The notes beneath the pieces were generated by a model. That model worked only from the letters and a program-made list of their open reading frames with translations. It did not search any database and was not told the origin of the DNA. From a virus, in the IMG/VR virus record IMGVR_UViG_3300047476_000577, positions 40,247 to 104,246 of that record: a DNA stretch of 64,000 nucleotides. One strand, written 5' to 3'. Positions within the stretch are counted from its first letter, which is position 1; every line of letters starts with the position of its first letter. Below are positions 1-64,000 of this stretch, piece by piece. Made by a program: the position numbers and the translations under genes.

Positions 1-75
1 CGAATAAAGATTCTAATTGCTTAGTATCTATATACGGGCTCATATCTATAAATGGTGCGCCGTTAATACCTTCTA

Positions 76-1152
76 TCATTTAATATACTCGTCTAAGTTT
101 AGTTCATTTAGGAAATTAAGATCCTGGTCTATTGCCTTATACACTTTCCTATACCTAAATACTCCGGGTAAGCTAGGGAACTTTGTTTTATTTACATAGT
201 AGTCATAGTCCTTGGTTACTTTGTAAATTAGTTCTTTAGCAGGACCTTTATAACTAGCCCAAGTATTGCCTATTTTCTTATCAGGATTATTAACTGCCCA
301 TTGTTGCCAATCTTCAGTTTGCCAGAAGTGAATTAAATTATTATTCAAGTAATCCCAATCTGGTTGAAACTCTGGTTGCTTGTGGCTTAATATCCTAAAT
401 TCAACAGCTTGCCATTTCATTGCAAAGTTGTGATACCATAAGTAATCTGCCCAAGTCTTAATTTCAAAAGGACAAGTTTTTACTAACTGCTCCAGTTGAT
501 CTAAGAACCATTTAGTCTGTGTATCGTTATTGATTTTTCTATTAAAGAAAAAATGTGCGTAGTTTTGGTAAGGCTTGTTAATAATATCTTCTGTACCGAA
601 GTAATCGATACTAAATTTTAAAGTTAAGCTACCGAATACATTATCACTAAATTCGCCTGTAATAACTTTGTACTTTTTGTTCAAGTATTGTTCGAATCTG
701 TTGCTGCTAGCAAGTCTAAAATGACGCTTGATAAAATTTTCGTAAAAGTGTTTTGCTTCGTCTATGCTAGCATCATTTAATATTACCAACAGGCGTTCCT
801 TAAACTCTTTACTGCAATATTGATGTATCAAGCAAGCAACCATAGTACTGTCGATACCGCCGCTGTACATTAACACAGGTTGGGTGTCAGGGTCTGCTAG
901 TATTTGTCGCTCTATTTCTAGAATACGCTCAATTGATAATTCTTCAAAAGACTTTGTAAATGTTTTCCACTTGGGGAATGGATATAAGTTAGTAGTCCTA
1001 TACGGCAAATCAATAGTACCTGACCTATCTACTACTGCAATACCTGTGTTAATTGCCTGGGAAAACGTCTTGTAGTTTTCTAATTGAGGATACTTGCGTA
1101 TATTCTCGTCTGTATAGATATCAGACTGATGATAGTATATTAGGCTTTTCAT
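76..1152 (-). CDS. Asparagine-synthetase-like / PP-loop ATP pyrophosphatase (adenylating enzyme)
   Basis: PP-loop YSGGIDST and TGEFSDNVFG motif; paralogous to 15846..16964. Confidence 0.75.
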   Translation of the reverse strand: MKSLIYYHQSDIYTDENIRKYPQLENYKTFSQAINTGIAVVDRSGTIDLPYRTTNLYPFPKWKTFTKSFEELSIERILEIERQILADPDTQPVLMYSGGIDSTMVACLIHQYCSKEFKERLLVILNDASIDEAKHFYENFIKRHFRLASSNRFEQYLNKKYKVITGEFSDNVFGSLTLKFSIDYFGTEDIINKPYQNYAHFFFNRKINNDTQTKWFLDQLEQLVKTCPFEIKTWADYLWYHNFAMKWQAVEFRILSHKQPEFQPDWDYLNNNLIHFWQTEDWQQWAVNNPDKKIGNTWASYKGPAKELIYKVTKDYDYYVNKTKFPSLPGVFRYRKVYKAIDQDLNFLNELNLDEYIK

Positions 1153-1778
1153 AGCAGAATGTTTAAGAATGTGTCTCGGTGAATTTCATTTAGTAGACCC
1201 TTGATAGATTCTACATCATTTAATTCTTTTAGCTTACGCAAAAACTTCATTCTAAAGAACTCTGTTTTTGTTAGCATATCTATATATAGCTGGTGCTTCA
1301 GTATAATTTGTTCCGCTGCCTGCTTTACACTACAGTTATCTAGTTCTGCATAGTCTACTACCATCGGAGCATTGTTATATGCGCTAATGTCGTAATCATT
1401 CTTTTGTAAGAATACAGCTTGCTCGTACTTTATCCTATATGTTTCTAATTGTAGAATATTAAGTTCTTCGTATCGTGCACGTGCTAGATTAATTCTATTA
1501 AGTATTTCGAAATAAATCCAACGTTTGTGGTCAACTAGGTTTACTAATGCTTGAATAGCAGTTAGCTCCTTGTCCACTAAAGGTCTATATTCTAGTTTAT
1601 CTCCTACTAGAACCCAGTCATATGGCCTTGCAGTTACTTTGTCGTAGTCTGCATCAGCTACATTAGACGTAAAGACGTTAGAGTCTACAAAACTCTCGTT
1701 AACAAAGTAAAGGTGTTTCTTTTCTTTGTGAACCATTAGCACTCTGTTTAGTGCATTACATAGTACGTGTACCCACAT
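1149..1778 (-). CDS. Hypothetical helical protein, partner of the Asn-synthetase-like gene
   Basis: Overlaps the downstream gene by 4 nt; C-terminus (MVVDYAELDNCSVKQA) resembles 16943..17599 (MLEEYARILEVPVEQA). Confidence 0.6.
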   Translation of the reverse strand: MWVHVLCNALNRVLMVHKEKKHLYFVNESFVDSNVFTSNVADADYDKVTARPYDWVLVGDKLEYRPLVDKELTAIQALVNLVDHKRWIYFEILNRINLARARYEELNILQLETYRIKYEQAVFLQKNDYDISAYNNAPMVVDYAELDNCSVKQAAEQIILKHQLYIDMLTKTEFFRMKFLRKLKELNDVESIKGLLNEIHRDTFLNILL

Positions 1779-3310
1779 TATTTTAGTATCCTATTTTTGT
1801 ATTCTGTAGTTAATTTAGTCTTAGAATCAATAACATATTTTGCATCTATCGTTGCCATTGGTTTGTTAATTAGATCTTTGCTTTCCCAGCCAGTTCCTTG
1901 TTGCCATAGCATAAATGCAAACCCGCTTAATTTGTTCCTACGATTAAACACACTGCCATTAGTATATCTATCTGCAATCGCCCAGGCATCGGCAAGACGC
2001 ATATCTTTATTTTTCCAATCACTCCATCTAAAGAAAGAGTTGTTGAACTTAGCAGGTGTTATTTGATAACCGTGTTCATTGGCATTTTTCTCGAACGCAC
2101 TTTTCCAAAGTTTCTTTGGGTGCATATTAAACCCTAATGCCTCTACGTTAAATCCGTGTAAAGGGAAATCTTCCGCCATTACTTGGTCTAACCATTCATT
2201 GGCAGTGTCTTCCGTTTCTCCCGGAAGCCCTATCACAAATCCACTATTAGTCATTACCTGATCTTTCCACTTGTCGTTTCTTAGCCAATGTAATAATTCT
2301 ATAGTTTTGTCGGGGTGAAAGCCTTTGCCAACTGCTTTTGCTGCTTGATGATTTAAAGTTTCTATACCAAATACACAAGTTCTGAGACCGGACTCTAGCA
2401 GCAGATCTGCCATCTCCCGGTTGTCCCATATTAAATCGTGTCTTAGATATGTTACGAACTCTATTTTAAAAGGCAGTTTAGAAAATACTTCGTTGTATAG
2501 TGTTTCTACTTTGTAGATACTATCGTTAAATGTGTCATCGCAGAACACATACTTTGTTGTTCCGAACTTCTCGTAGTTGCGGATAAATTCTTCTCTTAAA
2601 GGACCGGGGTCTCTTATATAGTCAAACTTTTTCTTTCCGTTCATAGGAAAACCGCAATAGTCGCATTTGAATATGCAACCCCTGCTAATTTCTATAGGAA
2701 GAACTTCGCCCGGTAAAATATGGTCACTGTCTTGCCATAGTGTCTGGCATTGCCTGAAATTAAAAGGACTGTCTTCCCTCCAGGCAACCTGATTCTGCCG
2801 ATCATTAATTTTTATTAGTTCTATGTCAGCGGGCTTGCCTGCTAGTAGATTAGCATACTGTACAGTAGTGTAGTCTGCAAAGCCGTGAATGTAAGTGTCT
2901 ACGAGCTTTGAGCTCATATACTGACTTTTGCCGCCTCCTAACACAATTTTAATGTTAGGGTTTTTTGATTTAATATGGCTTATTAGTTCGTGACTAGTTT
3001 CGGGCGTGAACGGAAAGTCTTCAGTATAACGTAAGTCTCTTCTGTTGTTATATGTTCTGTTCTCTCCACCTATAGGCTTGTCTTTAATAGCAAATAGAGT
3101 AGAGCTAAATCCTGCGAAAAGAGTGTTAGATCCTACGTATTTGTCTACTGCTAATTTAAGCTCATCTAGTGTCCAGTCAGATAGAAAGTCTATCATCTGG
3201 ACGCTATACCCTGCATTTCTTAATTCTGTGGCTATCCTGTAGCCGCCTATCATCCTAGTATAAACTAAGCTATTAGTAAACTCTGTGAATATTACAATGT
3301 CGGCAGTCAT
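1778..3310 (-). CDS. B12-binding-domain radical SAM protein
   Basis: EISRGCIFKCDYC (CxxxCxxC), FCDDTFN, FGIET, FVIGLPGET; N-terminal cobalamin-binding-like domain. Confidence 0.9.
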   Translation of the reverse strand: MTADIVIFTEFTNSLVYTRMIGGYRIATELRNAGYSVQMIDFLSDWTLDELKLAVDKYVGSNTLFAGFSSTLFAIKDKPIGGENRTYNNRRDLRYTEDFPFTPETSHELISHIKSKNPNIKIVLGGGKSQYMSSKLVDTYIHGFADYTTVQYANLLAGKPADIELIKINDRQNQVAWREDSPFNFRQCQTLWQDSDHILPGEVLPIEISRGCIFKCDYCGFPMNGKKKFDYIRDPGPLREEFIRNYEKFGTTKYVFCDDTFNDSIYKVETLYNEVFSKLPFKIEFVTYLRHDLIWDNREMADLLLESGLRTCVFGIETLNHQAAKAVGKGFHPDKTIELLHWLRNDKWKDQVMTNSGFVIGLPGETEDTANEWLDQVMAEDFPLHGFNVEALGFNMHPKKLWKSAFEKNANEHGYQITPAKFNNSFFRWSDWKNKDMRLADAWAIADRYTNGSVFNRRNKLSGFAFMLWQQGTGWESKDLINKPMATIDAKYVIDSKTKLTTEYKNRILK

Positions 3311-4074
3311 TAGATCCTCTTAAGGATAGGGTAAAAAATCATACAAGGGTCAAATTCCCACCACTTCTCTCCAAAGTTGTAGTTACCTGGATGCTTGTGG
3401 TGATTGTTGTGCCAACCTTGTCCCCACGCGAAATAGCCTAGTAGAGGAACGTTTCTGCTTTGATCATTAATTTCGTGATTCCTGTAACCGAATTCTTTCA
3501 TATGGCAGAATAAGTTAATGCAAGCTTCTTGGTGGATACCAGTAATCATCGGTAGTAGGATTAAGCAAGTTGCAATCTCCCAATTGATTAGCATTGCAAC
3601 AGCGATAATAGCCCATACAATTTTGTAGTAATGTTTGTGTACGTTAACCTGGAACGGGTCGCGTAATAGATCTACGGCATACTTGAAACTAATGTCTTCT
3701 GGCTTTAGCTTAAACATCCAGCCTAAGTAAGATACCCACTTGCCGTGAATAGGACTATGGACATCGCGTGGCTTATCTGCGTGACTATGATGGTAACCGC
3801 GGTGTAATGCTACCCAGAAAATAGGGCTACCTTGCCCAGCCATACAGCCTAGGATAGTTAGCACTTTTCTAGTAAAGTTACTCATTTCGGGTATACCTTT
3901 GTGACTTAATACCCGATGCAATCCAATAGCACTACCTAAGCCGCTAATCAACACCCAGCCTACGGGCCATAGCCACAGATAACTTAAATTGCCGTAGTTC
4001 CATAATACTACGAACATAATAACTGCCAGTATGTGAACTGGCCAAAACATTTTTTCAGCGTGTCCTAATTTCAT
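3310..4074 (-). CDS. Membrane fatty-acid (delta-9-type) desaturase
   Basis: His boxes HRVLSH, HRGYHH, HNNHH; WWEFDP; hydrophobic segments. Confidence 0.9.
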   Translation of the reverse strand: MKLGHAEKMFWPVHILAVIMFVVLWNYGNLSYLWLWPVGWVLISGLGSAIGLHRVLSHKGIPEMSNFTRKVLTILGCMAGQGSPIFWVALHRGYHHSHADKPRDVHSPIHGKWVSYLGWMFKLKPEDISFKYAVDLLRDPFQVNVHKHYYKIVWAIIAVAMLINWEIATCLILLPMITGIHQEACINLFCHMKEFGYRNHEINDQSRNVPLLGYFAWGQGWHNNHHKHPGNYNFGEKWWEFDPCMIFYPILKRI

Positions 4075-4098
4075 ATGTTTTCCTCTTTATTTTGATAT

Positions 4099-4737
4099 TT
4101 AGTTGTTATTCTTATCTTTGTTTGCACTAGGATCTAGACGGTATTCTGGTTTTAGGAACTGCATAGTTACGATTAAGTCAACAGGCCACGGCTGGCTGTT
4201 CATAAGCCACATCCATTGGTCCTGATACGGCGGGCGTGTCCACGCAGAAATCGTATTTAAAATAATTCTGTCGTAGCGTTCTTGTCTTTGCTTAACGTGT
4301 TTGGGCCATATACGCTTGTGAACTTCCCAGTACTTTAAAGGATACGCCATAATATATTGATACACATAGCGTTCTTCTGCATAACTAATGGCGTGCTCCA
4401 TTACTTCTACTAGACCATTCATATTCCCTGCACTTTCGCATCTTTCTGCTCTATTAGTAAGTGCTTTCTGGATGTACCACATATTAGTGTCGGGACTGAA
4501 ATATTGTGTCATACAGCTATACAGTTTATCTGTATTTTCGTCAACGTAGCCCCACATTTTAAAATGCGGGTTATCCTCCATTAGATAGTAATTCACCATA
4601 GTATGGCTTTTTGTTATTTCTAAGTGAGGCTTATACCACGGCATCTTATCTAAGTCTACACCTGCATATGTAGTCTTATCTTGATTCATTAAATTAATTT
4701 GATCAAGATAACTAATGTCTAATTGTTTAACTATCAT
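4099..4737 (-). CDS. Hypothetical protein, possibly GNAT-fold
   Basis: Intact 212-aa ORF in the operon; size and pattern are compatible with GNAT, but no decisive motif. Confidence 0.45.
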   Translation of the reverse strand: MIVKQLDISYLDQINLMNQDKTTYAGVDLDKMPWYKPHLEITKSHTMVNYYLMEDNPHFKMWGYVDENTDKLYSCMTQYFSPDTNMWYIQKALTNRAERCESAGNMNGLVEVMEHAISYAEERYVYQYIMAYPLKYWEVHKRIWPKHVKQRQERYDRIILNTISAWTRPPYQDQWMWLMNSQPWPVDLIVTMQFLKPEYRLDPSANKDKNNN

Positions 4738-5663
4738 TTTAGGGACTCTATAAAATCTTTTACATATATTTGAAATACATTATCGTTATAAGGAATAACT
4801 TTTTGCATTTCTTGTTTGGCATTAAAGTTTAATAACTTCAATGTTTCGTAACCGTGGTACTTAGGCCTGGGTTTCAATAAGAAATGTTGCCCGTATACTT
4901 CTTTTTTTATTGCCTGCACACTACGCTTTCCTACTAATTGATTAGTGACTAGTTTAGTTACTAATGGGTCTATAGCATAACTTAACATTATTTCCGGAGT
5001 ATAACTAAAGAATTCACTAATTACTGGCCGTTGATTGATGTGTGCATACTTGGGAACGCTTAAATCGTTGTTTTCTCTAACATAGTAAAACCAACGATTA
5101 TTTCTTTCCTTCGGATTTTTGAGGTATGCGGCATAGTCGAACTTTTGTTCAAAAAATACTTCACCGGTTCCTAATACAGGAATAGCATCGTCGATTTTAT
5201 TCATCAGCCAGATTAATTGAATCTGTGCAATCTGGCTGCTTTGATATTTTATACCAATTGGCAAGTATTCTTTGCTTTTATAAAACTCTACAATGTCAAT
5301 CTCGTGTACTCTATATTGTACATTATAATACTCGCAAAAGTCTATAGCGTATTTGATATCGTGATCGTTGTATCCGTCTTTGAATCTTAAGATATCTGCT
5401 ACAAAAGGTACACCTGCTAGTAAAAAACTTTGTGCCAATACTTCGCTATCGACACCGCCGCTGAAAAATATACTGAATTTTTCATTAGGGTAAGCATCTT
5501 TTATTTTACTAACAACATCTAGGCACTCCGATTTAAAGTCAGCAGGGCGCCTTGTCACTTTATCCCAGTGCATTTTAAAAATATCCGAGTCGTGTGTTCT
5601 ATTAGAAAATGGAACACCATTGTATGTCCAATGAAAATGATTATTTTGTGTTAGTGTTACCAT
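4734..5663 (-). CDS. PP-loop ATP pyrophosphatase (Asn-synthetase-like)
   Basis: FSGGVDSE PP-loop; C-terminal RPKYHGYE. Confidence 0.7.
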   Translation of the reverse strand: MVTLTQNNHFHWTYNGVPFSNRTHDSDIFKMHWDKVTRRPADFKSECLDVVSKIKDAYPNEKFSIFFSGGVDSEVLAQSFLLAGVPFVADILRFKDGYNDHDIKYAIDFCEYYNVQYRVHEIDIVEFYKSKEYLPIGIKYQSSQIAQIQLIWLMNKIDDAIPVLGTGEVFFEQKFDYAAYLKNPKERNNRWFYYVRENNDLSVPKYAHINQRPVISEFFSYTPEIMLSYAIDPLVTKLVTNQLVGKRSVQAIKKEVYGQHFLLKPRPKYHGYETLKLLNFNAKQEMQKVIPYNDNVFQIYVKDFIESLK

Positions 5664-6510
5664 AATTAAATTCTGGGTCTAGCTGGGTATCTATAGACAC
5701 TCGAACGAACCTTCTATCTCCCACGCTATCGGAAAATATTTCTCCCTCGCCTTTGCGGTGCATAGTGGCCCAATTATCGAAAATAATTAAATCTCCTATT
5801 TCCCAGTTGTGTGAGTACTGATATTTATTGCCCAGGTCTTTAACAACATTTTTTAAAATTTCGTTATCTAAATATTTTTTCTCTGTTCCGTGCTGTTCAT
5901 ACCAGGAGCGAATCCACCCGTTGTCCTGACTAACAGCATTTAATCTTAGAAACTTTTCTTTAGTATATGGATGTTCTTCTATAGCAGGTAAATCTTTTAT
6001 ATTAGTTCCTACTCGTTGCCAGCTTTGGTATGTGAAATATCTACGACTGTATTTTTCTTTTTCTTCTTGACTGAGGTCAGAATAAGCTCTTGCCATATTT
6101 GAAACATCAGTGGTCATACCTTTAAATTTAGAAGGGAGATCGATGCAGTATAGCATTCTACTAGGATATCTTGCAAAGCCGGGTTCATTGGCAATATCTA
6201 CGTGCCAAGGAATTCCTGAAAATAATCTTGCGTAGCTTTTATTAGTATAGTCTGTATAAGATCTTCCTTGATTATCAAATCTTGCATCTTCTTTAATTGA
6301 CTTATAATCTTTATACGCCCACGGCTTACCTAGCTTTTCCCCTAGATCTATTATTTTTTTAGGACTAAGGTTGTGCCATCCTTTAAACACTAATACTTTA
6401 TGGGTGAATAGCAGATGTCGTAAATCACTATTATCGACTGCCATTACTTCGTCGTATGATAGGTTTATTTTAATTCCTATAAAATCAGTGAGGGAAGTGT
6501 AGGGTATCAT
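5641..6510 (-). CDS. TauD/TfdA-family 2OG-Fe(II) dioxygenase
   Basis: WHVD, HPYT, W..GDLIIFDNWATMHR motifs. Confidence 0.85.
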   Translation of the reverse strand: MIPYTSLTDFIGIKINLSYDEVMAVDNSDLRHLLFTHKVLVFKGWHNLSPKKIIDLGEKLGKPWAYKDYKSIKEDARFDNQGRSYTDYTNKSYARLFSGIPWHVDIANEPGFARYPSRMLYCIDLPSKFKGMTTDVSNMARAYSDLSQEEKEKYSRRYFTYQSWQRVGTNIKDLPAIEEHPYTKEKFLRLNAVSQDNGWIRSWYEQHGTEKKYLDNEILKNVVKDLGNKYQYSHNWEIGDLIIFDNWATMHRKGEGEIFSDSVGDRRFVRVSIDTQLDPEFNYGNTNTK

Positions 6511-7084
6511 TTCGTACGTCCATTATAATATGTATGCGATCACTGTCTCCTTTATTAGATGCCCAGTGCATAGTTTTATTGTCAAACACCCATAATTCTC
6601 CTTGCTCGAAGCGGACAGTTTCTGTGTCTTCTTTACTACCACAACTAAAGCTAACTCCGTTGTTAGTTTTAAGTACGATATGATATCTATCGTGCAAATC
6701 AAAGTATTTTCCTGGATCAATGTGAGGATATATGTTGCCGCCTGGGACCATTTTAGCAATATAGCATCTTCCTAATTTAGATCCCGGCAGCGCCAATAAT
6801 AAGGCACTATTAATTAATTTTCTACAAGCAGGAAGTCTGTACATTGCCTCTGCGTCTACTGCTTCTAGCATTTTATCTGCTAGTTCTTTCGCTCCTCGGG
6901 CATCAGATATAGAATCGCTTTTATGATTCTTGTCGTGAATTCTTAGGTGAATAGATTGCCCTTCCCTGAGAGGAGGGCTTTGCTCTGGCCTTGCTGTATG
7001 CGGCCCAAACAAGTGATAATTTTGCATAACCTCTTCTAAGGCTTCTGTTACATCAATGTTACCTATAAATTTAAAATATTTCAT
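6485..7084 (-). CDS. Aspartyl/asparaginyl beta-hydroxylase-like 2OG-Fe(II) oxygenase
   Basis: PGGNIYPHID, RYHIVL, GELWVFDNKTMHWASN, RIHIIMD. Confidence 0.85.
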   Translation of the reverse strand: MKYFKFIGNIDVTEALEEVMQNYHLFGPHTARPEQSPPLREGQSIHLRIHDKNHKSDSISDARGAKELADKMLEAVDAEAMYRLPACRKLINSALLLALPGSKLGRCYIAKMVPGGNIYPHIDPGKYFDLHDRYHIVLKTNNGVSFSCGSKEDTETVRFEQGELWVFDNKTMHWASNKGDSDRIHIIMDVRNDTLHFPH

Positions 7085-7656
7085 ATCGTGTCAAATAGTA
7101 AGTGTACCCGGTCATCCTGGCTAGCGTTCATTGCAGTGTGCATCGCAGTTGAAACTAAACTGTAGAGTTTACCTTCAGTCTCCATAGTATATAACCCGTG
7201 TTCAGTTACAATGAAGCATCTAGGATTTGTAATAATGGGAACGTGATAACGTATTAGATCATCGTCCTTGTGCCAGCTGTAGCAAGTTTTAGATCTAAGC
7301 ATCATTAGCCTAATTCTGCCAATCGGTCTTGTGCTAAATTCTCTAACTTTGTTAATTACAAATTCAAAATATGTATTCTTTACAGCAGGGTGCAAGTGGG
7401 TAAATTTTTCTTTTTCTTTACCCTCTTGATATACACGATTAAGTCTGTTGTCGAGTCCTGGCTTGATAATACTGCCTATACCATCGTATATTTGATCAGC
7501 AGGATCATCATACTCGCCTGTATGCACAAGGCTTAATTGATTGCTGTGCGGATGCCAGGGGTACTTTTTAAGCAAAAACCCTAGTTCCATTTTTAATTTC
7601 AGCTTGTCAAAAACTATAGGATAGGATTCGACATCTATTACGTTATCATTAAACAT
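7081..7656 (-). CDS. AspH-like 2OG-Fe(II) oxygenase
   Basis: CYSWHKD, RYHVPIITNP, HTAMN, RVHL. Confidence 0.8.
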   Translation of the reverse strand: MFNDNVIDVESYPIVFDKLKLKMELGFLLKKYPWHPHSNQLSLVHTGEYDDPADQIYDGIGSIIKPGLDNRLNRVYQEGKEKEKFTHLHPAVKNTYFEFVINKVREFSTRPIGRIRLMMLRSKTCYSWHKDDDLIRYHVPIITNPRCFIVTEHGLYTMETEGKLYSLVSTAMHTAMNASQDDRVHLLFDTI

Positions 7657-7690
7657 ACACTTATTTATAGATGCAATACCTTGGCTTTTC

Positions 7691-8242
7691 TTAATCTAGA
7701 GCAAAAGTTATTGTCCATTGTAGTGTATGTTGAATCATTTCCGGTTCGTCGTTTATTGTAGCGTTTTTATACCACTTGCTCATCGGGTGGTGCTCACTTT
7801 TCATTGCACGTTTGAATATAGTAAGCAAACCTCGATTGTACTCGTTAACAGTAATCATTGCGCGAGTGGCACCATTTGCTTTAGCCCATTCTAGCTGCTT
7901 AGGTAACAAGTATTCGTGTAACAGGTATTGTGTTCTGAACTCTTTCAGCGTCCAAGTTCTAACTAAAAGAATTGCAGTGGAATCTTTTATGTATACGCCA
8001 CTAGCAGATATAGTCTGCATATCGTTGCATAGTACAAAGTATTGCCCAGTTGGCGGGACAAGTCGCTGCTCGTTATAAAGCAAAAAAAGTACACTAGCGG
8101 GATTATTTTCCCAGTCAGTGTACTTCATATTAGAAGCAGCAGGATGTTTAGGCTCTGCTGCTTCTATGGTTTTACAGAATCCAGAAACTAGCCTATAGTG
8201 ATCTGGATCTTCTTTGTTAATTGCAATTACGCTATAGGTCAT
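7691..8242 (-). CDS. GNAT-like acetyltransferase
   Basis: [11 protein letters not shown] motif-A-like segment; TVNEYN. Confidence 0.55.
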
Positions 8243-9147
8243 ACTGCCATTGCAGCCTTGATAGCACCGTGAGATTGATAGCCCACTAGCTCGATGTCTG
8301 CCATAGTAAATCCGTCAATGTCTTTAATTGCAGGATTTAGTTTTAGCGTAGGTAAAGCCAGTGTCTCTCGTGACAGTTGTTCTTTAACTTGCTCTACGTG
8401 GTTGGAGTAGATATGGGCATCGCCGATAGTATGCACAAACTCGCCCACACCTAAATCGCACACTTGAGCAATCATATGTGTAAACAGGCTGTAGCTAGCA
8501 ATGTTAAATGGGACACCCAAGAAGAAGTCTGCACTACGCTGGTACATCTGGCAGCTTAATTTTCCGTTGCGTACATAGAATTGTGCAAAACTATGACAAG
8601 GAGGCAATGCCATTTGATCTAGTTCGCCGGGGTTCCACGCAGATATAATATGACGCCTATCCTCGGGCTTTGACTTAATGCCAGCAATTAGATTTGCTAG
8701 CTGATCTACTTCTGTTCGATCAGCAGCTACCCTGACACCACCTAGGTGAGCATCTCCCATATCTTTACGTTCAGTATACTTGCGCCAGTGTCGCCACTGT
8801 ACACCATATACACGGCCTAAGTCGCCTTCGTACTGTGCTTTAGGTGTCCAATAGTCTGCTTGTGCATTAGCAGTCCATATTGTAGATTTTGCATCATCTC
8901 GAGTACCGTGCAGAATTTCTGCTAGTCTACGTTCGTCGCCGCTGCCTTCAATGAACCAAAGTAATTCCGACACCACACTTTTCCAGGCTAGCTTCTTTGT
9001 AGTGACAGCAGGAAAGCCTTTAGTTAGGTCATAACGGCTTTGCATACCAAACACACTGATAGTACCAGTGCCTGTACGGTCTTTTGATTCTACACCGTTA
9101 TCTAATATAAATTGTAAATCTTTTAAGTATTGTTGCATCTTAACCAA
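8239..9147 (-). CDS. thyA: Thymidylate synthase
   Basis: [39 protein letters not shown]. Confidence 0.97.
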
Positions 9148-9587
9148 GTCTCAAATGCGAGCTCTGCTTTTACGGTACATTCATTAAACGTAAAATTATC
9201 TAGCAAAGCTTCTGTATCAATGAAAGTATCGCATTGATAGTCACTAGAAAAACGTGTAACGTACACAGTGTCTATCCTGTCGATAAACGACTGTATCAAT
9301 TTAGCACCGCCTATTACTACTGCATCTGCAGGTATAGCAGGGTCGTCTATTGATTGTACTGTAATAACACCGGGTATGTCAATAGGCTTGCTAGTGACTA
9401 TAATGTTTGTTCTATTAGGTAATGGCTTAGGGAAAGCAGGATCGTCCCAAGTCTTGCGGCCCATTACTACTGTTTTGCCTAATGTGTGTTGTTTAAACCA
9501 AGCAAAGTCTTCTTTATTTTTTGGCCAAGGTAGTGTACCGTCTTTGCCGATCCCGCCATTAGAATCGACTGCAAATATAGCCTTCAT
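9123..9587 (-). CDS. folA: Dihydrofolate reductase
   Basis: [28 protein letters not shown]; adjacent to thyA. Confidence 0.95.
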
Positions 9588-9946
9588 TTTTCCTCGCCGA
9601 AGTGTTTTGCTAGTAACCCTGCAACGTGCTTGGTTACGCTTTTCTTTAGTAAGTCGCTATCCATAGTTATTTGGACGTCGACAATCATATCTTTATATTC
9701 TTGGAGTTCTTCAGATTTTAGTATTGTGTCAATGTCGTCGAGACCTTCTAAGTCTGCGCCTTCGAACACAATTGAAGTGCCGTTGTTTAGGACCACGTTT
9801 ATAGTTGCTATAAACCTTACAGGGAGATCATTCATAACAACATCGTTTAGGATGTCGTCAAAACTCCGGTCTCTCTTTATCAATGCCATCGTCTTTAACC
9901 AATTCTTTATTTCTGTATAACGAGTCTTCGTGTTCCAGTGCAGCAA
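9584..9946 (-). CDS. Hypothetical phage protein
   Basis: ORF in the operon; start may lie further downstream (MALIK). Confidence 0.55.
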   Translation of the reverse strand: MLHWNTKTRYTEIKNWLKTMALIKRDRSFDDILNDVVMNDLPVRFIATINVVLNNGTSIVFEGADLEGLDDIDTILKSEELQEYKDMIVDVQITMDSDLLKKSVTKHVAGLLAKHFGEEK

Positions 9947-10143
9947 CTATAATAGCAGCGGCTTTGATTAAGTTGTCGCGAAACACTTCACGTTCTGGCT
10001 TAATGCCTTTTCTATTTACATCCTGTGCCAAATAATGGATTACGATGGCGATCCAATCATTTGAACTATATGTTAAGTCGTACTCGCTACCAGGTAAAGA
10101 CTGCTGACGCAGTCTTTCCTGTTTAACTTTAGCTAGTATGTCG

Positions 10144-10710
10144 TCAAGCAACGGCAACACTCTTCTTCCTACCGCGAGCTTTAGCTGCCTTAGGATCGAT
10201 ACTGTCTGCTTGTGCACGTAGCTCGGCTGCTTGTTTTTCAAACAATGCTGCTTGGTTACGCAAGTTTTGTGCAAGTGTAGCATCATCGATAACGCCGTCA
10301 TCGTGTTTAGCAACTGGACCATCGCCGGGTTGTACAGCGGCTGGATCGATACCGGAGTCAAGTTGAGACAAGCTACGATTTAGTTCGGATAGATTGATCT
10401 CGACGTCGATACGTGGACGCATAATTACACGTTCTGCAGGCACCTTACGAAGGAAACCTTTGCTGTGAAGTGTAGTTAGCATATTGCTACCGTCATAGAA
10501 GAATTGACGGTTTGCATACTCATAAAACTCTAGTGTTTCTTGTGCAGTTAGGCTTTCTACTGCATCCATTAGGTTTTGATGATAGCGGTCGGGTAGACTA
10601 TCTGTCTCCACGATTAGACAGCTTTGTGGCTCGTCTGGGAGTGAACGGAATACTACGATAACACGGTGACCGGTATCGCGTAGTGTTCCTACGTGTTTTA
10701 GAAATTTCAT
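10144..10710 (-). CDS. Conserved hypothetical phage protein
   Basis: 188-aa ORF with RBS-like AAAGA and biased codons. Confidence 0.65.
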   Translation of the reverse strand: MKFLKHVGTLRDTGHRVIVVFRSLPDEPQSCLIVETDSLPDRYHQNLMDAVESLTAQETLEFYEYANRQFFYDGSNMLTTLHSKGFLRKVPAERVIMRPRIDVEINLSELNRSLSQLDSGIDPAAVQPGDGPVAKHDDGVIDDATLAQNLRNQAALFEKQAAELRAQADSIDPKAAKARGRKKSVAVA

Positions 10711-10728
10711 CTCTGTGTGTCTTTCTAA

Positions 10729-10959
10729 TTAGGCGGCGTCTTCGCCAGTTGCAGTAGCGGCAGAAGACTCTGCTTGCTCTTGCTCGGCTTTGGCAGCAGC
10801 TTCTGCTTCGCGTTGAGCTTTAACAGCTTCAACAAAGGCAGTTAGCTTGTTATATACTGCGCCTACTACTGTAGCTTCGGCTGCTTTAAAGGCACCACGC
10901 TGTACTGCGGCGTCAATAATTTGTGCCGCGGCTGCTAAGTCTTGATCAGTTAGTTCCAT
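10729..10959 (-). CDS. Small Ala-rich hypothetical protein
   Basis: GAGG RBS; IIDAAVQRGAFKA segment. Confidence 0.65.
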   Translation of the reverse strand: MELTDQDLAAAAQIIDAAVQRGAFKAAEATVVGAVYNKLTAFVEAVKAQREAEAAAKAEQEQAESSAATATGEDAA

Positions 10960-11062
10960 TTTATACCTCTTAATTAAGTGTGTGTTTTATTTATTATGGT
11001 ATCTTATTATACAAAAAAGAAAGGCTACAGGTCAACTGTAGCCTTGTAATAAGTTCAAACTT

Positions 11063-12265
11063 TTATTTGTGCTTGAACTCGTAGTGTGCAGTTACGCCAA
11101 ACGGTGCTTCAATGTTTGGGCCGCCGTGTACTACGAATAGTGTGTCGCAGTAGTCTGGGTCACCCCATTCGCCGCAAGGGTAACCGTCTGTAAACATAAT
11201 GAACTGTTTGGGCTGGATATCCCGTTCTTTCATATATTCCCAGTTAGCTTCGAACATAGTACCACCACCGCCTTGAGGCTCGTAGTCTGCAATGTCATCG
11301 CCTGCATCACTGCTAAAGTCGCGCTCTGCGTACACTTGAGTATCGAAACACCAAATCTTAATGTTCCAACTATCAAAGGTACCCATAATGCCTTGAATCT
11401 CGCCAAGGAAGTCTTTAACCATATCGTTAGAGATACTACCTGAAGTGTCAATGGCAATACACACATCTACTTCTTCAGCAGGTAGCATACCCGGCAGCAC
11501 TGCACCAGTATGCCAGCTCTTGCGGCTAGGACGAGTAAACGAGTAGTCGTTTTTAATCATACTAGTCAATTGGATGCGGCACAGTTCTTGCCAAGGCATT
11601 TTTGGATCTGTAATGTTCTTAACAATACGATCTACGCCAGTCGGCAAATTGCCTGCACCAGCAGCCTGTGCTGCCTGGATAACTGCATCTTTAAGCTCGT
11701 CACGCAGAGCTTTGCGCTCTTCTTCGGTTAGCTTCTTGCCAATGCCGGACTTGCCGTCGCCATCACCGTCTTCGCTGTCGCCGTCACCTTCTAAGTCCAA
11801 GTGAGTGTCGAGTGTCATCTTAATAGTGACAGCATTTTCCATTAGCTTGTCGTAGACTTCGTCAGTAGTCATACCATCATACTGTCGGTCTGCGAGGATA
11901 GGAACTACCTTAATTACATCGCCAATGCGGTCACGAATGAGGCCGTTGTTAATAACATAGTCAGCCGCCATATTCCACACTTGGGGCTCACGCTCGCCTC
12001 GGCGTAGCATATGCTCGTAGACGCAGTGCATAACTTCGTGAGCAATTAGAAAGATGAGCTCACCGTCTGACAACTTAGAAACAAATTCGTCGTTATAGAA
12101 CAAATTACGACCATCTACTGCGGCAGTAGGAATACGGTCGCTGGCATCCACAATCTTAAGACGAGTTGCAAGGTTACCAAAGAACGGGTGATGCAATAGC
12201 AGTTTTACACGGGCTTTGGTAATACGATCTCGTTGCTTAGAAGCAGTTACAGTAGTCATTGTCAA
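11063..12265 (-). CDS. DUF2201-type metallopeptidase + vWA domain protein
   Basis: HEVMH zincin motif, MIDAS DTSGS, GGGT, FTDG. Confidence 0.9.
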   Translation of the reverse strand: MTMTTVTASKQRDRITKARVKLLLHHPFFGNLATRLKIVDASDRIPTAAVDGRNLFYNDEFVSKLSDGELIFLIAHEVMHCVYEHMLRRGEREPQVWNMAADYVINNGLIRDRIGDVIKVVPILADRQYDGMTTDEVYDKLMENAVTIKMTLDTHLDLEGDGDSEDGDGDGKSGIGKKLTEEERKALRDELKDAVIQAAQAAGAGNLPTGVDRIVKNITDPKMPWQELCRIQLTSMIKNDYSFTRPSRKSWHTGAVLPGMLPAEEVDVCIAIDTSGSISNDMVKDFLGEIQGIMGTFDSWNIKIWCFDTQVYAERDFSSDAGDDIADYEPQGGGGTMFEANWEYMKERDIQPKQFIMFTDGYPCGEWGDPDYCDTLFVVHGGPNIEAPFGVTAHYEFKHK

Positions 12266-12282
12266 TTCCTTATTAAGCCATT

Positions 12283-12311
12283 ATTATAGCACACTTGCAT
12301 TTATCGGTCAA
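12283..12311 (-). promoter_or_regulatory. Sigma70-type promoter
   Basis: TTGACC-17-TATAAT on the minus strand upstream of the vWA gene. Confidence 0.6.
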
Positions 12312-12316
12312 ATAGT

Positions 12317-12342
12317 AAAAAAGCGCCTTGCGGCGCTTTTTT
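12317..12342. terminator. Intrinsic terminator (bidirectional)
   Basis: AAAAAAGCGCC-TTGC-GGCGCTTTTTT. Confidence 0.75.
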
Positions 12343-13423
12343 AGGCAATGTCAATTACCAAGTGAGCGTACTTCTTAAAGAACTCTGGGAAGTTCTTGAG
12401 CTTCTTGTGCTGGAAAGGCAGCTCGTGAATCTTAAGAGCAGTGTGAGCACCCATAATAACCATTTCTGGTTCAAAGTTATCCATCATATACTGGATAAAG
12501 TTCTCACACATTGGATGCCAATCATCGAGCTTCTTCTCTTTAGAGAGATTCTCAAACGCAGCCTTGAGTTCGTAGCACAGACTAGTAGTCAGTGAGTACA
12601 TTGCAGACACTTCCTTAACCTTCAGGTCCTTGACCTTGCCTGCAAGGATCTCAGTAGGGTCTGGCAGTTTAGCGGCAATCTTGCGATGCGCCATAAACTT
12701 AATAGCAGTGCCTTCACCTACGCAACCTGCAACGATGTCGCTCATAGTACCTTCGCTGAGCTCGTCGGTTAGCATTTCGCTAACGAAACTCCAAGAGCGA
12801 GGAGTAGCGAAGCTACGGTCGTGAACTTTGGGGTCAAAGTTGTTGAGGTCGTTCTTAGCAAAAGTTAGGTAACCAACAACGTCCGGATGGACACCATTCT
12901 TAAGAGCCCAGTTGGACCAGTCAGCAAAGTCCACACGCAGTTCCAAGTGAATGAAACGGTTAGCCAGTGGGCTAGGCATACGGAAAGTAACGCCCTTGTC
13001 TGACATACGGTTACCTGCGGCAACGATGCCAACATTCTTAGGTAGCTTGTAAGTGCCAACACGGCGGTTAAGGATCAGCTGATAAGCCGCAGCCTGAACA
13101 GCAGGAGCCGCAGACACAAGCTCGTCCAAGAACAGGATAGCGTCACTGTCTTCGTCCTGCGGCAGTTCTGCAGGAGGAGCCCAGCTCATATTGTTGTCAG
13201 TGGAATTGTAGTACGGGATACCCTTAATGTCGGTGGGCTCCCAGAGGTTAAGACGAACGTCAATAACCTTACGACCAGTTGCAGAGCCGATTTGAGCAAT
13301 AAGGTCGCTCTTGCCAACGCCGGGGCCACCCCACAGCATAATAGGACGATCGCGTTTAAGTGCGTGACGGATAATGACGTCAGCTTCGGAAATTTTAACA
13401 GTACGGGTGTCAGTTGCAGACAT
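12341..13423 (-). CDS. MoxR-like AAA+ ATPase
   Basis: Walker A GGPGVGKS, Walker B LFLDE, AAGN, LANRF, TPRSW; paired with vWA gene. Confidence 0.9.
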   Translation of the reverse strand: MSATDTRTVKISEADVIIRHALKRDRPIMLWGGPGVGKSDLIAQIGSATGRKVIDVRLNLWEPTDIKGIPYYNSTDNNMSWAPPAELPQDEDSDAILFLDELVSAAPAVQAAAYQLILNRRVGTYKLPKNVGIVAAGNRMSDKGVTFRMPSPLANRFIHLELRVDFADWSNWALKNGVHPDVVGYLTFAKNDLNNFDPKVHDRSFATPRSWSFVSEMLTDELSEGTMSDIVAGCVGEGTAIKFMAHRKIAAKLPDPTEILAGKVKDLKVKEVSAMYSLTTSLCYELKAAFENLSKEKKLDDWHPMCENFIQYMMDNFEPEMVIMGAHTALKIHELPFQHKKLKNFPEFFKKYAHLVIDIA

Positions 13424-13543
13424 TTGGTGCTCCAGAAAAACTAAGTTAGAAAGTAATTGTATGCGATTTTGAATTTTGTGTCAAATTGCCTTGCAACTGA
13501 CTGGAATTTGTGGCCCGGAGCAACCCGGGCCAGGTTGCTCAAA

Positions 13544-13780
13544 TTAAGCAGCTTCGGAAGCGTCAGCCTCAACAACTTGACCTTCAGGCACAACCTTGGA
13601 CAGGAAGCCTTCGGCCTCAATTTCAGCCTTGGTCATTGCACGGGGAAGCTCGACAAATAGAACGTCCTTGTGACCGTTCTTGACAAGCACCTTAACACGG
13701 GTGTTGTCGTTGGTATAACGAACCTTGAATTTGCCGTTGAGGGTTGAAGAACCGACGAAAGTGAAAGTCTTGTTAGACAT
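13544..13780 (-). CDS. Small conserved phage protein
   Basis: Strong GGAG RBS and biased codons. Confidence 0.65.
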   Translation of the reverse strand: MSNKTFTFVGSSTLNGKFKVRYTNDNTRVKVLVKNGHKDVLFVELPRAMTKAEIEAEGFLSKVVPEGQVVEADASEAA

Positions 13781-13863
13781 AATGAAACTCCTATTTCAAA
13801 AAAAGTTAAGTTTTTGAACTTGGCAGAATTGCTAGCTCAATTCAAATTATATGACCAATCGAA

Positions 13864-14016
13864 TTATTCGTCAAGTCCAGGCTTACCCAAACGCTTGCGG
13901 CTATAAACTTTTTTGCTTATTTCCTTCTTTTCGAAGAATCGTGTGTCAGCAAACAGTTCAAAAGCACGGCGCTTAGGACGCTTAACTTGCAGTTGAATAA
14001 CTTCTCGACGTTTCAT
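13864..14016 (-). CDS. 50-aa basic ORF, ArfA-like ribosome rescue factor candidate (absent from the ORF track)
   Basis: MKRREVIQLQVKRPKRRAFELFADTRFFEKKEISKKVYSRKRLGKPGLDE; directly behind a TTGACT-17-TACAAT promoter. Confidence 0.5.
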   Translation of the reverse strand: MKRREVIQLQVKRPKRRAFELFADTRFFEKKEISKKVYSRKRLGKPGLDE

Positions 14017-14177
14017 AATAGTTGTATTGTAGCTTGGATTGATTTATTAGTCAACCGTTTTTGCAACACTTCCAAAATTCCCTGCATCATCGCAGTACCG
14101 TTAGTATAGCAGAACGGTATTTTCCGGTCAAATCTTGAATAGGAGTACAACAAAGTGTTGTATTTTTGCAACACTAT

Positions 14178-14408
14178 TTAACTGTAACGCAGTGTCCACA
14201 GCAGTTTTTCATTCAAATCTGCAAATTTTATACGAATGCCTGCATACTGTGGTCTTGCATCTTTCGGGTCCCACTCTAGGGTGTACGGCCCCGGGCACTT
14301 GAGTTGAAAGTTATGAGTGATAGCGTCTAGCGTGATGTCGTCTAACGGCTCGTACGCATAGTGTGACATTATTTCTGACAAGACTTTTCGGTACAGCATT
14401 AGCTCCAC
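14178..14408 (-). CDS. FxL[RK]W-tail small protein family member
   Basis: Ends KFADLNEKLLWTLRYS. Confidence 0.65.
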   Translation of the reverse strand: MELMLYRKVLSEIMSHYAYEPLDDITLDAITHNFQLKCPGPYTLEWDPKDARPQYAGIRIKFADLNEKLLWTLRYS

Positions 14409-14656
14409 CTCAATGCAAACATAGTAGCAACCTCTGGGTCTCTAAAGAAATAGATAGTCCTGTGCCCCGGTGTTAGTAAATCGTCGTCAGGATAGCACCA
14501 AGCATCGTAGTCATCATCTGCGTTCGGGCAATGGTCTCTTAGCCAGCAAGGTAGGTATACGATTTTATCGTAAAACTCTATAGGAGAACGGATTATAACT
14601 GGATGCCAGCTTTCGACAGTCTCGTACAAATGTCCTTCGTATTCTTTCATACCCAC
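14399..14656 (-). CDS. FxL[RK]W-tail family member
   Basis: Ends FFRDPEVATMFALRWS. Confidence 0.7.
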   Translation of the reverse strand: MGMKEYEGHLYETVESWHPVIIRSPIEFYDKIVYLPCWLRDHCPNADDDYDAWCYPDDDLLTPGHRTIYFFRDPEVATMFALRWS

Positions 14657-14904
14657 CTTAATATAAACTTAAATGCTGCCTCGTCGTTGTCAAACCAAAA
14701 CCTGCTGCCGGTCCACGCATAGTGGTCTTCTCCAATGTGTTCCCCGCACCACCTATGTACTTCGGGCCATTTCTTGTGACCTTCCTCGCTTAACAGCGCA
14801 CTGGGGTAACCTTTGCTATTAAAAGCGTGTCTCCAGTCATAGTCTTGCACTGGCTCAAACAGCAACTTTGCTTTGATACTAGCAACATACTCTTTTATAG
14901 TCAT
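14647..14904 (-). CDS. FxL[RK]W-tail family member (start revised to the ATG at 14904)
   Basis: WCGEH...FWFDNDEAAFKFILRWV; ATGA overlap with the upstream gene. Confidence 0.7.
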   Translation of the reverse strand: MTIKEYVASIKAKLLFEPVQDYDWRHAFNSKGYPSALLSEEGHKKWPEVHRWCGEHIGEDHYAWTGSRFWFDNDEAAFKFILRWV

Positions 14905-15410
14905 AACCAACGCAAAGTAAAGTATGCTGCATCTTCCTGACGTTTGAACCAAATTTGTCCGTCGGGCCAGCGACAATGGTACTCTACACCCGATTCATCT
15001 AACCAGTCTAGCATTAGCTGATGAAGCCCGCCTGATTCGTTAAACGATACTTTATACTGCCAAGCACTATAGTTGACTATGGGGTCAACTACAAACTCGG
15101 TAGTTAACGTCATTTCGTCAAAGTAAGCCACGCTCCAATCGGGCAATTCTGCTTGCAAACGCTGGCTAATTTTACGACCCCAATGACTAAAATGCTCAAC
15201 ATTAAAAGCATTATATATGGTTTTATCGCCTATGTCATATGCGTTGGAGTGATTGTCGTAGTGATCTGTCCATTTTAGTAGCTCATTAAACAAGTCATCG
15301 GAAATAGGGATTCTACTAGTATCCATCATTGTATAATCGTAAGCCCATACACCCGTACTCATATAGTCTGCACAAAGTTTGATGCACTTATTAAGATTTA
15401 ATTTGCCCAT
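14901..15410 (-). CDS. FxL[RK]W-tail family member with extra N-terminal domain
   Basis: Ends IWFKRQEDAAYFTLRWL. Confidence 0.7.
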   Translation of the reverse strand: MGKLNLNKCIKLCADYMSTGVWAYDYTMMDTSRIPISDDLFNELLKWTDHYDNHSNAYDIGDKTIYNAFNVEHFSHWGRKISQRLQAELPDWSVAYFDEMTLTTEFVVDPIVNYSAWQYKVSFNESGGLHQLMLDWLDESGVEYHCRWPDGQIWFKRQEDAAYFTLRWL

Positions 15411-15504
15411 AATCTGCTTAGTTTGCTCGCGTATTTACATATGTTATCTGAAATAGTATAAATACTGCAAGAGCATAAAAAGATTATGCTACAAGGAGAA
15501 TAAT

Positions 15505-15801
15505 ATGGCATTTACACTAGTTTCTAAAACAGTCAAACCTGCAGAAGCAAAATGGTGGAACCAAGTCGATCCTGAAGCAGCAGCTCGTGTAGGTGAATTC
15601 GTAAAGGCATTCCCTGGCGTAGTTAGCGCAGATGCTAAGGAAATCGAACCAAACGTATGGCAATCAGTCATTGTGTTTGAAAGCAAAGCAGTAGTAGAAG
15701 AATACAAAGTTGCTATGGCAGCTAATTCCGACAACGCACTACGCAAAGCATACAACGCTACACACGGCATTGTAACTAAGTTCCAAGGTCAAGGCGAATA
15801 A
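15505..15801 (+). CDS. Small, probably highly expressed hypothetical protein
   Basis: AAGGAG RBS, upstream TATAAATA, biased codons, own terminator. Confidence 0.7.
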   Translation: MAFTLVSKTVKPAEAKWWNQVDPEAAARVGEFVKAFPGVVSADAKEIEPNVWQSVIVFESKAVVEEYKVAMAANSDNALRKAYNATHGIVTKFQGQGE

Positions 15802-15819
15802 TTTTTGCTCACTGTACAA

Positions 15820-15847
15820 TAAAAAGGACTCCCAGGAGTCCTTTTTT
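15820..15847. terminator. Bidirectional intrinsic terminator
   Basis: AAAAAGGACTCC-CA-GGAGTCCTTTTT between convergent genes. Confidence 0.7.
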
Positions 15848-16964
15848 AATTCCTGAACGGATTGTCAGGATTGTACCACATATTAGGGTTAACTACTTCG
15901 ACGGGCTTAAAGTCACTGTCTATGCCGTCTAGCAGCTTGCGCTGGCCAAATACAGTATACAAGCTAGCCCTTTTAATTTTGTTCTTGTAGTATTCATAGT
16001 CCTTGTCGAACTTGAATATATCGTCCTTGGCAGCTTGTTTGTAGTTTTTCCAGTCCGGAATGATACGCACTTCGGGATGATTAATGCTCCAAATTTGGAA
16101 GTCGTCCGAGTGGTAGAAATGGTGCATATAAGTATCGTTCCACTCTGTAGACAAGTTAGAGTAATACCTAGGAGCAATCAGTGCATACATTCTAAAGTAA
16201 ACGCTTTGCCACTTAAAGCAGAAATTATACCACCAGAAGAAGTCCGAATTCTTCTCTATGCTAATTCCGTACTTTCTTGCAGATGCTTCTACGGCATCTA
16301 CTAACAGTGTTGTCACAGCTTGATCTTTAATTTTACTATCAATGTAGTTGAACACCGCAACCTTGCTGTAGTTATTGCTTAGGCTTTCTGCCCCTTTGTT
16401 AGCAATATACATCTTCATCAAATCACTACCGAACAGCTGGTCATTAAATTCACCACTTACTAAAATCATCGATCCGTCGAATAGCCAAGGTGTGTGCTCT
16501 GCATTTACTAGTTCGAAGTTAGGAAGTATATAGTCTTTGTAGAAGTTAGGGTTTTCGTTTGCAGCTTCTGCACTTGTGATAATTTTAATTTTGTCTTTTA
16601 GCACAGACATAGGATAGTTACGCAAAAAGCTAACCATAATCATAGTACTGTCAATACCACCGCTCCACATAACGCCTAGTGGTTTTCCTAGTGACTCGCT
16701 TAAATCGAATAACTCTTTCGCCCTAGCATCGCAGCAATCTGTATAGGTCATTGTAGTAGTACGCAATGCAGGCAGCTCACATTTACTGTAGATGCTTTGT
16801 GCAACAGGCTGCTTGAACAACTTCATACGGTCATTCATACCTACAGCGTGGCCGATAAGTCCGTATACTTTGCTCCATTTTAGTACATCCTTTCTAAAAG
16901 AATGATGTACAAATGATAGTGGATTGAAATAATATAAATCGCTCATATAGAACTGTTCTGCCAA
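15846..16964 (-). CDS. Asparagine-synthetase-like PP-loop enzyme (paralogue of 76..1152)
   Basis: WSGGIDST, SGEFNDQLFGS, FWWYNFCFKWQ. Confidence 0.75.
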   Translation of the reverse strand: MAEQFYMSDLYYFNPLSFVHHSFRKDVLKWSKVYGLIGHAVGMNDRMKLFKQPVAQSIYSKCELPALRTTTMTYTDCCDARAKELFDLSESLGKPLGVMWSGGIDSTMIMVSFLRNYPMSVLKDKIKIITSAEAANENPNFYKDYILPNFELVNAEHTPWLFDGSMILVSGEFNDQLFGSDLMKMYIANKGAESLSNNYSKVAVFNYIDSKIKDQAVTTLLVDAVEASARKYGISIEKNSDFFWWYNFCFKWQSVYFRMYALIAPRYYSNLSTEWNDTYMHHFYHSDDFQIWSINHPEVRIIPDWKNYKQAAKDDIFKFDKDYEYYKNKIKRASLYTVFGQRKLLDGIDSDFKPVEVVNPNMWYNPDNPFRN

Positions 16965-17599
16965 AATTCGCGAGCCATTGCACGTCTAATAGACTCTACT
17001 TCTTCTTTTCTAGTTACGCCGTTGATGTAACCCTTCCATTTTTCGGCTAGAGCCTGGATGCGGAATTTAGTCATTAAGTCTGACTCTAAACGTAGCTTTA
17101 ATTCTTTGTATGCTTGCTCAACTGGAACTTCTAAGATTCTGGCGTATTCTTCTAACATCCAGGTATAGTTCCCTGTTGTAGGATCAGATTGTTGTATTTG
17201 TTCTAGTGCAACGTGATCAAACTCTGCCCACCTGTAGCGTGTTTGTCTAGCTAAAGCCTGTGCTTGAAATGCTTCCCATCGTCCGAATAGTTGTTGTCTG
17301 ATATTAAGAATATCTCGCATCTGTTTCCAGGATTCGGTAACGTGCTCGTCCGGTAATAACTGCAACGCATTTCCGTTTGGCTGGTCTAGTGTATAGCAGC
17401 CTTGCTTAAAAATCTCAGGATTTAACTTCCCGAAATCAACTGTATTGAAAGGGGTTAGAACTTTGATAATTGCATCACCGTTGCCCATAACTAGTGCGTT
17501 AGCAGTTATGATGCTAGTAGTCATCGTGTAGATACTAGCGTTCTCTAAACTAGTAATTAAATATCGTTCCTGGATCATATAATAAACTCCGCTGTCCAT
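16943..17599 (-). CDS. Partner protein (paralogue of 1149..1778)
   Basis: Same position upstream of a PP-loop gene; similar C-terminus. Confidence 0.6.
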   Translation of the reverse strand: MDSGVYYMIQERYLITSLENASIYTMTTSIITANALVMGNGDAIIKVLTPFNTVDFGKLNPEIFKQGCYTLDQPNGNALQLLPDEHVTESWKQMRDILNIRQQLFGRWEAFQAQALARQTRYRWAEFDHVALEQIQQSDPTTGNYTWMLEEYARILEVPVEQAYKELKLRLESDLMTKFRIQALAEKWKGYINGVTRKEEVESIRRAMAREFWQNSSI

Positions 17600-18495
17600 T
17601 CATAAAGCAGCTCTCTGCTTTTTTCCCAAACACATAAATGAGTTGCATTGGGCAACACCTTAAAGTACGATGTACTGACAGGCAATAACTTATATAGTCT
17701 GTTAGTCACAAAGTAAGGATTCTCGATATCGTACTGAGATGTAGTAATCAGTACTCGAGATTTTAACTCTGCAAACTTGAATGTCTTTAAGTGTTGAATG
17801 ATGTTAGGGATTTTGCCCAACTTCCAATTGCCAGTAGCAGTGTCGAAACTTCTATGATCTCTTGCAAGAGCTTCAAACGCTTGCTCTTTCCACAACGGTT
17901 CTCTGAAGTCTTTGCCGGCAGGTTGAGCCGCAGAAAATCGTTTGTCAATCGAATCCATACCCACCATTGTATACGGCAACTTCTCGTCGACTTCGACGTA
18001 AAAGTTATAACCGCTTGGAGGATCGTCTTTTGCTTTAATCCATTTAGGGTTGATGCTGATAATGTTGTCAACAAGTCCGGGATTGAGGACAGAGTACGTT
18101 ATACACAGCGATCCTAAGTAGCTGAACCCTACTAGCGAAATCTTAGTGGTAGCGCCTAGTTTATTTTTAATGTAATTGATGGCTGATGTAATGTCCTGGT
18201 AGTAGTCCTCGATTGTTAAAGGACTTTTGACTAGTGATATATCTTCTACTAGTTGTTCTTCTACTGGACTACTTTGTCCGTAACCGCGAAGGTCTATTAG
18301 GAAAGCATCTACTCCGGCATCTGCCATATAATCGCCGTAGCTTTTGCTACCCATTGCAATACCCATCGTAGACTCTACACACAGGCTTCTGCTATTAAAC
18401 AATAAGATTGCATTACCCGTGTTAAACTTAGCAGGTATGTGCCGTATATAAAGGCTAGCAGTACCCGATTCTATAAAATTAATATTTTCTTGCAT
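17575..18495 (-). CDS. Alpha/beta hydrolase
   Basis: DLRGYGQS, nucleophile elbow GFSYLG, C-terminal ATH. Confidence 0.85.
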   Translation of the reverse strand: MQENINFIESGTASLYIRHIPAKFNTGNAILLFNSRSLCVESTMGIAMGSKSYGDYMADAGVDAFLIDLRGYGQSSPVEEQLVEDISLVKSPLTIEDYYQDITSAINYIKNKLGATTKISLVGFSYLGSLCITYSVLNPGLVDNIISINPKWIKAKDDPPSGYNFYVEVDEKLPYTMVGMDSIDKRFSAAQPAGKDFREPLWKEQAFEALARDHRSFDTATGNWKLGKIPNIIQHLKTFKFAELKSRVLITTSQYDIENPYFVTNRLYKLLPVSTSYFKVLPNATHLCVWEKSRELLYEWTAEFII

Positions 18496-19951
18496 ATATA
18501 GTTGAGAACATATATCTAGAGTTGATGACTTGGATGTCAGAGAAGCCAGCAGACTCTAGTGTTTCAAGGTACCATTTTAATGGTTTTGTAGTTAACACTC
18601 CTATTAGTGCTTTTTTCTTTTGCTGTATAACTTCTTCCGAAACTCCATTAGCACGTTTGAAATCATAATACATTTCTTCCGTTTCCATACTATGATCCAT
18701 TTTGTCTGAGATGATAACAAAGCCGCCAGTTTGTAAGTTGTCGTAGATGTCTTGTATATATTGTGCTCGTTCTTGAACAAAGTGCAGAGTCCAGTTAGCT
18801 AGTACAACGTTATATGACCCTTGCGGTAGCGTATTGCTTACGGTAACCAATTCAGGGTACTTGCTTCTGTCAACCATTGCTTGACTATTGTCTACGCCAA
18901 CAACATCAGTGTATCCACGTTGAATAAATTTATCCATTGTGTTACCTAGAGCAGAGCCTACATCGATGACTTTAATGTCCTTTTTGCTTTTAAACACTTT
19001 ACTAGTATAGTCGATGCAAAGGTCGATTACCCTGTTGTAATCGGGAATATGTGTTTCGGCTTCTTGTTGGAACCTATTAGCAACTGAACCATCGAACACC
19101 CAATGTTTATCGACTGGCATAACGTTAGGCATATCTTTCATACGCTCTTTTGCAGCGTTAATATTAGCCTTAACTAAGTCTCCTACTTGCCTTACGCCTG
19201 ACTTCTCTGTTTTGTAGAATCTTAGCATATATCTGCTAGGTAATGGATATGTAGTAGGGCCCGGACGATTGACTAGTGTAGAGTACGAATCGTGTACTGT
19301 TTTATCTTCTAGCTGTTCTGGATAAATTAAACCTTCTTTGCTTTGGAAACCTAACGACCCTAGGATAATTTTCATTGCATTAGGACTAGGTCTTGACCCA
19401 GCACCAGAGAACGCAGTGTTGGCATCTGAGCTGTTGATGTGCTGCTTCTTGATAACGTCAATGATAGCAATGTCGGGAGATATCATTGGCCAAGGATAGA
19501 TGCTGTCTGCAACAATAGAGTAGTCGCAAACCTTAGCTACCCGTTCAAGGAATCCGTAAGTGTCGAGGAAAGCATATATAACGCCAATCATAACTACAAC
19601 GTCGTACTTTTTGCCCGCTGCAATCTCATTGTCCAGAAACTCTCTAATATCCCGTTCTACTATAGAAAACTTATCAGATGACCAATATTTTCCTAGCAAC
19701 TCTCTACTAGTTGCAGCCATCTGCGGTTGCACTTCGACTCCGGTGTAGTGCTTACAGCCTTGAGATAAGACCCACTGTCCAGTAGCGCCCAGGCAGCTAC
19801 CTAAGTCTAAAACTGTCATTCCGTCTACTAGCCAATCTGGCGCCATTGCTTTATGGCGTTTGTCTAGTGATTCTATGGTTACTCTACTGTAGCCTCGGTC
19901 TTTGCGTGTATCGTTCTCTACGAACTCTGGATATTGGCTAAAAAAGCTCAT
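18479..19951 (-). CDS. Tandem SAM-dependent methyltransferase (C-terminal domain CmoA-like)
   Basis: VLDLGSCLG and VIDVGSALG; W.FD..VA..F...IPDY, GVDNSQAM, NWTLHF as in the CmoA family. Confidence 0.8.
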   Translation of the reverse strand: MSFFSQYPEFVENDTRKDRGYSRVTIESLDKRHKAMAPDWLVDGMTVLDLGSCLGATGQWVLSQGCKHYTGVEVQPQMAATSRELLGKYWSSDKFSIVERDIREFLDNEIAAGKKYDVVVMIGVIYAFLDTYGFLERVAKVCDYSIVADSIYPWPMISPDIAIIDVIKKQHINSSDANTAFSGAGSRPSPNAMKIILGSLGFQSKEGLIYPEQLEDKTVHDSYSTLVNRPGPTTYPLPSRYMLRFYKTEKSGVRQVGDLVKANINAAKERMKDMPNVMPVDKHWVFDGSVANRFQQEAETHIPDYNRVIDLCIDYTSKVFKSKKDIKVIDVGSALGNTMDKFIQRGYTDVVGVDNSQAMVDRSKYPELVTVSNTLPQGSYNVVLANWTLHFVQERAQYIQDIYDNLQTGGFVIISDKMDHSMETEEMYYDFKRANGVSEEVIQQKKKALIGVLTTKPLKWYLETLESAGFSDIQVINSRYMFSTIYARKY

Positions 19952-19988
19952 ATATACGTCCTCTATTATGTACGTATTTATTGAGCAG

Positions 19989-20294
19989 TCAACTGAACTT
20001 CAATGCAAATTCAAATAGCAATTCATCGTCAGTGTCATCATTAAAGTCAACCCATTGGTCAACAATGATATTAGATACTCCGTCTGTTCGTTTTGGTTCT
20101 GCAAAACTGCATACTCCGCCCATAGCCCAACCGCTGCCGTGTATCCATTCATTGCCACCCGGCTTCCAGTTTTTACTAATAGGGCCTATGTTTGTACTAA
20201 GCCAGACTAGTATAGGCGTGTCTGTATATTTGAGCTTTCTGGAATTATTGTTCCAAGGCTCCCATACATTTCTATTGTACCTAACTCTTTTCAT
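19989..20294 (-). CDS. FxL[RK]W-tail family member
   Basis: WLSTNIGP...LLFEFALKFS. Confidence 0.65.
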   Translation of the reverse strand: MKRVRYNRNVWEPWNNNSRKLKYTDTPILVWLSTNIGPISKNWKPGGNEWIHGSGWAMGGVCSFAEPKRTDGVSNIIVDQWVDFNDDTDDELLFEFALKFS

Positions 20295-20533
20295 AAGTCA
20301 AGTAAAAATTGTTCTTCTGTAGTCAAGTTAAGTATAAGATTTATCTTACCTTCTTGCAGCCATCTGTTGATGGTTAATGATATGTATTCGGCTTCGTCGC
20401 AGTCGTTAACCTTTACACCTATGCGTTTAAATGTCATACCGTCTGGTCCTTTGACCCACGGGTTAACAACTGATATTAGTTTCTTTGGATCAGGTATTCG
20501 TACTATAGGTCGTATACTCATTTTCCTGCCCAC
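20291..20533 (-). CDS. Hypothetical protein (weak capsid-peptide resemblance)
   Basis: LISVVNPWVKGPDGMTF. Confidence 0.5.
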   Translation of the reverse strand: MGRKMSIRPIVRIPDPKKLISVVNPWVKGPDGMTFKRIGVKVNDCDEAEYISLTINRWLQEGKINLILNLTTEEQFLLDL

Positions 20534-20790
20534 CTTAATTTAAACATCACTGCATCTTCTGCAAGCTCGAATGCAACACTGTGGTGTAAGTTAACGTGAT
20601 TGCCAGTTAAGTTACTGTCCAGCCAAGTGTATATGTCAACTAGTTCAACAATGTTGGGCTCTTTTTTGTATTCTACTAAATGCCAGCCTTGGCTAACTAG
20701 TACCTTACTTAATACTTCTCGGTCGATTTCGTTTTTAATTTCTTCTGCAAGAATTTCTGCAAAATCTTGCGACACTGAATCACCGTCCAT
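20518..20790 (-). CDS. FxL[RK]W-tail protein with N-terminal gp23-like helix
   Basis: EILAEEIKNEIDREVL plus AVMFKLRWAGK. Confidence 0.7.
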   Translation of the reverse strand: MDGDSVSQDFAEILAEEIKNEIDREVLSKVLVSQGWHLVEYKKEPNIVELVDIYTWLDSNLTGNHVNLHHSVAFELAEDAVMFKLRWAGK

Positions 20791-20791
20791 A

Positions 20792-21019
20792 TTAGCTCCA
20801 CCTTAATAAAAATAGCAGCATATCAGATTCTTCTTTGAACTTGATCCAGCCACCGTGACTATCCCATCCGCTGTGCACGCCAGTATCCGGGTCTGTCCCA
20901 GGATGCCCAAATGTATCCCATAGCCAGCCGTATACACTAAGAAACTCTTTTCCTTGAGGACTATAATACCATTCCCACTTATAATCTCTGTCAGGCCTGT
21001 GCTTAAATTTTATGTCCAT
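20792..21019 (-). CDS. FxL[RK]W-tail family member
   Basis: WLWDTFG...MLLFLLRWS. Confidence 0.7.
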   Translation of the reverse strand: MDIKFKHRPDRDYKWEWYYSPQGKEFLSVYGWLWDTFGHPGTDPDTGVHSGWDSHGGWIKFKEESDMLLFLLRWS

Positions 21020-21209
21020 TACAATGTCCCCATTTTAGCGTAAACATTAGCGCATCTCGTTCTTCTAAGCAAACATATATGTATGCTTGTCCTATTTGCC
21101 ACAGGCCCCAGTTTGTTTCGTCTACGTAACCAGGGCAATGGTCATTGATCCACATAAGTTGATCGTGCCACGTAGTAGGACAAGTAATCTCAACACGATT
21201 CATAACCAC
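21003..21209 (-). CDS. FxL[RK]W-tail family member
   Basis: DALMFTLKWG. Confidence 0.7.
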   Translation of the reverse strand: MVMNRVEITCPTTWHDQLMWINDHCPGYVDETNWGLWQIGQAYIYVCLEERDALMFTLKWGHCNGHKI

Positions 21210-21472
21210 CGTAGCTTGAACATTACTGCTTCGTTGTCGTCTTTGATGCTAACAGTATACATAGGATCTCCGCTGTTAAAGCGATGCGTACAGTCTGCTG
21301 TTGGACAATTTGTCTCCATCCACATTTCAAACTCTCTGTCGTCTGCGGGATATACCCAGCAGGTCCAACTACGAGGCGGCACCATCGGCCATTGAGACCC
21401 GGGGTTGATTGGATCTACACCATTATGGAATTCCCAATGATGCACTATAGTTTTTCTCATCAAGCAGCCCAC
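21200..21472 (-). CDS. FxL[RK]W-tail family member
   Basis: WMETNCP...EAVMFKLRWL. Confidence 0.7.
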   Translation of the reverse strand: MGCLMRKTIVHHWEFHNGVDPINPGSQWPMVPPRSWTCWVYPADDREFEMWMETNCPTADCTHRFNSGDPMYTVSIKDDNEAVMFKLRWL

Positions 21473-21732
21473 CTTAATCTAAATAGCATAATACTTTCTT
21501 TACTGTCGAGCAACCACCTGTCATATGCAACTCTTTTACCGCATCCAGTTGTTTTTACCCAAGCGTCAATTTCTTCAGCTTGCTCGTCCGTTAGCTCAAC
21601 AAAAGAGTTCCATACCTTACTATACAGACCGTGATATGTTATGGCCTGTTTGACCCATATTTTCCTGCGTAACAGTTTAAATGTAAAACGACTCACGCCT
21701 TGCCCTTGCCGCCGTAGTTTAGTTTTTCCCAA
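21460..21732 (-). CDS. FxL[RK]W-tail family member
   Basis: IMLFRLRWAA. Confidence 0.7.
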   Translation of the reverse strand: MGKTKLRRQGQGVSRFTFKLLRRKIWVKQAITYHGLYSKVWNSFVELTDEQAEEIDAWVKTTGCGKRVAYDRWLLDSKESIMLFRLRWAA

Positions 21733-22151
21733 AACTCAAACTTGTGTTCTGCTTCTTCCCGCAACTTCTTTTCGTGCTCTGCAATACGGCGTGCCCTGCC
21801 TTCTTCCATTTTAGCAGTTTCTAATGTTTGTTGCACATCTGCAATAAAGCTAACAAGACTTGTAGTAGACAACCGGTTTATTTCTTTGTTCAAGTTATAA
21901 ATTTCAGTGTCCTTGTCGTCTATATCTCGTTTGTAATAGTCAATGTCATCTCTAAGTTTGCGGATATAGTCAGCAGGATACAAGTGTTCCCACTCGTATT
22001 CGAATGTACAGTCTACTGGATCCATTCCTGCTTCTTCTAACTCTACACGAATAGTATCATCGTTAATGATAGCAAGTAGGCGCCGAATGACAGGGTCAGT
22101 TGACTCTAAGTCAAGTTGGTTGATAAACTCTTTGTTGCTTAGTCCGAGCAT
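21693..22151 (-). CDS. Coiled-coil hypothetical protein
   Basis: Heptad-like charged C-terminal half. Confidence 0.6.
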   Translation of the reverse strand: MLGLSNKEFINQLDLESTDPVIRRLLAIINDDTIRVELEEAGMDPVDCTFEYEWEHLYPADYIRKLRDDIDYYKRDIDDKDTEIYNLNKEINRLSTTSLVSFIADVQQTLETAKMEEGRARRIAEHEKKLREEAEHKFEFWEKLNYGGKGKA

Positions 22152-22501
22152 TAGTGTTTCCCCCAGCGTAATACAAAGTTAAAATAATCTTCTTGGTCGC
22201 GAATAAGAATACTGTTTTCAAATTTGTGCCACCAACGACTCCACGCATCGGGGCGTTTGGGGTGCGGCCCGAATTGTTCTTCGCACCACTTGTCTACTGC
22301 AAAATAATCAGCAGGATCAAATTCTGCCTGATACCAGTTCCTGCTGAACTTGTATTTTGGTTCTTGCTGATTAAGTTTTATTTGCATTTCTTTAAGTATC
22401 TTATTTGCCAGGCGTTGAATCTCATCTAACAGTTGTTGGTCCAATGGCGGTATAGTTTGCCAGGCGTACATACTGTTAATGTCTAAATCTATGTGTTGCA
22501 T
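22151..22501 (-). CDS. FxL[RK]W-tail family member
   Basis: WCEEQFGP...YFNFVLRWG. Confidence 0.7.
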   Translation of the reverse strand: MQHIDLDINSMYAWQTIPPLDQQLLDEIQRLANKILKEMQIKLNQQEPKYKFSRNWYQAEFDPADYFAVDKWCEEQFGPHPKRPDAWSRWWHKFENSILIRDQEDYFNFVLRWGKH

Positions 22502-22719
22502 TATACACCTTGTGCAAGTTTAAACAAAAACATATCGTGCTCGTCTTTGAAGCAAAATGTAATATAGCAAGCATCGTATCCGCTGTACAATACCTTGCAG
22601 GATTCTTTTGGCATATTAATTTTGATCCAGTTACAGTAGTCATCAACTGTTGCAACTTTCTTACCATTTGTCTTGACAGATAGTTGATACGGCCAATATT
22701 TTTTGTTAAGCACTCGCAT
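22501..22719 (-). CDS. FxL[RK]W-tail family member
   Basis: FKDEHDMFLFKLAQ. Confidence 0.65.
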   Translation of the reverse strand: MRVLNKKYWPYQLSVKTNGKKVATVDDYCNWIKINMPKESCKVLYSGYDACYITFCFKDEHDMFLFKLAQGV

Positions 22720-22954
22720 TGCTATATCTCAATTTAAAAATTAAATATGCTTCTCGATCAAGTAATTCAAAGCCTGCTAAGTTGTCGCCTACATACCAAC
22801 AGCGAACGCCACTTTCCTTGAGTAGATCTATAGTTGATATTTTAGCATAGTTAGGATTAGTTTTGTATCGCTTAGTAACCAAAGCAATGAACTCATCACG
22901 AGCTTTGAACTGCTCGTATATGCTACAATTTTTTGGGATTAAACTTATTGCCAT
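22706..22954 (-). CDS. FxL[RK]W-tail family member
   Basis: AYLIFKLRYS. Confidence 0.65.
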   Translation of the reverse strand: MAISLIPKNCSIYEQFKARDEFIALVTKRYKTNPNYAKISTIDLLKESGVRCWYVGDNLAGFELLDREAYLIFKLRYSNASA

Positions 22955-23250
22955 CGCAGTAAAAACATTAATAAATCATCGTGGTCGCGAAACCAAAACG
23001 AACTGTTGTTAACAAACCACCTGTCTGACGAAGCAGGCCATTCATTGAGTGGGCGTTTTCCAAAAGTACTGTAGCACCAGTCTTCCAATTTCAACCAGTC
23101 ACGCTGTAATTCTTGTTTACTGACCCCGTACGGCACCCACCAGTTTGTACCGCTAATGTAACTTACATTAGCAACATAATACCTTGCACCGTTTAATCGT
23201 TTTTCTTCTGTAGTGAATGTTAAATTCATTAGCTCCACTTCAGCTTCCAT
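22945..23250 (-). CDS. FxL[RK]W-tail family member
   Basis: WCYSTFG...FWFRDHDDLLMFLLRWQ. Confidence 0.7.
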   Translation of the reverse strand: MEAEVELMNLTFTTEEKRLNGARYYVANVSYISGTNWWVPYGVSKQELQRDWLKLEDWCYSTFGKRPLNEWPASSDRWFVNNSSFWFRDHDDLLMFLLRWQ

Positions 23251-23489
23251 AACATAAAAGCCTCGGGCTCGACAACTTCGATTTGGTTGATTTTATAACC
23301 TGCTTGGGTACCTTTAATCTCAACTTCAAAGTCCAATTTAAGACCTGCTTCTTGTTCAAGATAATATTTAAAAGCACGAACGAGGTTAGCATTGCCAATG
23401 TTATATTGCCAGTTTGGATCCCAGGCATCGTAGCAGTTGTTTAGCTGATTTTTAATTTCTTTTTGATCAACGGTAATCATTGTGCCCAC
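23229..23489 (-). CDS. FxL[RK]W-tail family member
   Basis: AFMLWKLKWS. Confidence 0.65.
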   Translation of the reverse strand: MGTMITVDQKEIKNQLNNCYDAWDPNWQYNIGNANLVRAFKYYLEQEAGLKLDFEVEIKGTQAGYKINQIEVVEPEAFMLWKLKWS

Positions 23490-23665
23490 CTTAGTGCAAA
23501 TAGTAACGCATCTTCTTGTTTATCGAAATTAAATGTAACGTGTTGGATTTTATTAACTACTTCCCAAGTCCGGTTAACGAGATTCATATCGTGTTCAGCC
23601 GCCCGATCTGAGCGAGCAGTGCACTCTACTATGTTGTTACATTTAACAGTTACAGGATACATCAT
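23477..23665 (-). CDS. FxL[RK]W-tail family member
   Basis: FNFDKQEDALLFALRWAQ. Confidence 0.7.
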   Translation of the reverse strand: MMYPVTVKCNNIVECTARSDRAAEHDMNLVNRTWEVVNKIQHVTFNFDKQEDALLFALRWAQ

Positions 23666-23892
23666 ACGTACCTCAATTCAAACATCATTGCATCTTCTGC
23701 TTTTTCAAACCAAAAATCCAATCTAGTACCTTGACTGTGGATTTGATAACTATAGCTGCCGCTCCATTCTGTAATTTCGTCTGCCAGGTCTCTGCGATTT
23801 CCAATTAATTCCAATCTTGTTGTAGGCCAAATAGTATGACCCTCGGGCAAAAATGTAGCCACTCTAAAGTTATGATTCTCTTTAATTGGCAT
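23662..23892 (-). CDS. FxL[RK]W-tail family member
   Basis: FWFEKAEDAMMFELRYV. Confidence 0.7.
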   Translation of the reverse strand: MPIKENHNFRVATFLPEGHTIWPTTRLELIGNRRDLADEITEWSGSYSYQIHSQGTRLDFWFEKAEDAMMFELRYV

Positions 23893-24178
23893 CTGGCAAG
23901 CCCGGAAACTTTAATGCAAACATCAGCTTTGACTCTTCGCTGTCGAAGGTAATCAGCCTTGCTGGTGTTTTGTACTGGTCCCAATAGCCTTCTTCTCTTG
24001 CCTCAAACTCCCACATATTGACATTATACTTTTCTCGTATGTAGTCACCTAAGTGGCTTAGTTCCTTTGTCTTATTGAAGTTAAACTCGTCAAACAAAGT
24101 CGTCTGGCACTTGCCCCAATACTCGGGTGCATCTTCCCAGCGATATGTTAGCTTAACAGCAGTAAGAAATGTAGTCAT
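23882..24178 (-). CDS. FxL[RK]W-tail family member
   Basis: ITFDSEESKLMFALKFP. Confidence 0.65.
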   Translation of the reverse strand: MTTFLTAVKLTYRWEDAPEYWGKCQTTLFDEFNFNKTKELSHLGDYIREKYNVNMWEFEAREEGYWDQYKTPARLITFDSEESKLMFALKFPGLPDAN

Positions 24179-24229
24179 AAGAAAAGGCTATTTCACATAG
24201 CCTTATTATAATACATTTTGAATTATTGG

Positions 24230-24631
24230 TCAACTATAGAGCAGTTTCATTACCATAGCAGCTTCTTTGTGTTTATTTCTTATTTTTATAAGCACTCGGT
24301 CTTTAGCTGTCATTTCTTGCTCGTATCCGGGTGTAATCATAGTATCTGTAATAATATGTTTCCATTCCCAATCCCAACCTTGCTTGCCTATGTTTTTCTC
24401 TAACCAAGGGCGATAGTGATCATTTGGATCACTCGATTCAGCAGATACTTTCGACCCATCGGGGTCTTCGTGTAATACTACCCAACCAGTAGGCCACGGT
24501 AAAGTAATTTCAACACCGGGCACAGTAGCCCACCATAGAGCTTGTTTTAAGCCTGTTCTTTTATTTAATTCCCATTTAGCCATATCAATCTTATTCATTG
24601 GTCTCAAAAAGGCTGCGCCGTTAAAGCTCAT
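24230..24631 (-). CDS. FxL[RK]W-tail family member (divergent)
   Basis: WLEKNIGKQ...AAMVMKLLYS. Confidence 0.6.
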   Translation of the reverse strand: MSFNGAAFLRPMNKIDMAKWELNKRTGLKQALWWATVPGVEITLPWPTGWVVLHEDPDGSKVSAESSDPNDHYRPWLEKNIGKQGWDWEWKHIITDTMITPGYEQEMTAKDRVLIKIRNKHKEAAMVMKLLYS

Positions 24632-24868
24632 TTATTTGCCCCACACTAGCTCTAACAACATTAATAATTCGTCTCGAACCCAATATCTTGCTCTCATACG
24701 ATGGCCTTCAGTTTTCCACCAGTCTGGATTTTGTTCTTCAATCCAATCTCCGCATATATACCTTGTCTCTAATAGAGTCCACTTGATTCCATCGGAGTCT
24801 GTGTAAGGGTTGATATAGTTGCGGTCCGACTCTTTACGGAAGTTTCCTTCTTCTGCCCTCACGGCCAC
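24632..24868 (-). CDS. FxL[RK]W-tail family member (divergent)
   Basis: LLMLLELVWGK. Confidence 0.6.
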   Translation of the reverse strand: MAVRAEEGNFRKESDRNYINPYTDSDGIKWTLLETRYICGDWIEEQNPDWWKTEGHRMRARYWVRDELLMLLELVWGK

Positions 24869-25224
24869 CTCAATACGAACAGCATAGCATCTTCTTTACG
24901 CTTAAATGCAAACTTGTTGCCATAGTTGCGCCAGTAGCGACCGTGAGAAATATTTTCCCAGCACCAGCGTTCCATATCAAGAATAGGTATTAATCCTGAA
25001 GGAGTATGTTGATATGGCCAGTAAGTTTTATTATGCCCTTGAAACAGCCAATCATTCTTATAAGAAAAAAAGTCGCCTGTATTACCCATTGGTTGTACTC
25101 CTGCAATAGAATGTGCCATCAAGTTAGGCAATGATTTTCTAAGCATCGAAATTAAAACTTGTTGAGCAGCTTGTGTTACTGACAGGGCCGTTTTACTATC
25201 ATATATTTCCGTCATTAAGACCAC
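24859..25224 (-). CDS. FxL[RK]W-tail protein fused to a gp23 Gol-like peptide
   Basis: LISMLRKSLPNLMAHSIAGVQPMGNTG plus FAFKRKEDAMLFVLRWP. Confidence 0.75.
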   Translation of the reverse strand: MVLMTEIYDSKTALSVTQAAQQVLISMLRKSLPNLMAHSIAGVQPMGNTGDFFSYKNDWLFQGHNKTYWPYQHTPSGLIPILDMERWCWENISHGRYWRNYGNKFAFKRKEDAMLFVLRWP

Positions 25225-25439
25225 CTCATAACAAATAGCATTAAGTCTTTCCTGTCTTCAAAGCACACTTCTCCGTAAACAATACAATCCTTCCATCGCT
25301 CACCGGGAGGCCCGAAAGAATCGTTGCACCACTGTTTCATAGCCACTACTTCATCCACTTTATGCGGCGTGGGAAAAGCAGCAACAGCCCATCCTTCATT
25401 CCAATATTCATCGTAGGTATGTATTACCATCACGCCCAC
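25215..25439 (-). CDS. FxL[RK]W-tail family member
   Basis: WCNDSFGP...FEDRKDLMLFVMRWS. Confidence 0.7.
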   Translation of the reverse strand: MGVMVIHTYDEYWNEGWAVAAFPTPHKVDEVVAMKQWCNDSFGPPGERWKDCIVYGEVCFEDRKDLMLFVMRWS

Positions 25440-25831
25440 CTTAGCTTAAAGTTGAAAGCATCAAGTTCGTCTTTAAATCCAACAAAGTAGTAGTCCCCAC
25501 CGCCGATTTCATTTACAGTCCACTCGCCCCAATAGTCTTTTATTACCCTGAGGGCATCAAATCTAAACTTGCCTTGACAGTTTTCTTCGCACCATTCTAC
25601 AATTTCTCTGCTACCATCATATGCCATATCCCACCAGTAGATTTGATGAGTGCGATTCTCAAAACAGTGTAAGTAAGGGTAGCCGTGGAAATAGTCCTTG
25701 ACTCTAGTAGCCCTGATATTATAGTCAGGATCATAGTATCTATCGTACTGTGCTTGTGTTTTAAAGCCTTCCTTATGTAACATCCGTTGATGTTTCCAGG
25801 CCTTAAACTTTGCTAATAGATTAGATATCAC
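25430..25831 (-). CDS. FxL[RK]W-tail family member
   Basis: WCEENC...FKDELDAFNFKLRWA. Confidence 0.7.
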   Translation of the reverse strand: MISNLLAKFKAWKHQRMLHKEGFKTQAQYDRYYDPDYNIRATRVKDYFHGYPYLHCFENRTHQIYWWDMAYDGSREIVEWCEENCQGKFRFDALRVIKDYWGEWTVNEIGGGDYYFVGFKDELDAFNFKLRWA

Positions 25832-26063
25832 TGCCGCCCCAGGTTAACTTAAACATAACAGCGGCATCATACCACTCGAATTGGACAACATCGTAGTCTC
25901 GTCTATAGACTTCTTTCCACTCTGTGTGCCAACGACGAAAGTATTTCCCTTCGTCATCAAAAGCCTCGCACCACTTGTACATTTCTGTAGTGCATTTTGA
26001 AATCTTTATTCTGTATCTAAATACAGGGCGATTGTTTCCGCCTTCTGAATAAAAATATTCCAT
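25821..26063 (-). CDS. FxL[RK]W-tail family member
   Basis: WCEAF...AAVMFKLTWG. Confidence 0.7.
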   Translation of the reverse strand: MEYFYSEGGNNRPVFRYRIKISKCTTEMYKWCEAFDDEGKYFRRWHTEWKEVYRRDYDVVQFEWYDAAVMFKLTWGGSDI

Positions 26064-26260
26064 CTTATTCGGCGGAGTTCAAGTCCCTGTACTCTTCGTC
26101 GGAGAATTGATCCTTGTAGTATGCAATAAACTCAGACAATTCTGCATACAGCTCTAATATAGCTTCTTTGTCTGCATAAAGAATATATTCGCTTTCTCCT
26201 ATATTCTTTAAGCCCAGTTCACCGCCGCCTACCCATTTTAAACGGGGAGAAGTGAGCCTG

Positions 26261-26794
26261 TTATTCGTCGAGCTCATAAGGTTCATCTTCCTCTTGTTCA
26301 AGCATACCGCGGGCTTCTGCGTGTTCGTTGCACAGAGTTTTAATCCAGCCGCCGCCGCGACGAATGCCCCTATTGCCACAGTCTTCGCAAGTTACGCCAG
26401 ACATATGTTCTGCCATATCAATTAGTGCACGATTAGCATCAGTAGTCTTGTGCACATAAAAACGCAAAGTTCCGAACTTTTCTTTAACTTGTTGGATGAC
26501 TGGCAAGCGTTCTAGTTCAATGTCGTATGCTTCTTTTAGTTTGGCAACGTCTTCTTCTGTCCAAGGAACTTCGACACGTGCATTAGTCTCTCGATCCCAG
26601 GTTACTTTCATTGCACCTAGGTCAAACTGCTTAACTGCATATTCGTAACGATCTCTGGTCATACGAACAGGATGCACAAAGCCTGCTAGCAGTGCGTCAA
26701 TGATATTGTACCAGCCACCGCCGTGTTCGCAGTACCACTTCTTGCCTAGCTCAGGATAGTCTTCGTAAAGTTTGTTCTGTAGCTCTTCTTGCAT
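26261..26794 (-). CDS. Conserved phage protein with KEKFG.LRFY and Zn-ribbon
   Basis: GGWYNIID, QVKEKFGTLRFY, CEDCG..GGWIKTLC; paralogue at 36804..37319. Confidence 0.7.
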   Translation of the reverse strand: MQEELQNKLYEDYPELGKKWYCEHGGGWYNIIDALLAGFVHPVRMTRDRYEYAVKQFDLGAMKVTWDRETNARVEVPWTEEDVAKLKEAYDIELERLPVIQQVKEKFGTLRFYVHKTTDANRALIDMAEHMSGVTCEDCGNRGIRRGGGWIKTLCNEHAEARGMLEQEEDEPYELDE

Positions 26795-27406
26795 ATTAAT
26801 CTCTTATAAATTTTGATTCTATGTATGCTGACATTCGTTTGTCATTGGCAGACATCCATATAGTAACACCGTCTGGGTGTCCTAGTAACTCATTATTAAT
26901 TTCTGGAAACTTAGTCAAGAACATTTTTCCTAATCTAATGTTGCCGTCTTTTAATTTCTCTACAAAAAACCAATTGACAAAATCGTCAAACTGTTTCCGT
27001 GTTATCTTCGTATACATTGCCGAATACTTCTATAATCATCTGTTGCACTTCTGCTAACGACACATTCGGCCTAGAGCTTAGTGAAAGAAAGTCGTCGTCG
27101 TTAGCTTTACTAGGGTGCAATTTATCTACAATACGGCCTGCTAGAGTGAGTAACATAGTGTTAGGGCTTGCAAACTCGTCTAACTGTAGCTTGTGCTTTT
27201 TAGGCAAATCGCTTTCCACCTTTGCATAATAGCCAATTACAGCGTTAGCGGCGTGTGCAGTAATATATTGCCCGTGACTTGCCATTAAGATAGCTAACAG
27301 CATTCGCTTGGGCATAACAGAATCTCCCCAAACAAACCATTCACCGTTAACGTGAACAGGCCGTTTGGAGAACATACTCATTAGCACAGCATTTTGGATT
27401 TCTTCT

Positions 27407-28000
27407 TCAGTAAGCATTGTCGAACTGGTAGATTTTTTCAAATTGAGCAGTGCTAATACTCTTGGCACACTGCTTAAAAGTTTCTGGATCCATTTCATAG
27501 CCATACATTGTATATTTTGCCCAGCGGTTAATAAAGCTATCGGCTACGAACTTGTCGCACGTTAGTTTCCTTGCTCCGATATCTGCAATAGCACGAGGCA
27601 AAGTAACAAAGTTGCCACGGCCATCGGTTGCAATCTTACATACACTGAAGTCAAAACTGTCAAACACTTCCTGTACTGTTTTGAAGTTTTGCTTTTTAAT
27701 TAGCTGGACTTTATGCAGGATAGGATCATATTCTGTTTTCTCAGATAGACGCAGTGTGACAGCATTTTCACTATCATAAGTGACAATAGTATCATCTTCT
27801 AGCTTGAGCCGGTGCTTGGTAGCATCTCTAGAAAATGAATCTCTAAAGTATACGTCAATGTCGTTAACAGGTGTCTTAGTGTATAAACTAAGAGCAGCAC
27901 CTCCGCATATCCACGGCCCTCGTTCAATGTCTAGCTCGAGTAAACCGATGATGTGCTGATTAGGATACTTTCTGTCAGTAAGCCCGTTAATGCGTAGCAT
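27407..28000 (-). CDS. Nucleotidyltransferase (poly(A) polymerase/CCA-enzyme head-like)
   Basis: ICGGA..NDIDVYF and FDFSVC. Confidence 0.7.
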   Translation of the reverse strand: MLRINGLTDRKYPNQHIIGLLELDIERGPWICGGAALSLYTKTPVNDIDVYFRDSFSRDATKHRLKLEDDTIVTYDSENAVTLRLSEKTEYDPILHKVQLIKKQNFKTVQEVFDSFDFSVCKIATDGRGNFVTLPRAIADIGARKLTCDKFVADSFINRWAKYTMYGYEMDPETFKQCAKSISTAQFEKIYQFDNAY

Positions 28001-28429
28001 TTTTAGTTTGCAAATTGACTGAAACGTTCGCGAATGAATTTAAAAGTTTTACGTTCGGTGTCGAACACAAACTCTTCCTCGCCCTCGTCTGTATGTACTG
28101 CAACCACAAAGCCATTCTTAACACGGCGAATTTCGATTGATTCTAACATATTTTTCCTATTGTGAAGTTAAGTTAAATTATAGCAGGACGTGATTGATTA
28201 ATCAAGCGCAACGTCTTTCATCGGACGTCTACCTGTCCAGTGATCTTTGGTAATACATAGCCCTCGGTGCTTAACACCCATTGCTCCTGCATCTAAATCT
28301 AAATTCGGCACACTTCGTTGCACAGCAACGCAATCTGCTTTAGACTTGAATTCGTAGTCAACGACTTGTTTGTCAATAAAGTCCCCGCCCGGGGTATACA
28401 TTGCAATTAGTAAGAGCCAAGTATTCATA

Positions 28430-28990
28430 TTAAACGTCCATAGCGCATTGATGTTGTTCTTCGTCCGAGCAGTGACACAATGTGTCAAAGTCGTTAAACA
28501 ATTCCATACGATAGGGGCAAGGATGCCCTTCGTCTTCTACCTCAAGGGTATAAGCATCTACAATACGGATAACCTTTACAGGCTTGTATTCTTCAAACAA
28601 TGCAGAGATATCGAACTGGAATCGTTCACGCATCTTAGCCAAAGTCTCATCAGGCACATTATGCACACTTCCGAAATCGTTCTGTGCAACAATTACTTGA
28701 GGCACAATGCCAAACTCTTGAGCCATAGCAAAGTACGGACGCAATTCTTTAGCAGTAGTAAAGGTGTTGGTTACTACAACGCTCTTGCCGTCGCGAAGTG
28801 CGCTACGAGTGCGCTCTTGGCACCACTCGTGAGCACGACCTAACTTAGAAGCATCAAACTTGTATTCACCTTCTACAATGAAATACTGGTCAGCTTCGTA
28901 GTGGCGATCCACTGCAACAGCCAACAGCTTCTGTGCTAAAGTGCTCTTGCCAGAGCCAGGCATTCCGCGAATAATAATCAAACGAGACAT
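28430..28990 (-). CDS. P-loop polynucleotide-kinase-like protein (AAA_33)
   Basis: RGMPGSGKST, EADQYF, VTNTF, HNVP. Confidence 0.85.
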   Translation of the reverse strand: MSRLIIIRGMPGSGKSTLAQKLLAVAVDRHYEADQYFIVEGEYKFDASKLGRAHEWCQERTRSALRDGKSVVVTNTFTTAKELRPYFAMAQEFGIVPQVIVAQNDFGSVHNVPDETLAKMRERFQFDISALFEEYKPVKVIRIVDAYTLEVEDEGHPCPYRMELFNDFDTLCHCSDEEQHQCAMDV

Positions 28991-28992
28991 AA

Positions 28993-29544
28993 TTATTCCT
29001 TGTGGTGATGCCCACGGATTTCTCCTTTGAGAGCATCGTTAATAACATCTTCCAAACGAGACACAACCTTACCAGTTGCGTCAAATGCAACATCGCGAAT
29101 ACGATACTGTTCCATTCCAGTCTTGCCGCCGTGAACGTGACCGTGCAAGTGTACAGCACCACGGTGCATTTGGTTCCATTCGTGAATTGGGTAGTGGAAC
29201 ATTACAACAAAAGTACCGTTATAGGTCATTTCGTAGTAAGGATGCACTTCGTCAAAACAAGCACGGAACGCAGGGTCACGCAAGTTCTTATGGTCGTGGT
29301 TACCGGCAATTAAAATCTTGCGACCATTTAAGCCTTGCAAGATTGCAGTTGCTCGTTCGACACGCCCGAACGCAACGTCACCTAAAATGTACACAGTGTC
29401 TTCTGGTTGTACATCACGGTTCCATTCGGCTACTAAGATACTGTTCATATGATCAGCATCTTTCATACCGTAACGAGTAACAGGGCAAAACTTAATAATG
29501 TTAGTATGGCTGAAATGCAAATCAGCAGTTACAAAATCTGTCAT
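28993..29544 (-). CDS. Calcineurin-like metallophosphoesterase
   Basis: DLHFSH, LGDV, GNHD, HYP, HGHVH. Confidence 0.9.
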   Translation of the reverse strand: MTDFVTADLHFSHTNIIKFCPVTRYGMKDADHMNSILVAEWNRDVQPEDTVYILGDVAFGRVERATAILQGLNGRKILIAGNHDHKNLRDPAFRACFDEVHPYYEMTYNGTFVVMFHYPIHEWNQMHRGAVHLHGHVHGGKTGMEQYRIRDVAFDATGKVVSRLEDVINDALKGEIRGHHHKE

Positions 29545-29556
29545 AATATTCTTTCT

Positions 29557-30072
29557 TCACTTGCTGATTTGCACACGTGCACGTTCCAGCAATGCAGGAT
29601 CACCTTTAGTCAGCACTTCCAACAGGAGCCTCTTTTCCTCGAGATACACTCGAGCAAACTCTGCATCGTGTTCTACAATACTGCGAGTATTGGAGATCAG
29701 ATCCGCCAGCTTGATGGTTTGGGCTTGGGCGGGTGCCATTGCAGTGTGCGCTCTGTCGATTGCCTTGCGGGTTGCTCGGTTACCTTGCTCTTTGCGTGAG
29801 ACATCAGTAAGCCATCCAACCAACTCGGCGACTTCTTCTCCGAATTCGGCTCGAACAATTTCAATCGTCACTCCCGTATCTTCAACTACATCGTGCATCC
29901 AAGCGGCGCACAGCATAGCAGGAGTATGGGGCACAGACTGCACAATACTCACCACCTCAGCAGGGTGCACAATGTACGGTTCGTTAGTATACTTGCGAAG
30001 TTGGGCGCAGGCAGCGTGAGCAGCCGTAGCAAACAAACGGGCTTTTTCTACTGTATGTGCATCCATTTCCAA
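29557..30072 (-). CDS. HD-domain hydrolase (RelA/SpoT hydrolase, MESH1-like)
   Basis: AH..Q.RK..EPYIVHP, HDVVEDT, IKLADLISN. Confidence 0.88.
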   Translation of the reverse strand: MEMDAHTVEKARLFATAAHAACAQLRKYTNEPYIVHPAEVVSIVQSVPHTPAMLCAAWMHDVVEDTGVTIEIVRAEFGEEVAELVGWLTDVSRKEQGNRATRKAIDRAHTAMAPAQAQTIKLADLISNTRSIVEHDAEFARVYLEEKRLLLEVLTKGDPALLERARVQISK

Positions 30073-30126
30073 CTCCTTATTTCTTACTATGTGTATATTA
30101 TAGCAGATGTTGAATTATTGAGCAAA

Positions 30127-30714
30127 TTATTGAGGTACTACTAAAGTTTGCAATTCGCGAGGCACTGCATACACTAATTCAGGCTCCTTACTCCAGTCCG
30201 TAGGGCGTCCAAAAGATGTAGGAGTAATGTTTAGCTTGCGTAGACTCACGTGATCGATTAAGTAAAACCGATTGCCGTCCGAGCGCACAGTTGCCCACAA
30301 AAATAAACTCTTGTGCTTCTCTGCAATAGAGATATATTTTTCCTTACGCTTGAGCAGGTCAATGGTTCGATGCTTGTAAATGGGATAACCGGGCCCCCAA
30401 TTACGCTCTGACTTGGTCATAACATCGATCATATACTTGATATGGTCGAATTGATCAATTACCAAGATGTCGGGTAAGTGCTTTTTATCTGTGCCAGTGT
30501 TCAGGTAAGCATCATACTCTGCTTGTTCGTTTGTAATGCAACGAAATCCTTTGGCAGTAAAATGCTTGATTACAGGTTCGAAGCCGATGTCCTCGTAATA
30601 CTTGCGGCGATCTTCGTCAAACTTATTGTCACGCTCTCCGTGCGGCTTGACAAATTTATCTTCATTTAGCGACATTGCGATATCCTTTAATTCGCCAAAA
30701 CAGTTGCCAGGCAC
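30127..30714 (-). CDS. Hypothetical protein, possible PD-(D/E)xK nuclease fold
   Basis: PDILV...IDVMTK pattern. Confidence 0.4.
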   Translation of the reverse strand: MPGNCFGELKDIAMSLNEDKFVKPHGERDNKFDEDRRKYYEDIGFEPVIKHFTAKGFRCITNEQAEYDAYLNTGTDKKHLPDILVIDQFDHIKYMIDVMTKSERNWGPGYPIYKHRTIDLLKRKEKYISIAEKHKSLFLWATVRSDGNRFYLIDHVSLRKLNITPTSFGRPTDWSKEPELVYAVPRELQTLVVPQ

Positions 30715-30854
30715 GTGATTGCTTAGTACGATGCAAACTCTTTGTGCCGGTTAAAAATTTGTTGCCGATTAGTTTACCAAAGGGCTTTGCTTTGGGCTGT
30801 CCTTGCAGTAAACGTTCGGCAACACGTTCGTAGGTAGTCATTTTGAAGTACATA

Positions 30855-31262
30855 TTAGTTCTTGTACAAGATAGCTTTTTGGGGATAAGTCACGCCAGTA
30901 GTACTGTAGAACAGTACACGATTTCCTTCTACTTCGTACTCGACATAGGTATAGTGCTTGTCTACCATCCGAGTGGTCTTACCGCTACGCTCGGAAACAC
31001 TGTAACCTTCTGCAACAAATCCAATGAACTTGCCTTCTACTTTGGTGTTAGCATACTCTTTGTAAGTGCCGGTGTTCCAGCTGATTGCAGCCGCAATACC
31101 TACAGGAATAGCAAAGAGTACAAACACCTTGTACATATTCCATTCGTCATCGTTGTTAATCAGCATCAGGATAAAGATTGCAATCGCAAATGTCAGTACA
31201 ATGTAAAAACCAGCGTGGTTGTTGATAGTATCAACTGGAGCCAACGGTGCAAAAGTGTACAT
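30855..31262 (-). CDS. Membrane protein
   Basis: Two hydrophobic segments. Confidence 0.6.
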   Translation of the reverse strand: MYTFAPLAPVDTINNHAGFYIVLTFAIAIFILMLINNDDEWNMYKVFVLFAIPVGIAAAISWNTGTYKEYANTKVEGKFIGFVAEGYSVSERSGKTTRMVDKHYTYVEYEVEGNRVLFYSTTGVTYPQKAILYKN

Positions 31263-31278
31263 ACCTTTTCCTGTATTG

Positions 31279-31304
31279 TTTAACGCAATACAAGTATTAT
31301 AGCA
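31279..31304. repeat. 26-bp direct repeat covering a -10 box and leader (second copy about 33660..33685)
   Basis: ttaacgcaatacaagtattatagcac in both places; contains TATAAT on the minus strand. Confidence 0.7.
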
Positions 31305-32315
31305 CCAAACGAATTTAGGATCAAATTCGGTGCATATATTCTTTCTTAATACTATCGTATACTTGTAATACTATAGTTACATCAATGTGCATACGCCTTG
31401 CAATCTCATCTGGACTACAGCCTCGCTGAACAAACTCTTTAATTTCCAGATAGACGCTGTTCATTCTTCCCATTTAGGGCTCCTTGTAGATCTACTCCTT
31501 TAGCCACTCTAAAAGTTTTTTAGGATCTACTACACTAATAACGTCTTGAGGCGGTAGTTCGTTGACTTCATATGTAACAATTTCCCAGTCATCGAAGCTG
31601 GCGTGACTCGAAATTCGTTTCATTGCTTCACGAACCATAGTCAAATGGCTACGCAGTTTTCCTAATGTATCCCAAGTCTTGCCCGTTTTAGACCAAGACG
31701 AGCTATTGTAGCTATAAACTACATCGGTGCTGCCTTTACTGTACAGCCCTGTCTTCTTGTTTCTAATTTTATAGAACTGCTGAGTCATATTGGCGTTTTC
31801 TTTCTAGGATAAGGTTGTGCTTGTAGCTTAACCATAAAGAACTCTTCCATATCTACATTGTAGCCGCAGGTGTCGTATAGATCTGCAAACCTATTTTTAA
31901 CAAACTTAACTGTACCGTTTTGTTCTTGCCAAATCCTATCGCTCGACTGTGTGAGTTTGAAACCACCTGCACTTCCGACCATAGAGTCGCTATTGCTTAC
32001 ATCGCAGACGGAATAATAGCGATTGGCATAAACCCCGGAATCGAGCATTGCTCGGCACACTTCGTAGTAATAGTTAACCATCACTCGCCTTTAATTACAT
32101 CGAATAAGGTACCATACTCGTACCTTGCCCAATCATCCATATCTACATATGTATTAATTTTACGGCGATACACGGTTTCGAGCCAAACTCGTTCACCGTG
32201 TATCTTCACTGGACGCCAAGCGAACCACGGCTTCCAAGGCAATACTTCTACCTTTCGATAGACATTGCCTATAGGAGCCTTGTTGTAGTTCATTCTGCCC
32301 GGATCAAGGATTTCC

Positions 32316-33236
32316 TTAAGCCGCCTCCATATAGTTGCGTACCCAAGCTAAACGAGCTTGCTCGTCCATAGCAGTGTATTCAACAATGTTAGCACGAATA
32401 GCATCCACTAGTGGATAATATTCTTCGTCAAGGTTACGCTTGATGTCGTTGTTCAAGTCTACTAGCTTGTCTGTACGTGGATTGCGAGCAACCCACTTAG
32501 AAGTCAAGTAGTATGGGCTTTTGATTTTAGAAGAAACGTTAGTTTCTGTGTAAAACACAAAGCCTTCGTGCTTAACTTCCTTAACAGCCACTTGCAGTTC
32601 TGCAATAGTCATATGATAGGATTCTGCAAAGAAACACTTTAGGTCATCCTCTGCAAAAAACTTCCAAACAATTTCAGAACCAAAGCCGTGAACTTTAGAC
32701 TCCCAAGAGTTCTCACGCCAACCTAGGAAATACATACCAGGCTTTTCAACCACGATATGAGGATCGTTAGGATGTACACACTCAAACATCAAGGTATAGC
32801 CTTCTGCCCCACGCACTGCAAATTGCCAGTCGATCCAGGATTGATGTGTTAGCATCATTTCCTTTGCCATAGCAACATACGGGCTGTCGGTAGAACCAGT
32901 TGTAGACACAAGGATGTCTCCGTTGTACCAAGTCATAGCAACCATAAAGCCATTGACTTTACGATATGCAGTTACTTTGGTTTCGTCTGCTAGAACAGGT
33001 GCTTGCTTTTCGATGCCGTAGTTGTATACCTTAGTGAAAGGGCGTGACACTACATTAAAGTTTGCGTCAACAATAGTGCCACGGCATTCTTCCAAATACT
33101 CGTTCCACAGGTTGTCGAAAAATACCTTCTTCTTGTACTTCAACACAAAGATGCCCTCGCCAGCAGGACGCATTGACACTAGCTTAGGGTTGTCTTCTAC
33201 AAACTTCTTCAATTCGTCTTTGTTCATTTTATTCAC
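32316..33236 (-). CDS. RNA ligase (T4 Rnl1-like)
   Basis: ECRG, motif I RKVNG, FECV, EGFV, KIKS. Confidence 0.85.
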   Translation of the reverse strand: MNKMNKDELKKFVEDNPKLVSMRPAGEGIFVLKYKKKVFFDNLWNEYLEECRGTIVDANFNVVSRPFTKVYNYGIEKQAPVLADETKVTAYRKVNGFMVAMTWYNGDILVSTTGSTDSPYVAMAKEMMLTHQSWIDWQFAVRGAEGYTLMFECVHPNDPHIVVEKPGMYFLGWRENSWESKVHGFGSEIVWKFFAEDDLKCFFAESYHMTIAELQVAVKEVKHEGFVFYTETNVSSKIKSPYYLTSKWVARNPRTDKLVDLNNDIKRNLDEEYYPLVDAIRANIVEYTAMDEQARLAWVRNYMEAA

Positions 33237-33648
33237 CTAGAATCAATTTACCGTCGATGTCTTCGTCGTTAGTCCAAACTACACGCTTGAGACCAAAACT
33301 TGCGATAGCACGTGCACAGCCTTGACAAGGTTTAGCGAGGCCGTATACAGGATTACCTTCGCGATCCTGCTTAACACGAGTCACATACAAAGTAGCATTA
33401 GCAAGACGCTTGGGATCAATCTTTTTAACAGCCTTTGCAATAGCATCAATTTCTGCGTGGATGTGAATTGCCTGGTAATGCTTGGCAAACTTTGCTTGCA
33501 AAGGATGAGTTTTAACTTGATTGGTACCAATCGAAATCAGCTCATTCTTAATAACAATACCAGCCGCAATGCGAGCACGGAACACAGGCGCTACATCTTC
33601 TGCAACACGAGCTAGCAGTTCCGTAAACTTCAAATCCTTACGCGACAT
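33229..33648 (-). CDS. Cytidine/deoxycytidylate deaminase-fold protein
   Basis: HAEIDAI and PCQGC zinc motifs. Confidence 0.85.
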   Translation of the reverse strand: MSRKDLKFTELLARVAEDVAPVFRARIAAGIVIKNELISIGTNQVKTHPLQAKFAKHYQAIHIHAEIDAIAKAVKKIDPKRLANATLYVTRVKQDREGNPVYGLAKPCQGCARAIASFGLKRVVWTNDEDIDGKLILGE

Positions 33649-34050
33649 TGTGTTCCTTGTTAACGCAATACAAGTATTATAGCACTTTTGGATTTATTGA
33701 GCAAATTACTTGTAAAGTGCCGCCATCATAAGTAGCATTTCAAGTTCTTCTATATTACTGTTAATTTTAGTTAACATTTCTTGGTACTGCACAATAGTAG
33801 ATGTTAACTGCCTTCTACGCCTTGCTTCTATTTCCATATTAGCAAGAATCTTGACGTCATTGTGTATATTTTGCAACACTTTTGACAGTCTAGGGTCTTG
33901 TGTAGCACTGCGCCCTATTTTGCGTAACTGTGTACTAACATCTGACCAATCTAAGCTAGAATTTATTTGCATTGTGCAATTATACTACAGATCGATTTTT
34001 CAGTCAAAAATAAGCCCCGCTACGCAGGGCTTATTTGTACTACTTGCGTA

Positions 34051-35100
34051 TTACACGTTTTCGATACCGTTTAGCTTCCACTCTTTGCCAAACTTTTCGT
34101 AATGCCAGACTTGGTTAACTTCTGCACCATCGTCTTCGAACTTGTACCAAATGCTGAACTCGGTTGCATTAGCAAGACGCACTTCGTGGCTTACATTGTG
34201 TAGATTTAGAGTGCTAGCAGTCAGACCGTTAGTAAGCTCGTCTACAATATCCGGGCCAAGTAGAACCTTAAGCTCAGTTACATCTGCTTCGGCGAAGGCA
34301 CGTTGAATGCGCCAGAATTGTTGAGTAGGGTTAAAAGGTTGAGTACTCACACCACGTTCCTTGTTAATAAAATTACGAACCAGTTGAAAGCCTTTGTAGA
34401 ACAGCCAAGCTACACCTAGTAGGATAGCAACAACAAAAACAAATCCAATAATATCAGCGATAAAACTCCACACGGTATATTCCTTTTTAGCTACGGTGGT
34501 TACTCCACCTGGGTTAAATTGATTGTCACCTGCAACAGTGCCGGGACCAGTTGCGACAACTCCGTTAGATGTACTAGGAGTGCCATTGTTAATAACAGTA
34601 GTACCACTGCCGTGATTACTGTGTCCACCGAAACTATTAAACAGGGCATTGCCTACAATAGTTCCGCCCACTGCACCTAAGAATGAAGTGCCTAGCCCGC
34701 CGCCGCCGATACTAGGCGCAGGCGGTTGTTGATATCCATATTGGGGAGCAGGTGCATACTGCGGGCTTGTGCTAGGATTAGAGTACGTCCCAGAAGAAGT
34801 GCCAGTAGTACCTGTGCCTTTACTAGCCGCTACATCATTGCGAACACCGTTAGTGACTTCGCTTTTACGCACACCTACGCTAGAAGTAGTACTGCCGATG
34901 CCTCCTGGTTTACTTGGCGCCGGAGCAACACTAGGCTTGCTAGGAGCAGAATAAGAGCTAGATTTGCTAGGAGCAGAACGGCTAACACTTGAGCTAGATC
35001 GTCCGCCTCCTCCACTACGGCCGATGCTGGCGGCATCAGCAACAGTAGCAAACATAAATGCACTAGCAGCCACTGCCGCCATTAGTTTAGAGATTTTCAT
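34051..35100 (-). CDS. Signal-peptide, Gly/Ser-rich membrane protein with Tim44-like C-terminus
   Basis: Signal peptide, low-complexity region, TM helix, F.RIQ.AF...VWH. Confidence 0.65.
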   Translation of the reverse strand: MKISKLMAAVAASAFMFATVADAASIGRSGGGGRSSSSVSRSAPSKSSSYSAPSKPSVAPAPSKPGGIGSTTSSVGVRKSEVTNGVRNDVAASKGTGTTGTSSGTYSNPSTSPQYAPAPQYGYQQPPAPSIGGGGLGTSFLGAVGGTIVGNALFNSFGGHSNHGSGTTVINNGTPSTSNGVVATGPGTVAGDNQFNPGGVTTVAKKEYTVWSFIADIIGFVFVVAILLGVAWLFYKGFQLVRNFINKERGVSTQPFNPTQQFWRIQRAFAEADVTELKVLLGPDIVDELTNGLTASTLNLHNVSHEVRLANATEFSIWYKFEDDGAEVNQVWHYEKFGKEWKLNGIENV

Positions 35101-35302
35101 AAAAGTTCCTTATACTTCGTTGTAGAACACTAGGGCACGTTCTGCACGATGGTAGTATTCGGCTTCCTCTGCGTCAAGGTCGATGTCTCGGTAATAACGT
35201 TCCTTGAGTTCGACTTCTGCGGCAGTAATTAGTTTTTCTAGATCCTCGTTGCTGAGTTGATCCAGGGCCTCAGTGATGTTGTAGGTACTCATACCGTCCT
35301 TT

Positions 35303-35770
35303 TTAACTGTTAAGAGCTAAATTATACACGTAATCTAATTTCTTGTCAAATTCCGTTCCGTCTAGTGCTTGTAACAGTTGACCATTTGGAACCATATTTT
35401 CGTCATAGCCTTCTAAGCACATAGCAAAGTAACTAGGAGCAGGCGGAGCGTCAGGGTTACCCGGCTGCATTGTGTAAATTATAGCATCTACTACACCGCT
35501 TTCAGTAAGAACTTGAGCATAGGTTCTATCATAATAATACGGATACCCTTCTAGCATATCTAAACTATGCAAGCAAGAATCTGTAATTTCCCATAGTACG
35601 CCGTCTACATACGAATCCATTAAAGGTTTAACATCTGCGTGAGTTGCAAACCTAAAGTCGTAATCTAGCAGACGTGCGTAACCTAAGTTAACAGCGGCGG
35701 GGCACCTAGATGCCATACTGCTGATGTTAGTATTCATTCCGTAGGCGAAATAGTAGTGCTTATTCATCAC
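35303..35770 (-). CDS. Gamma-glutamylcyclotransferase-family protein
   Basis: [20 protein letters not shown]. Confidence 0.85.
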
Positions 35771-36387
35771 TTGTGCTTAGTAATAACTTCGTCAGCCAAA
35801 CCAAATGCTACTGCTTCCTCTGCACTTAGGAAGGTGTCGAACTTCATTTGCTCGAACAGTTCTTCGTAAGTTTTACCAGCAGTATTGTGCTTGACATAGA
35901 GTTGGGTAAGACGCTCGTTAATGCGTTGGCTTTCTTCAAAGCTACGTTTTGCATCTTCGAACTGTAGCTCTTGTACGTGCACACTTCCACGAGTACCAGG
36001 AGTACCCGAGCTAACACGGTGGATCATTGTACGTGCTTCTGGTAGTACACCTCGCTTGCCTTTAGCGCCAGCCTGTGCAAGGAATGAACCCATACTGCAC
36101 GCCTGGCCGAGAACTACAGTTCGAACATCTGGTTTGATGTACTGCATTGTATCGTAAATTGCAAGACCCGCGGTAACAGCGCCGCCCGGGCTATTAATGA
36201 ACATTGTAATGTCTTGTTCTTTGCTTTCGCTTTCTAGGAATAGAAGCTGTGCAACAATTAGGTTAGCCATTTGATCGTGGACTTCACCTTCAAGTAGAAT
36301 AATTCGGTCTTTGAGCAGGCGACTGTAGATATCGTAACTACGCTCTCCGCGACCTGTTTGTTCTACTACGATTGGTACTAATGACAT
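35767..36387 (-). CDS. clpP: ATP-dependent Clp protease proteolytic subunit
   Basis: [31 protein letters not shown]. Confidence 0.95.
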
Positions 36388-36456
36388 TGTGTGTTTCCTT
36401 CTTAATTTAAGTTAAAGTATAAGTTAATTTAGTAGCTAAGTCAACTAAATATTTTT

Positions 36457-36858
36457 ATGGCAAGACGCATAACAAGACGATCATTTCAAAACGACACTTG
36501 GTTCAACACTAAATGGCGTCCTGCTATGGCCTGGACATATATGGCTATCTGTATTTTAGATTTTGCAGTGTTCCCTATACTATGGAGTTTATTGCAAGCA
36601 TACAAATCTGGGCAAGTTACAAGCCAATGGCTTCCTATTACATTGCAAGGTGCAGGCCTGTTTCATATGTCAATGGGTGCAATATTAGGTATCAGTGCTT
36701 GGACTCGAGGCAAGGAAAAAGAGATGATGTTAGCACAACCAATGAGCTCTGCTCAACCCTATGTTCCTCAGCCGCAGCCTGTAGTTCCGCAACCATTTAA
36801 ACCTCAAGCACCTGTAACAGTTGTGGGTTCTGCTCCAGAAGAATCACCAATCAGGTAA
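36457..36858 (+). CDS. Membrane protein (3TM-holin-like)
   Basis: KWRPAMAW, GAILGISAWTRGKEK. Confidence 0.55.
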   Translation: MARRITRRSFQNDTWFNTKWRPAMAWTYMAICILDFAVFPILWSLLQAYKSGQVTSQWLPITLQGAGLFHMSMGAILGISAWTRGKEKEMMLAQPMSSAQPYVPQPQPVVPQPFKPQAPVTVVGSAPEESPIR

Positions 36859-37319
36859 GTATCTTCTTCGTAGCCTAGCATATCTGCAAGATCCTTACTT
36901 AAGGTTTTATACCATCCATCCTTGGCATATAGCTTACCTGGCTGGCCACTAATCTCGCATACTCGTTTACTCATTTCCATAGCAACATCTAGCATATGGT
37001 CAATGATAGGATTCTTTCCAGTATAGTAAAACATAAGGTTGCCGCATTTTTCTAATATTGCAGTAATCTTGTATTGTTCTACCGGAGCATTACTGTACCT
37101 TCTGCTGTAGTCGATATACTTTTGTATAGAGGTCAAAGTACTATCGATTATATCATACCAGCCCCCACCGCATATAAAAGTTGTTACTTTCCTTGTGTAT
37201 TGGATATCATCAGAATCTCTGATGATTAGCAACTTAGGGTGTTTGGAAATTAGCAAATCAATTTGTTCCTGCGTAATGCGCTCGCTCATATCAACTCCAA
37301 GTCCGGTGGCGCTCTGCAA
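36804..37319 (-). CDS. Paralogue of 26261..26794
   Basis: GGGWYDIID, EKCGNLMFY, CEISG, GWYKTL. Confidence 0.65.
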   Translation of the reverse strand: MQSATGLGVDMSERITQEQIDLLISKHPKLLIIRDSDDIQYTRKVTTFICGGGWYDIIDSTLTSIQKYIDYSRRYSNAPVEQYKITAILEKCGNLMFYYTGKNPIIDHMLDVAMEMSKRVCEISGQPGKLYAKDGWYKTLSKDLADMLGYEEDTYLIGDSSGAEPTTVTGA

Positions 37320-37554
37320 TCCACTCTAGACCGTTATAGTTATGTATCTCCCAATCCACATCGTCGGGAATTTCTACTACCTTAAGCACACTTGACCAAC
37401 CACCTGCTTCGTCTTGTAGTTCCTCTACTACCTCTACTAACAAAGGATCATCTCGACCTGTAGGTTCTGTTCCGCCTTTAGCAATATAAAGTGCCACGGC
37501 ACGTTCGCTTAGTTCGAACATACCGGGGCAAGCGTTGATTACAATCTTAGTCAT
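37291..37554 (-). CDS. Conserved phage hypothetical protein
   Basis: KIVIN..G.F.LS, RDDPLL, VVEIPDDV, E.HRTW. Confidence 0.7.
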   Translation of the reverse strand: MTKIVINACPGMFELSERAVALYIAKGGTEPTGRDDPLLVEVVEELQDEAGGWSSVLKVVEIPDDVDWEIHNYNGLEWIAERHRTWS

Positions 37555-39608
37555 TAAAATTTAGAGTTGTAAGATACAAACAACATCGGTTGTAGCTTAG
37601 TACCTGCATTGTCGGACTGTACAGTAAAGTTAGTCTTAATCTGGCTCATTGCAGTAAGATTGCGACTGTATGACACGCTAGTTGCGTACTGACGATACGA
37701 GCTAGTAAGGCTAACCTTTTCTGTAGTTACTACTGGAGTAGCATCTGCACCTGAGTCAGTTACGTTAGCGTATGAGTAGCCAGTTACACCCGTTACAGTA
37801 GCAGTACCCTTAGTAATACGAGGCATCTCGGTTACTTGAAATGACACTGCATCCTTGTCATCGACGAAGCCTGCCTTGCTAAAACCTAGTGTCCAGCTTT
37901 GAGTTTTGATTGTGTCGAAACCAGTAATCATACTGTCAGCAGCCGCTTTGGCATTAGTTGTACCCATTGCAAGGCTACCAAACATAGTGTAAGAGCTATT
38001 GTCAACCGGCTTAGCAAGATGCACTGCGGTCCAGTTAGTTTGACTGTCGCCTAGTGCAAGGGCGCCAGCACCGCGACTGCCAAGAATAGCACCTGACTCA
38101 CGTGCAGTACCAGACTCTAGGCCCACGTACATATTGCCGTATTCTTTACCTAGGTTGTGACCAAAACGTGCGCCTGACATATTGGTGCTAGTGTACATTG
38201 CACCAATTACACCGGTGTAACCAAAATCAACATAGTTGAGTTTAGTTGCGCTCAGGCCCGAGTATGCGCTAACAGGCATATAGTTCATCATAGTAGGCAT
38301 CATACCGTTAGTCATATTAACAGTAAAGTTACGGCCCATACTGTCAACAACTTGTGCGTTTTGCATCACTGCACTGCCGCTAAAACTTTGCTTGGTCAGT
38401 ACGCTACCAGTCATACCGGTCGAGCTAAGTTGCACAGGGCCGGCTGCGATTGCAGTGGTGCTAGTGCTGGTAATTTTAGCAAGAGTCAGTGCGCCGATTG
38501 GCTTAGTAGCGGCATCTAAGTTCATCAAACCGTTACCGTATACAGCATCTACACCGGGTGCGCCCAGATCAGTTGCAGTCTTGAGCAACACTTGCACAAT
38601 CTGCTCTGGCTTTAGAGTGGGCCAGGCCTGCTTGATAACAGCAACACCGCCGCTAACAAAGGCAGCACTTGCACTGGTACCGATGTCTTGTGCAATCATT
38701 GTCTTGGTTGCATTGGTAGAGCTAGTGTAGTTGGCATTGGCGCCCCATACAAGGCTACCGCCAGGTGCAACAAGGAAGTAATCTTGAATCTTTACAGTAT
38801 CCTTACACACGCCGCCTGCAAAGTTTTGGCAAATATCGCCTGCTCGGTTAGAGAAGCTAACAATAACATTGTTCTTGTCTACTGCACCAACAATAACAGC
38901 ACGACCGCCTAGCAGTAGATTGCCGTTAGCGTCAACCATCTTAGCCATATTAGCAGGGCTAGTAGGAACAGGGTTGCCGTCATTACCTGCCGCCATAACA
39001 ACAATAGAGCCTTTGCTCACTGCATATTGCAAGCTGGGCATCAGTTGCGTGTCTGCATAAGGATCCTTGACGCCGGTTTTACGAACATACGTGTCGTTAC
39101 CAATATTTGTGTAGTAAGATGCAAACTGTGCCTTAGTTTCGCGTGTGCCTAGGCTAAGGTTGATAACATCTGCACGATTGTCAGCGTTCCAGACAATGCC
39201 TTTAGCAATATCGCTAAAGAACAGCAAACCATACGAGCCGCCGGCATAGGCCATAACGCTAGCATCGTATGCTACACCCTGTACACCGACTCCGTTCTTC
39301 GCACCTGCCGCCATACTAATCATTGCAGTACCGTGCCCGCGATTGACGTCGGTAATTGTCAAGCCCGAGTATCCTTTGCTAAGGATAACATTCTTAAGGT
39401 CAGGGTGCTTCAAATCTGCGCCAGTGTCAACAAAGCCAACCCGAATACCTGCACCGGTAAATCCGCGGCTGTAAGCACTGTATGCACCAATCTGTGTTAG
39501 TGCTTGTTTATTAGCTTCCGCTTCTGTAGGCGCTGTTTGAGCGTATGCAACATTAGCCAAAAATACTGCGGCAGCAACGGAATTTAGTGTAAATTTGCGG
39601 TAGAGCAA
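37554..39608 (-). CDS. Secreted subtilisin-like (S8) serine protease with beta-rich C-terminus
   Basis: Signal peptide; DTG, HGT, AAGN, GTS catalytic motifs; terminal Phe. Confidence 0.9.
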   Translation of the reverse strand: MLYRKFTLNSVAAAVFLANVAYAQTAPTEAEANKQALTQIGAYSAYSRGFTGAGIRVGFVDTGADLKHPDLKNVILSKGYSGLTITDVNRGHGTAMISMAAGAKNGVGVQGVAYDASVMAYAGGSYGLLFFSDIAKGIVWNADNRADVINLSLGTRETKAQFASYYTNIGNDTYVRKTGVKDPYADTQLMPSLQYAVSKGSIVVMAAGNDGNPVPTSPANMAKMVDANGNLLLGGRAVIVGAVDKNNVIVSFSNRAGDICQNFAGGVCKDTVKIQDYFLVAPGGSLVWGANANYTSSTNATKTMIAQDIGTSASAAFVSGGVAVIKQAWPTLKPEQIVQVLLKTATDLGAPGVDAVYGNGLMNLDAATKPIGALTLAKITSTSTTAIAAGPVQLSSTGMTGSVLTKQSFSGSAVMQNAQVVDSMGRNFTVNMTNGMMPTMMNYMPVSAYSGLSATKLNYVDFGYTGVIGAMYTSTNMSGARFGHNLGKEYGNMYVGLESGTARESGAILGSRGAGALALGDSQTNWTAVHLAKPVDNSSYTMFGSLAMGTTNAKAAADSMITGFDTIKTQSWTLGFSKAGFVDDKDAVSFQVTEMPRITKGTATVTGVTGYSYANVTDSGADATPVVTTEKVSLTSSYRQYATSVSYSRNLTAMSQIKTNFTVQSDNAGTKLQPMLFVSYNSKF

Positions 39609-39649
39609 TTCGGACTCCTTTTAACTAAGATAAGTAAGTATAGCAAAGA

Positions 39650-40276
39650 ATGAATTATTTGTCAAATTCCGAAATTATGAAAAATTACAACTTTTTAGTA
39701 CATCCGCATATGGGCTCTTTTATGAGAGTTATTAACGAAATATGGGAAGTATATGGAAAACCATCTTACATTGAGCAAGTTAAAGCGGCAGGTGAATCTA
39801 AGCACAAACTAGTTAACTTAGACCCTGTGCACATAGAAAACACCGATCTAGGTAAATGGCTATTAGCTATTATAGGAGAAATAGAAAATTGTAAGTTTTT
39901 CATCTGTGCACCTAATTCTTGGGGAGAAGTACACATTGACGGAGGCAACCCTCCTAGAAATTGTGCAATTAACATTCCGATTTATAATTGCGAACGAGGA
40001 TTAATGAACTGGTTTAGTAATGAACCAGAAGATCACAAATTTATTAGCAATGAAAACACTAAAGTTCATTCTACAAATAAAAATAGAGAGATAGGCTTTT
40101 GGGTTTCGGAAGAGCAAATGATTTTAACACAGCCTGCACTAGTCAGAACAAATAACTGGCATAATGTTGATAATCGAGATAATAAAAAACACAGGGTAGT
40201 CTTTAGTTTTAGATTTAAAGACAACCCTGAGTTTGATACAGTAAAAGAAAAATTAGCTAGATTTCTTTGCAATTAA
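39650..40276 (+). CDS. Cupin/2OG-Fe(II) oxygenase-like protein
   Basis: HIDG, AINIPI, WHNV, RVVFSFRF. Confidence 0.7.
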   Translation: MNYLSNSEIMKNYNFLVHPHMGSFMRVINEIWEVYGKPSYIEQVKAAGESKHKLVNLDPVHIENTDLGKWLLAIIGEIENCKFFICAPNSWGEVHIDGGNPPRNCAINIPIYNCERGLMNWFSNEPEDHKFISNENTKVHSTNKNREIGFWVSEEQMILTQPALVRTNNWHNVDNRDNKKHRVVFSFRFKDNPEFDTVKEKLARFLCN

Positions 40277-40513
40277 AGTAAGCAAGAACTCTGCGGTGTT
40301 TGAGATAGTACCTAAGCCTTCTACTTTACCTTCAGGCATATCGAAGTTGTATAATTCTTGAACTTCAACTAGCACTTCCATTAAGTCCAGACTGTCGAAG
40401 TCCAAGTCATCCACTAAGTGGCTAGCTGGAGTTACTTCTCCGTCGTAGCGCAGGATATCTTTAATTACTTTAATGATTGCAGTTTCTAGTTCTTGTTTAG
40501 TTGGTAGAGACAT
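40253..40513 (-). CDS. Acyl carrier protein
   Basis: DLDFDSLDLME phosphopantetheine site; acidic. Confidence 0.9.
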   Translation of the reverse strand: MSLPTKQELETAIIKVIKDILRYDGEVTPASHLVDDLDFDSLDLMEVLVEVQELYNFDMPEGKVEGLGTISNTAEFLLTLIAKKSS

Positions 40514-41345
40514 TTTGTTTCCTTTTGCGATATAAGTCTAATAAGTCTAATAAGTATGATGGGTTTACTACAAGTAGTGTAGCAAATATTTGTACTCCAG
40601 TCAAATCAAATTGCCACCATCTTTCACCGAAGTACCATTTCCACGGTGCACGATGGTGATTCAAGTGCCAACCTTCGCCTCCGTCAATTAATGCTAATAG
40701 CGGAACGTTCCTGCTAGCATCTTTAGTAATGCGCTCTGAAGTAGGGAATATCCACCACGGAGAATTGTGTGCAAGACTGTTAACAGCAAACGCATTCATC
40801 TGAGCTAAGAATGAGCCGCCTAACCATATGCCTACATAGAGGGGATTGATGTAAAACAATACAAAGAATAGTGTTGCATTTATAACCCAATAATAATCAA
40901 ACAATCCACGTAACCATTTATCTTTATACAAGTCTAACACATATCTAAGATCCGGAGTGTAATTGTAACTCATAAATTGTACCCATAATCTGCCCTTGTA
41001 TATAGGACTATGTGGATCCTTGTCAGTATCACTGTGATGGTGATGCTGTCTATGTACTGCAACCCAAGCAATTACAGGGCCGTGAAGCGCAAAAGTAGAT
41101 AGCAACGAAATATACTTTTTAAACCAACTTGGTGCCGGCCAAGAATTGTGGGAAAACAATCTGTGATTACCGGCAATAATTGCAAAGCCGAACACAAACA
41201 TCAAGTGGAAAGAATACCAAAAGTTTGCAGAATCTTGTAGGGTTAAACCTAATAGCACAACCCCGCCTATAACAAATAGCACAGTTAGGAGAATAGGGTC
41301 GATGTGGTGGCGCTTGTACCTAAGTATTTTTAAGAGTTTTCTCAT
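40497..41345 (-). CDS. Fatty-acid desaturase
   Basis: HRLFSH, HRQHH, GEGWHLNHH; directly upstream of the ACP gene. Confidence 0.9.
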   Translation of the reverse strand: MRKLLKILRYKRHHIDPILLTVLFVIGGVVLLGLTLQDSANFWYSFHLMFVFGFAIIAGNHRLFSHNSWPAPSWFKKYISLLSTFALHGPVIAWVAVHRQHHHHSDTDKDPHSPIYKGRLWVQFMSYNYTPDLRYVLDLYKDKWLRGLFDYYWVINATLFFVLFYINPLYVGIWLGGSFLAQMNAFAVNSLAHNSPWWIFPTSERITKDASRNVPLLALIDGGEGWHLNHHRAPWKWYFGERWWQFDLTGVQIFATLLVVNPSYLLDLLDLYRKRKQNVSTN

Positions 41346-41403
41346 ATAACAGTATTTAATTAATAGTCCAGAATACTTAAATATAGTATAACAGGAGGCT
41401 TCT

Positions 41404-51006: not shown

Positions 51007-51234
51007 TTAACGACGTTTACGCCAAGTGTAATCACTACCGTCAGGTAGCTTTCCATTAGTAACTGCATCAACACCGGGCTTTCCAATGCTGTTAGGATTT
51101 TCACTTACCATTGTGACAAAAGTTTTACCTGCTGTTCGCAGTTCTTGACACCAGTTAAGTGCTTCCGTTAAGTTGCTAAAGTCACTTGTATAAGGTTCGT
51201 TATTGTACTGGTTAGTCCAATAAACTTTATACAT
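51007..51234 (-). CDS. Small conserved phage protein
   Basis: FVTMVSENPNSIGKPGVDAV..GKLPDG..YTWRKRR. Confidence 0.7.
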   Translation of the reverse strand: MYKVYWTNQYNNEPYTSDFSNLTEALNWCQELRTAGKTFVTMVSENPNSIGKPGVDAVTNGKLPDGSDYTWRKRR

Positions 51235-52230
51235 AGTACTCTTTCAAAAATAAATTAAAGGTTGGATTAGCAGATTGCAGCCTGTTGCACCAACTTGCTT
51301 ACTCGCCATCCTGAGGCAGAATGTTTTGCAGCGTCTACCTGCTAACACCTATAAGCAACTCCCGCTAGACCTCCGAAGGAGTTTCAGTTCATACCTGAAT
51401 GCTTTAAACTTGTTAAACCATTGTAAAACATACTAGCGGGCATATCTAGGTTGCCGCTTATCGCACATCCGTCCTAGTACTGACAGTAGGCTAGTATGCT
51501 TTAAAATGATTTGTTTAGTGGGCTGTCGCTCACGTTCTCTTACTCTTCAACAGCGTGACCACATCGTACAGTACCGAAGAACGATCCGTCTGTACTAGGC
51601 TCCCTCGCTAAAGGCATCACTAAACAAAAACTTACTATTCTAAAACACACTAGCAAGCATCGCCGATGTATTTCTACACCTCCTAGTCTGTGCTGTCAAA
51701 CTATAACCTTCCCGGGTGTTATAGAGTCTCTTCTCTAGAGTGTTTTAGAATAGTGTCCAGTAGTTAGCGTTTCAACACAACCGCTTACAACCTTCAAGGT
51801 GATCAAATCCTATCCAATCGTTCTTTGCTCTTGTAATACTTTTGTCTTTATCTAGCGTCCGGAGCACCGGATAGTGAGTAGCACCGATAAAAACTTGATT
51901 ACAGTCGCTTCGCGGCGAGTATCCAACTTTTGCTCACACGATGCTGGACGCACCGTATAGTATATCCGCAAACATACTATTCTGAAACACACTGTAGCTG
52001 GACTTTCACCAATCTTATCAGTATACAAATCTTACCAATGTGTTTTAGAATAGTGGCTATCGGAGGCTTGCCATCGCCCTTAGGTTATACCGATATTACT
52101 TGTTGTCGCTTATGCTTTCGCATTGTCTGGGAGACTCAACAAGACCTTCTTCCACTCCCACGCTTCGTCTGTAACGCATCATTCGAAAGGATCCAGTCAT
52201 CTCTACTCGTTACAGAAACTGGTTACATTA

Positions 52231-52307
52231 TGGAGGTCGGGGTAGGATTTCAACCTACGAATCATCCGGGTTGCAACCGGAGCCATTAAGCACTCTGGTA
52301 CCCGACC
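52231..52307 (-). tRNA. tRNA-Cys(GCA)
   Basis: U73, CCA; variant T-loop TTGAAAT. Confidence 0.85.
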
Positions 52308-52313
52308 ATAATA

Positions 52314-52390
52314 TGGCGCACCGTAGGGGACTCGAACCCCTGGCCTTCTGCGTGACAGGCAGACGATCTAACCAACTGATCTAACGGTGC
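52314..52390 (-). tRNA. tRNA-Asp(GUC)
   Basis: Cloverleaf, CCA. Confidence 0.93.
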
Positions 52391-52455
52391 AAAATAAAAA
52401 GCCCTGAGTTACTGCAAACAGGCTGGACCTGAGTGGCTCGCTTTCGGGCGGATGT

Positions 52456-52830
52456 TTATCGCACACTTTGCGCTCTTGCTGTAATTACGCCTTCCATATC
52501 ATTCTTTACAATAACGTTTTGATAAGTGTCTACAAAACCACTTGCGTGGTCAACTACTCTGTTATCGCATTCGTGATAGGTTCTAATGCGTTCATTACCT
52601 GCCAAGTAACGCTCAGTGTCTTTGTGGTAAAAATTGTGAACTCTAGACAAGCAAGTGATATAAGCACTGCGCTTATTATCTTCTCTACTACGACTGTTAG
52701 TTCCGTTAGCAGTTATCCCGGTAGGCTCGTGTATGCAACGGCAACAGTTTTGATGTTTGTTGCGATGTTGCCCACCTTTGCCAGTACCTGAAAACCACTC
52801 GTATCTAAACTGATCTTCGGTAATTTTCAT
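52456..52830 (-). CDS. Stand-alone GGQ peptidyl-tRNA hydrolase domain (class I release-factor-like)
   Basis: SGTGKGGQHRNK, HEPTGI, RSREDNK, ERIRTY..RVVDH; no stop-codon recognition domain. Confidence 0.85.
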   Translation of the reverse strand: MKITEDQFRYEWFSGTGKGGQHRNKHQNCCRCIHEPTGITANGTNSRSREDNKRSAYITCLSRVHNFYHKDTERYLAGNERIRTYHECDNRVVDHASGFVDTYQNVIVKNDMEGVITARAQSVR

Positions 52831-52844
52831 AACTGCCTTTATGT

Positions 52845-52919
52845 TGGTACTCGGTAGGGGAATCGAACCCCTCTTCCATCCGTGAAAGGGATGTGTCCTA
52901 GCCGATAGACGAACCGAGC
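52845..52919 (-). tRNA. tRNA-Glu(UUC)
   Basis: Cloverleaf, CCA. Confidence 0.93.
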
Positions 52920-52932
52920 AAGGTTAAATTGT

Positions 52933-53016
52933 TGGTGCCCCAGGGGAGACTCGAACTCCCACGGCTCTCGCCAGTGGCTTCTAAGACCACCGTGTCTACC
53001 ATTCCACCACCAGGGC
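52933..53016 (-). tRNA. tRNA-Leu(UAG)
   Basis: Long variable arm, CCA. Confidence 0.93.
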
Positions 53017-53017
53017 A

Positions 53018-53653
53018 TTATTTGTTGTGTGCTTTATTTAGCACAAGATCTAAAAATTCTTTACTAACAGGCTTATGATATTGAAACCATATGTGATACC
53101 TAAATTTACCAAACGGTATGCGTACACTGTGTTCTGTTTGTGCTACTTCAACTAGTGCTGGTATACCATTTGCTGGTTGATTTATTTTATATTCACCTGT
53201 TGCATTTTTAAAGTACCAATCTACGTCATATGCAGAGTTTAAGGCAATGTGTACTCTGTAAGGAGTATGAGGATCTGTGTGATATGACAAATCTACTGCC
53301 TTAAACTCTGCACTACCGCCTATAAATTTTGATATTCGAACACGTGGCTTATCTAAGCCTATGTAACTGCTAATTTTTTCTTCTACTGTGCGTATATAAG
53401 AAGATTCTAAACACTTAGGATAATACACTAAATCTGTATCGGCTTCTCCAGTAGGGAAGCGCCTAACTCCATATTCATCTAGTTTTGTAATAGACCTGTA
53501 TTGACTAAAATCGCATACATCTTTTTTTGATTCTGTTAGCGTAGTTGTTATTGCAGTTCCTCCCATAGGGGGTTTAACAATAACTTCTAATTCATTGCGT
53601 ATACGATCAATGTCAAATTTCAAGTCTACTAATGGTATGTAAAAATCGTACAT
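53018..53653 (-). CDS. 2OG-Fe(II) oxygenase-like protein
   Basis: YHTD, RVHIAL, HSV, RYHIW. Confidence 0.65.
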   Translation of the reverse strand: MYDFYIPLVDLKFDIDRIRNELEVIVKPPMGGTAITTTLTESKKDVCDFSQYRSITKLDEYGVRRFPTGEADTDLVYYPKCLESSYIRTVEEKISSYIGLDKPRVRISKFIGGSAEFKAVDLSYHTDPHTPYRVHIALNSAYDVDWYFKNATGEYKINQPANGIPALVEVAQTEHSVRIPFGKFRYHIWFQYHKPVSKEFLDLVLNKAHNK

Positions 53654-53663
53654 ACATTATTTA

Positions 53664-53738
53664 TGGTACCACTAGTAGGAATCGAACCTACATCTAAGAC
53701 TTAGGAGGTCCTTGTTCTATCCATTGAACTATAGCGGC
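53664..53738 (-). tRNA. tRNA-Arg(CCU)
   Basis: Cloverleaf, CCA. Confidence 0.9.
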
Positions 53739-53757
53739 AGCAAAGTTAAATACACTA

Positions 53758-54891
53758 ATGAATACAGATGACTTAATCAACAGCAAAAAATGTAGCATAC
53801 CTTGGTTGCATACTGAAATAAATTTACAGAACAACAGTGTTATGCCTTGCTGTAAGTACACAAAATCTATCGGTACTCCCGACAACTTTATTCAAGTATG
53901 GAGTAACGACCATTATAAAAAGCTAAGAGCAGATACTGCTCAAGGCAAGTTACACGCAGGTTGTGTTAAGTGCTATGTACCATCTAACGAATTTTCGTAT
54001 AAAGACTTAAAAAATCTTGCATACAAAAATAAATTAGTAGCTGACGTAGATAGCTTTAAATTCCCTCAGGCCTTCTGTATAAGTTTAACAAATACGTGCA
54101 CTCTAGCTTGCAGGATGTGTCATCCTAACTCAAGTTCTAAACTAGCAGAACTATCCAATAAAAGCGCCTTCTTAAAGCCTTTTTATAATCAAAATGCTAT
54201 GCAAAATACCTTTAACTTATCAAAGCTAAAAGGAGCGTTTGTTGATGCAAGACGTATTACTATTACAGGCGGCGAACCTTTAATTGATTCTACTTGCAGT
54301 GACTTAATTGCGTTAGTAGCAACCGAATCTCCACACTTAGAGGAAGTAATATTTTCAAGTAGTCTTGTAACTTACAACAAGAAGTTAATCGAACAACTAC
54401 GACAACTATCTGCCAAAGTAAGAATAAACATAAGCATAGACGGGCCAATTAACGTACACGAATACATACGTGTTGGATTCGATTGGCAACGTATGCTAGA
54501 AAACATACACAGTCTTAAAGACTTTGTAGAGTTTGGAATCAACTCTACTGTTAGTTTACTAAACGTAGGTTATATTCCAGAACTGCTAGATGCTATAAAG
54601 AATATTAGCAACGAGACTGGAATAACACTAAAGTATCTAATGACTAGCCCTGTGTTAGAAAAACATCTGCACGTAGGCAATTTACCGACACACATCAAAC
54701 AACAATATTTGAAAAAGCTAGAGCTAGCAAGTCCTAGTATACCCGGTAGCGATAAACTAATTGCCACGGCTAAGAATTTACTAGCACTTGAAAGAAACGA
54801 GTTAGAATTGACTAAACAATTTTTAGCCGAATTCGATAGTATTACAAATACAGATTACAGGCTTGTGTATCCAGAATTTGCAAACTTGTAA
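53758..54891 (+). CDS. Radical SAM protein with N-terminal SPASM/Twitch-like domain
   Basis: CSIPW..PCC..CVKC, then CTLACRMC, TGGEP, SIDG. Confidence 0.88.
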   Translation: MNTDDLINSKKCSIPWLHTEINLQNNSVMPCCKYTKSIGTPDNFIQVWSNDHYKKLRADTAQGKLHAGCVKCYVPSNEFSYKDLKNLAYKNKLVADVDSFKFPQAFCISLTNTCTLACRMCHPNSSSKLAELSNKSAFLKPFYNQNAMQNTFNLSKLKGAFVDARRITITGGEPLIDSTCSDLIALVATESPHLEEVIFSSSLVTYNKKLIEQLRQLSAKVRINISIDGPINVHEYIRVGFDWQRMLENIHSLKDFVEFGINSTVSLLNVGYIPELLDAIKNISNETGITLKYLMTSPVLEKHLHVGNLPTHIKQQYLKKLELASPSIPGSDKLIATAKNLLALERNELELTKQFLAEFDSITNTDYRLVYPEFANL

Positions 54892-54892
54892 T

Positions 54893-54967
54893 TGGTCCGG
54901 CGTAGTGGAATCGAACCACTATAATCACTTTAGAAGAATGATGTCCTATCCGTTGAACGAACGCCAG
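54893..54967 (-). tRNA. tRNA-Arg(UCU)
   Basis: Cloverleaf, CCA. Confidence 0.9.
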
Positions 54968-54975
54968 TAATTTTA

Positions 54976-55058
54976 AACAGGATAGTTGGTGCCATTTTTA
55001 TTTTAGTCTGACAGCGAACAGACAGCCATTATGTAGTAATTGCTGAACCTATCCTAAA
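54976..55058 (-). ncRNA. CAGCA-handle RNA 4
   Basis: GGATAG-GTTCAGCAA ... CTATCC-TG; cargo hairpin GTCTG/CAGAC. Confidence 0.75.
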
Positions 55059-55061
55059 AAC

Positions 55062-55137
55062 TGGAGCGGGTAGCGAGATTCGAACTCGTCTCTTGAGGTT
55101 TGGAAGACCGCCGTGCAACCGTAAACACTTTACCCGC
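55062..55137 (-). tRNA. tRNA-Gly(UCC)
   Basis: Cloverleaf, U73, CCA. Confidence 0.9.
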
Positions 55138-55150
55138 AAAATACATTGTC

Positions 55151-55225
55151 TGGTGGAGGATAGGAGATTCGAACTCCTGACTCAAGCGTGCAAGGCTAGT
55201 GTGTTCCCAACTATACCAATCCCCC
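55151..55225 (-). tRNA. tRNA-Ala(UGC)
   Basis: G3-U70, CCA. Confidence 0.9.
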
Positions 55226-55364
55226 GAAATCATCCAACTGTTACCTTATGCTCTCTCCGTTGGCGATTGAGCAGCCGACATTCTTAAAGTCTTCTCGGAA
55301 CTGACTAAAATATGTTAGACGACATTTCAGCTCTAATTGCTTGGTGTGGGACCTAACATAAACC

Positions 55365-55438
55365 TGGTGCCCCGAGAGAGAATCGAACTCCCGTCCTCGG
55401 ATTACAAAACCGATGTTCTACCATTTAACTACCGGGGC
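55365..55438 (-). tRNA. tRNA-Thr(UGU)
   Basis: Cloverleaf, CCA. Confidence 0.9.
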
Positions 55439-55443
55439 AAATT

Positions 55444-55519
55444 TGGTGCTGAATGTCGGATTCGAACTGACGACCTACCGCTTACAAGGCGGTTGCTCTA
55501 CCAACTGAGCTAATTCAGC
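55444..55519 (-). tRNA. tRNA-Thr(UGU)
   Basis: Cloverleaf, CCA. Confidence 0.95.
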
Positions 55520-55554
55520 ATTGACATTTTATTTATACATACACCAAAATAAAT

Positions 55555-56115
55555 ATGTATATGTTATACAAAAAACTATCATTCGAGCAGCTTCGCTTTA
55601 CAGAAGAAGATCGAATTTACTTTACTGATAAATTTAGTAATAGTTCTAATTCTATAGGATATGGAACTACTGTGCATAAGAGTAAAGTGAATAGTAGTTT
55701 TTTAAATTACATATATGACTTAATCCCTTATTGTAAAGATACCTTTATGATCATAAAAGGAATTAAAGATTCCGACGATATTAACATACCCGGACGTCAT
55801 ATTCATTCCGATGATCGATTATCTGCTATTAATATTCCTTTGATTAATTGCAAGGAAGGAGCAGACACTGTTTTCTATAAACCTGAAACTCTGAAGAATA
55901 TTAGTTTTCCTAATCCAACTAACTCTACTATTTTCTTAAAACAAGAAAATGTTCTGCCTTTAGAAATAGGAAGATTCACTTTAACAATGGACAGTGCATA
56001 TCTTCTAAATACTAGTATACCTCATTGCAAAATACAAACCTATAATGAATATAGGATGTTACTTAGTATTAGTATAGATTTATCGTTTCAAGAAGCAACT
56101 AATTACTTCGAGTAA
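55555..56115 (+). CDS. Cupin/2OG-Fe(II) oxygenase-like protein
   Basis: IHSD, AINIPL, TSIPH, RMLLSI. Confidence 0.7.
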   Translation: MYMLYKKLSFEQLRFTEEDRIYFTDKFSNSSNSIGYGTTVHKSKVNSSFLNYIYDLIPYCKDTFMIIKGIKDSDDINIPGRHIHSDDRLSAINIPLINCKEGADTVFYKPETLKNISFPNPTNSTIFLKQENVLPLEIGRFTLTMDSAYLLNTSIPHCKIQTYNEYRMLLSISIDLSFQEATNYFE

Positions 56116-56117
56116 GT

Positions 56118-56192
56118 TGGCTCCGGAGGCAGGGATCGAACCTACGACCAATTGATTAACAGTCAACTGCACTACCGCTGTGCTACTCCGGA
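56118..56192 (-). tRNA. tRNA-Asn(GUU)
   Basis: Cloverleaf, CCA. Confidence 0.93.
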
Positions 56193-56273
56193 ATATTTGT
56201 TCTGCTATGTTATCGGAAAAGGGCTTACATCGTATTGCTACAAATGCCTTTTACGTCACACGGCAGGGGTATG

Positions 56274-56348
56274 TGGTACCTGGACACGGTTTCGAACCGC
56301 GGACCCTCTCCGTGTAAAGGAGACGCTCTACCCCTGAGCTATCCAGGC
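56274..56348 (-). tRNA. tRNA-Val(UAC)
   Basis: Cloverleaf, CCA. Confidence 0.93.
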
Positions 56349-56356
56349 GACTTATT

Positions 56357-56446
56357 TGGCGGAGCGTTAGGGAGTCGAACCCTATCAGCTGCTTTCACAA
56401 CTGTACGGATTAGCAATCCGCTGCCTTACCGTCCGGCCCACGCTCC
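56357..56446 (-). tRNA. tRNA-Ser(GCU)
   Basis: Long variable arm, CCA. Confidence 0.92.
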
Positions 56447-56468
56447 TTGCTAATACTTTATTTATGTT

Positions 56469-56553
56469 TGGTGCTCCGACCCGGACTCGAACCGGGATGG
56501 CTTTCGCCGACAGATTTTAAGTCTGTTGTGTCTACCTATTCCACCATCGGAGC
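56469..56553 (-). tRNA. tRNA-Leu(UAA)
   Basis: Long variable arm, CCA. Confidence 0.93.
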
Positions 56554-56567
56554 GTAAACTTATTTAC

Positions 56568-56690
56568 AACTGGTTCGCATTTTTATCCTATCCATTAGAC
56601 GACAGTGGTGACCAACTCCACCGCTGGGATTCGAACCCAGATCTTCTTTGTTCAAAAAAGTTAAAATATAAATTGCTGAAACGAACCGAG
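56568..56690 (-). ncRNA. CAGCA-handle RNA 5: permuted tRNA (YrlA-like)
   Basis: GGTTCG/CGAACC handle; T-arm CTGGG-TTCGAAT-CCCAG, looped acceptor CGGTGG/CCACTG, D-arm. Confidence 0.8.
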
Positions 56691-56699
56691 GTCAAAAAC

Positions 56700-56760
56700 A
56701 ACAGGATGCTTATTTTTCAATTAACAGTTGAATTATTAAATTTGCTGAACGCATCCTAAA
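56700..56760 (-). ncRNA. CAGCA-handle RNA 6 with Asn-GUU anticodon stem-loop
   Basis: GGATGC/GCATCC handle; cargo TTCAA-CTGTTAA-TTGAA. Confidence 0.8.
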
Positions 56761-56763
56761 ACT

Positions 56764-56848
56764 TGGTGGAGCCGGTTGGACTTGAACCAACAATGCCAGG
56801 GGCGGCTGATTTACAGTCAGCTGGGGTTACCAATTTTCCTACAACTCC
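56764..56848 (-). tRNA. tRNA-Tyr(GUA)
   Basis: Cloverleaf with variable arm, CCA. Confidence 0.92.
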
Positions 56849-56855
56849 AAAACGT

Positions 56856-56997
56856 TGGTGTAGCGTTTGCGAATCGAACGCAAACAATCGCGGATTTCTC
56901 GCCAGGTAACGTTACCTCCTGGCACCGTGCGTTATTCTGAAGTAATTACTCTTCTCATTACACACGCCAACAACCGTGTAAGTCCATTACACGCCAC
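56856..56997 (-). ncRNA. 142-nt tRNA-like RNA with G3-U70 acceptor and CCA
   Basis: Acceptor GTGGCGT/ACGCTAC-A-CCA, T-arm TTGCG-TTCGATT-CGCAA; no canonical D or anticodon arm. Confidence 0.7.
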
Positions 56998-57401
56998 AAA
57001 ACTTTAGACTACTCGACCCGTTCATAACTGCGACCAAGCAGCCTGGGGACGGATGTTTCATCACGGTGGAATAACATTCTGCTGGTTAGGCGTCCTGCTT
57101 CTTCGACCTTTATATAAAAATACACTAGCCGACCCTGGGATTTTAACCCAGAATTCATATTAGTTTTGCACGAGTTTTACGCTCGGTCAACTAGTGTATC
57201 ACAAATGAAATAGTGTCACAGTGTTCTTGTTACGTTCCACCTAGGCTGAACAGCATTTGCAACTGAACGAACGGATATTCTGAGTACCCATTTTTAACAG
57301 CTATGATCCACCATATTGAAGTATACTACTTGCTATGCCGGCCACTATCACTTACCGCGGAGTTGTGCGCCTTCCAGCTCCTTATGCAATACACTTCAAT
57401 A

Positions 57402-57478
57402 TGGTGCCCCCAACTGGACTCGAACCAGTAACCTATCGATTATGAGTCGATTGCACTAACCAATTGTGCTATAGGGGC
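57402..57478 (-). tRNA. tRNA-Ile2(CAU)-like
   Basis: CAT anticodon; GCCCC acceptor resembles Ile2. Confidence 0.8.
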
Positions 57479-57697
57479 AACTGACTAAGTCATATAAAAA
57501 CACATATTAGCAATACTAACCGGCAACTCTTAGCCTCTTGCGATGATACCTCGCCTGCTTAACTTAGCCAGACTTTCAAACAAATATGCGTTTTTATATG
57601 ACTTCTTGCTACGTGTTGCTTCACAGCATTACGGACTGTTATCACCTTGCATCATTATCGTGCTTGGTGTTGTCTATGCAAGAACGTCATACTTTAC

Positions 57698-57712
57698 AAA
57701 TTGTTAAAGAAC
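57698..57712 (-). promoter_or_regulatory. boxA antitermination element
   Basis: GTTCTTTAACAATTT versus rrn boxA TGCTCTTTAACAATTT, downstream of a promoter and hairpin. Confidence 0.65.
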
Positions 57713-57748
57713 TTGTTAAGTTAGTTAATATTAACTAACTAAGCTTCT

Positions 57749-57777
57749 ATTGTAGCAAACAATGAATTTCTTGTCAA
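57749..57777 (-). promoter_or_regulatory. Sigma70 promoter (repeat copy 1)
   Basis: TTGACA-AGAAATTCATTGTTTGC-TACAAT. Confidence 0.8.
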
Positions 57778-57909
57778 CTACTTTAGAACTAGTTTGTTAA
57801 GATACGCACGTTACGAGCGTGTCGTCCCTTGTTGCGTTCTTTTTTGGCGCTACCCAACATTTCAGTTGGCGTCACTAAACAACAAAGTTTCTTAACTAAC
57901 TAAGCTTCT

Positions 57910-57938
57910 ATTATAGCAAACAATGAATTTCTTGTCTA
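57910..57938 (-). promoter_or_regulatory. Sigma70 promoter (repeat copy 2)
   Basis: TAGACA-AGAAATTCATTGTTTGC-TATAAT. Confidence 0.75.
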
Positions 57939-58132
57939 CCACATTACAGTGCATTTTAGGCTGACGCTTGTTAAACACTAGCCGGGATTCGAACCCGTAC
58001 TTTCCGCCACAAGGCGGCTGGTCTTCCGTTAACCTACTAGGACTCCTTAGCGGTGCGCTCGGCAAAGCGGTGCGCTGAGGGACAAGATACAGACCTTCTG
58101 ACGATTGCCGTCATCAGCCTAAAATGCACTGC

Positions 58133-58148
58133 AAATTTTTAAAGAACA
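58133..58148 (-). promoter_or_regulatory. boxA-like element
   Basis: TGTTCTTTAAAAATTT downstream of promoter copy 3. Confidence 0.6.
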
Positions 58149-58174
58149 TTCAGTTAATTTCTTAACTTGCCTCT

Positions 58175-58203
58175 ATTGTAGCAAACAATGAATTTACTGT
58201 CAA
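58175..58203 (-). promoter_or_regulatory. Sigma70 promoter (repeat copy 3)
   Basis: TTGACA-GTAAATTCATTGTTTGC-TACAAT. Confidence 0.8.
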
Positions 58204-58204
58204 A

Positions 58205-58636
58205 TCAGCAAAGCAATTCTTTAACAATTCTAGATGCTATAGCACCATCGTAAGTACCTTCGTACTTTTGTTTAAATTCTTTAAGCACTGCACCCATAGC
58301 TTTAGGGCCCGATACACCTAGTGTACTTACTAGGTCACTAGCAGCTACTCGGATGTCTTGTTCTGACATCTGTGCTGGTACAAAAGTCACGAGAACAGAG
58401 TTCTCCATCTGTAGTGTAGCTATGACTCCTGCGTCGGTTACTCTACTCAAAGTTTCTTCGTTGTTCTTGATGAACTTCTTAACTACAGCGATTGCTTCTG
58501 CATCTGTAGTGTCGCGATTCGCATTTTTACCTACCATTGCGACTTCTGATAAAAGAGTCACAAGTAGGCTAGCACTAGGGGCTTTGGCTTTCCTAGCTTC
58601 AACGCTTGCAGATTTAATAGTTTCTAAAATTGACAT
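58205..58636 (-). CDS. GatB/YqeY domain protein
   Basis: ARKAK, VVKKFIK, FVPAQMSEQDI, MGAVLK..K..G.YDG. Confidence 0.85.
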   Translation of the reverse strand: MSILETIKSASVEARKAKAPSASLLVTLLSEVAMVGKNANRDTTDAEAIAVVKKFIKNNEETLSRVTDAGVIATLQMENSVLVTFVPAQMSEQDIRVAASDLVSTLGVSGPKAMGAVLKEFKQKYEGTYDGAIASRIVKELLC

Positions 58637-58658
58637 ACTTGCTCTCTTTCTATATAAA

Positions 58659-58745
58659 TGGTATCCCGAGGGAGACTCGAACTCCCAGCTATTCGCTTAA
58701 CCTGTATACTCAATACAGTGACTCTACCAATTCGTCCACCGGGAC
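58659..58745 (-). tRNA. tRNA-Leu(GAG), unusual U37
   Basis: Loop TTGAGTA, long variable arm, CCA. Confidence 0.85.
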
Positions 58746-58751
58746 ATATAA

Positions 58752-58858
58752 AACAGGATGTTGTGTCTAAGCCGGGACTCGAACCCACGACACACCCCCA
58801 GCGGGCCGGCCTCCAGAAGGTTTGGTTGGAGAAAAATTGTTGCTGTAATCATCCTAAA
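58752..58858 (-). ncRNA. CAGCA-handle RNA 7 with T-arm cargo
   Basis: GGATG-ATTACAGCAA ... CATCC-TG; cargo GGG-TTCGAGT-CCC inside GTGTC/GACAC. Confidence 0.75.
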
Positions 58859-58861
58859 ATT

Positions 58862-58939
58862 TGGTGGACTGTAGCAGAGTCGAACTGCCGCCCGAATAGA
58901 GTTACTATCCGCTGTTAGCCATTTACACAGTCACAGCCC
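58862..58939 (-). ncRNA. Anticodon-less tRNA-like RNA with G3-U70 (tmRNA TLD-like)
   Basis: GGGCTGT/ACAGTCC-A-CCA; 7-bp stem with 5-nt loop in place of the anticodon arm. Confidence 0.7.
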
Positions 58940-58945
58940 ATATTG

Positions 58946-59020
58946 TGGCGCCCCGTGATGGAATCGAACCACCATCCCGACGTTCGTAGCATCGTATCCT
59001 ATCCATTGAACGAACGGGGC
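58946..59020 (-). tRNA. tRNA-Arg(ACG)
   Basis: Cloverleaf, CCA. Confidence 0.92.
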
Positions 59021-59225
59021 AAAAATTATGCAGTAGCTTTTTCTTTAACTTGTCGCAGTGCGTCTTTACGCATTAACAAAGTTCTATCGCTACCGTGACG
59101 GTGTACACGTAAGTACTCTACACCGTCTATATACTCTGGGCTACGCAAGTCTGCCTGCCAGCAGACAAATCGTTCCCTATTAAAAATGTTTTCAAAAGTT
59201 ACTGACTTCATTGTCTACTCCTATG

Positions 59226-59299
59226 TGGTGCTCTCGGGCAGAATCGAACTGCCGATACTGTCGTACCAAGACAGAGGTATACCACTTACCTACAAGAGC
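59226..59299 (-). tRNA. tRNA-Thr(GGU)
   Basis: Cloverleaf, CCA. Confidence 0.88.
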
Positions 59300-59300
59300 T

Positions 59301-59376
59301 TGGTAGTTCCTACTGGGATTGAACCAGTGACCTTCGCCGTGTCGGGGCGGCGCTCTACCGACTGAGCTAAGAAACT
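59301..59376 (-). tRNA. tRNA-Val(GAC), unusual C33
   Basis: Loop CCGACAC, CCA. Confidence 0.88.
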
Positions 59377-59383
59377 ATTACTA

Positions 59384-59740
59384 TTATCTCTTTTTATTGC
59401 CCCACGTAGGCGTTTGCCTGTGACAGTTAGGGCAAAGTAATCTCAAATTGCTAGGAAAGTTATTTGTATTGTTCCCATCAATGTGATCTAAATCTAACGA
59501 AATTTTTTCACCCAACCAGTTAGTTAACCCGCAACAACTACACTTGTAGCCGTCGCGTTCCGATACATATCTAATTAACAGTGGTAAACTAGTTTTTGTT
59601 AGTTTGCCTTCTTCTATTTGTAATTTCTTAATATGATTGTATCTGTATTCGTGCATACAGACTGGGCCGCAATATTTGTTACTTTTACTGTGCTGGAATA
59701 ACGATTCCTTTCTACAGTTAATACATTCATAAGTTTTCAT
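59384..59740 (-). CDS. HNH endonuclease
   Basis: CSCC, LDHIDGNNTNN..SNLRLLCPNCH. Confidence 0.92.
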   Translation of the reverse strand: MKTYECINCRKESLFQHSKSNKYCGPVCMHEYRYNHIKKLQIEEGKLTKTSLPLLIRYVSERDGYKCSCCGLTNWLGEKISLDLDHIDGNNTNNFPSNLRLLCPNCHRQTPTWGNKKR

Positions 59741-59788
59741 TGGTAGAATACTCCTTAAGAGTATTTATGCTCTACCGGGCATTATTTG

Positions 59789-59905
59789 TGGAGCCGCCGG
59801 AGGGACTCGAACCCCCATCACTTCCTTCGAATGGAAAAATGAATTGCTGCACGTATCCTTAACAGGATCACCTTTTAAGTGTCCTAACCATTAGACGACA
59901 GCGGC
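59789..59905 (-). ncRNA. CAGCA-handle RNA 8: CCA-ended tRNA body with the handle in place of the anticodon arm
   Basis: GCCGCTG/CGGCGGC-T-CCA, D- and T-arms; internal GTGATCCTG-TTA-AGGATACGTGCAGCAA. Confidence 0.8.
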
Positions 59906-60061
59906 TTAAAGATTGGGAGCCTAGCTATCTGACGTTACTCAGCCTCACTAGATTGTCTCGAATACAAGAGTTTATACAACCTATTAAGTCTACTGCCGTG
60001 TCACACACCAGCCCAGTGTGCTAGACTTAAAGGGACTCATCGTACCGTCTATCCCGTTAAC

Positions 60062-60137
60062 TGGTTGCGAGAGGGTGGAATCGAACCACCGACCTGAAGC
60101 TTATGAGACTCCTGAGATACCACTTCTCCACTCCGCA
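60062..60137 (-). tRNA. tRNA-Met(CAU), bulged acceptor stem
   Basis: TGCGGAG/CTCTCGCA, loop CTCATAA, CCA. Confidence 0.75.
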
Positions 60138-60143
60138 ATATAT

Positions 60144-60218
60144 TGGCGCCCCGTAGGGGAATCGAACCCCTTTATCCCGGTAGACAGCCGAGTATAATAA
60201 CCAATATATGAACGAGGC
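60144..60218 (-). tRNA. tRNA-Asp(GUC), unusual U37
   Basis: Loop CTGTCTA, G73, CCA. Confidence 0.85.
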
Positions 60219-60233
60219 ATAAAACTACTTAGG

Positions 60234-60306
60234 GGTGACGTATGGAATTCGAATCCATCCTATCGGAATCACAATCCGAGGTGCTAACCGCTAACACTAA
60301 CGTCAC
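60234..60306 (-). tRNA. tRNA-His(GUG) lacking encoded G-1 and CCA
   Basis: C73 followed by CCT; T at -1; flanks extend the acceptor by 10 bp. Confidence 0.85.
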
Positions 60307-60324
60307 ACCTAAGTAGTCTAACTT

Positions 60325-60399
60325 TGGCCGGCCCTGCAGGAATCGAACCCACATCTCGAAGTTCGAAGCATCGCATTCTATCCATTGAACTAAGAGCCG
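60325..60399 (-). tRNA. tRNA-Arg(UCG)
   Basis: Cloverleaf, CCA. Confidence 0.88.
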
Positions 60400-60497
60400 A
60401 AAATAAAAATGTATAGTTTCGCCTGCGCCAGCCTATATACTATAAATTATCAATTGATAAGGGGATTCGAACCCATACAGCAAAACTATACTAAACT

Positions 60498-60573
60498 TGG
60501 TGCCCACGACTGGACTCGAACCAGTAACACACGGATTTTCAATCTGCTGCTCTACCATTGGAGCTACGTGGGC
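60498..60573 (-). tRNA. tRNA-Phe(GAA)
   Basis: Cloverleaf, CCA. Confidence 0.93.
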
Positions 60574-61127
60574 ATAAATACTTTACTATGCAATATTATA
60601 AAACACTAGACATTCCTAGTCTACCTGACATACAAACTAGTGTACTATCTGCGCTACCTAACGAGCATTTAACAAATGATTCGTTACGTTATGTTTATGA
60701 TGATCCTGCAACTAGTACAAAATTTTTCCTAGACATACCAGTGTTAAAAGATTTAATCGACTCATATAAGCTGACACAGCATATATCAGGCATTTGCATA
60801 ATCAATAAATCTTCTAACTCTACTACAGACATCCATATAGACAGAGGCTCATACAAGCTAAGTCTAAACATACCTATTATAGGATGCGAAGGTACGTATA
60901 CACATTTTTACAAAACAAACCATTCGCCTGAATTAGTCGAAATGGGAGTCAATAAATTCTGGCGACTAAGGTCTAATCATTGTAGGAAAATGGAAACTCT
61001 AGACACTAGTAAGCCTGCTGTGCTAGACACTTCTGTTCCACACTGTGTAGAAAACTATACTAGCAACACAAGAATAATGCTACTAATACGACTAAAAGGC
61101 TACATCAACTTTGACTGGTTTGAATAA
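60558..61127 (+). CDS. Cupin/2OG-Fe(II) oxygenase-like protein (true start likely MQYY, about 60588)
   Basis: IHID, SLNIPI, TSVPHCV, RIMLLIR. Confidence 0.7.
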   Translation: MELRGHKYFTMQYYKTLDIPSLPDIQTSVLSALPNEHLTNDSLRYVYDDPATSTKFFLDIPVLKDLIDSYKLTQHISGICIINKSSNSTTDIHIDRGSYKLSLNIPIIGCEGTYTHFYKTNHSPELVEMGVNKFWRLRSNHCRKMETLDTSKPAVLDTSVPHCVENYTSNTRIMLLIRLKGYINFDWFE

Positions 61128-61203
61128 TGGTGGTCGGAAGAGCGCTCGAAGCTCCACATTCATCCTTATGAGGGATGCTCTCTTCCTCTTAAGATACCCG
61201 ACC
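61128..61203 (-). tRNA. tRNA-Met(CAU), divergent
   Basis: CAT anticodon, CCA, atypical T-stem. Confidence 0.75.
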
Positions 61204-61207
61204 TAAC

Positions 61208-61285
61208 TGGAGTACAGGGTGGGATTTGAACCCACGAATCAACTGGTTTGCAATCAGTGCCATTAAGCCACTCTGGTACCTGTAC
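61208..61285 (-). tRNA. tRNA-Cys(GCA)
   Basis: U73, CCA. Confidence 0.9.
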
Positions 61286-61294
61286 ATAAACTAT

Positions 61295-61371
61295 TGGCTG
61301 GCCAGGCAGGGATCGAACCCGCGACATCTTGATTAACAGTCAAGCGCAACTACCAACTGTGCTACTGGCCA
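61295..61371 (-). tRNA. tRNA-Asn(GUU)
   Basis: Cloverleaf, CCA. Confidence 0.92.
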
Positions 61372-61507
61372 ATAAACTCATATAGAAAAACTCTCTGCGG
61401 CGCTTGAATCCACGGTAGCCCTGCTCTTCCTGGCCGGTCCTTGCCGTGGTCGACTTTGGCAAGTATTTCGGTGTTCCAGTGTAGCTACTACAAAGAGTTT
61501 TTCTATA

Positions 61508-61584
61508 TGGTGGGACTGCTCGGACTCGAACCGAGACTCTTACCGGTTAAAAGCCGGATGTTTTAGCCATTAAACTACAATCCC
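61508..61584 (-). tRNA. tRNA-Lys(UUU)
   Basis: Anticodon arm CCGG-CTTTTAA-CCGG, CCA. Confidence 0.92.
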
Positions 61585-61588
61585 ATAT

Positions 61589-61663
61589 TGGTCCCTCCGG
61601 TGAGATTCGAACTCACACTTGTCGGATTAAGAGTCCGCTATGCAGCCTTAACATCTCGAAGGG
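61589..61663 (-). tRNA. tRNA-Lys(CUU)
   Basis: Loop CTCTTAA, CCA. Confidence 0.85.
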
Positions 61664-62138
61664 TTAGTGTATTAAATTAGATTTAACGTGCCACCCTGAG
61701 ACCAATACGGGATCTAGAGTGACACTAACGTTTAGCACGTTTCATAGTGTCATTTCCTTTAAATTGAAATTGTTTTGCGACCGTACTTTCTTGCACAGTC
61801 TATACTAACTCTCATCGCAGCACTGCAACAAAACTTTTCGCCGCGTTTAAATTTCCACTCGTTTACTTTAAACGGTTTAAGTACACGATCGCCATTCCAC
61901 GATTGTCTACAGGTACTAATATAGCCTAATCTCTCAAGCTCATTACGTAACTTCGTAAACTCAGGATGGTCCTCCGAATGTACACTTGTGCATCTATCTT
62001 CGCCTTTTAAGACTTTAATAAATTGCTCGTGTGTTAATTCGTTTTTAGGGATATGGTCATACATACCCCATTCTTTTCTAATAGTAACACTGCTAATGAA
62101 TTGATCATCTATATAAAATTGCATTACTACTCCATTGT

Positions 62139-62215
62139 TGGCAGAGGCGTCCGGATTCGAACCGAACCTAACTGAGTCAAAGTCAGTTGTGCTAACCAGG
62201 CTACACCACGCCCCA
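62139..62215 (-). tRNA. tRNA-Gln(UUG)
   Basis: Cloverleaf, CCA. Confidence 0.9.
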
Positions 62216-62223
62216 ACATATTT

Positions 62224-62299
62224 TGGCACCCCCTGATGGACTCGAACCACCGAATGTCGGAATCAAAATCCGATGCCTTACCAACTTGGCGAAGAGGGT
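62224..62299 (-). tRNA. tRNA-Gln(UUG)
   Basis: Cloverleaf, CCA. Confidence 0.92.
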
Positions 62300-62394
62300 A
62301 TAAATTTCGATGCTGGTCTTGGGACTTGTACCCCAGAACTCCATTTCCCTCGACAACACGTCAGGGCGAGTCTGTTTCCTTCTTGCAAGAAATT

Positions 62395-62471
62395 TGGTGC
62401 CGCCACGTGGGCTCGAACCACGGACCCCCGCCTTATCAAGACGGTGCTCTAACCAACTGAGCTATGGAGGC
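62395..62471 (-). tRNA. tRNA-Ile(GAU)
   Basis: Cloverleaf, CCA. Confidence 0.92.
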
Positions 62472-62476
62472 AATAT

Positions 62477-62543
62477 AACAGGATGCTTTTTTACGGGTTT
62501 GATTAAAAGTCAAATGTATAAAGTTTGCTGAACGCATCCTAAA
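62477..62543 (-). ncRNA. CAGCA-handle RNA 9 with Lys-UUU anticodon stem-loop
   Basis: GGATGC/GCATCC handle; cargo TTTGA-CTTTTAA-TCAAA. Confidence 0.8.
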
Positions 62544-62721
62544 TTTAGAGTCTAGTGCTATTACGACATAGCAGCATCCCTTGAGCGAGAGCGTAGGAAC
62601 TTAATCTACGGGTTTAACACCTCTTGGGTCGAACAGCCAGGACAACTACTTGCATTCACTCCGCATAACTTGTTCAAGGTTATGTTTCACTACTAACTTT
62701 CATTTCCAACCAGACGTAACT

Positions 62722-62796
62722 TGGAGCGGGTAGCGGGAATCGAACCCGCAACTTAACCTTGGCAAGGTTGTGTGTTACCACTAGCACCATACCCGC
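62722..62796 (-). tRNA. tRNA-Gly(GCC)
   Basis: Cloverleaf, CCA. Confidence 0.93.
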
Positions 62797-62802
62797 ATAA
62801 AA

Positions 62803-63036
62803 TTAAAATACAATAGCTTCCTTAGTGATCTTACGTAATACTAAGTTAACGCCAGATAACACTAATGCTTGTGTACTAGGATCAATAATAAATCCCCACT
62901 TCATCTGTGCAAACAATGCACCTGCTGCAATAATGTTAACCCAAACGGTTTTAGATGTATACCACTTCTTGCCAGTGTTCTCGCTAAGAATTGCATCTGC
63001 TGCCGCTGTTGTTAAAGAGTCTTTAATAGTTGCCAT
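62803..63036 (-). CDS. Small membrane protein (holin-like)
   Basis: KKWYTSKTVWVN, two TM segments, NLVLRKIT. Confidence 0.65.
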   Translation of the reverse strand: MATIKDSLTTAAADAILSENTGKKWYTSKTVWVNIIAAGALFAQMKWGFIIDPSTQALVLSGVNLVLRKITKEAIVF

Positions 63037-63069
63037 TACATTTTTCCTTTGTCAATGTAATGCTATTTA

Positions 63070-63161
63070 TGGCGGGGAGATAGTAGAATCGAACTCTAAG
63101 CTGCTCATCACAACTCCATCGGTTTTCAAGACCGTGCCAGACCCAGTCTGGATAACTCCCC
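63070..63161 (-). tRNA. tRNA-Ser(UGA)
   Basis: Long variable arm, G73, CCA. Confidence 0.88.
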
Positions 63162-63167
63162 ATTGTT

Positions 63168-63244
<77 letters not shown>

Positions 63245-63250
63245 ATTGTT

Positions 63251-63325
63251 TGGTTCCCAGAGCAAGAATCGAACTTGCAACGACCGGTTATCAGCCGATT
63301 GTTATAACCATTTAACTATCCGGGA
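63251..63325 (-). tRNA. tRNA-Ile(GAU)
   Basis: Cloverleaf, CCA. Confidence 0.88.
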
Positions 63326-63332
63326 AAAAATA

Positions 63333-63410
63333 TGGTCTGGGTGAGAGGATTTGAACCTCCAGCCTCCTGACTCCAAATCAGGCCGTCTACCAAGTTGACA
63401 TTACACCCAG
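63333..63410 (-). tRNA. tRNA-Pro(UGG), A37
   Basis: Loop TTTGGAG, CCA. Confidence 0.9.
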
Positions 63411-63418
63411 ATAAATTT

Positions 63419-63494
63419 TGGTACTCGGTACGGGATTCGAACCCGTTTTTCCAGATTGAAAGTCTAGCGTCCTAACCAAGTAGACGAACCGAGC
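63419..63494 (-). tRNA. tRNA-Glu(UUC)
   Basis: Cloverleaf, CCA. Confidence 0.93.
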
Positions 63495-63500
63495 AAATTT

Positions 63501-63590
63501 TGGTGGAGAGTGATGGAATCGAACCACTTGGCTAGCCACCCCACTTAACAAAGCCTACCGGGTTACAGCCGGCAACGGGGAACACCCTCC
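63501..63590 (-). tRNA. D-armless tRNA-Tyr(GUA)
   Basis: GGAGGGT/ACTCTCC-A-CCA, 10-nt linker instead of a D-arm, loop CTGTAAC, 28-nt variable region. Confidence 0.7.
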
Positions 63591-63826
63591 AGTATTCTAA
63601 AGTACATTAAAACATTGACCGAAAGCAGTGCAAAACGGTTGCAGTAATGTACTTTAGAATACCCTGTATTTCTACAGGATATGACAGGGTTATACCCTGC
63701 CCAGTAATTTTTCACTCCACACAAGGAGCTTCATCCTACTGTCCGCCCTTTTACAACTTATTATAGTGTGTTGTCAGGTCTACGTTACCTGGCCATATAG
63801 GACTTATTTTAACACTTGCTTAAAGC

Positions 63827-63856
63827 AAAAAACCCTAGGTCTTTCGATCCTAGGGT
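63827..63856 (-). terminator. Intrinsic terminator (attenuator) upstream of the tRNA array
   Basis: ACCCTAGG...CCTAGGGT followed by a T-run; its 5' arm has a competing partner at 63905..63912. Confidence 0.8.
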
Positions 63857-63881
63857 CCTTGAAGTTTGTAGTAAGTTTCGA

Positions 63882-63998
63882 TTACTCTCTACCTACATCT
63901 CCTCGGACCCTACGAATGTGCTCATAGCCGCGATCGGATTTATTAATCTGTGACCAAGCAAAGGGCATTGAGCCTTGCTGTGGCAGCACACTAATAAA
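63882..63998 (-). CDS. Putative attenuator leader peptide (5' end possibly outside the window)
   Basis: FISVLPQQGSMPFAWSQINKSDRGYEHIRRVRGDVGRE*; overlaps the antiterminator strand. Confidence 0.55.
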   Translation of the reverse strand, partial: FISVLPQQGSMPFAWSQINKSDRGYEHIRRVRGDVGRE

Positions 63999-64000
63999 TT

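What the first reader, a model, noticed from the sequence alone, without database searches (positions are those of the whole stretch)
25075..25158. T4 Gol-like capsid peptide fused to an FxLRW domain: candidate immune decoy or EF-Tu binder
Seen: VLISMLRKSLPNLMAHSIAGVQPMGNTG within a 121-aa protein. Known: the T4 gp23 Gol peptide (recalled as AVMGMVRRAIPNLIAFDICGVQPMNSPTG) binds EF-Tu and triggers the Lit abortive-infection protease. Inference: essentially just the immune-sensed capsid segment has been lifted into a small non-structural protein, possibly as a non-activating decoy or competitor.
Basis: partly seen in the sequence, partly recalled or inferred. Interest (0 to 1): 0.8.

Follow-up and report, generated by a model that had tools for sequence, protein, structure and literature searches.

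The report
Capsid-arm (Gol-like) peptide on small phage protein
A giant freshwater phage encodes a 118-residue protein whose front end copies the most conserved stretch of a T4-type capsid protein, joined to a small domain of unknown role, and many uncultured phages carry the same design, so the copied stretch probably works as a docking peptide.

Summary
Window 24859..25215 (-) encodes a 118-aa protein. Residues about 2-50 are homologous to the N-terminal arm of T4-type major capsid proteins. A low-confidence linker follows, then a 58-aa alpha/beta domain shared by about 19 tandem "FxLRW" paralogues.

This is not a one-off. Of 150 listed cluster representatives (50% identity), 97 carry the same capsid segment. 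In 92 of those 97 it starts within the first 25 residues. Related 231-374 kb phages have a true capsid gene elsewhere in the genome plus one such small protein. Some relatives, and weakly this window at 20518..20790, carry a second capsid segment on the same domain.

No cultured phage showed the fusion in the searches run. The function is untested. My best reading is a trans-acting mimic of the capsid arm. I rank the candidate partners as capsid-assembly partners, then EF-Tu, then capsid-sensing immunity.

The decoy idea is neither shown nor excluded. The scan noted this stretch before only in overlapping windows of this same genome, not on other DNA.

The parts
24859..25215 (-). Coding sequence of the 118-aa protein, including the stop codon at 24859-24861. 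An alternative GTG start at 25224 would give 121 aa.
   Evidence: Public gene calls give the 118-aa form (P0002).
25063..25212 (-). N-terminal module, residues 2-51. It is a copy of the major-capsid-protein N-terminal arm and corresponds to about residues 76-126 of T4 gp23.
   Evidence: It is predicted as a helix over residues 7-37 with moderate confidence.
25075..25158 (-). It is the core that equals T4 gp23 94-121 and ends in the ..GVQPM motif.
25036..25086 (-). Linker, residues 44-60. It is low-confidence or disordered and variable in length and sequence among homologues.
24862..25035 (-). C-terminal alpha/beta domain of the 'FxLRW' family, residues 61-118, with a strand-helix-strand-strand-helix order.
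   Evidence: Family HMM E 6.7e-19. pLDDT is 81-90.
25213..25227 (-). Translational coupling signal. GAGGTGG lies inside the Arg-Trp codons of the upstream gene, and TAATG is a stop/start overlap.
20518..20790 (-). Second array member, whose first 30 residues or so resemble the capsid spine helix. This is a weak 'type B' copy; the match lies at 20692-20775.
   Evidence: E 7.6e-4; E 2e-4; E 7.1e-3
19989..26063 (-). Main tandem array of FxLRW-family small genes that holds the target. A further block of the family lies at 14399-15410.

Best explanation
The gene encodes a modular accessory protein with three parts: a copied piece of a T4-type major capsid protein, a flexible linker, and a small alpha/beta 'FxLRW' domain. 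The copied piece is the N-terminal arm, whose core is the Gol region. I read the copied arm as a trans-acting docking peptide: a molecular mimic that brings the small domain to whatever normally binds that arm.

Shown here: the homology, the conserved boundaries, the N-terminal position, the residue-level conservation, the modular exchange and the size of the family.

Inferred: that the peptide binds in trans, and what its partner is. I rank capsid-assembly partners first. These are neighbouring capsid subunits or the scaffold inside the prohead. The protein would then be recruited to heads, or would interfere with head assembly, either the phage's own or that of a co-infecting T4-type phage.

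The confidence given (0.3) is for this specific partner. I hold the general claim, a selected trans-acting mimic of the capsid arm, at about 0.6.
For: (1) The capsid segment is highly conserved across 106 small proteins that otherwise share about 17% mean column identity. Counts (of 106, except Pro23 of 103 and Arg26 and Ile25 of 105): Pro30 106, Ala34 104, Met43 99, Pro42 99, Gln41 98, Val40 95, Arg26 92, Ile37 92, Gly39 89, Ile25 88. The residues at 26, 30, 34, 37 and 39-43 are the same ones shared by T4 gp23 and the giant-phage capsid proteins.

(2) In 92 of the 97 representatives that carry the segment, it starts within the first 25 residues. A low-confidence linker follows it. This is the layout of a tethered peptide.

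(3) A second capsid segment (strand plus spine helix) is fused to the same domain family. Against the G005 capsid protein it gives E 5e-10, 43% identity over 60 residues. It occurs in G003, G005, G010 and the L022 record, and weakly in this window. Two different capsid interface elements point to the capsid rather than to one host factor.

(4) Three representatives (174-182 aa) keep the whole capsid N-terminus, including the propeptide region (my capsid HMM, positions 4-95), ahead of the same tail.

(5) In T4, gp23 residues 66-105 are flexible in the unexpanded head and probably contact the scaffolding core. They later form the arm that ties capsomers together (PMC9546572, passages read).

(6) Among 3726 small ORFs from all loci held, every gene that matched a capsid HMM at E < 0.01 belongs to the FxLRW family. 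That is 16 distinct genes; one further row is a copy cut off by a locus end.
Against: - No binding, expression-timing or virion data exist.
- The gene lies in an array of small genes far from the capsid gene. In G004 the array is at 158-168 kb and the capsid gene at 363 kb.
- The distribution is patchy. G012 is 91% complete and has 12 FxLRW matches but no capsid-segment ORF. One close lineage (L005, P0008-P0014) carries an unrelated N-terminal module. An essential assembly factor would not be expected to behave this way.
- The only trans partner shown experimentally for this isolated peptide is EF-Tu.
- In the closest pair (window versus L004) the 24 core codons show 7 non-synonymous and 3 synonymous differences, dN/dS 0.60, against 0.07 for the rest of the gene.
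- The Pfam score is 0.2 bits under the cut-off.
- This phage's own capsid gene is not on the 104-kb record, so the copy could not be compared with its source.
Confidence: 0.3

Rival explanations
1. EF-Tu docking. The peptide does what the T4 Gol peptide does: it binds domains II-III of the host elongation factor Tu. This would tether the FxLRW domain to the translation machinery, as a host-takeover or translation-tuning function.
For: The isolated 29-residue Gol region of gp23 binds EF-Tu. It is described as the most conserved part of gp23, with a suggestion that gp23 of all T4 relatives binds the host EF-Tu (review PMC3014915, passages read). The family's conserved block coincides with that region: profile positions 13-46 align to gp23 93-129. 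The residues kept in the small proteins are those shared by very distant capsid lineages, which fits a universally conserved partner. The window is rich in translation genes, with 42 tRNA genes on the same strand.
Against: It does not explain the second capsid segment (strand plus spine helix) on the same domain. It also does not explain the forms that keep the capsid propeptide region. The residues critical for Gol activity could not be checked because the primary paper is not held. The tRNA block lies 24 kb away. No complex prediction was possible with these tools.
Confidence: 0.25
2. Counter-defence by mimicry. The free-standing copies of the most conserved capsid segments would bind, blunt or pre-empt host sensors that recognise the capsid protein. 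Examples are Lit with EF-Tu, Avs7/Dsr1, CapRel and capsid-triggered TIR systems.
For: Several defence systems are triggered by major capsid proteins, and two of them involve EF-Tu (passages read). Both copied segments are among the best conserved parts of the capsid protein, which are the parts a sensor would be expected to read. The patchy distribution, the module swapping and the location in a diversifying array of small genes are typical of arms-race genes.
Against: There is no direct evidence. A Gol-type peptide alone is an activator of Lit, so a copy must have lost the activating surface, yet the conserved residues are retained. Competing for EF-Tu would need very high protein levels. No capsid-fragment decoy turned up in the literature searches run; those cover only the held library.
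Confidence: 0.2
3. A by-product of recombination with no function of its own. A piece of the capsid gene was captured during shuffling of the array and is drifting.
For: The N-terminal module is exchangeable and is absent in some relatives. In the closest pair the core shows a relatively high dN/dS of 0.60, from only 10 differences.
Against: The segment is kept in 97 of 150 listed representatives that are no more than 50% identical to one another, and some positions are invariant or nearly so. In distant pairs the core dN is 0.17-0.27, against 0.23-0.41 for the rest of the protein. The position and boundaries are constant.
Confidence: 0.07

Closest known systems
Gol region of T4 gp23 (trigger of the e14 Lit protease through EF-Tu)
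   Same: It is homologous sequence. The core aligns without gaps to gp23 94-117, with 12 of 24 residues identical. The family profile aligns to gp23 93-129.
   Different: Here the stretch stands at the N-terminus of a 118-aa protein and not inside a 521-aa capsid protein. EF-Tu binding and Lit activation are untested.
True T4-type major capsid proteins (Pfam PF07068), including those of related giant phages and their cultured relatives (Vibrio phage 2.275.O, Sinorhizobium phage Phosso, Pseudomonas phage PA5oct)
   Same: They are the source of the segment. The relatives' capsid proteins (389-392 aa) carry the same block.
   Different: The small protein matches only model positions 3-32 of 376. 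It has none of the HK97-fold body. Its C-terminal domain is unrelated to the capsid protein (hhalign probability 0.09).
Capsid-targeting sequences of T4 internal proteins and cargo-loading peptides of encapsulins (named from my own knowledge; no call)
   Same: The layout is the same: a short terminal peptide, a flexible linker and a small cargo domain.
   Different: Those peptides are not copies of the shell protein itself. No cleavage site, packaging or virion presence was tested here.
T4 gp24, the vertex paralogue of gp23
   Same: It is a capsid-gene duplicate within a phage genome.
   Different: gp24 is a full-length shell protein. Here only 35-65 residues are copied and are joined to an unrelated domain.
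Phage mimic and anti-sensor proteins such as DSAD1, which blocks DSR2 recognition of the tail tube (abstract seen in the listing)
   Same: A possible logic: a small phage protein that interferes with recognition of a structural protein.
   Different: DSAD1 is not described as a copy of the sensed protein. No interaction is known for the protein studied here.

Membership tests
T4-type major capsid protein (Pfam PF07068 Gp23) | Whole-protein score at or above the curated cut-off | tested here: not met
   The score is 24.2 bits against a cut-off of 24.4. The match is real but partial.
T4-type major capsid protein (Pfam PF07068 Gp23) | Full HK97-type body covering most of the model | tested here: not met
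   Only model positions 3-32 of 376 are matched, and the protein is 118 aa long. The C-terminal domain is unrelated to capsid proteins.
Gol peptide (functional definition) | Sequence homologous to gp23 94-122 | tested here: met
Gol peptide (functional definition) | Binds EF-Tu domains II-III and enables Lit to cleave EF-Tu | not testable with these tools
   No complex prediction or assay is available here. The property is taken from review PMC3014915.
'FxLRW' small-protein family of this phage clade (uncharacterised; no Pfam or PHROG model was hit) | C-terminal domain matches the family profile and ends in the F-x-L-R-W tail | tested here: met
   The family HMM gives E 6.7e-19 and the tail is ..FVLRWP. 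Of the other seven members tested, none hit a PHROG and six hit no Pfam family; the seventh had one weak, sub-threshold Pfam hit.
'FxLRW' small-protein family of this phage clade | Member of the co-oriented, translationally coupled tandem array | tested here: met
Internal head proteins or capsid-targeted cargo | Presence in proheads or virions, and processing by the prohead protease | not testable with these tools
   No cultured member was found. A cleavage motif was not tested systematically.
Anti-defence decoy or mimic | Binds an immune sensor, or its co-factor, and lowers defence | not testable with these tools
   This needs experiments or multimer modelling.

The most novel reading that the evidence does not exclude
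The Gol region of T4-type capsid proteins is an autonomous, transferable interaction module. Uncultured giant phages deploy free-standing copies of it, and of a second conserved capsid segment, on a common carrier domain. The copies would hijack EF-Tu or blind capsid-sensing immunity. If so, the long-noted extreme conservation of this capsid stretch would reflect a trans interaction and not only capsid architecture.
Probability: 0.25. Interest if true: 0.85.

Novelty: new variant of a known kind. Interest (0 to 1): 0.65.

Why it matters
Reviewers have noted that the Gol stretch is the most conserved part of gp23, and have suggested that it binds EF-Tu in all hosts. Why it is so conserved remains open. 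Here the same stretch is kept, residue for residue, in at least 97 diverged clusters of small proteins that lack the rest of the capsid fold. It therefore very probably acts on a partner in trans.

This gives a simple handle on the question: a 118-aa soluble protein that can be tested for binding to EF-Tu, capsid, scaffold or immune sensors. It also defines a large, unnamed family of giant-phage accessory proteins. And it shows that pieces of a structural gene can be reused as modules.

Tried and rejected
1. Is the FxLRW domain a shrunken capsid protein? MAFFT placed its strand-helix under a capsid strand-helix, but profile-profile comparison gave probability 0.09. Rejected.

2. Is the array a general library of fragments of large proteins? 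I ran BLASTP of 105 array-region ORFs against all ORFs of 180 aa or more in G000 and G004. The only fragment-type hit was the G004 member against its capsid protein. The other rows were one paralogue pair and three weak hits at E 0.004-0.03. Rejected within those two genomes.

3. This phage's own capsid gene. It is not on the 104-kb record and not on the records of the closer relatives G006-G010. So I could not compare the copy with its source.

4. Covariation of the copy with the genome's own capsid protein. Only three genomes hold both, and their capsid cores are identical over the 24 residues. Uninformative. I also looked at eight further capsid-bearing records and found no small copy.

5. 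Fold of the C-domain. The best Z against 48,161 PDB chains was 4.9. Foldseek against the PDB gave nothing at E <= 0.001. BFVD gave only uncharacterised phage proteins, best E 3.3e-3, including two rows from Agrobacterium phage Atu_ph07. No function can be read from the fold.

6. Cultured relatives of the fusion.
- megablast: no match.
- tblastn of the whole protein: capsid genes only; 0 of 1853 records cover 80% or more of the query.
- tblastn of the C-terminal 67 residues: two weak hits, E 0.2-0.4.
- tblastn of P0145: 0 of 122 records cover 80% or more.
- The one non-capsid-annotated top hit (phage CMSTMSU) is a capsid gene split into pieces in an unverified record.

7. Expression timing. Sigma-70-like sites: 40 found against 38.2 expected. 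The T4 late motif TATAAATA: 6 found against 6.5 expected. Neither is informative.

8. Transcription. Contigs from RNA libraries cover 24958-25141 and other parts of the region. The tool warns that DNA can be present in such libraries, so transcription is not shown.

9. Literature. The primary Gol/EF-Tu paper (PubMed 10801848) and one preprint are not held, so the critical Gol residues could not be compared. Searches found no description of capsid-fragment small proteins. Those searches cover only the held library, and supplements were not opened.

The IMG/VR relatives of P0121 turned out to be true capsid genes.

11. The ESM Atlas gave only unnamed viral clusters, scores 0.89-0.90. One of them has PF07068 on 13% of its members.

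Full report
THE OBSERVATION

The minus strand of window 24859..25224 holds an open frame of 121 codons.

The likelier start is the ATG at 25215-25213. It overlaps the TAA stop of the upstream gene (TAATG). It lies five bases after GAGGTGG, which is formed by the Arg-Trp codons of that gene's tail. Public gene calls give the same 118-aa protein (P0002).

The record that holds the window is a 104,246-base viral contig. Its estimated completeness is 29% and its G+C content is 41%, so it is a fragment of a genome of roughly 350 kb.

IS THE RESEMBLANCE REAL?

Yes. The evidence:
- Pfam Gp23 matches residues 19-48 at E 2.6e-5. The score of 24.2 bits is 0.2 under the curated cut-off.
- PHROG 138 (major head protein) matches at E 1.9e-6.
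- tblastn against 50,697 phage records finds 1853 records, one place each. All 40 listed rows lie on capsid genes.
- In Cronobacter phage VP8 the match is to capsid residues 79-149.
- Smith-Waterman scores with 500 shuffles: z 15.8 (T4 gp23), z 20.0 (VP8), and z 7.9-9.0 (three giant-phage capsid proteins). No shuffle reached the observed score.
In the 24-residue core, 12 of 24 residues are identical.
- A plain BLASTP against the G004 capsid protein missed the segment. I record that as a negative result.

The similarity runs from about residue 2 to residue 50 of the small protein. It is therefore more than the Gol core.

THE REST OF THE PROTEIN AND THE ARRAY

The C-terminal 58 residues belong to a family of small proteins that end in ..F-x-L-R-W. 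A profile built from the window's members finds 19 members in this record and 36 in the complete 374-kb relative G004. The target scores E 6.7e-19.

Most members are 60-100 aa long, so the domain is the whole protein. Longer members carry N-terminal extensions. Of the other seven members tested, none hit a PHROG and six hit no Pfam family; the seventh had one weak, sub-threshold Pfam hit.

AlphaFold2 with 106 homologues gives mean pLDDT 74. It predicts one helix over residues 7-37 (pLDDT about 71-73 for residues 11-30). Residues 38-60 are a low-confidence stretch. The C-terminal domain is a confident strand-helix-strand-strand-helix unit with pLDDT 81-90. A shallower alignment gave the same layout.

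Fold searches found nothing informative:
- Best Z 4.9 among 48,161 PDB chains.
- No Foldseek PDB match at E <= 0.001.
- Only uncharacterised phage proteins in BFVD.

The C-domain is not a reduced capsid protein (hhalign probability 0.09).

RELATIVES

Twenty-two related loci were found in IMG/VR. I examined five large records (G001-G005, 231-374 kb).
- Three hold a true capsid gene of 389-392 aa, and a fourth (G003) holds its C-terminal end cut off by the contig end.
- All five also hold a small FxLRW-family ORF with the capsid-arm segment, far from the capsid gene.

Counting G000 and G006-G010, 9 of 11 records examined carry such a 'type A' gene. The two without one are fragments, 22-24% complete.

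A different capsid segment, a strand plus the long spine helix, is fused to the same domain in G003, G005, G010 and the L022 record. Against the G005 capsid protein it gives E 5e-10, 43% identity over 60 residues. The window's ORF 20518..20790 is a weaker, helix-only version (E 7.6e-4, 2e-4 and 7.1e-3).

I also scored a capsid HMM against 3726 small ORFs from all loci held. Every gene with E < 0.01 belongs to the FxLRW family: 16 distinct genes, 11 of type A and 5 of type B, plus one row that is a copy cut off by a locus end. No fragment of any other large protein was found in the arrays of G000 and G004.

BREADTH

A profile of 12 type-A proteins was searched against 1.84 billion cluster representatives. 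It gave 695 proteins at E <= 0.001 and 70 at E <= 1e-10.

Of the 150 listed:
- 97 match the capsid HMM at E < 1e-3.
- 92 of those also match the family C-domain HMM.
- In 92 of the 97 the segment starts within the first 25 residues.
- The matched range is nearly constant, with a median of HMM positions 57-92.
- Three proteins of 174-182 aa keep the whole capsid N-terminus, propeptide region included (HMM 4-95), before the same tail.
- Two listed proteins show the opposite order of modules.

The profile of 106 small proteins hits solved T4 gp23 chains at E about 1e-8 over gp23 93-129.

Conservation inside the segment is striking. The counts are of 106, except Pro23 (of 103) and Arg26 and Ile25 (of 105):
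- Pro30 106, Ala34 104, Met43 99, Pro42 99, Gln41 98, Val40 95.
- Arg26 92, Ile37 92, Gly39 89, Ile25 88, Pro23 87.

The residues at 26, 30, 34, 37 and 39-43 are the same residues in T4 gp23 and in the giant-phage capsid proteins. Pro23 follows the giant-phage type.

No cultured phage showed the fusion in the searches run. The capsid proteins of the clade are 65-70% identical to those of Vibrio phage 2.275.O, Sinorhizobium phage Phosso, Pseudomonas phage PA5oct and Erwinia giant phages.

EVOLUTION

The N-terminal module is exchangeable. A close lineage (L005, P0008-P0014) has a nearly identical C-terminal part but an unrelated N-terminus. DNA homology begins only after the linker.

In G003, G004 and G005 the orthologue of the window's C-domain subtype lacks the segment, while another array member carries it.

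G012 (91% complete) has 12 family matches but no capsid-segment ORF.

Between distant pairs the core has dN 0.17-0.27, against 0.23-0.41 for the rest of the protein. In the closest pair (window versus L004) the core shows 7 non-synonymous and 3 synonymous differences. Its dS is 0.23, against 1.34 downstream. That may reflect a recent exchange of the 5' module or small numbers.

The phage sequence occurs in freshwater and aquatic metagenomes. Fourteen rows hold at least half of the sampled words, and one of them may be the source sample.

WHAT IS KNOWN

I read passages only of the following papers.
- A review states that a 29-residue region of gp23 defines Gol. It binds EF-Tu domains II-III and so allows Lit to cut EF-Tu. 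The review says it is the most conserved part of gp23, with a suggestion that gp23 of all T4 relatives binds EF-Tu (PMC3014915).
- The T4 head structures show that gp23 residues 66-105 are disordered in the unexpanded head and probably contact the scaffolding core. They later form the arm and 'N-fist' that tie capsomers together (PMC9546572).
- Capsid proteins trigger several other defences, and Avs7 even incorporates EF-Tu (bioRxiv 10.64898/2026.01.04.697583; review PMC13728456).

MECHANISM

The same residues are conserved with and without the rest of the capsid fold. The segment therefore most probably contacts something in trans.

I rank capsid-assembly partners first (0.3). The reasons are:
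- two different capsid interface elements are displayed on the same carrier domain;
- some forms keep the propeptide region;
- the layout of peptide, linker and small domain is that of a targeting peptide.

EF-Tu docking (0.25) is the only partner shown experimentally for the isolated peptide. It also fits the translation-rich window, with 42 tRNA genes. It leaves the second segment unexplained.

Mimicry against capsid sensing (0.2) fits the patchy, modular, arms-race-like distribution. It has no direct support, and a faithful Gol copy should activate Lit rather than block it.

A functionless by-product (0.07) is unlikely given the conservation.

None of these readings could be tested here. 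Complex prediction, binding assays and virion data are missing.

NOVELTY AND LIMITS

The protein is not a member of the capsid family in the structural sense. It is a member of an unnamed FxLRW family. The design, a capsid-arm peptide on a small carrier domain, was not found in the literature searches run or among cultured phages. Those searches cover only the held library, and supplements were closed.

I file it as a new variant of a known kind: reuse of a protein segment as a mimic or targeting module. It has a real chance of being more than that. The phage's own capsid gene, the host and the time of expression remain unknown.

Noticed in passing
window 24632-24861: Contigs from two RNA-library runs (X15, X16) join 24632 to 24861 and skip 228 bases, so they lack almost exactly one array gene (ORF 24632..24868). 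This looks like a presence/absence polymorphism of a single array member among strains.
   Followed up: no
window 25213-25227, and other gene junctions in the array: The Arg-Trp codons of the family tail (AGG TGG) form the Shine-Dalgarno sequence of the next gene, and the stop and start codons overlap (TAATG). I checked this at one junction only.
   Followed up: partly
window 24859-25260 versus L004 and L005: The 5' module of the gene is almost free of synonymous change between the window and L004 (dS 0.23, against 1.34 downstream). In L005 it is replaced by unrelated sequence. This suggests cassette-like exchange of N-terminal modules.
   Followed up: partly
window 20518-20790; L034:1516-1887; L037:1297-1767; L022:1772-2047: A second kind of capsid fragment, a strand plus the spine helix, is fused to the same FxLRW domain. 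It is clear in G003, G005 and G010. In the window it is helix-only and weak.
   Followed up: yes
proteins P0084, P0106, P0121: These small proteins of 174-182 aa keep the whole capsid N-terminus, propeptide region included, ahead of an FxLRW-type tail.
   Followed up: partly
proteins P0151, P0153: These show the reverse order: an FxLRW-type domain precedes the capsid-arm segment. They could be true fusions or read-through of two neighbouring genes.
   Followed up: no
G012 (record of L072): This related phage record is 91% complete and has 12 FxLRW-family matches and a capsid gene, but no capsid-fragment ORF. The fragment-bearing member is therefore accessory.
   Followed up: partly
window 24184-24233 (-): In the only sizeable gap of the array there is a near-consensus sigma-70-like site (TTGACC, 17 bases, TATAAT), directly followed by a hairpin with a T-run. 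Overall, such sites are not enriched in the region.
   Followed up: no
window 49063-63494 (-): There are 42 tRNA genes on the same strand as the array, one of them with an odd two-base anticodon call at 57973-58044.
   Followed up: no
L062 (Escherichia phage CMSTMSU, MH494197.1 284560-285732): The capsid gene of this 'UNVERIFIED_ORG' record is annotated as three consecutive pieces. This is probably due to frameshifts in the assembly.
   Followed up: no

What the first reader, a model, noticed from the sequence alone, without database searches (positions are those of the whole stretch)
56700..56760. Handle RNA displaying a bare tRNA-Asn anticodon stem-loop
Seen: the cargo is a 5-bp stem with the 7-nt loop CUGUUAA, identical to the loop of both phage tRNA-Asn genes; the handle is identical to RNA 9. 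Known: GUN/QUN anticodons are cut by colicin E5-type nucleases and modified by Tgt. Inference: a decoy or sensor for anticodon nucleases.
Basis: partly seen in the sequence, partly recalled or inferred. Interest (0 to 1): 0.8.

Follow-up and report, generated by a model that had tools for sequence, protein, structure and literature searches.

The report
Anticodon-loop mimic on Ro60-like partner RNA
A 55-base RNA gene in a giant freshwater phage's tRNA cluster shows a copy of the asparagine tRNA anticodon loop on a conserved "handle" that travels with a Ro60-like phage protein, so it is probably that protein's partner RNA, and its proposed role as bait for tRNA-cutting defence enzymes is untested.

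Summary
On the minus strand at 56704-56756, a 6-bp helix (8 bp with its conserved flanks) is followed by GUUCAGCAA. It encloses a 5-bp stem with the loop CUGUUAA, which is identical to the loop of both phage tRNA-Asn genes. The handle matches the element at 62477-62543.

It is one of at least nine such elements in this tRNA island. The family is large and is absent from Rfam and from the papers I searched. This scan has already met the family, including anticodon-loop cargos, on many other genomes.

The handle travels with a DUF2828/DUF7788 gene whose model folds like Ro60. Of 79 loci fetched by that protein alone, 77 carry the handle on the gene's strand. The handle also occurs in Felix O1-like, Listeria A511 and mycobacteriophage LeBron genomes.

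Anticodon-arm geometry recurs: 69 of 145 distinct short cargos have a 5-bp stem and 7-nt loop, against 1% of shuffles. U33, U36, A37, A38 and U39 are mostly kept, while positions 34-35 change between orthologues. Lys, Thr and Asn loops make up 39 of 71, and these are the published targets of PARIS AriB.

Caveats: the stem is thermodynamically weak, this copy's lowest-energy fold is a different hairpin, and binding, processing and any decoy role are untested.

The parts
56700..56760 (-). The whole element: handle plus anticodon-arm-like cargo, with conserved flanks UUUA and UGUU
   Evidence: It aligns with 57 homologues in A2.
56751..56756 (-). 5' strand of the terminal helix (GGAUGC). With A56757 and U56758 it extends to 8 bp
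   Evidence: four of six pairs change on both sides across homologues, and the flanking A-U and U-G pairs are conserved.
56742..56750 (-). Conserved single-stranded motif GUUCAGCAA (family core CAGCAA)
   Evidence: CAGCA is invariant in A2. The same core occurs in SUSP1, A511 and LeBron.
56716..56732 (-). Anticodon-arm-like hairpin: UUCAA, loop CUGUUAA (56721-56727), UUGAA
   Evidence: Covariation, geometry statistics. It is not the lowest-energy fold of this copy.
56710..56715 (-). A-rich 3' side of the internal loop (AAAUAA)
   Evidence: A-rich in all homologues.
56704..56709 (-). 3' strand of the terminal helix (GCAUCC), followed by the conserved UGUU at 56700-56703
62477..62543 (-). Sibling element with an identical handle. 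Its cargo has the loop CUUUUAA (Lys UUU-like) on stem UUUGA/UCAAA
56572..56687 (-). Sibling 17 nt downstream: helix GGUUCG/CGAACC, UUUCAGCAA, and a circularly permuted tRNA-like cargo (T arm, closed acceptor stem, D arm)
54980..55054 (-). Sibling with helix GGAUAG/CUAUCC and a different hairpin cargo
49298..49424 (-). Sibling with helix GGAUCA/UGAUCC and a permuted tRNA-like cargo
58752..58854 (-). Sibling with helix GGAUG/CAUCC, AUUACAGCAA, and a cargo with a T-arm-like hairpin
48733..48984 (-). Sibling with a 231-nt cargo, just upstream of the DUF2828 gene
48677..48727 (-). Short sibling (GAAUCG/CGAUUC, AUACAGCAA) in the 5' leader of the DUF2828 gene. It ends 18 nt before the likely start codon at 48659
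47271..48689 (-). DUF2828 + DUF7788 gene (Ro60-like ring plus vWA domain with an invariant MIDAS motif), the presumed protein partner. The likely true start is 48659
   Evidence: Pfam, PHROG, alignment, model, fold search.

Best explanation
The element is a small non-coding RNA gene of about 55-60 nt. It is probably released from the polycistronic tRNA-island transcript by the host's tRNA-processing enzymes.

Its handle consists of a terminal helix, single-stranded CAGCAA, an A-rich opposite strand and a UGU tail. The handle is the binding module for the phage's Ro60-like DUF2828 protein, so the RNA would act like a Y RNA.

Its variable module copies the geometry of a tRNA anticodon arm and presents an Asn (GUU) loop. 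By analogy with Y RNAs, which tether Ro60 to other proteins, this module would engage a protein that reads anticodon loops.

The most likely class of such proteins is host tRNA-cutting defence nucleases, which the particle would soak up or hold. I put roughly half of this explanation's weight on that use.

Shown here: the RNA family, its covarying structure, its linkage to the gene, the protein's Ro60-like fold, the conserved anticodon-arm geometry and the displayed repertoire. Inferred: transcription as a discrete RNA, protein binding, and any decoy action.
For: Family:
- 119 of 134 motif matches in viral contigs have the exact complementary 3' strand.
- The outer helix and the inner stem both covary.

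Linkage to the gene:
- 42 of 119 loci fetched by the RNA motif alone encode a DUF2828 homologue.
- In 79 loci fetched by the protein alone, there are 167 elements on the gene's strand against 7 on the other. 77 of 79 loci have at least one, and 71 of 79 have one within 500 nt upstream.
- No other protein neighbour is conserved.
- The same handle sits beside the gene in SUSP1, A511 and LeBron at 34-39% protein identity.

Protein:
- The top 13 fold matches are all Ro60/TROVE structures over the full length.
- The DxSxS, T and D residues of the MIDAS site are invariant.

Mimicry:
- 69 of 145 distinct short cargos have a 5-bp stem and 7-nt loop, against 1.0% of shuffles.
- In 82 seven-nt loops, U33 is kept in 76 and a purine at 37 in 72.
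- In 71 stricter cargos, none has A34 or a stop anticodon, and A31-U39 is kept in 57.
- tRNA-like cargos occur in siblings, and the LeBron one matches Rfam YrlA at 39.8 bits.

Defence context:
- Lys UUU, Thr UGU and Asn GUU make up 39 of 71 cargos. They are AriB's targets, and AriB reads U36-A-A-U (PMC12409363).
- The homologous Ro60-like gp130 of phage Bas63 counters the Ppl defence system (preprint 10.1101/2024.10.10.617714).

RNA libraries: the region is present at about 99% identity in contigs of four freshwater metatranscriptome runs from two studies.
Against: - No binding, processing or cleavage data exist. The RNA-library contigs cannot show transcription or RNA ends.
- The anticodon-like stem is almost all A-U. 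It is not the lowest-energy fold of this copy, it appears in the lowest-energy fold of only 20 of 58 homologues, and RNAalifold does not predict it.
- The same stem carries different anticodons, and it differs from the stems of the phages' own tRNAs. It therefore mimics no specific tRNA beyond the loop.
- AriB also needs D-loop contacts (PMC12409363), and P2 OLD needs a CNG motif in the stem (PMC12445682). Those two known nucleases would probably not accept a bare A-U arm.
- About half of the short cargos are not anticodon-like.
- The motif differs from the GNCGAA/CGAA Ro60-binding motif of known Y RNAs (PMC4201824, PMC12135203).
- Pfam's TROVE model does not match in this record.
Confidence: 0.5

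Rival explanations
1. It is a partner RNA of the Ro60-like protein, but the small hairpin is only a structural spacer or a stable U-turn loop. Its likeness to an anticodon loop comes from A/U-rich composition and is read by nothing.
For: Many cargos in the family are not anticodon-like. The stem is weak and alternative folds compete with it. Loops are U-rich on the 5' side and A-rich on the 3' side in general.
Against: The exact 5-bp and 7-nt geometry is about 50-fold above shuffles, and with U33 and R37 several hundred-fold. A34 never occurs although A makes up 30% of loop letters, and no stop anticodons occur. U36-A37-A38-U39 is kept while positions 34-35 vary. Other family members carry whole tRNA bodies.
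Confidence: 0.2
2. It is a partner RNA whose anticodon-arm mimic recruits or titrates host translation enzymes rather than defence nucleases. Candidates are anticodon-reading aminoacyl-tRNA synthetases (Lys, Asn, Thr, Arg, Ile, Met, Tyr), t6A37 or other loop-modifying enzymes, or the ribosomal decoding site. The purpose would be to retune translation or tRNA maturation during infection.
For: 58 of 71 displayed anticodons end in U36 followed by A37. From established knowledge, this is the signature of tRNAs that decode ANN codons and carry t6A. Most displayed identities belong to synthetases that read the anticodon. The island also holds translation-related genes: an RF-1 domain protein, a YqeY-like protein and a radical SAM enzyme. 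E. coli ThrRS is known to bind anticodon-arm mimics in its own mRNA (established knowledge).
Against: There is no direct evidence. The only phenotype reported for a homologous protein is counter-defence (preprint 10.1101/2024.10.10.617714). The phages already carry near-complete tRNA sets.
Confidence: 0.15
3. It is a cis-acting processing or insulating element of the tRNA operon, for example a landing site for RNase E or RNase P or a spacer that aids folding, with no dedicated protein partner.
For: Each copy begins 2-5 nt after the CCA end of a tRNA and ends shortly before the next gene.
Against: The element follows the DUF2828 gene even where no tRNA is adjacent, including in the gene's own leader. 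Most tRNA junctions in the island have no such element. Strict conservation of CAGCAA and a covarying helix point to specific recognition.
Confidence: 0.08
4. It is a decayed remnant of a tRNA-Asn gene, kept by chance.
For: The loop is identical to that of the phage tRNA-Asn genes.
Against: ARAGORN and Rfam find no tRNA match here. The stem is unrelated to the tRNA-Asn stems. The element is conserved with compensating changes in many phages.
Confidence: 0.03

Closest known systems
Ro60 (Rsr/TROVE) with Y RNAs: bacterial and phage YrlA/YrlB (Rfam RF02553; PMC4201824) and Thermus phage phiLo Yrl1/Yrl2 (PMC12135203)
   Same: Small RNAs are encoded beside a ring-plus-vWA protein gene. The 5' and 3' ends pair in a terminal helix that carries a conserved motif. 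A variable second module mimics tRNA. Siblings of this element carry a permuted tRNA body as YrlA does, and the LeBron one matches the YrlA model at 39.8 bits.
   Different: The protein is DUF2828/DUF7788, not a Pfam TROVE match. The motif is CAGCAA, not GNCGAA or CGAA. This element has no D or T arm and shows only an anticodon arm, the one tRNA part that YrlA lacks. There are many copies per genome with interchangeable cargos, and no YrlA match here at E up to 10.
Dictyostelium Class I RNAs (Rfam RF01414; PMC7919456)
   Same: Both are 42-65 nt long. Both have a 6-bp terminal helix whose structure, not sequence, is kept, an adjacent motif ending in CAGCAA, a variable interior, an A-rich stretch before the 3' strand, an AG start and a CUGU end. 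RF01414 is the best non-tRNA Rfam match for four phage elements, at 20.9-28.3 bits.
   Different: The scores are below the gathering score of 41.5. The Class I RNAs are eukaryotic genes with their own upstream promoter element, their only known direct binder is an RRM protein, and no anticodon-like cargo is described. Homology is not shown and convergence or chance is possible.
Phage tRNAs that replace host tRNAs cut by defence nucleases (T5 tRNA-Lys/Thr/Asn against PARIS, PMC12409363; phage tRNA-Thr against P2 OLD, PMC12445682)
   Same: Same genomic setting (a phage tRNA island) and the same anticodon identities (Lys UUU, Thr UGU, Asn GUU).
   Different: Those are complete, chargeable tRNAs that act by substitution. 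This RNA has no acceptor end, D arm or T arm and could act only by binding or being cut.
Anticodon-arm mimics in mRNA leaders (E. coli thrS operator; established knowledge)
   Same: A hairpin that copies the anticodon arm is read by a tRNA-binding protein.
   Different: That mimic is a cis-regulatory part of an mRNA and is specific for one synthetase. This one is a free-standing, multi-copy RNA with a swappable loop.

Membership tests
Y RNA / YrlA (RF02553) | Encoded close to a Ro60 (TROVE + vWA) gene | tested here: met
   A Ro60-fold DUF2828 gene lies at 47271-48689 in the same island. At family level, 77 of 79 loci carry the handle. The protein is Ro60-like by fold only; Pfam TROVE gives no match.
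Y RNA / YrlA (RF02553) | Terminal helix with the GNCGAA (CGAA) Ro60-binding motif | tested here: not met
   The helix is present, but the motif is GUUCAGCAA. The motif definition comes from PMC4201824 and PMC12135203.
Y RNA / YrlA (RF02553) | tRNA-like domain with T and D arms and a closed acceptor stem | tested here: not met
   This element has only a 17-nt hairpin. Siblings at 49298-49424 and 56572-56687 do have such a domain.
Y RNA / YrlA (RF02553) | Match to the Rfam model at the gathering score (69 bits) | tested here: not met
   There is no YrlA match at E up to 10 over 56540-56780.
Y RNA / YrlA (RF02553) | Physical association with the Ro60-type protein | not testable with these tools
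   This needs immunoprecipitation or gel-shift experiments.
Dictyostelium Class I RNA (RF01414) | 6-bp terminal helix, adjacent 11-nt motif, CUGU end and 42-65 nt length | tested here: met
   Helix, length (53-61 nt) and CUGU end are all present. The motif matches in its UU and CAGCAA parts (alignment; features from PMC7919456).
Dictyostelium Class I RNA (RF01414) | Rfam gathering score of 41.5 bits | tested here: not met
   The score is 28.3 bits, with E = 0.0014 for a 241-base search. That is above the 25-bit working cut-off used in PMC7919456.
Dictyostelium Class I RNA (RF01414) | Dictyostelid gene with an upstream DUSE promoter element | tested here: not met
   The element lies inside a phage tRNA operon, 3-4 nt after a tRNA's CCA end.
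tRNA anticodon arm (as a mimic) | 5-bp stem, 7-nt loop, pyrimidine 32, U33 and purine 37 | tested here: met
   Present in this sequence and kept in homologues.
tRNA anticodon arm (as a mimic) | The hairpin is the fold the RNA actually adopts | tested here: inconclusive
   Covariation supports it. The energy model prefers another hairpin in this copy by 3.3 kcal/mol, and RNAalifold omits it.
tRNA gene or pseudogene | Cloverleaf detected by ARAGORN or the Rfam tRNA model | tested here: not met
   No tRNA call overlaps 56700-56760.
Anticodon-nuclease decoy (functional class, no described family) | Bound or cleaved by an anticodon nuclease and protects tRNA | not testable with these tools
   Only circumstantial evidence exists: the anticodon repertoire and the U36-A-A-U39 context (PMC12409363).

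The most novel reading that the evidence does not exclude
The anticodon-displaying handle RNAs are programmable RNA baits. Held on the Ro60-like ring, they would capture or absorb defence nucleases that read anticodon loops (PARIS AriB, PrrC/RloC, colicin-type, or the ATPase-PHP protein Ppl). Specificity would be reset by one or two base changes at loop positions 34-35. That would make them an RNA-based counter-defence working alongside the phage's replacement tRNAs.
Probability: 0.25. Interest if true: 0.9.

Novelty: new variant of a known kind. Interest (0 to 1): 0.78.

Why it matters
- DUF2828 proteins occur in at least 710 sequenced phage genomes, including model phages of E. coli, Salmonella, Listeria, Staphylococcus and Mycobacterium, and have no assigned RNA partner. 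These RNAs would fill that gap. They would also explain the unannotated spacers in many phage tRNA clusters.
- If the anticodon-loop cargos are read by tRNA-directed enzymes, they would be the first RNA mimics of the anticodon arm used by a virus. They would add an RNA-bait layer to the contest over tRNA cleavage between phages and bacterial immunity.
- The handle's likeness to Dictyostelium Class I RNAs gives a testable lead for that unexplained RNA class.

Tried and rejected
- **Rfam.** At gathering thresholds Rfam finds only tRNAs in the window. The A511 copies did not reach E = 1 against RF01414 in a 12.9-kb search.
- **Protein families.** Pfam TROVE, RtcB and RNA_ligase searches of the window's own record found nothing, but that record is only 29% complete. 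Four relatives at 94-100% completeness also lack RtcB and Rnl2-type ligase, so a phage-encoded repair ligase is not part of the conserved module here. Rnl1 was not searched.
- **Chance matches.** The first collection scan could have been mostly chance for a 15-base pattern, by my own rough estimate. I tested this through the 3' complement (119 of 134).
- **Detector.** A loose handle detector gave too many false hits (332 against 141 on the opposite strand). I replaced it with a strict one (167 against 7).
- **RNA reads.** Laying RNA-library runs gave only contigs, so there is no information on starts, ends, strand or expression level.
- **Folding.** Single-sequence and consensus folding do not recover the anticodon-like hairpin.
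- **Neighbours and co-occurrence.** No conserved protein neighbour other than DUF2828 was found. Co-occurrence of a cargo's anticodon with a same-anticodon tRNA gene (37 of 71) tells nothing, because these phages carry nearly full tRNA sets.
- **Not done.** I did not search for a DUF2828 homologue in dictyostelids, because the tools return no taxonomy. An earlier scan note claims one exists.

Full report
**Setting.** The window is the last 64 kb of a 104-kb viral contig that CheckV rates 29% complete. Complete relatives are 345-364 kb. The sequence recurs in freshwater metagenomes. From 63494 down to 49063 the minus strand carries 42 tRNA genes. The finding lies between tRNA-Tyr (56764-56848) and tRNA-Leu (56469-56553).

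**Observation.** On the minus strand the element reads as follows:
- flank UUUA;
- helix strand GGAUGC (56756-56751);
- GUUCAGCAA;
- a 9-nt A/U linker;
- UUCAA, loop CUGUUAA (56727-56721), UUGAA;
- AAAUAA;
- helix strand GCAUCC (56709-56704);
- tail UGUU.

The flanks extend the helix to 8 bp. Both phage tRNA-Asn genes have the same loop on different stems. The handle is identical to that of the element at 62477-62543, whose cargo has a Lys-type loop, CUUUUAA.

**A family, not a single hairpin.** The window holds at least nine elements of the same build. They lie at 48677-48727, 48733-48984, 49298-49424, 54980-55054, 56572-56687, 56704-56756, 58752-58854 and 62481-62539. A ninth has the handle set into the anticodon position of a tRNA-like gene at 59792-59905.

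A scan of viral contigs with a 15-base handle pattern gave 134 matches. Of these, 119 have the exactly complementary 3' strand downstream, nearly always followed by UGUU, and the two free helix positions take ten or more values.

Cargos range from 23 to about 230 nt and fall into these kinds:
- small hairpins;
- circularly permuted tRNA bodies;
- unpermuted tRNA bodies in which the handle replaces the acceptor stem;
- larger conserved folds.

**The protein partner.** I tested it:
- Pfam gives DUF2828 plus DUF7788.
- PHROGs gives 'RNA-binding protein'.
- An AlphaFold model built on 30 homologues (pLDDT 76) has Ro60/TROVE structures as its 13 best fold matches over the full length.
- The MIDAS residues are invariant.

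Linkage between RNA and gene is strong in both directions. Of 119 loci fetched by the RNA motif, 42 encode the protein. In 79 loci fetched by the protein alone, a strict detector finds 167 elements on the gene's strand against 7 on the other. 77 loci have at least one, and 71 have one within 500 nt upstream. No other protein neighbour is conserved.

The same handle sits beside the gene in distant, cultured phages:
- E. coli phage SUSP1, a Felix O1 relative, has four copies in the tRNA island just after the gene.
- Listeria phage A511 has three copies in the 357-nt gap before the gene, with an RtcB ligase 1.3 kb downstream.
- Mycobacteriophage LeBron has three copies after the gene. One has an anticodon-like loop, and one has a tRNA-like cargo that matches Rfam YrlA at 39.8 bits.

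A complete 364-kb relative shows the same layout as the window: a tRNA island with interspersed handle RNAs, ending in the DUF2828 gene.

**Prior literature.** Rfam 15 has no family for the handle. The only related remark I found is a preprint stating that Bas63 gp130 is Ro60-like, sits before the tRNAs, counters the Ppl defence system, and might bind some 'tRNAs' as Y RNAs (10.1101/2024.10.10.617714). Known Y RNAs use a GNCGAA or CGAA motif (PMC4201824, PMC12135203), not CAGCAA.

**Is the cargo really anticodon-like?** The counts below come from two element sets, built with slightly different detectors.
- Of 145 distinct short cargos (set 1), 82 fold to a 7-nt loop, 69 to a 5-bp stem plus 7-nt loop, and 60 also have U33 and a purine at 37. 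Shuffles give 4.7%, 1.0% and 0.07%.
- In 71 distinct anticodon-like cargos from all loci (set 2), position 33 is U in 68, position 36 is U in 58, position 37 is A in 61 and position 38 is A in 56. The closing pair is A31-U39 in 57. A34 never occurs and no stop anticodon occurs.
- The displayed triplets in set 2 are UUU 20, UGU 12, UCU 8, GUU 7, UAU 4, GUA 4, then GGA, CAU, GAU, UGA and others.
- In a 58-sequence alignment, all five stem pairs show changes on both sides and 97% of cells pair. With the 3' partner slid by one to three columns, only 30-48% pair.
- Orthologues of this very element, with the same handle, stem and 3' strand, carry UUU, UGU, GUU, GAU or UAU. Variation is concentrated at positions 34-35 inside a fixed frame.

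**Cautions.** The stem is nearly all A-U.
- In this copy the energy model prefers a different 6-bp hairpin by 3.3 kcal/mol.
- Only 20 of 58 homologues show the anticodon-like hairpin in their lowest-energy fold, and they share no common alternative.
- RNAalifold predicts only the outer helix.

The fold rests on covariation and may need a protein or loop stacking to form. My selection of sequences by fold also favours that structure.

**Mechanism.** The conserved unit is the handle plus the Ro60-like gene, so a Y-RNA-like particle is the best-supported frame. In Y RNAs the second module tethers Ro60 to other proteins (PMC4201824). Here that module is a tRNA part, so the target should be a tRNA-binding protein. 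For this element, the target should be one that reads the anticodon loop.

Several points favour defence nucleases as that target:
- Phage tRNA islands counter tRNA cleavage.
- Lys UUU, Thr UGU and Asn GUU, which are 39 of the 71 cargos, are the AriB targets. AriB reads U36-A-A-U and needs U39 (PMC12409363).
- A homologous protein counters a defence system (the Bas63 preprint).

Several points weigh against it:
- AriB also needs the D loop, and OLD needs a CNG stem motif (PMC12445682).
- The stems match no real tRNA.
- Half of the short cargos are not anticodon-like.
- Nothing has been tested at the bench.

Recruitment of synthetases or loop-modifying enzymes is a fair rival, because 58 of 71 loops have the U36-A37 signature of tRNAs that decode ANN codons. 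A repair platform built around a phage ligase is unlikely in this lineage, since complete relatives encode no RtcB or Rnl2.

**Expression.** The region, including 56412-56849, stands at about 99% identity in contigs of four metatranscriptome runs from two studies. Contigs cannot show transcription, strand or ends.

**Resemblance to Dictyostelium Class I RNAs.** RF01414 is the best non-tRNA Rfam match for this element (28.3 bits), for two siblings (20.9 and 21.5 bits) and for a SUSP1 copy (26.9 bits). The published features match point for point: a 6-bp helix, an adjacent motif ending in CAGCAA, a variable core, an AG start and a CUGU end (PMC7919456). All scores are below the gathering score, and I could not test for homology.

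**Relation to the scan.** This scan has reported the same handle/DUF2828 pairing on many other genomes, including Lys and Tyr anticodon-loop cargos. My conclusions rest on the tests above, not on those notes.

**Verdict.** The element is a member of a widespread phage RNA family that I found neither in Rfam nor in the papers searched. It is best read as a Y-RNA-like partner of a Ro60-like protein whose cargo mimics an anticodon arm. The decoy idea is plausible but unproven.

Noticed in passing
window 59792-59905 (minus strand): A tRNA-like gene (Rfam tRNA 41.9 bits over 114 nt, ending in CCA) has the handle inserted in place of the anticodon arm, in circularly permuted order. The 3' strand plus UGUU comes first, then AA, then the 5' strand plus GUGCAGCAA, followed by a small hairpin with the 7-nt loop AUUCGAA. 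This suggests the handle is recognised without free ends.
   Followed up: partly
window 56850-56997: Contigs of all four metatranscriptome runs join 56849 directly to 56998. They skip 148 nt that lie just 5' of tRNA-Tyr on the minus strand, and are otherwise near-identical to the window. This could be a strain variant lacking an insert, or an excised RNA. No DNA run was laid to decide.
   Followed up: no
window 48677-48727 (minus strand): A short handle element sits in the leader of the DUF2828 gene. Its 3' strand ends at the purine-rich ribosome-binding stretch, 18 nt before the likely start codon at 48659. Vibrio phage 6E35-1b has a handle across its gene start. The protein may regulate its own translation.
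   Followed up: partly
window 52456-52830, 58205-58636, 53758-54891, 44209-44988: The tRNA island and its edge also encode an RF-1 domain (ArfB-like) protein, a YqeY-like protein, a radical SAM enzyme (plus strand) and a DNA/RNA non-specific endonuclease.
   Followed up: no
L200 (Listeria phage A511, NC_009811) 2143-2501 and 5351-6500: Three handle RNAs fill the gap upstream of the DUF2828 gene gp178. A 'tRNA splicing ligase' (RtcB) lies 1.3 kb downstream. This echoes the bacterial rsr-yrlA-rtcB operon.
   Followed up: partly
window 63074-63161 (minus strand): Rfam matches the tRNA-Sec model exactly at its gathering score (47.5 against 47 bits). ARAGORN makes no call here, so this may be a long-arm tRNA such as Ser rather than selenocysteine tRNA.
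   Followed up: no
window 57973-58044 (minus strand): ARAGORN calls a tRNA with an irregular two-base anticodon, and Rfam's tRNA model scores it at only 33.8 bits. It is an odd or degenerate tRNA-like gene.
   Followed up: no

What the first reader, a model, noticed from the sequence alone, without database searches (positions are those of the whole stretch)
59789..59905. Inverse permutation: a CCA-ended tRNA whose anticodon arm is the handle
Seen: normal 5'/3' ends (G1-C72, C2-G71, U73, CCA), with the handle's two strands in swapped order joined by a TTA loop and CAGCAA intact. It is the circular permutation of RNAs 3 and 5, showing the handle does not need RNA termini. Inference: a potentially aminoacylatable (Gly-like acceptor) protein-tethered tRNA, and a possible evolutionary link between tRNA and Y-like RNA.
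Basis: partly seen in the sequence, partly recalled or inferred. Interest (0 to 1): 0.8.

Follow-up and report, generated by a model that had tools for sequence, protein, structure and literature searches.

The report
tRNA carrying a Ro60-type protein handle
A giant phage encodes a complete, CCA-ended tRNA look-alike with an extra side arm in its anticodon stem; that arm is the docking motif shared by small RNAs that accompany a Ro60-shaped phage protein, so it is probably that protein's partner RNA rather than a working or intron-bearing tRNA, although binding and splicing are untested.

Summary
Window 59905..59789 (minus strand) is a 117-nt RNA gene with a 7-bp acceptor stem, U73, an encoded CCA and normal D and T arms (Rfam tRNA 41.9 bits). 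It carries the array's "handle" with its two strands in swapped order, closed by a GUUA loop, and CAGCAA is intact. After circular permutation it aligns collinearly with the window's sealed-acceptor handle RNAs (z 12.4 and 5.4).

One correction: the handle does not replace the anticodon arm. It is a 42-nt side branch in the 5' strand of a complete anticodon arm (loop AUUCGAA, triplet UCG). In 42 distinct relatives, nucleotides 27-29 before the insert covary with 41-43 after it.

Relatives occur in named phages; GenBank calls the KVP40 and Ci1 copies "tRNA-Pseudo". The DUF2828/DUF7788 protein folds like Ro60. All seven contigs at least 50% complete that carry such an RNA also encode this protein.

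The anticodon triplet varies widely on conserved bodies, 12 of 42 loops have 8 nt, and the triplet usually duplicates an ordinary tRNA of the same phage.

Best reading: an unspliced, tRNA-shaped Y-RNA-like partner. Binding, charging and splicing are untested. This scan found the same RNA-protein system earlier on much other DNA. I rate it a new variant of a known kind.

The parts
59789..59905 (-). Whole 117-nt tRNA-shaped RNA gene. RNA position p corresponds to window coordinate 59906-p.
   Evidence: Rfam tRNA 41.9 bits; own model R1 126.3 bits; no ARAGORN call.
59899..59905 (-). Acceptor stem, 5' strand (RNA 1-7).
   Evidence: Pairs with 59793-59799. All 7 pairs covary in 42 relatives and 99.3% of cells are paired.
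59789..59799 (-). Acceptor stem 3' strand (RNA 107-113), discriminator U114 and encoded CCA (115-117).
   Evidence: Read. 37 of 42 relatives end in NCCA. 40 of 41 ordinary tRNAs of the window also end in CCA.
59881..59896 (-). D arm (RNA 10-25), with A14 and the GG of the D loop.
   Evidence: A14 is kept in 42/42 and the two G in 41/41 and 41/42 relatives. The D stem is 97% paired.
59877..59879 (-). Anticodon-stem 5' strand, outer part (tRNA positions 27-29, CUU), lying before the insert.
   Evidence: Pairs with 59821-59823. Pair 27-43 is paired in 42/42 relatives with four pair types. Pair 28-42 shows UA, CG, GC, AU and UG.
59872..59876 (-). A-rich strand AAAAG (RNA 30-34) leading into the handle.
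   Evidence: A30 is kept in 41/42 and A32 in 39/42 relatives, and these positions were not part of the search pattern. The same A-rich run precedes the 3' handle strand of the stand-alone handle RNAs.
59853..59871 (-). Permuted handle hairpin (RNA 35-53): GU, bulged G, AUCCU, loop GUUA, AGGAU, AC.
   Evidence: The stem sequence changes with compensation in relatives found independently of the pattern: AUACU/AGUAU, AUUCU/AGAAU, AAACU/AGUUU, AAGUCU/AGAUUU. The loop is mostly G-N-N-A.
59844..59852 (-). Handle motif GUG-CAGCAA (RNA 54-62).
   Evidence: Same position and sequence class as UNCAGCAA after the 5' stem strand of RNAs at 55055, 56757, 58855 and 62540.
59835..59843 (-). U-rich linker (RNA 63-71). 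Its last three U offer an alternative inner pairing to 83-85.
   Evidence: For this sequence the inner continuous stem is -32.1 kcal/mol and the split stem -26.8. Across relatives the inner alternative does not covary.
59824..59834 (-). Inner anticodon stem CC/GG (tRNA 30-31/39-40) with the 7-nt loop AUUCGAA. The UCG triplet is at 59828-59830.
   Evidence: Family counts: C-G and C-G nearly invariant, A32 36/42, U33 33/42, A37 40/41, A38 41/41. The three middle positions carry 1.5-1.8 bits of entropy.
59821..59823 (-). Anticodon-stem 3' strand, outer part (tRNA 41-43, AAG).
   Evidence: Covaries with 59877-59879.
59800..59820 (-). Variable loop UGAU (RNA 86-89) and T arm GGGGG-UUCGAGU-CCCUC (RNA 90-106).
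   Evidence: In the T loop, U54 and U55 are kept in 42/42 and C56 and A58 in 41/42. The T stem covaries and is 98% paired.
47271..48689 (-). Gene of the Ro60-fold protein (DUF2828 + DUF7788), the presumed partner, 11 kb downstream on the same strand.
   Evidence: Pfam E-values 1.9e-28 and 1.1e-51. AlphaFold2 model with a 141-sequence alignment has pLDDT 94.3. The 13 best PDB matches are all Ro60/TROVE, E about 4e-8, TM 0.5-0.64.
56568..56690 (-). Sibling RNA5: the same D and T arms, a sealed acceptor and the handle at the termini. This is the opposite topology.
   Evidence: Collinear with the permuted target, z 12.4; fold.
49294..49425 (-). Sibling RNA3: a YrlA-like sealed-acceptor tRNA mimic with the handle at the termini.
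   Evidence: permuted alignment z 5.4.

Best explanation
The gene encodes a complete tRNA-shaped RNA: acceptor stem, D arm, 5-bp anticodon stem, 7-nt loop, T arm and encoded CCA. A 42-nt module branches from the 5' strand of its anticodon stem, between tRNA positions 29 and 30. The module is a loop-closed, circularly permuted copy of the 'handle' (short covarying stem, then UNCAGCAA, with an A-rich opposite strand). That handle joins the 5' and 3' ends of at least five other small RNAs in the same tRNA array and travels with a Ro60-fold DUF2828/DUF7788 protein. I propose the following. The RNA is transcribed with the array and its ends are matured like those of any tRNA. It stays unspliced, and the side arm docks the Ro60-like ring. 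The particle then presents a whole tRNA with an exposed, canonical but fast-changing anticodon loop to some factor that reads tRNAs. That factor would most plausibly be a host tRNA-directed defence or repair enzyme, so the RNA would act as a Y-RNA-like tether or bait. Shown here: the sequence, the covariation-supported structure, recurrence in many phages, co-occurrence with the protein gene, and the protein's fold. Inferred: protein binding, end processing, absence of splicing, and the identity of the third party.
For: 1) Structure. Model R1, built from 4 sequences, finds relatives at 59-126 bits while ordinary tRNAs score 53 bits or less. On 42 distinct sequences 96.3% of cells pair and 20 of 28 pairs change on both sides; 0 of 500 shuffles reach this. 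2) The split anticodon stem covaries. Pair 27-43 shows CG 22, AU 8, UA 8, UG 4. Pair 28-42 shows UA 17, CG 8, GC 5, AU 2, UG 1. The inner alternative does not covary. 3) The same module sits at the termini of sibling RNAs, and the permuted alignment gives z 12.4 and 5.4. 4) The partner protein has the Ro60 fold; a profile search of PDB sequences also ranks TROVE/Ro60 first, at weak E-values of 0.02-0.08. 5) Co-occurrence. 30 of 46 contigs with the motif encode the protein, including 7 of 7 contigs at least 50% complete and 4 of 4 at least 90% complete. In APT65 three such RNAs lie around this gene, two upstream and one just downstream. In Ci1 two lie just downstream of it behind their own promoter-like site. 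6) Evidence against a decoding role. There are 11 different triplets among the 28 seven-nt loops, and 12 of 42 loops have 8 nt. L119 and L090 have identical bodies but loops AUGUCAA and ACUCUAAA. In 10 of 16 phages checked an ordinary tRNA with the same anticodon lies in the same stretch, including tRNA-Arg(UCG) at 60325-60399 here. 7) Some sibling handle-tRNAs (APT65 no. 2 and 3, KVP40 Pseudo-5) keep a 5-bp anticodon stem but have no anticodon loop at all. 8) Literature. Y RNAs of Ro60 mimic tRNA, and M. smegmatis YrlA is cut by RNase P and gains CCA in vivo (PMC4201824). The Ro60-like gp130 of phage Bas63 counters the Ppl defence, and its authors guessed that neighbouring 'tRNA genes' might be Y RNAs (bioRxiv 10.1101/2024.10.10.617714).
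Against: Here the protein gene lies 11 kb from the RNA. Only 5 of 80 protein-centred loci hold such an RNA within 10 kb. Removing the insert leaves a flawless anticodon arm (CUUCC-AUUCGAA-GGAAG) with U33 and A37, as an intron-bearing tRNA gene would, and 28 of 42 relatives keep a canonical 7-nt loop. Thirty-seven of the 42 aligned sequences come from loci fetched with a pattern that fixes the handle core, so its invariance in that set is partly ascertainment. The handle motif differs from the known Ro60-binding motif of YrlA (GNCGAAN0-1G). The bait or decoy role rests only on loop variability and on one anti-defence phenotype of a distant homologue.
Confidence: 0.6

Rival explanations
1. An intron-bearing tRNA-Arg(UCG) gene. 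The 42-nt handle module would be an intervening sequence recognised by phage or host proteins, cut out and religated to give an ordinary decoding tRNA.
For: Deleting RNA 30-71 gives a perfect 5-bp stem and a 7-nt loop with U33 and A37. The stem halves flanking the insert covary. CCA is encoded. 28 of 42 relatives have canonical loops. Bacterial Ro60 genes sit with the RtcB ligase in some operons (PMC7790460).
Against: I know of no 40-nt protein-spliced intron in bacterial or phage tRNA (own knowledge). By eye there is no bulge-helix-bulge at the junctions, and the A30-33/U68-71 pairing seen here is not kept in the family. No ribozyme or intron family matches at E up to 10. 12 of 42 products would have 8-nt loops and some would have C33 or C37. 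The product would duplicate an ordinary tRNA in 10 of 16 phages. Sibling RNAs with the same insert have no anticodon loop to restore. The same module closes the ends of RNAs that cannot be spliced into anything.
Confidence: 0.15
2. A working, aminoacylated tRNA that keeps the extra arm. The arm would recruit the Ro60-like protein to protect or mark this tRNA, for example by shielding the anticodon loop from host anticodon nucleases.
For: All universal tRNA tertiary positions are kept: U8, A14, G18, G19, U54, U55, C56, A58. CCA is encoded in 37 of 42 relatives. A subgroup has G3.U70 with A73, the alanine identity set (the identity rule is own knowledge).
Against: A 42-nt branch at base pairs 29-41/30-40 lies where the 30S P site contacts the anticodon stem (own knowledge), so decoding with the arm in place is unlikely. 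The triplet is not conserved on conserved bodies. The discriminator varies: A 27, G 10, C 3, U 2.
Confidence: 0.1
3. A two-piece tRNA. The GNNA loop of the handle would be cleaved after transcription, recreating the terminal handle (5' AG..., ...CUGUU 3') and giving two halves held together by the stems.
For: The loop sits exactly where the sibling RNAs have their termini, and the G after CU is kept in 41 of 41 relatives. M. smegmatis YrlA does exist as two pieces after RNase P cleavage (PMC4201824).
Against: No nuclease or cleavage signal is known. A closed tetraloop-like G-N-N-A suggests a stable cap rather than a cleavage site.
Confidence: 0.07
4. A non-functional chimera or pseudo-tRNA made by recombination between a handle RNA and a tRNA gene, as the GenBank label 'tRNA-Pseudo' implies.
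For: tRNAscan-based annotations call the KVP40 and Ci1 relatives pseudogenes. An HNH-like ORF lies directly downstream.
Against: There are 42 distinct sequences with compensatory changes in every helix, and the design is conserved across unrelated phage groups.
Confidence: 0.03

Closest known systems
YrlA-type bacterial and mycobacteriophage Y RNAs bound by Ro60/Rsr (Rfam RF02553; Chen et al. 2014, PMC4201824)
   Same: A tRNA-mimicking RNA joined to a protein-binding helix and encoded with a Ro60-fold TROVE+vWA protein. M. smegmatis YrlA is even opened by RNase P and receives CCA in vivo.
   Different: In YrlA the Ro60-binding stem is formed by the RNA termini, the acceptor is sealed in the gene and there is no anticodon loop. 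Here the termini are the acceptor end, CCA is encoded, the binding module is an internal hairpin and a full anticodon loop is kept. The motif is UNCAGCAA, not GNCGAAN0-1G. The protein belongs to the DUF2828/DUF7788 branch. The Rfam YrlA model gives no hit at E up to 10.
Class I RNAs of Dictyostelium (Rfam RF01414; PMC7919456)
   Same: These have a short covarying stem joining the 5' and 3' ends, an 11-nt motif ending in ACAGCAA right after the 5' strand, a conserved 5' G pairing with the C of a 3' CUGU, and a variable body. This is the design of the stand-alone handle RNAs of this window. One of them (56756..56702) matches RF01414 over its full length at 28.3 bits, E 5e-4.
   Different: The score is below Rfam's gathering score of 41.5. 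Class I RNAs are reported only from dictyostelids, and Rnp1A/CIBP is their known direct binder. In the target the module is permuted and embedded in a tRNA, so the model cannot match it.
'tRNA-Pseudo' genes annotated in vibriophage KVP40 (AY283928: Pseudo-3, -4, -5) and Citrobacter phage Ci1 (tRNA-Pseudo-AAC)
   Same: The same class of RNA: 113-124-nt tRNA-shaped genes with the handle hairpin and (C/U)(A/U)GCA motif in the anticodon arm, in genomes that encode DUF2828.
   Different: They are only labelled pseudogenes. Neither the records nor the papers I could read offer a structure, a partner or a function. In some the handle replaces the whole anticodon loop.
Thermus phage phiLo Ro60 with Yrl1/Yrl2 (PDB 9KOP, 9L5Y; PMC12135203)
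   Same: A phage-encoded Ro60-fold protein that binds phage-encoded small RNAs. It is a top structural match of the window's protein.
   Different: Its RNAs are classical stem-bulge-stem Y RNAs with a CGAA motif and are not tRNA-shaped. The protein is of the canonical TROVE type.
Circularly permuted tRNA-like genes (two-piece tmRNA; permuted tRNA genes of Cyanidioschyzon) - own knowledge
   Same: They show that tRNA-like RNAs tolerate relocation of their termini.
   Different: In those cases the tRNA part is permuted. Here the tRNA order is normal and the attached protein-binding module is the part that is permuted relative to its siblings.
Intron-containing tRNA genes (archaeal bulge-helix-bulge, bacterial group I) - own knowledge
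   Same: An insert interrupts the anticodon arm, and its removal would restore a normal arm.
   Different: The insert lies in the stem between positions 29 and 30. There is no bulge-helix-bulge and the insert is far too short for a group I intron. It is a conserved module also used outside tRNAs.

Membership tests
tRNA (Rfam RF00005) | The covariance model score reaches the gathering score. | tested here: met
   41.9 bits against 29, all model positions 1-71 matched, with 53 nt skipped in the anticodon arm.
tRNA (Rfam RF00005) | Universal tertiary-interaction nucleotides and a 7-bp acceptor, 4-bp D and 5-bp T stem. | tested here: met
   U8, A14, G18, G19, U54, U55, C56 and A58 are present here and kept in 41-42 of 42 relatives. 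The stems covary.
tRNA (Rfam RF00005) | A contiguous 17-nt anticodon arm. | tested here: not met
   A 42-nt module interrupts the 5' strand of the stem. ARAGORN gives no call.
tRNA (Rfam RF00005) | It is aminoacylated and decodes. | not testable with these tools
   Indirect evidence argues against it: variable triplets, 8-nt loops in 12 of 42, and redundancy with ordinary tRNAs.
YrlA / Y RNA (Rfam RF02553, RF00019) | The family covariance model matches. | tested here: not met
   No Y RNA or YrlA hit at gathering score in the window, nor at E up to 10 on 59700-60000.
YrlA / Y RNA (Rfam RF02553, RF00019) | The Ro60-binding helix is formed by the 5' and 3' termini and carries the GNCGAAN0-1G (CGAA) motif (PMC4201824). 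| tested here: not met
   The helix is internal and loop-closed, and the motif is GUGCAGCAA.
YrlA / Y RNA (Rfam RF02553, RF00019) | A tRNA-like domain with D arm, T arm and acceptor. | tested here: met
YrlA / Y RNA (Rfam RF02553, RF00019) | It is encoded with, and bound by, a Ro60 orthologue. | tested here: inconclusive
   A Ro60-fold protein is encoded on the same strand 11 kb away. Co-occurrence is 7 of 7 in contigs at least 50% complete. Binding was not tested.
Dictyostelium Class I RNA (Rfam RF01414) | A terminal stem, an 11-nt motif ending in ACAGCAA and a 3' CUGU, with a model score at or above 41.5 bits. | tested here: not met
   The target has the motif but not the terminal stem. A stand-alone sibling reaches 28.3 bits, E 5e-4, below the gathering score.
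Intron-containing tRNA | A recognisable splicing signal (bulge-helix-bulge, or a group I core). | tested here: not met
   No intron or ribozyme family matches at E up to 10. The junction pairing is not conserved. The bulge-helix-bulge check was by eye only.
Intron-containing tRNA | A spliced mature RNA exists. | not testable with these tools
Ro60 / TROVE + vWA proteins (for the partner protein) | A HEAT-repeat ring plus a vWA domain with MIDAS, and full-length structural similarity to solved Ro60. | tested here: met
   Model pLDDT 94.3. Foldseek ranks 1-13 are all Ro60/TROVE chains, about 500-570 aligned columns, probability 1.0. The DxSxS motif is invariant (D280, S282, S284).

The most novel reading that the evidence does not exclude
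These RNAs are real, possibly chargeable tRNAs permanently fitted with a docking arm for a Ro60-like ring. Their anticodon loops are under diversifying selection because the particle serves as bait, sponge or sensor for host enzymes that cut or modify specific anticodon loops. The same handle-protein pair would also be the unrecognised basis of the 'orphan' Class I RNAs of Dictyostelium. One uncharacterised protein, DDB_G0281243, was pulled down with a Class I RNA. Together these would define a new RNP family spanning phages, giant viruses, bacteria and eukaryotes.
Probability: 0.2. Interest if true: 0.85.

Novelty: new variant of a known kind. Interest (0 to 1): 0.6.

Why it matters
Tethering of Ro60 to partners by Y RNAs, and tRNA mimicry by YrlA, are established. 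A genomically encoded, CCA-ended full tRNA with a Ro60-type docking arm in its anticodon stem is in no paper or Rfam family I could search. Its relatives have stood in GenBank since 2003 labelled as pseudo-tRNAs.

If the RNA is bound as proposed, three things follow.

- It would explain a recurrent class of 'pseudo-tRNA' genes in T4-like and jumbo phages.
- It would show that the DUF2828 branch of Ro60 recognises a portable module that works at RNA ends or inside an RNA.
- Through the fast-changing anticodon loops, it would point to a conflict with host factors that read anticodon loops. This fits the one known phenotype of a homologue, Bas63 gp130, which counters the Ppl defence.

The resemblance of the handle to Dictyostelium Class I RNAs also gives a testable lead on RNAs whose function has been open for 20 years.

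Tried and rejected
- The unconstrained minimum-free-energy fold of the 117 nt gives a non-cloverleaf structure with z -0.8. It is uninformative, as is usual for tRNAs. A fold with the three tRNA arms enforced is as stable (-34.2 against -34.3 kcal/mol).
- AlphaFold2 without an alignment gave pLDDT 45.8 and was discarded.
- phmmer of the protein against PDB sequences gave nothing. The profile search gave only weak TROVE/Ro60 hits. The fold search settled the question.
- The KVP40 genome paper (PMC180978) is not held.
- The protein Atlas returned only phage DUF2828 clusters and said nothing about eukaryotic members.
- No paper other than the Class I preprint names DDB_G0281243.
- No sigma-70-like promoter lies next to the gene, so an independent transcription unit is unsupported. 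The 156-nt spacer upstream has no significant fold.
- The idea that the A30-33/U68-71 pairing forms a splice-site helix was rejected, because the U run is not conserved.
- The 'Gly-like acceptor' was rejected as a family trait.
Full report
CONTEXT. The window is the last 64 kb of a 104-kb IMG/VR virus record estimated to be 29% complete, which indicates a jumbo phage. From 49 to 63.5 kb the minus strand carries about 42 tRNA genes. At 47271-48689, on the same strand, lies a 472-aa ORF with Pfam DUF2828 and DUF7788.

THE OBSERVATION. Read on the minus strand, 59905..59789 is 117 nt long.
- The acceptor stem has 7 pairs: G1-C72, C2-G71, C3-G70, G4-C69, C5-G68, U6.G67 and G7-C66.
- It has U8, a D arm GUCU/GGAC with A14 and GG, and a T arm GGGGG-UUCGAGU-CCCUC.
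- The discriminator is U, followed by an encoded CCA.

Rfam's tRNA model scores it 41.9 bits (gathering score 29) while skipping 53 nt in the anticodon arm. ARAGORN does not call it. Inside the skipped stretch stands AUCCU-GUUA-AGGAU, followed by AC-GUG-CAGCAA.

Elsewhere in the array the same elements occur in the other order. AGGAUnnn-UnCAGCAA lies at the 5' end and nnnAUCCU-GUU at the 3' end of small RNAs at 49425..49294, 55055..54976, 56757..56700, 58855..58752 and 62540..62477. The 5' pattern occurs 8 times against 0.36 expected, and the 3' pattern 9 times against 2.05. The stem between the fixed AG...CU changes with compensation from copy to copy.

I cut the target at the handle loop and joined it at the acceptor. 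It then aligns collinearly with RNA5 (56690..56568) at z 12.4, against 2.3 unpermuted, and with RNA3 (49425..49297) at z 5.4, against -0.3. RNA5 shares the target's D arm and has a sealed acceptor.

After CAGCAA and a U-rich linker comes CC-AUUCGAA-GG, followed by AAG. The three nucleotides after position 26 (CUU) can pair with that AAG. Together these give a normal 5-bp anticodon stem (CUU+CC with GG+AAG) and a 7-nt loop with U33, triplet UCG, A37 and A38. The 42 nt from AAAAG to the U run form a branch between tRNA positions 29 and 30. For this one sequence, an alternative in which the last U's of the linker pair with AAG is more stable by the nearest-neighbour model (-32.1 against -26.8 kcal/mol). 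A fold with the three tRNA arms enforced is as stable as the unconstrained optimum.

RELATIVES AND COVARIATION. A blastn search of phage records found one match to the RNA itself, in Aeromonas phage APT65. That phage has three such RNAs and five end-closed handle RNAs around a DUF2828/DUF7788 gene.

I built a covariance model from four sequences (R1). It separated handle-tRNAs from ordinary tRNAs (53 bits or less):
- 75-126 bits in 80 protein-centred IMG/VR loci;
- 59-114 bits in 46 loci fetched with the exact permuted core.

This gave 42 distinct sequences.
- 96.3% of cells pair on the consensus, and 20 of 28 pairs change on both sides.
- No shuffle or slid register comes near this.
- Pair 27-43 is paired in all 42 (CG 22, AU 8, UA 8, UG 4).
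- Pair 28-42 shows UA, CG, GC, AU and UG.

The inner alternative (mostly AUU) does not follow the 3' strand. After allowing for a few misaligned rows, the outer pairing is complete in most sequences. A minority (the L095, L125 and L096 types) fit the inner stem better. The family consensus is therefore a canonical anticodon arm with the handle branching from its 5' strand.

One caveat applies. Thirty-seven of the 42 sequences come from loci fetched with a pattern that fixes the handle core, so the core's invariance in that set is ascertainment. The independently found copies show that the hairpin covaries between a fixed ...CU-G and A-AG...:
- APT65: AUACU/AGUAU;
- L037: AUUCU/AGAAU;
- Ci1: AAACU/AGUUU;
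- KVP40: AUACU/AGUAU and AAGUCU/AGAUUU;
- LAh_8: GAGUCU/AGAUUC.

Positions outside the pattern are also conserved, namely the A-rich strand, the GU before the bulge, and a single bulged U or G.

NAMED PHAGES. R1 finds such RNAs in several named phages:
- Citrobacter phage Ci1: two, behind a TTGACA/TATAAT-like site just downstream of the DUF2828 gene; the second is annotated 'tRNA-Pseudo-AAC';
- KVP40: five; three are annotated tRNA-Pseudo-3, -4 and -5;
- Aeromonas phage LAh_8: two;
- APT65: three.

In some of them (APT65 no. 2 and 3, KVP40 Pseudo-5) a 5-bp anticodon stem encloses only the A-rich strand, the handle and the (C/U)(A/U)GCA motif, with no anticodon loop.

THE PROTEIN. An AlphaFold2 model made with a 141-sequence alignment has pLDDT 94.3. 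Its 13 best PDB matches are all Ro60/TROVE chains, from Xenopus, human, Deinococcus Rsr and Thermus phage phiLo. The alignments are full-length, with E about 4e-8 to 7e-6 and TM 0.5-0.64.

Of the 46 contigs that carry the permuted handle, 30 encode this protein. That includes all 7 contigs at least 50% complete and all 4 at least 90% complete. The rest are fragments.

IS IT A DECODING tRNA? The tertiary-interaction nucleotides of tRNA are kept in 41-42 of 42 sequences. The loop keeps A32, U33, A37 and A38, but the three middle positions are the most variable unpaired columns, at 1.5-1.8 bits.
- Eleven different triplets occur among 28 seven-nt loops.
- Twelve loops have 8 nt and one has 6.
- L119 and L090 have identical bodies but carry AUGUCAA and ACUCUAAA.
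- The discriminator varies (A 27, G 10, C 3, U 2), so the target's U73 is not a family trait.
- In 10 of 16 phages checked, an ordinary tRNA with the same anticodon lies in the same stretch. Here it is tRNA-Arg(UCG) at 60325-60399, and in the L030 phage there are two tRNA-Asp(GUC) genes.

The RNA therefore does not fill a decoding gap. A 42-nt branch at base pairs 29-41/30-40 would also sit where the ribosomal P site grips the anticodon stem (own knowledge). The encoded CCA is simply the rule in this array, since 40 of 41 ordinary tRNAs have it. No promoter-like site flanks the gene. It is thus probably made and trimmed with its neighbours.

SPLICING. Several points argue against splicing:
- no intron or ribozyme family matches;
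- the junctions show no conserved helix;
- the insert is a conserved module that also closes the ends of unrelated small RNAs;
- many 'products' would have non-canonical loops or none.

I could not look at transcripts, so I leave splicing at about 15%.

COMPARISON WITH WHAT IS KNOWN. Bacterial and mycobacteriophage YrlA RNAs join a tRNA-like domain to a Ro60-binding stem formed by the termini. M. smegmatis YrlA is opened by RNase P and receives CCA in vivo (PMC4201824). An open-acceptor, CCA-ended tRNA mimic on Ro60 therefore has a precedent, although as two pieces and with another motif (GNCGAAN0-1G). Thermus phage phiLo Ro60 binds two classical Y-like RNAs (PMC12135203). A review of jumbo phages notes a TROVE protein 'with a tRNA-like partner' only in passing (PMC7824862). 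The PhageMaP preprint shows that the Ro60-like gp130 of Bas63 counters the Ppl defence, and guesses that some neighbouring 'tRNA genes' may be Y RNAs. None of these describes the handle or the handle-tRNA design.

Those RNAs have a short covarying terminal stem, an 11-nt motif ending in ACAGCAA next to the 5' strand, a conserved 5' G pairing with the C of a 3' CUGU, and a variable body. Rfam's Class I model matches the window's stand-alone handle RNA 56756..56702 over its whole length at 28.3 bits, E 5e-4, which is below the gathering score of 41.5. One of four proteins pulled down with a Class I RNA, DDB_G0281243, is uncharacterised. I could not retrieve it.

VERDICT. The feature is real and the topology claim is right, with the correction that the handle is a side arm on a complete anticodon arm. 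The most likely reading (0.6) is an unspliced, tRNA-shaped, Y-RNA-like partner of the phage's Ro60-fold protein. Its role as a tether or bait for anticodon-reading factors is inferred only from loop variability and one homologue's anti-defence phenotype. Earlier notes of this scan describe the same RNA-protein system, including handle-bearing tRNAs, on many other genomes. I tested the points I use here myself.

Noticed in passing
window 58863-58941 (-): A tRNA-shaped element with a 7-bp acceptor, a T arm (GGCAG-UUCGACU-CUGCU) and ACCA, but an odd anticodon-type loop (GUAACUC). It is called neither by ARAGORN nor by Rfam's tRNA model at E up to 1. It lies directly upstream of handle RNA 58855..58752.
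   Followed up: partly
window 57973-58044 (-): ARAGORN reports 'tRNA-???' with a 2-nt anticodon (tg). Rfam tRNA scores it only 33.8 bits. This is another non-canonical tRNA in the array. Similar '???' calls occur in related loci: L126 8446-8530, L122 8471-8541, and L125 5523-5623 with a 4-nt anticodon.
   Followed up: no
window 59384-59740 (-): A 118-aa ORF starts 49 nt after the RNA's CCA, behind an AAGGAG site. It has weak HNH endonuclease matches (E 8e-4 and 4e-3, below the Pfam cut-offs) and may be a homing-type nuclease within the tRNA array.
   Followed up: no
window 63074-63161 (-): Rfam tRNA-Sec model hit at 47.5 bits, exactly at the gathering score (47). ARAGORN does not call it.
   Followed up: no
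window 48670-48735 (-): Just upstream of the Ro60-like ORF's start there is a handle-like string (AGAAUCGAUACAGCAA, one mismatch to the pattern) preceded by CAUCCAGUU. It may be a handle copy in the mRNA leader, which would suggest autoregulation.
   Followed up: no
L125 9199-9320, L096 648-770, L131 723-844, L104 4937-5059, L099 627-749: This subgroup of handle-tRNAs has G1-C72, G2-C71, G3.U70 and A73, the identity set of tRNA-Ala, combined with a UGU triplet or an 8-nt loop. If charged, they would carry alanine whatever the loop, as tmRNA does.
   Followed up: no
L119 9747-9866 versus L090 4994-5113: The two RNAs are identical outside the linker and loop, yet their loops are AUGUCAA (7 nt) and ACUCUAAA (8 nt). 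The change is confined to the anticodon loop.
   Followed up: partly
L030 5614-5703, L053 20102-20196, L119 8760-8851, L095 5078-5169, L112 596-689: A recurrent 90-95-nt tRNA with a UAU anticodon (called Ile) and a long extra arm occurs in these jumbo-phage arrays. This is an unusual type-II-like tRNA for that anticodon.
   Followed up: no
window 56702-56756 (-): This stand-alone handle RNA, which displays an Asn-type loop (CUGUUAA), is the only stretch tested that hits Rfam's Dictyostelium Class I RNA model (28.3 bits, E 5e-4, full length).
   Followed up: partly
window 47271-48689 (-): A database protein 100% identical to this ORF is 462 aa long (P0001), and the Atlas record starts at residue 11. 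The true start codon is therefore probably 10 codons downstream of the ORF's first ATG, at about 48659.
   Followed up: no

What the first reader, a model, noticed from the sequence alone, without database searches (positions are those of the whole stretch)
62477..62543. Handle RNA displaying a host-type tRNA-Lys(UUU) anticodon stem-loop
Seen: cargo TTTGA-CTTTTAA-TCAAA. Known: the E. coli tRNA-Lys arm is GTTGA-CTTTTAA-TCAAT, and tRNA-Lys(UUU) is the target of PrrC and PARIS AriB. The phage's own tRNA-Lys has a different stem (CCGG/CCGG). Inference: the phage pairs a potentially resistant tRNA with a cleavable-looking decoy or tripwire held by the Ro-like protein.
Basis: partly seen in the sequence, partly recalled or inferred. 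Interest (0 to 1): 0.85.

Follow-up and report, generated by a model that had tools for sequence, protein, structure and literature searches.

The report
Anticodon-arm mimic on phage Y-like RNA
A 64-base RNA gene in a giant freshwater phage's tRNA cluster pairs a conserved "handle", shared by RNAs that travel with the phage's Ro60-shaped protein, with a faithful copy of a lysine-tRNA anticodon arm; the structure is real and conserved, but its proposed role as bait for tRNA-cutting defence enzymes is untested.

Summary
**Observation: confirmed.**
- On the minus strand, 62477-62540 forms a 7-bp closing helix, the loop GUUCAGCAA, a short middle helix and an apical 5-bp/7-nt hairpin, UUUGA-CUUUUAA-UCAAA.
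- Across 19 orthologues from related phages both helices are 100% paired, with 7 covarying pairs.
- C32, U33, U34, U36, A37, A38 and U39 are invariant. Only position 35 varies (U, C or G).

**Context.**
- The RNA fills a tRNA slot, 5 nt before tRNA-Ile.
- Seventy-three of 80 related loci encoding the DUF2828+DUF7788 protein carry such RNAs, all on the gene's strand.
- One sibling matches Rfam YrlA in full but below threshold.
- The protein model (pLDDT 92) matches only Ro60 structures over its full length.
- This is therefore a Y-RNA-like partner RNA with a selected anticodon-arm mimic.

- The cargo matches the E. coli lysT arm at 15 of 17 positions.
- The phage's own tRNA-Lys has a CCGG stem.
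- The cargo keeps U36AAUC|A41, the published cleavage site of PARIS AriB. The phage's own tRNA-Lys does not.

**Against it.**
- The host is unknown.
- The stem drifts among orthologues, so "host-type" is not shown.
- Orthologues show UGU and UCU as often as UUU.
- The phage's own tRNA-Asn genes keep the AriB site.
- Binding, cleavage and expression as a small RNA are unshown.

The same scan had already noted the Asn-type sibling RNA.

The parts
62477..62540 (-). The 64-nt handle RNA with a Lys-like anticodon-arm cargo (the finding)
   Evidence: Sequence. Model R1 scores it 89.7 bits.
62534..62540 (-). P1 5' strand, AGGAUGC (handle helix)
   Evidence: Pairs with 62480-62486. 100% paired in 19 orthologues, 4 of 7 pairs covary.
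62525..62533 (-). Conserved single-stranded motif GUUCAGCAA, the presumed protein-binding site
   Evidence: Nearly invariant in A1. It defines the family: 7 window copies against 1.3 expected. Its position matches the GNCGAA motif of YrlA (PMC4201824), but the sequence differs.
62516..62518 (-). P2 5' strand, UAC (short middle helix, pairs with GUA at 62492-62494)
   Evidence: A-U changes to G-C at alignment columns 25/49 in 3 orthologues. 87% of cells paired.
62498..62514 (-). Apical anticodon-arm mimic, UUUGA-CUUUUAA-UCAAA (5-bp stem, 7-nt loop)
   Evidence: Stem 100% paired with 3 covarying pairs. Loop positions 32, 33, 34, 36, 37, 38 and U39 are invariant. 15 of 17 identical to E. coli lysT.
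62480..62486 (-). P1 3' strand, GCAUCCU
62477..62479 (-). Conserved 3' tail, GUU
   Evidence: Invariant in A1. GTT follows 201 of 310 family members.
62395..62471 (-). Downstream tRNA-Ile(GAU), 5 nt after the RNA. RNase P cleavage at its 5' end would set the RNA's 3' end (inferred).
   Evidence: ARAGORN and Rfam. In relatives the flanking tRNAs lie 5-7 nt away.
62722..62796 (-). Upstream tRNA-Gly(GCC). It is separated from the RNA here by a strain-specific block of about 180 nt.
   Evidence: Metatranscriptome contigs join 62541 to 62718.
47271..48689 (-). Ro60-like protein gene (Pfam DUF2828 + DUF7788; helical ring plus vWA domain with MIDAS), the presumed protein partner
   Evidence: Pfam match. 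AlphaFold model at pLDDT 92. Its 11 best PDB matches are all Ro60 structures. DxSxS is invariant.
56700..56757 (-). Sibling handle RNA with cargo UUCAA-CUGUUAA-UUGAA (Asn-like)
   Evidence: R1 scores it 61.8 bits. Sequence.
49292..49416 (-). Sibling handle RNA with a tRNA-like domain (YrlA-like)
   Evidence: Rfam RF02553 at 40.3 bits, E 4.8e-6, full model length, below the gathering score of 69.

Best explanation
**What it is.** A small non-coding RNA of the Y-RNA type.

**How it is made (inferred).** It is transcribed with the minus-strand tRNA array. The enzymes that mature its tRNA neighbours then free it, with RNase P cleavage at tRNA-Ile 5 nt downstream.

**Handle (binding inferred by analogy with Ro60 and Y RNA).** The closing 7-bp helix, the adjoining GUUCAGCAA and A-rich internal loop, and the GUU tail form the part bound by the phage's Ro60-like DUF2828/vWA protein.

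**Cargo (shown by conservation).** The far end is a selected mimic of an anticodon arm of the ANN-decoding type: C32, U33, U34, N35, U36, A37, A38, U39.

**Mechanism I consider most likely (speculative).** The RNP offers this arm as bait to a host factor that recognises anticodon arms. The leading candidate is a tRNA-targeting defence nuclease of the PARIS-AriB, PrrC or Cas13 kind. The bait would compete with, or be cut in place of, host tRNA-Lys/Thr/Asn/Arg. The phage's own tRNA-Lys, with its different stem, would keep translation going.

**Probabilities.**
- The anatomy (a real RNA gene, a Y-like handle, a selected anticodon-arm mimic): about 0.8.
- The bait mechanism: about 0.3.
For: **Structure**
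- Covariation in both helices and an invariant loop.
- The 5-bp/7-nt CUNNNAA hairpin is enriched in short family members: 33 loops against 0.08 expected.
- CUNNNAA is also the commonest anticodon-loop frame of these phages' genuine tRNAs, 248 of 487.

**Link to the protein**
- 73 of 80 DUF2828 loci carry family members, 146 of 146 on the gene's strand, and 28 end within 200 nt upstream of the gene.
- A sibling RNA matches Rfam YrlA over the full model.
- The protein model matches Ro60 from Xenopus, human, Deinococcus and Thermus phage phiLo, at TM 0.43-0.63 and E 3e-8 to 5e-6.
- Mycobacteriophage homologues are annotated as Ro-like RNA-binding proteins.
- Phage Ro60 proteins bind Y-like RNAs encoded upstream of their genes (PMC12135203, PMC4201824).

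**Processing**
- Family members lie 5-7 nt from the flanking tRNAs.
- No promoter stands out and there is no terminator nearby.

**Bait idea**
- AriB cuts U36AAUC|A41 in tRNA-Lys(UUU), Thr(UGU) and Asn(GUU), and a U39A change abolishes cleavage (PMC12409363).
- The cargo has UAAUCA. UAAU is invariant in the 19 orthologues. The commonest displayed anticodons are UGU and UUU.
- The phage's own tRNA-Lys reads UAACCG.
- Activated Cas13b6 cleaves isolated anticodon stem-loops (PMC13692257).
- A Ro60-like protein of coliphage Bas63, encoded beside its tRNA genes, counters a defence system (PMC11482910).
Against: - There is no evidence that the RNA accumulates as a small RNA. Metatranscriptome contigs cover it, but contigs cannot show ends or rule out DNA.
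- No binding data exist. The handle motif CAGCAA differs from the GNCGAA of known Y RNAs.
- The host and its defence systems are unknown.
- AriB needs contacts beyond the anticodon arm (PMC12409363), so a bare arm may not be cut.
- The phage's own tRNA-Asn genes, and some tRNA-Thr genes in related phages, keep UAAUCA.
- UCU (Arg) cargos are common, but tRNA-Arg is not a reported AriB target.
- Other family classes show loops such as CUUGAAA, CUGUAAA and CUGCAAA, or loops unlike anticodon loops.
- In E. coli phage SUSP1 and Citrobacter phage Ci1 the cargos are mostly not anticodon-like.
- The record holds neither RtcB nor RNA ligase. Near-complete relatives lack RtcB, and one shows only a sub-threshold RNA-ligase match.
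Confidence: 0.35

Rival explanations
1. Tether for a factor unrelated to defence. As Y RNA tethers Ro60 to PNPase, the anticodon-arm module would recruit a tRNA-anticodon-binding enzyme to the Ro60-like protein. Candidates are the t6A37 or MnmE/G modification enzymes, MiaA for the NNA-AA loops, a tRNA synthetase that reads the anticodon, or the ribosomal decoding site. Alternatively the RNA would soak up such an enzyme to change the modification state of host tRNAs.
For: - Y RNAs are modular tethers, and YrlA is modified by tRNA enzymes (PMC4201824).
- The invariant U36-A37-A38 with a free position 35 is the signature shared by all ANN-decoding tRNAs. This is my own knowledge of the t6A determinants, not tested here.
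- Other classes carry A36-A37-A38 loops, the signature of MiaA substrates (own knowledge).
- The variety of displayed anticodons fits a class-level recognition better than a single nuclease.
Against: - No candidate enzyme is linked in the locus.
- It offers no reason why the stem 3' side keeps U39.
- It offers no reason why the phage's own tRNA-Lys avoids UAAUCA.
- It is untested.
Confidence: 0.22
2. Ordinary Y-RNA role, with the cargo incidental. The RNA would gate or regulate the Ro60-like protein in RNA quality control or decay, or autoregulate it. The apical loop would be conserved because the protein itself, or folding, needs it. Its likeness to an anticodon arm would reflect descent from tRNA genes in the array.
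For: - Bacteria and phages have second, short hairpin Y RNAs (YrlB, Yrn2, Yrl2) with small pyrimidine-rich loops (PMC4201824, PMC12135203).
- In the SUSP1 and Ci1 phages the short family members carry loops that are not anticodon-like.
- The cargo stem resembles the phage's own tRNA-Asn arm, 14 of 17.
Against: - Loop length and the CU...AA frame are kept across several paralogous classes while the central triplet changes. That fits mimicry of a generic anticodon loop better than one protein-specific motif.
- Six of seven loop positions are invariant while the stem covaries.
Confidence: 0.25
3. Not a functional RNA. It would be a spacer, a processing signal or the decayed remnant of a tRNA gene inside the array.
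For: - It lies in a tRNA slot.
- The sequence is AU-rich and the MFE z-score is only -1.75.
Against: - Covarying helices and an invariant loop are kept across phages whose Ro60-like proteins are only 53-62% identical to this one.
- The family is spread widely and is linked by strand to one protein gene.
- It has no acceptor, D or T arm remnants.
Confidence: 0.06

Closest known systems
Bacterial and phage Y RNAs with Ro60: YrlA/YrlB (Rfam RF02553; Chen et al. 2014, PMC4201824) and Yrl1/Yrl2 of Thermus phage phiLo (PMC12135203)
   Same: - Small RNAs encoded beside a Ro60-fold protein gene on the same strand.
- The 5' and 3' ends pair in a terminal helix, with a conserved 5'-side motif next to it.
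- The design is modular: a protein-binding stem plus an effector module.
- There are several paralogous RNAs per genome, including short hairpin forms.
- They mimic tRNA. One sibling here (49292-49416) aligns to the whole YrlA model.
   Different: - This RNA has no T or D arm and gets no Rfam hit.
- The handle motif is GUUCAGCAA, not GNCGAA.
- The mimicked part is the anticodon arm. YrlA lacks that arm, because its Ro-binding stem takes that place.
- The protein matches Pfam DUF2828/DUF7788 rather than TROVE.
- D. radiodurans Yrn1 has only a possible anticodon arm, with a 6-nt loop (PMC4201824).
Phage tRNAs that escape tRNA-targeting defences, such as T5 tRNA-Lys(UUU) against PARIS AriB (PMC11464382, PMC12409363)
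   Same: - They are encoded in a phage tRNA cluster.
- They concern the same anticodon arms: Lys UUU, Thr UGU, Asn GUU.
- The window's own tRNA-Lys differs from the E. coli type at U39 and A41, the positions T5 changes.
   Different: - Those are complete, chargeable tRNAs that replace cut host tRNAs.
- This RNA cannot be charged, and it keeps the cleavable-looking site rather than losing it.
- A decoy role for a viral RNA of this kind has not been shown.
Ro60-like gp130 of coliphage Bas63, a counter of the ppl defence system (PhageMaP preprint, PMC11482910)
   Same: - A Ro60-fold phage protein encoded next to the tRNA gene stretch and linked to anti-defence.
- The authors suggest that some of the 'tRNA' genes may be Y RNAs.
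   Different: - I did not check whether gp130 belongs to the DUF2828 family.
- No partner RNA has been identified there.
- ppl is thought to degrade DNA, not tRNA.

Membership tests
Y RNA / YrlA (Rfam RF02553) | Reaches the family's covariance-model gathering score | tested here: not met
   There is no YrlA hit at 62477-62543 even at E up to 5. The sibling at 49292-49416 scores 40.3 bits against a gathering score of 69.
Y RNA / YrlA (Rfam RF02553) | Encoded close to a Ro60 orthologue | tested here: met
   It lies on the same strand about 14 kb upstream of the Ro60-fold gene, in one tRNA/RNA array. In 73 of 80 related loci family members lie within 10 kb of the gene, and in 28 within 200 nt upstream of it.
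Y RNA / YrlA (Rfam RF02553) | Terminal helix formed by the 5' and 3' ends, with the GNCGAA(N)G motif near the 5' end | tested here: inconclusive
   The covarying terminal helix is present. The motif in the matching position reads GUUCAGCAA, not GNCGAA (PMC4201824).
Y RNA / YrlA (Rfam RF02553) | tRNA-like domain with T and D arms | tested here: not met
   The only interior elements are a 3-bp helix and one 5-bp/7-nt hairpin.
Y RNA / YrlA (Rfam RF02553) | Bound and stabilised by the Ro60 protein | not testable with these tools
   This needs co-purification or EMSA.
tRNA | Cloverleaf with acceptor, D and T arms | tested here: not met
   Neither ARAGORN nor Rfam calls a tRNA here.
tRNA anticodon arm (mimicry, not membership) | 5-bp stem and 7-nt loop with pyrimidine-32, U33, purine-37 | tested here: met
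   The arm is UUUGA-CUUUUAA-UCAAA. It is 15 of 17 identical to E. coli lysT, in the same frame as 51% of the genuine tRNAs of related phages, and conserved with covariation.
Ro60 / TROVE proteins (the partner protein) | Pfam TROVE (PF05731) sequence match | tested here: not met
   There is no TROVE match in the 104-kb record. The protein matches DUF2828 and DUF7788, and phmmer against the PDB finds nothing.
Ro60 / TROVE proteins (the partner protein) | Helical-repeat ring plus a C-terminal vWA domain with a MIDAS motif | tested here: met
   The model has pLDDT 92 and pTM 0.89. Its 11 best PDB matches are full-length Ro60 structures (1yvp, 2i91, 2nvo, 9l5y, 9nep) at TM up to 0.63. D280, S282 and S284 are invariant in 63 homologues.
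Substrate or decoy of anticodon-arm nucleases (AriB, PrrC) | Carries the AriB site U36AAUC|A41 | tested here: met
   The cargo reads U-A-A-U-C-A at positions 36-41 (the site is from PMC12409363). UAAU is invariant in 19 orthologues, C40 occurs in 14 and A41 in 9.
Substrate or decoy of anticodon-arm nucleases (AriB, PrrC) | Actually bound or cut by such a nuclease, and protects the phage | not testable with these tools
   This needs cleavage and plating assays. AriB also requires contacts outside the arm (PMC12409363).

The most novel reading that the evidence does not exclude
Ro60-like phage proteins carry a set of interchangeable RNA baits, each showing a different anticodon arm (UUU, UGU, UCU, GUU, GUA, UGA and others). 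This would be an RNA-based, easily retargeted anti-defence RNP that absorbs or senses host nucleases aimed at tRNA anticodon arms. Single-base changes at position 35 would retune it between Lys, Thr and Arg mimicry.
Probability: 0.25. Interest if true: 0.85.

Novelty: new variant of a known kind. Interest (0 to 1): 0.62.

Why it matters
- **Function of Y RNAs.** Ro60 and Y RNAs have been known for forty years, yet what their variable modules do is clear in only a few cases. In phages their role is almost unexplored.
- **A readable module.** Here the variable module is an anticodon arm, kept by selection, with the displayed triplet changing between related phages. That gives a direct hypothesis for the ligand: something that reads anticodon arms.
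- **Link to phage defence.** It connects Ro60 RNPs to the fast-growing field of tRNA-targeting phage defence (PrrC, PARIS, retrons, Cas13).
- **Tractability.** The same protein family and handle RNAs occur in culturable phages of E. coli, Salmonella, Citrobacter, Listeria and Mycobacterium. Protein-RNA binding and defence phenotypes can therefore be tested at the bench.

Tried and rejected
- **Single-sequence AlphaFold model of the protein.** It came out at pLDDT 46 and was discarded. It was redone with a 63-sequence alignment.
- **Loop census by free-energy folding of short family members.** AU-rich stems misfold, so the result is unreliable. I replaced it with an explicit scan for 5-bp/7-nt hairpins with shuffled controls.
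- **Megablast of the region against isolated phages.** It found only tRNA pieces.
- **Scan of IMG/VR for the 16-nt handle motif.** Most hits were single chance matches. The useful loci came from the protein search and the covariance model.
- **phmmer of the protein against PDB sequences and Pfam TROVE in the record.** No match. The Ro60 likeness shows only at the fold level.
- **RtcB and RNA ligase.**
  - The record has no match to either.
  - Five related records, two of them at least 90% complete, have no RtcB match and one sub-threshold RNA-ligase match.
  - The window's record is only a fragment, so absence there proves nothing.
- **Metatranscriptome contigs.**
  - Contigs from one study cover 62426-62541.
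  - Contigs cannot show RNA ends, strand or level, and DNA carry-over is possible.
  - The very high depth at 62362-62509 comes from conserved tRNA-Ile contigs of other organisms.
- **Model R1 over two near-complete related genomes.** It found few members, and only 150 candidates per genome were scored, so no full census was possible.
- **Kissing-loop pairing with another tRNA's anticodon.** Considered and rejected. The complements of UUU, UGU and UCU are not standard bacterial anticodons (own knowledge).
- **Terminator or promoter role.** There are no terminator-like sites, and promoter-like sites are at the chance level.
- **Host assignment.** Not achieved.

Full report
**Setting.** The window is the last 64 kb of a 104-kb IMG/VR virus record estimated to be 29% complete, so the phage is a jumbo phage of roughly 350 kb. 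Near-identical DNA occurs in freshwater and aquatic metagenomes from a dozen studies. Everything relevant lies on the minus strand.
- A tRNA array of 42 ARAGORN calls runs from 63494 down to 49063.
- It is followed by a 472-aa gene at 48689-47271 that matches Pfam DUF2828 and DUF7788.

**The observation.** The minus strand of 62477-62540 reads AGGAUGC, GUUCAGCAA, ACUUUAUACA, UUUGA-CUUUUAA-UCAAA, CCCGU, AAAAAA, GCAUCCU, GUU.
- E. coli K-12 lysT has the arm GUUGA-CUUUUAA-UCAAU, so 15 of 17 positions agree.
- The phage's own tRNA-Lys(UUU) at 61508-61584 has UCCGG-CUUUUAA-CCGGU: the same loop on a different stem.

A single hairpin of this kind is not remarkable. The window has eight outside tRNAs, and shuffles give about 2.5 for the whole window. 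The folding z-score is only -1.75.

**It is a conserved, structured RNA.** The 5' motif AGGAUnnGUUCAGCA occurs seven times on the minus strand of the array, against 1.3 expected.
- The gene's product has 341 relatives in IMG/VR, the 80 best 53-62% identical.
- A scan of the fetched loci gave 310 distinct RNAs with the same 5' motif and a complementary 3' arm, mostly followed by GUU.

Nineteen close counterparts of the finding align over 67 columns. Pair counts on that alignment show:

| Feature | Result |
|---|---|
| Handle helix | 100% paired, 4 of 7 pairs change on both sides |
| Apical stem | 100% paired, 3 of 5 pairs change on both sides |
| Covariation score | 0.442, against 0.116 in shuffles (0 of 500 reach it) and at most 0.043 in slid controls |
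| 2-bp core of the middle helix | A-U to G-C switch in three sequences |
| Loop | C32, U33, U34, U36, A37, A38 and the closing A31-U39 pair invariant |
| Position 35 | U, C or G |

**The anticodon-arm shape is selected across the family.**
- Of 110 short members, 65 carry a 5-bp stem with a 7-nt loop, against 8.7 in shuffles. No other loop length is enriched.
- Thirty-three of the 72 loops are CUNNNAA, against 0.08 expected.
- CUNNNAA is also the commonest frame of genuine anticodon loops in these phages, 248 of 487 distinct tRNA arms.
- The triplets shown include UUU, UGU, UCU, CUU, GUU, GAU, GGU, GUA, GCA, UGA and UGG.
- Other family members carry unrelated hairpins or a whole tRNA-like domain.

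**Link to a Ro60-like protein.** A covariance model built from the 19 sequences finds 149 members in the window and 80 DUF2828 loci.
- Seventy-three of the 80 loci have at least one member.
- All 146 members outside the window lie on the gene's strand.
- In 28 loci a member ends within 200 nt upstream of the gene.
- One window sibling (49292-49416) aligns to the whole Rfam YrlA model at 40.3 bits, E 4.8e-6, below the gathering score of 69.

The protein has no Pfam TROVE match and no sequence match in the PDB.
- An AlphaFold model built on 63 homologues has pLDDT 92.
- Its 11 best PDB matches are full-length Ro60 structures from Xenopus, human, Deinococcus and Thermus phage phiLo (TM 0.43-0.63). 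Isolated vWA domains follow.
- The MIDAS residues DxSxS are invariant.
- The family is in 710 isolated phage genomes. These include mycobacteriophages whose copy is annotated "Ro-like RNA binding protein". Chen et al. also found YrlA-related sequences in bacteriophage genomes (PMC4201824).
- Phage phiLo Ro60 binds two Y-like RNAs encoded upstream of its gene (PMC12135203).

The finding is therefore best filed as a Y-RNA-like partner RNA. The binding itself is inferred.

**How it is probably made.** Family members sit in tRNA slots, 5-6 nt after the upstream tRNA and 5-7 nt before the next one.
- Here tRNA-Ile starts 5 nt after the GUU tail.
- Upstream, a block of about 180 nt separates the RNA from tRNA-Gly.
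- Metatranscriptome contigs from two runs of one study join 62541 directly to 62718. In that variant the RNA abuts tRNA-Gly as in the relatives.
- No terminator and no above-chance promoter lies nearby.
- Co-transcription with the tRNAs and release by tRNA-processing enzymes is inferred, not shown.
- The contigs show only that the stretch is present in RNA libraries.

Published work on PARIS gives it more substance than the stem difference alone.
- AriB cuts between positions 40 and 41 of tRNA-Lys(UUU), Thr(UGU) and, more weakly, Asn(GUU), within U36AAUC|A41.
- A U39A change abolishes cutting and A41C reduces it.
- T5 tRNA-Lys escapes through exactly these positions (PMC12409363).

How the sequences here compare:
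- The cargo reads UAAUCA.
- UAAU is invariant in all 19 orthologues.
- UGU and UUU are the commonest triplets in this class.
- The phage's own tRNA-Lys reads UAACCG.
- None of 15 distinct tRNA-Lys(UUU) genes in related phages has UAAUCA.
- At least one defence nuclease cleaves isolated anticodon stem-loops (PMC13692257).
- A Ro60-like protein of coliphage Bas63 counters a defence system (PMC11482910).

Evidence against the idea:
- The host is unknown, so "host-type" cannot be claimed.
- Stem positions 28-30 and 40-42 drift with compensation among orthologues.
- The cargo is nearly as close to the phage's own tRNA-Asn arm (14 of 17).
- Lys identity is not conserved.
- Both tRNA-Asn genes of the window keep UAAUCA.
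- UCU cargos do not match known AriB targets.
- AriB needs contacts outside the arm.
- In E. coli phage SUSP1 and Citrobacter phage Ci1 the handle RNAs mostly carry loops that are not anticodon-like.
- The record holds no RtcB or RNA ligase. Its near-complete relatives lack RtcB, and one has only a sub-threshold RNA-ligase match.

**Verdict.**
- The RNA gene, the Y-like handle and the selected anticodon-arm mimic are well supported, at about 0.8.
- The bait mechanism is the most specific reading compatible with the data, but it is untested, at about 0.3.
- A tether for tRNA enzymes and an ordinary Y-RNA role remain live.
- It is a new variant of a known kind: phage Ro60 with Y-like RNAs.
- The same scan had already described the Asn-type sibling at 56700-56757 and the family as a whole. 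My tests agree with those notes.

Noticed in passing
window 62541-62721 (minus strand): A block of about 180 nt lies between tRNA-Gly and the handle RNA. Metatranscriptome contigs from two runs of one study skip it, joining 62541 to 62718. It has no counterpart in any fetched locus and folds at -39.7 kcal/mol. It is either a strain-specific insertion or another RNA; its nature is unknown.
   Followed up: partly
window 59792-59905 (minus strand): A tRNA-like gene (Rfam tRNA, 41.9 bits) has acceptor, D and T arms, but its anticodon arm is replaced by a handle-like hairpin that carries the CCUGUU and GUGCAGCAA motifs. Citrobacter phage Ci1 has a similar 'tRNA-Pseudo' at L201:14018-14131, downstream of its DUF2828 gene.
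   Followed up: partly
window 56635-56688 (minus strand): A further, weaker family member (R1 25.3 bits) lies in tandem just after the Asn-type handle RNA.
   Followed up: no
window 63074-63161 (minus strand): Rfam calls this tRNA-Sec at 47.5 bits, just over threshold, and ARAGORN misses it. Read by eye, the anticodon loop is CUUGAAA (UGA) with a long variable arm, so it is probably tRNA-Ser(UGA), not Sec. A weaker similar hit lies at 63504-63591.
   Followed up: partly
loci L139, L141, L155, L161, L163-L165, L171, L173, L186: ARAGORN calls a tRNA with anticodon CUA (amber-reading, labelled Pyl) in many related phages. This hints at TAG suppression or recoding in part of this clade.
   Followed up: no
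L203 (Salmonella phage 7t3, 348 kb) 10429-13467: The DUF2828 gene follows an annotated RNA ligase gene, with two short ORFs between them. A CCA-adding/2',3'-cyclic phosphodiesterase gene lies 4 kb downstream. This echoes the rsr-rtcB link in bacteria. Citrobacter phage Ci1 also has a CCA-adding enzyme gene nearby.
   Followed up: no
window 52456-52830, 58205-58636, 53758-54891, 49717-50394: Protein genes lie among the tRNAs: an RF-1 domain protein (possibly a peptidyl-tRNA hydrolase), a YqeY-like protein, a radical SAM enzyme and an Asp/Asn beta-hydroxylase-like protein.
   Followed up: no
window 57273-57289 (minus strand): A hairpin shaped like an anticodon arm, GGGUA-CUCAGAA-UAUCC, lies in an unannotated stretch. 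A degenerate T-arm-like repeat sits at 57129-57150. This may be an uncalled tRNA-like gene.
   Followed up: no
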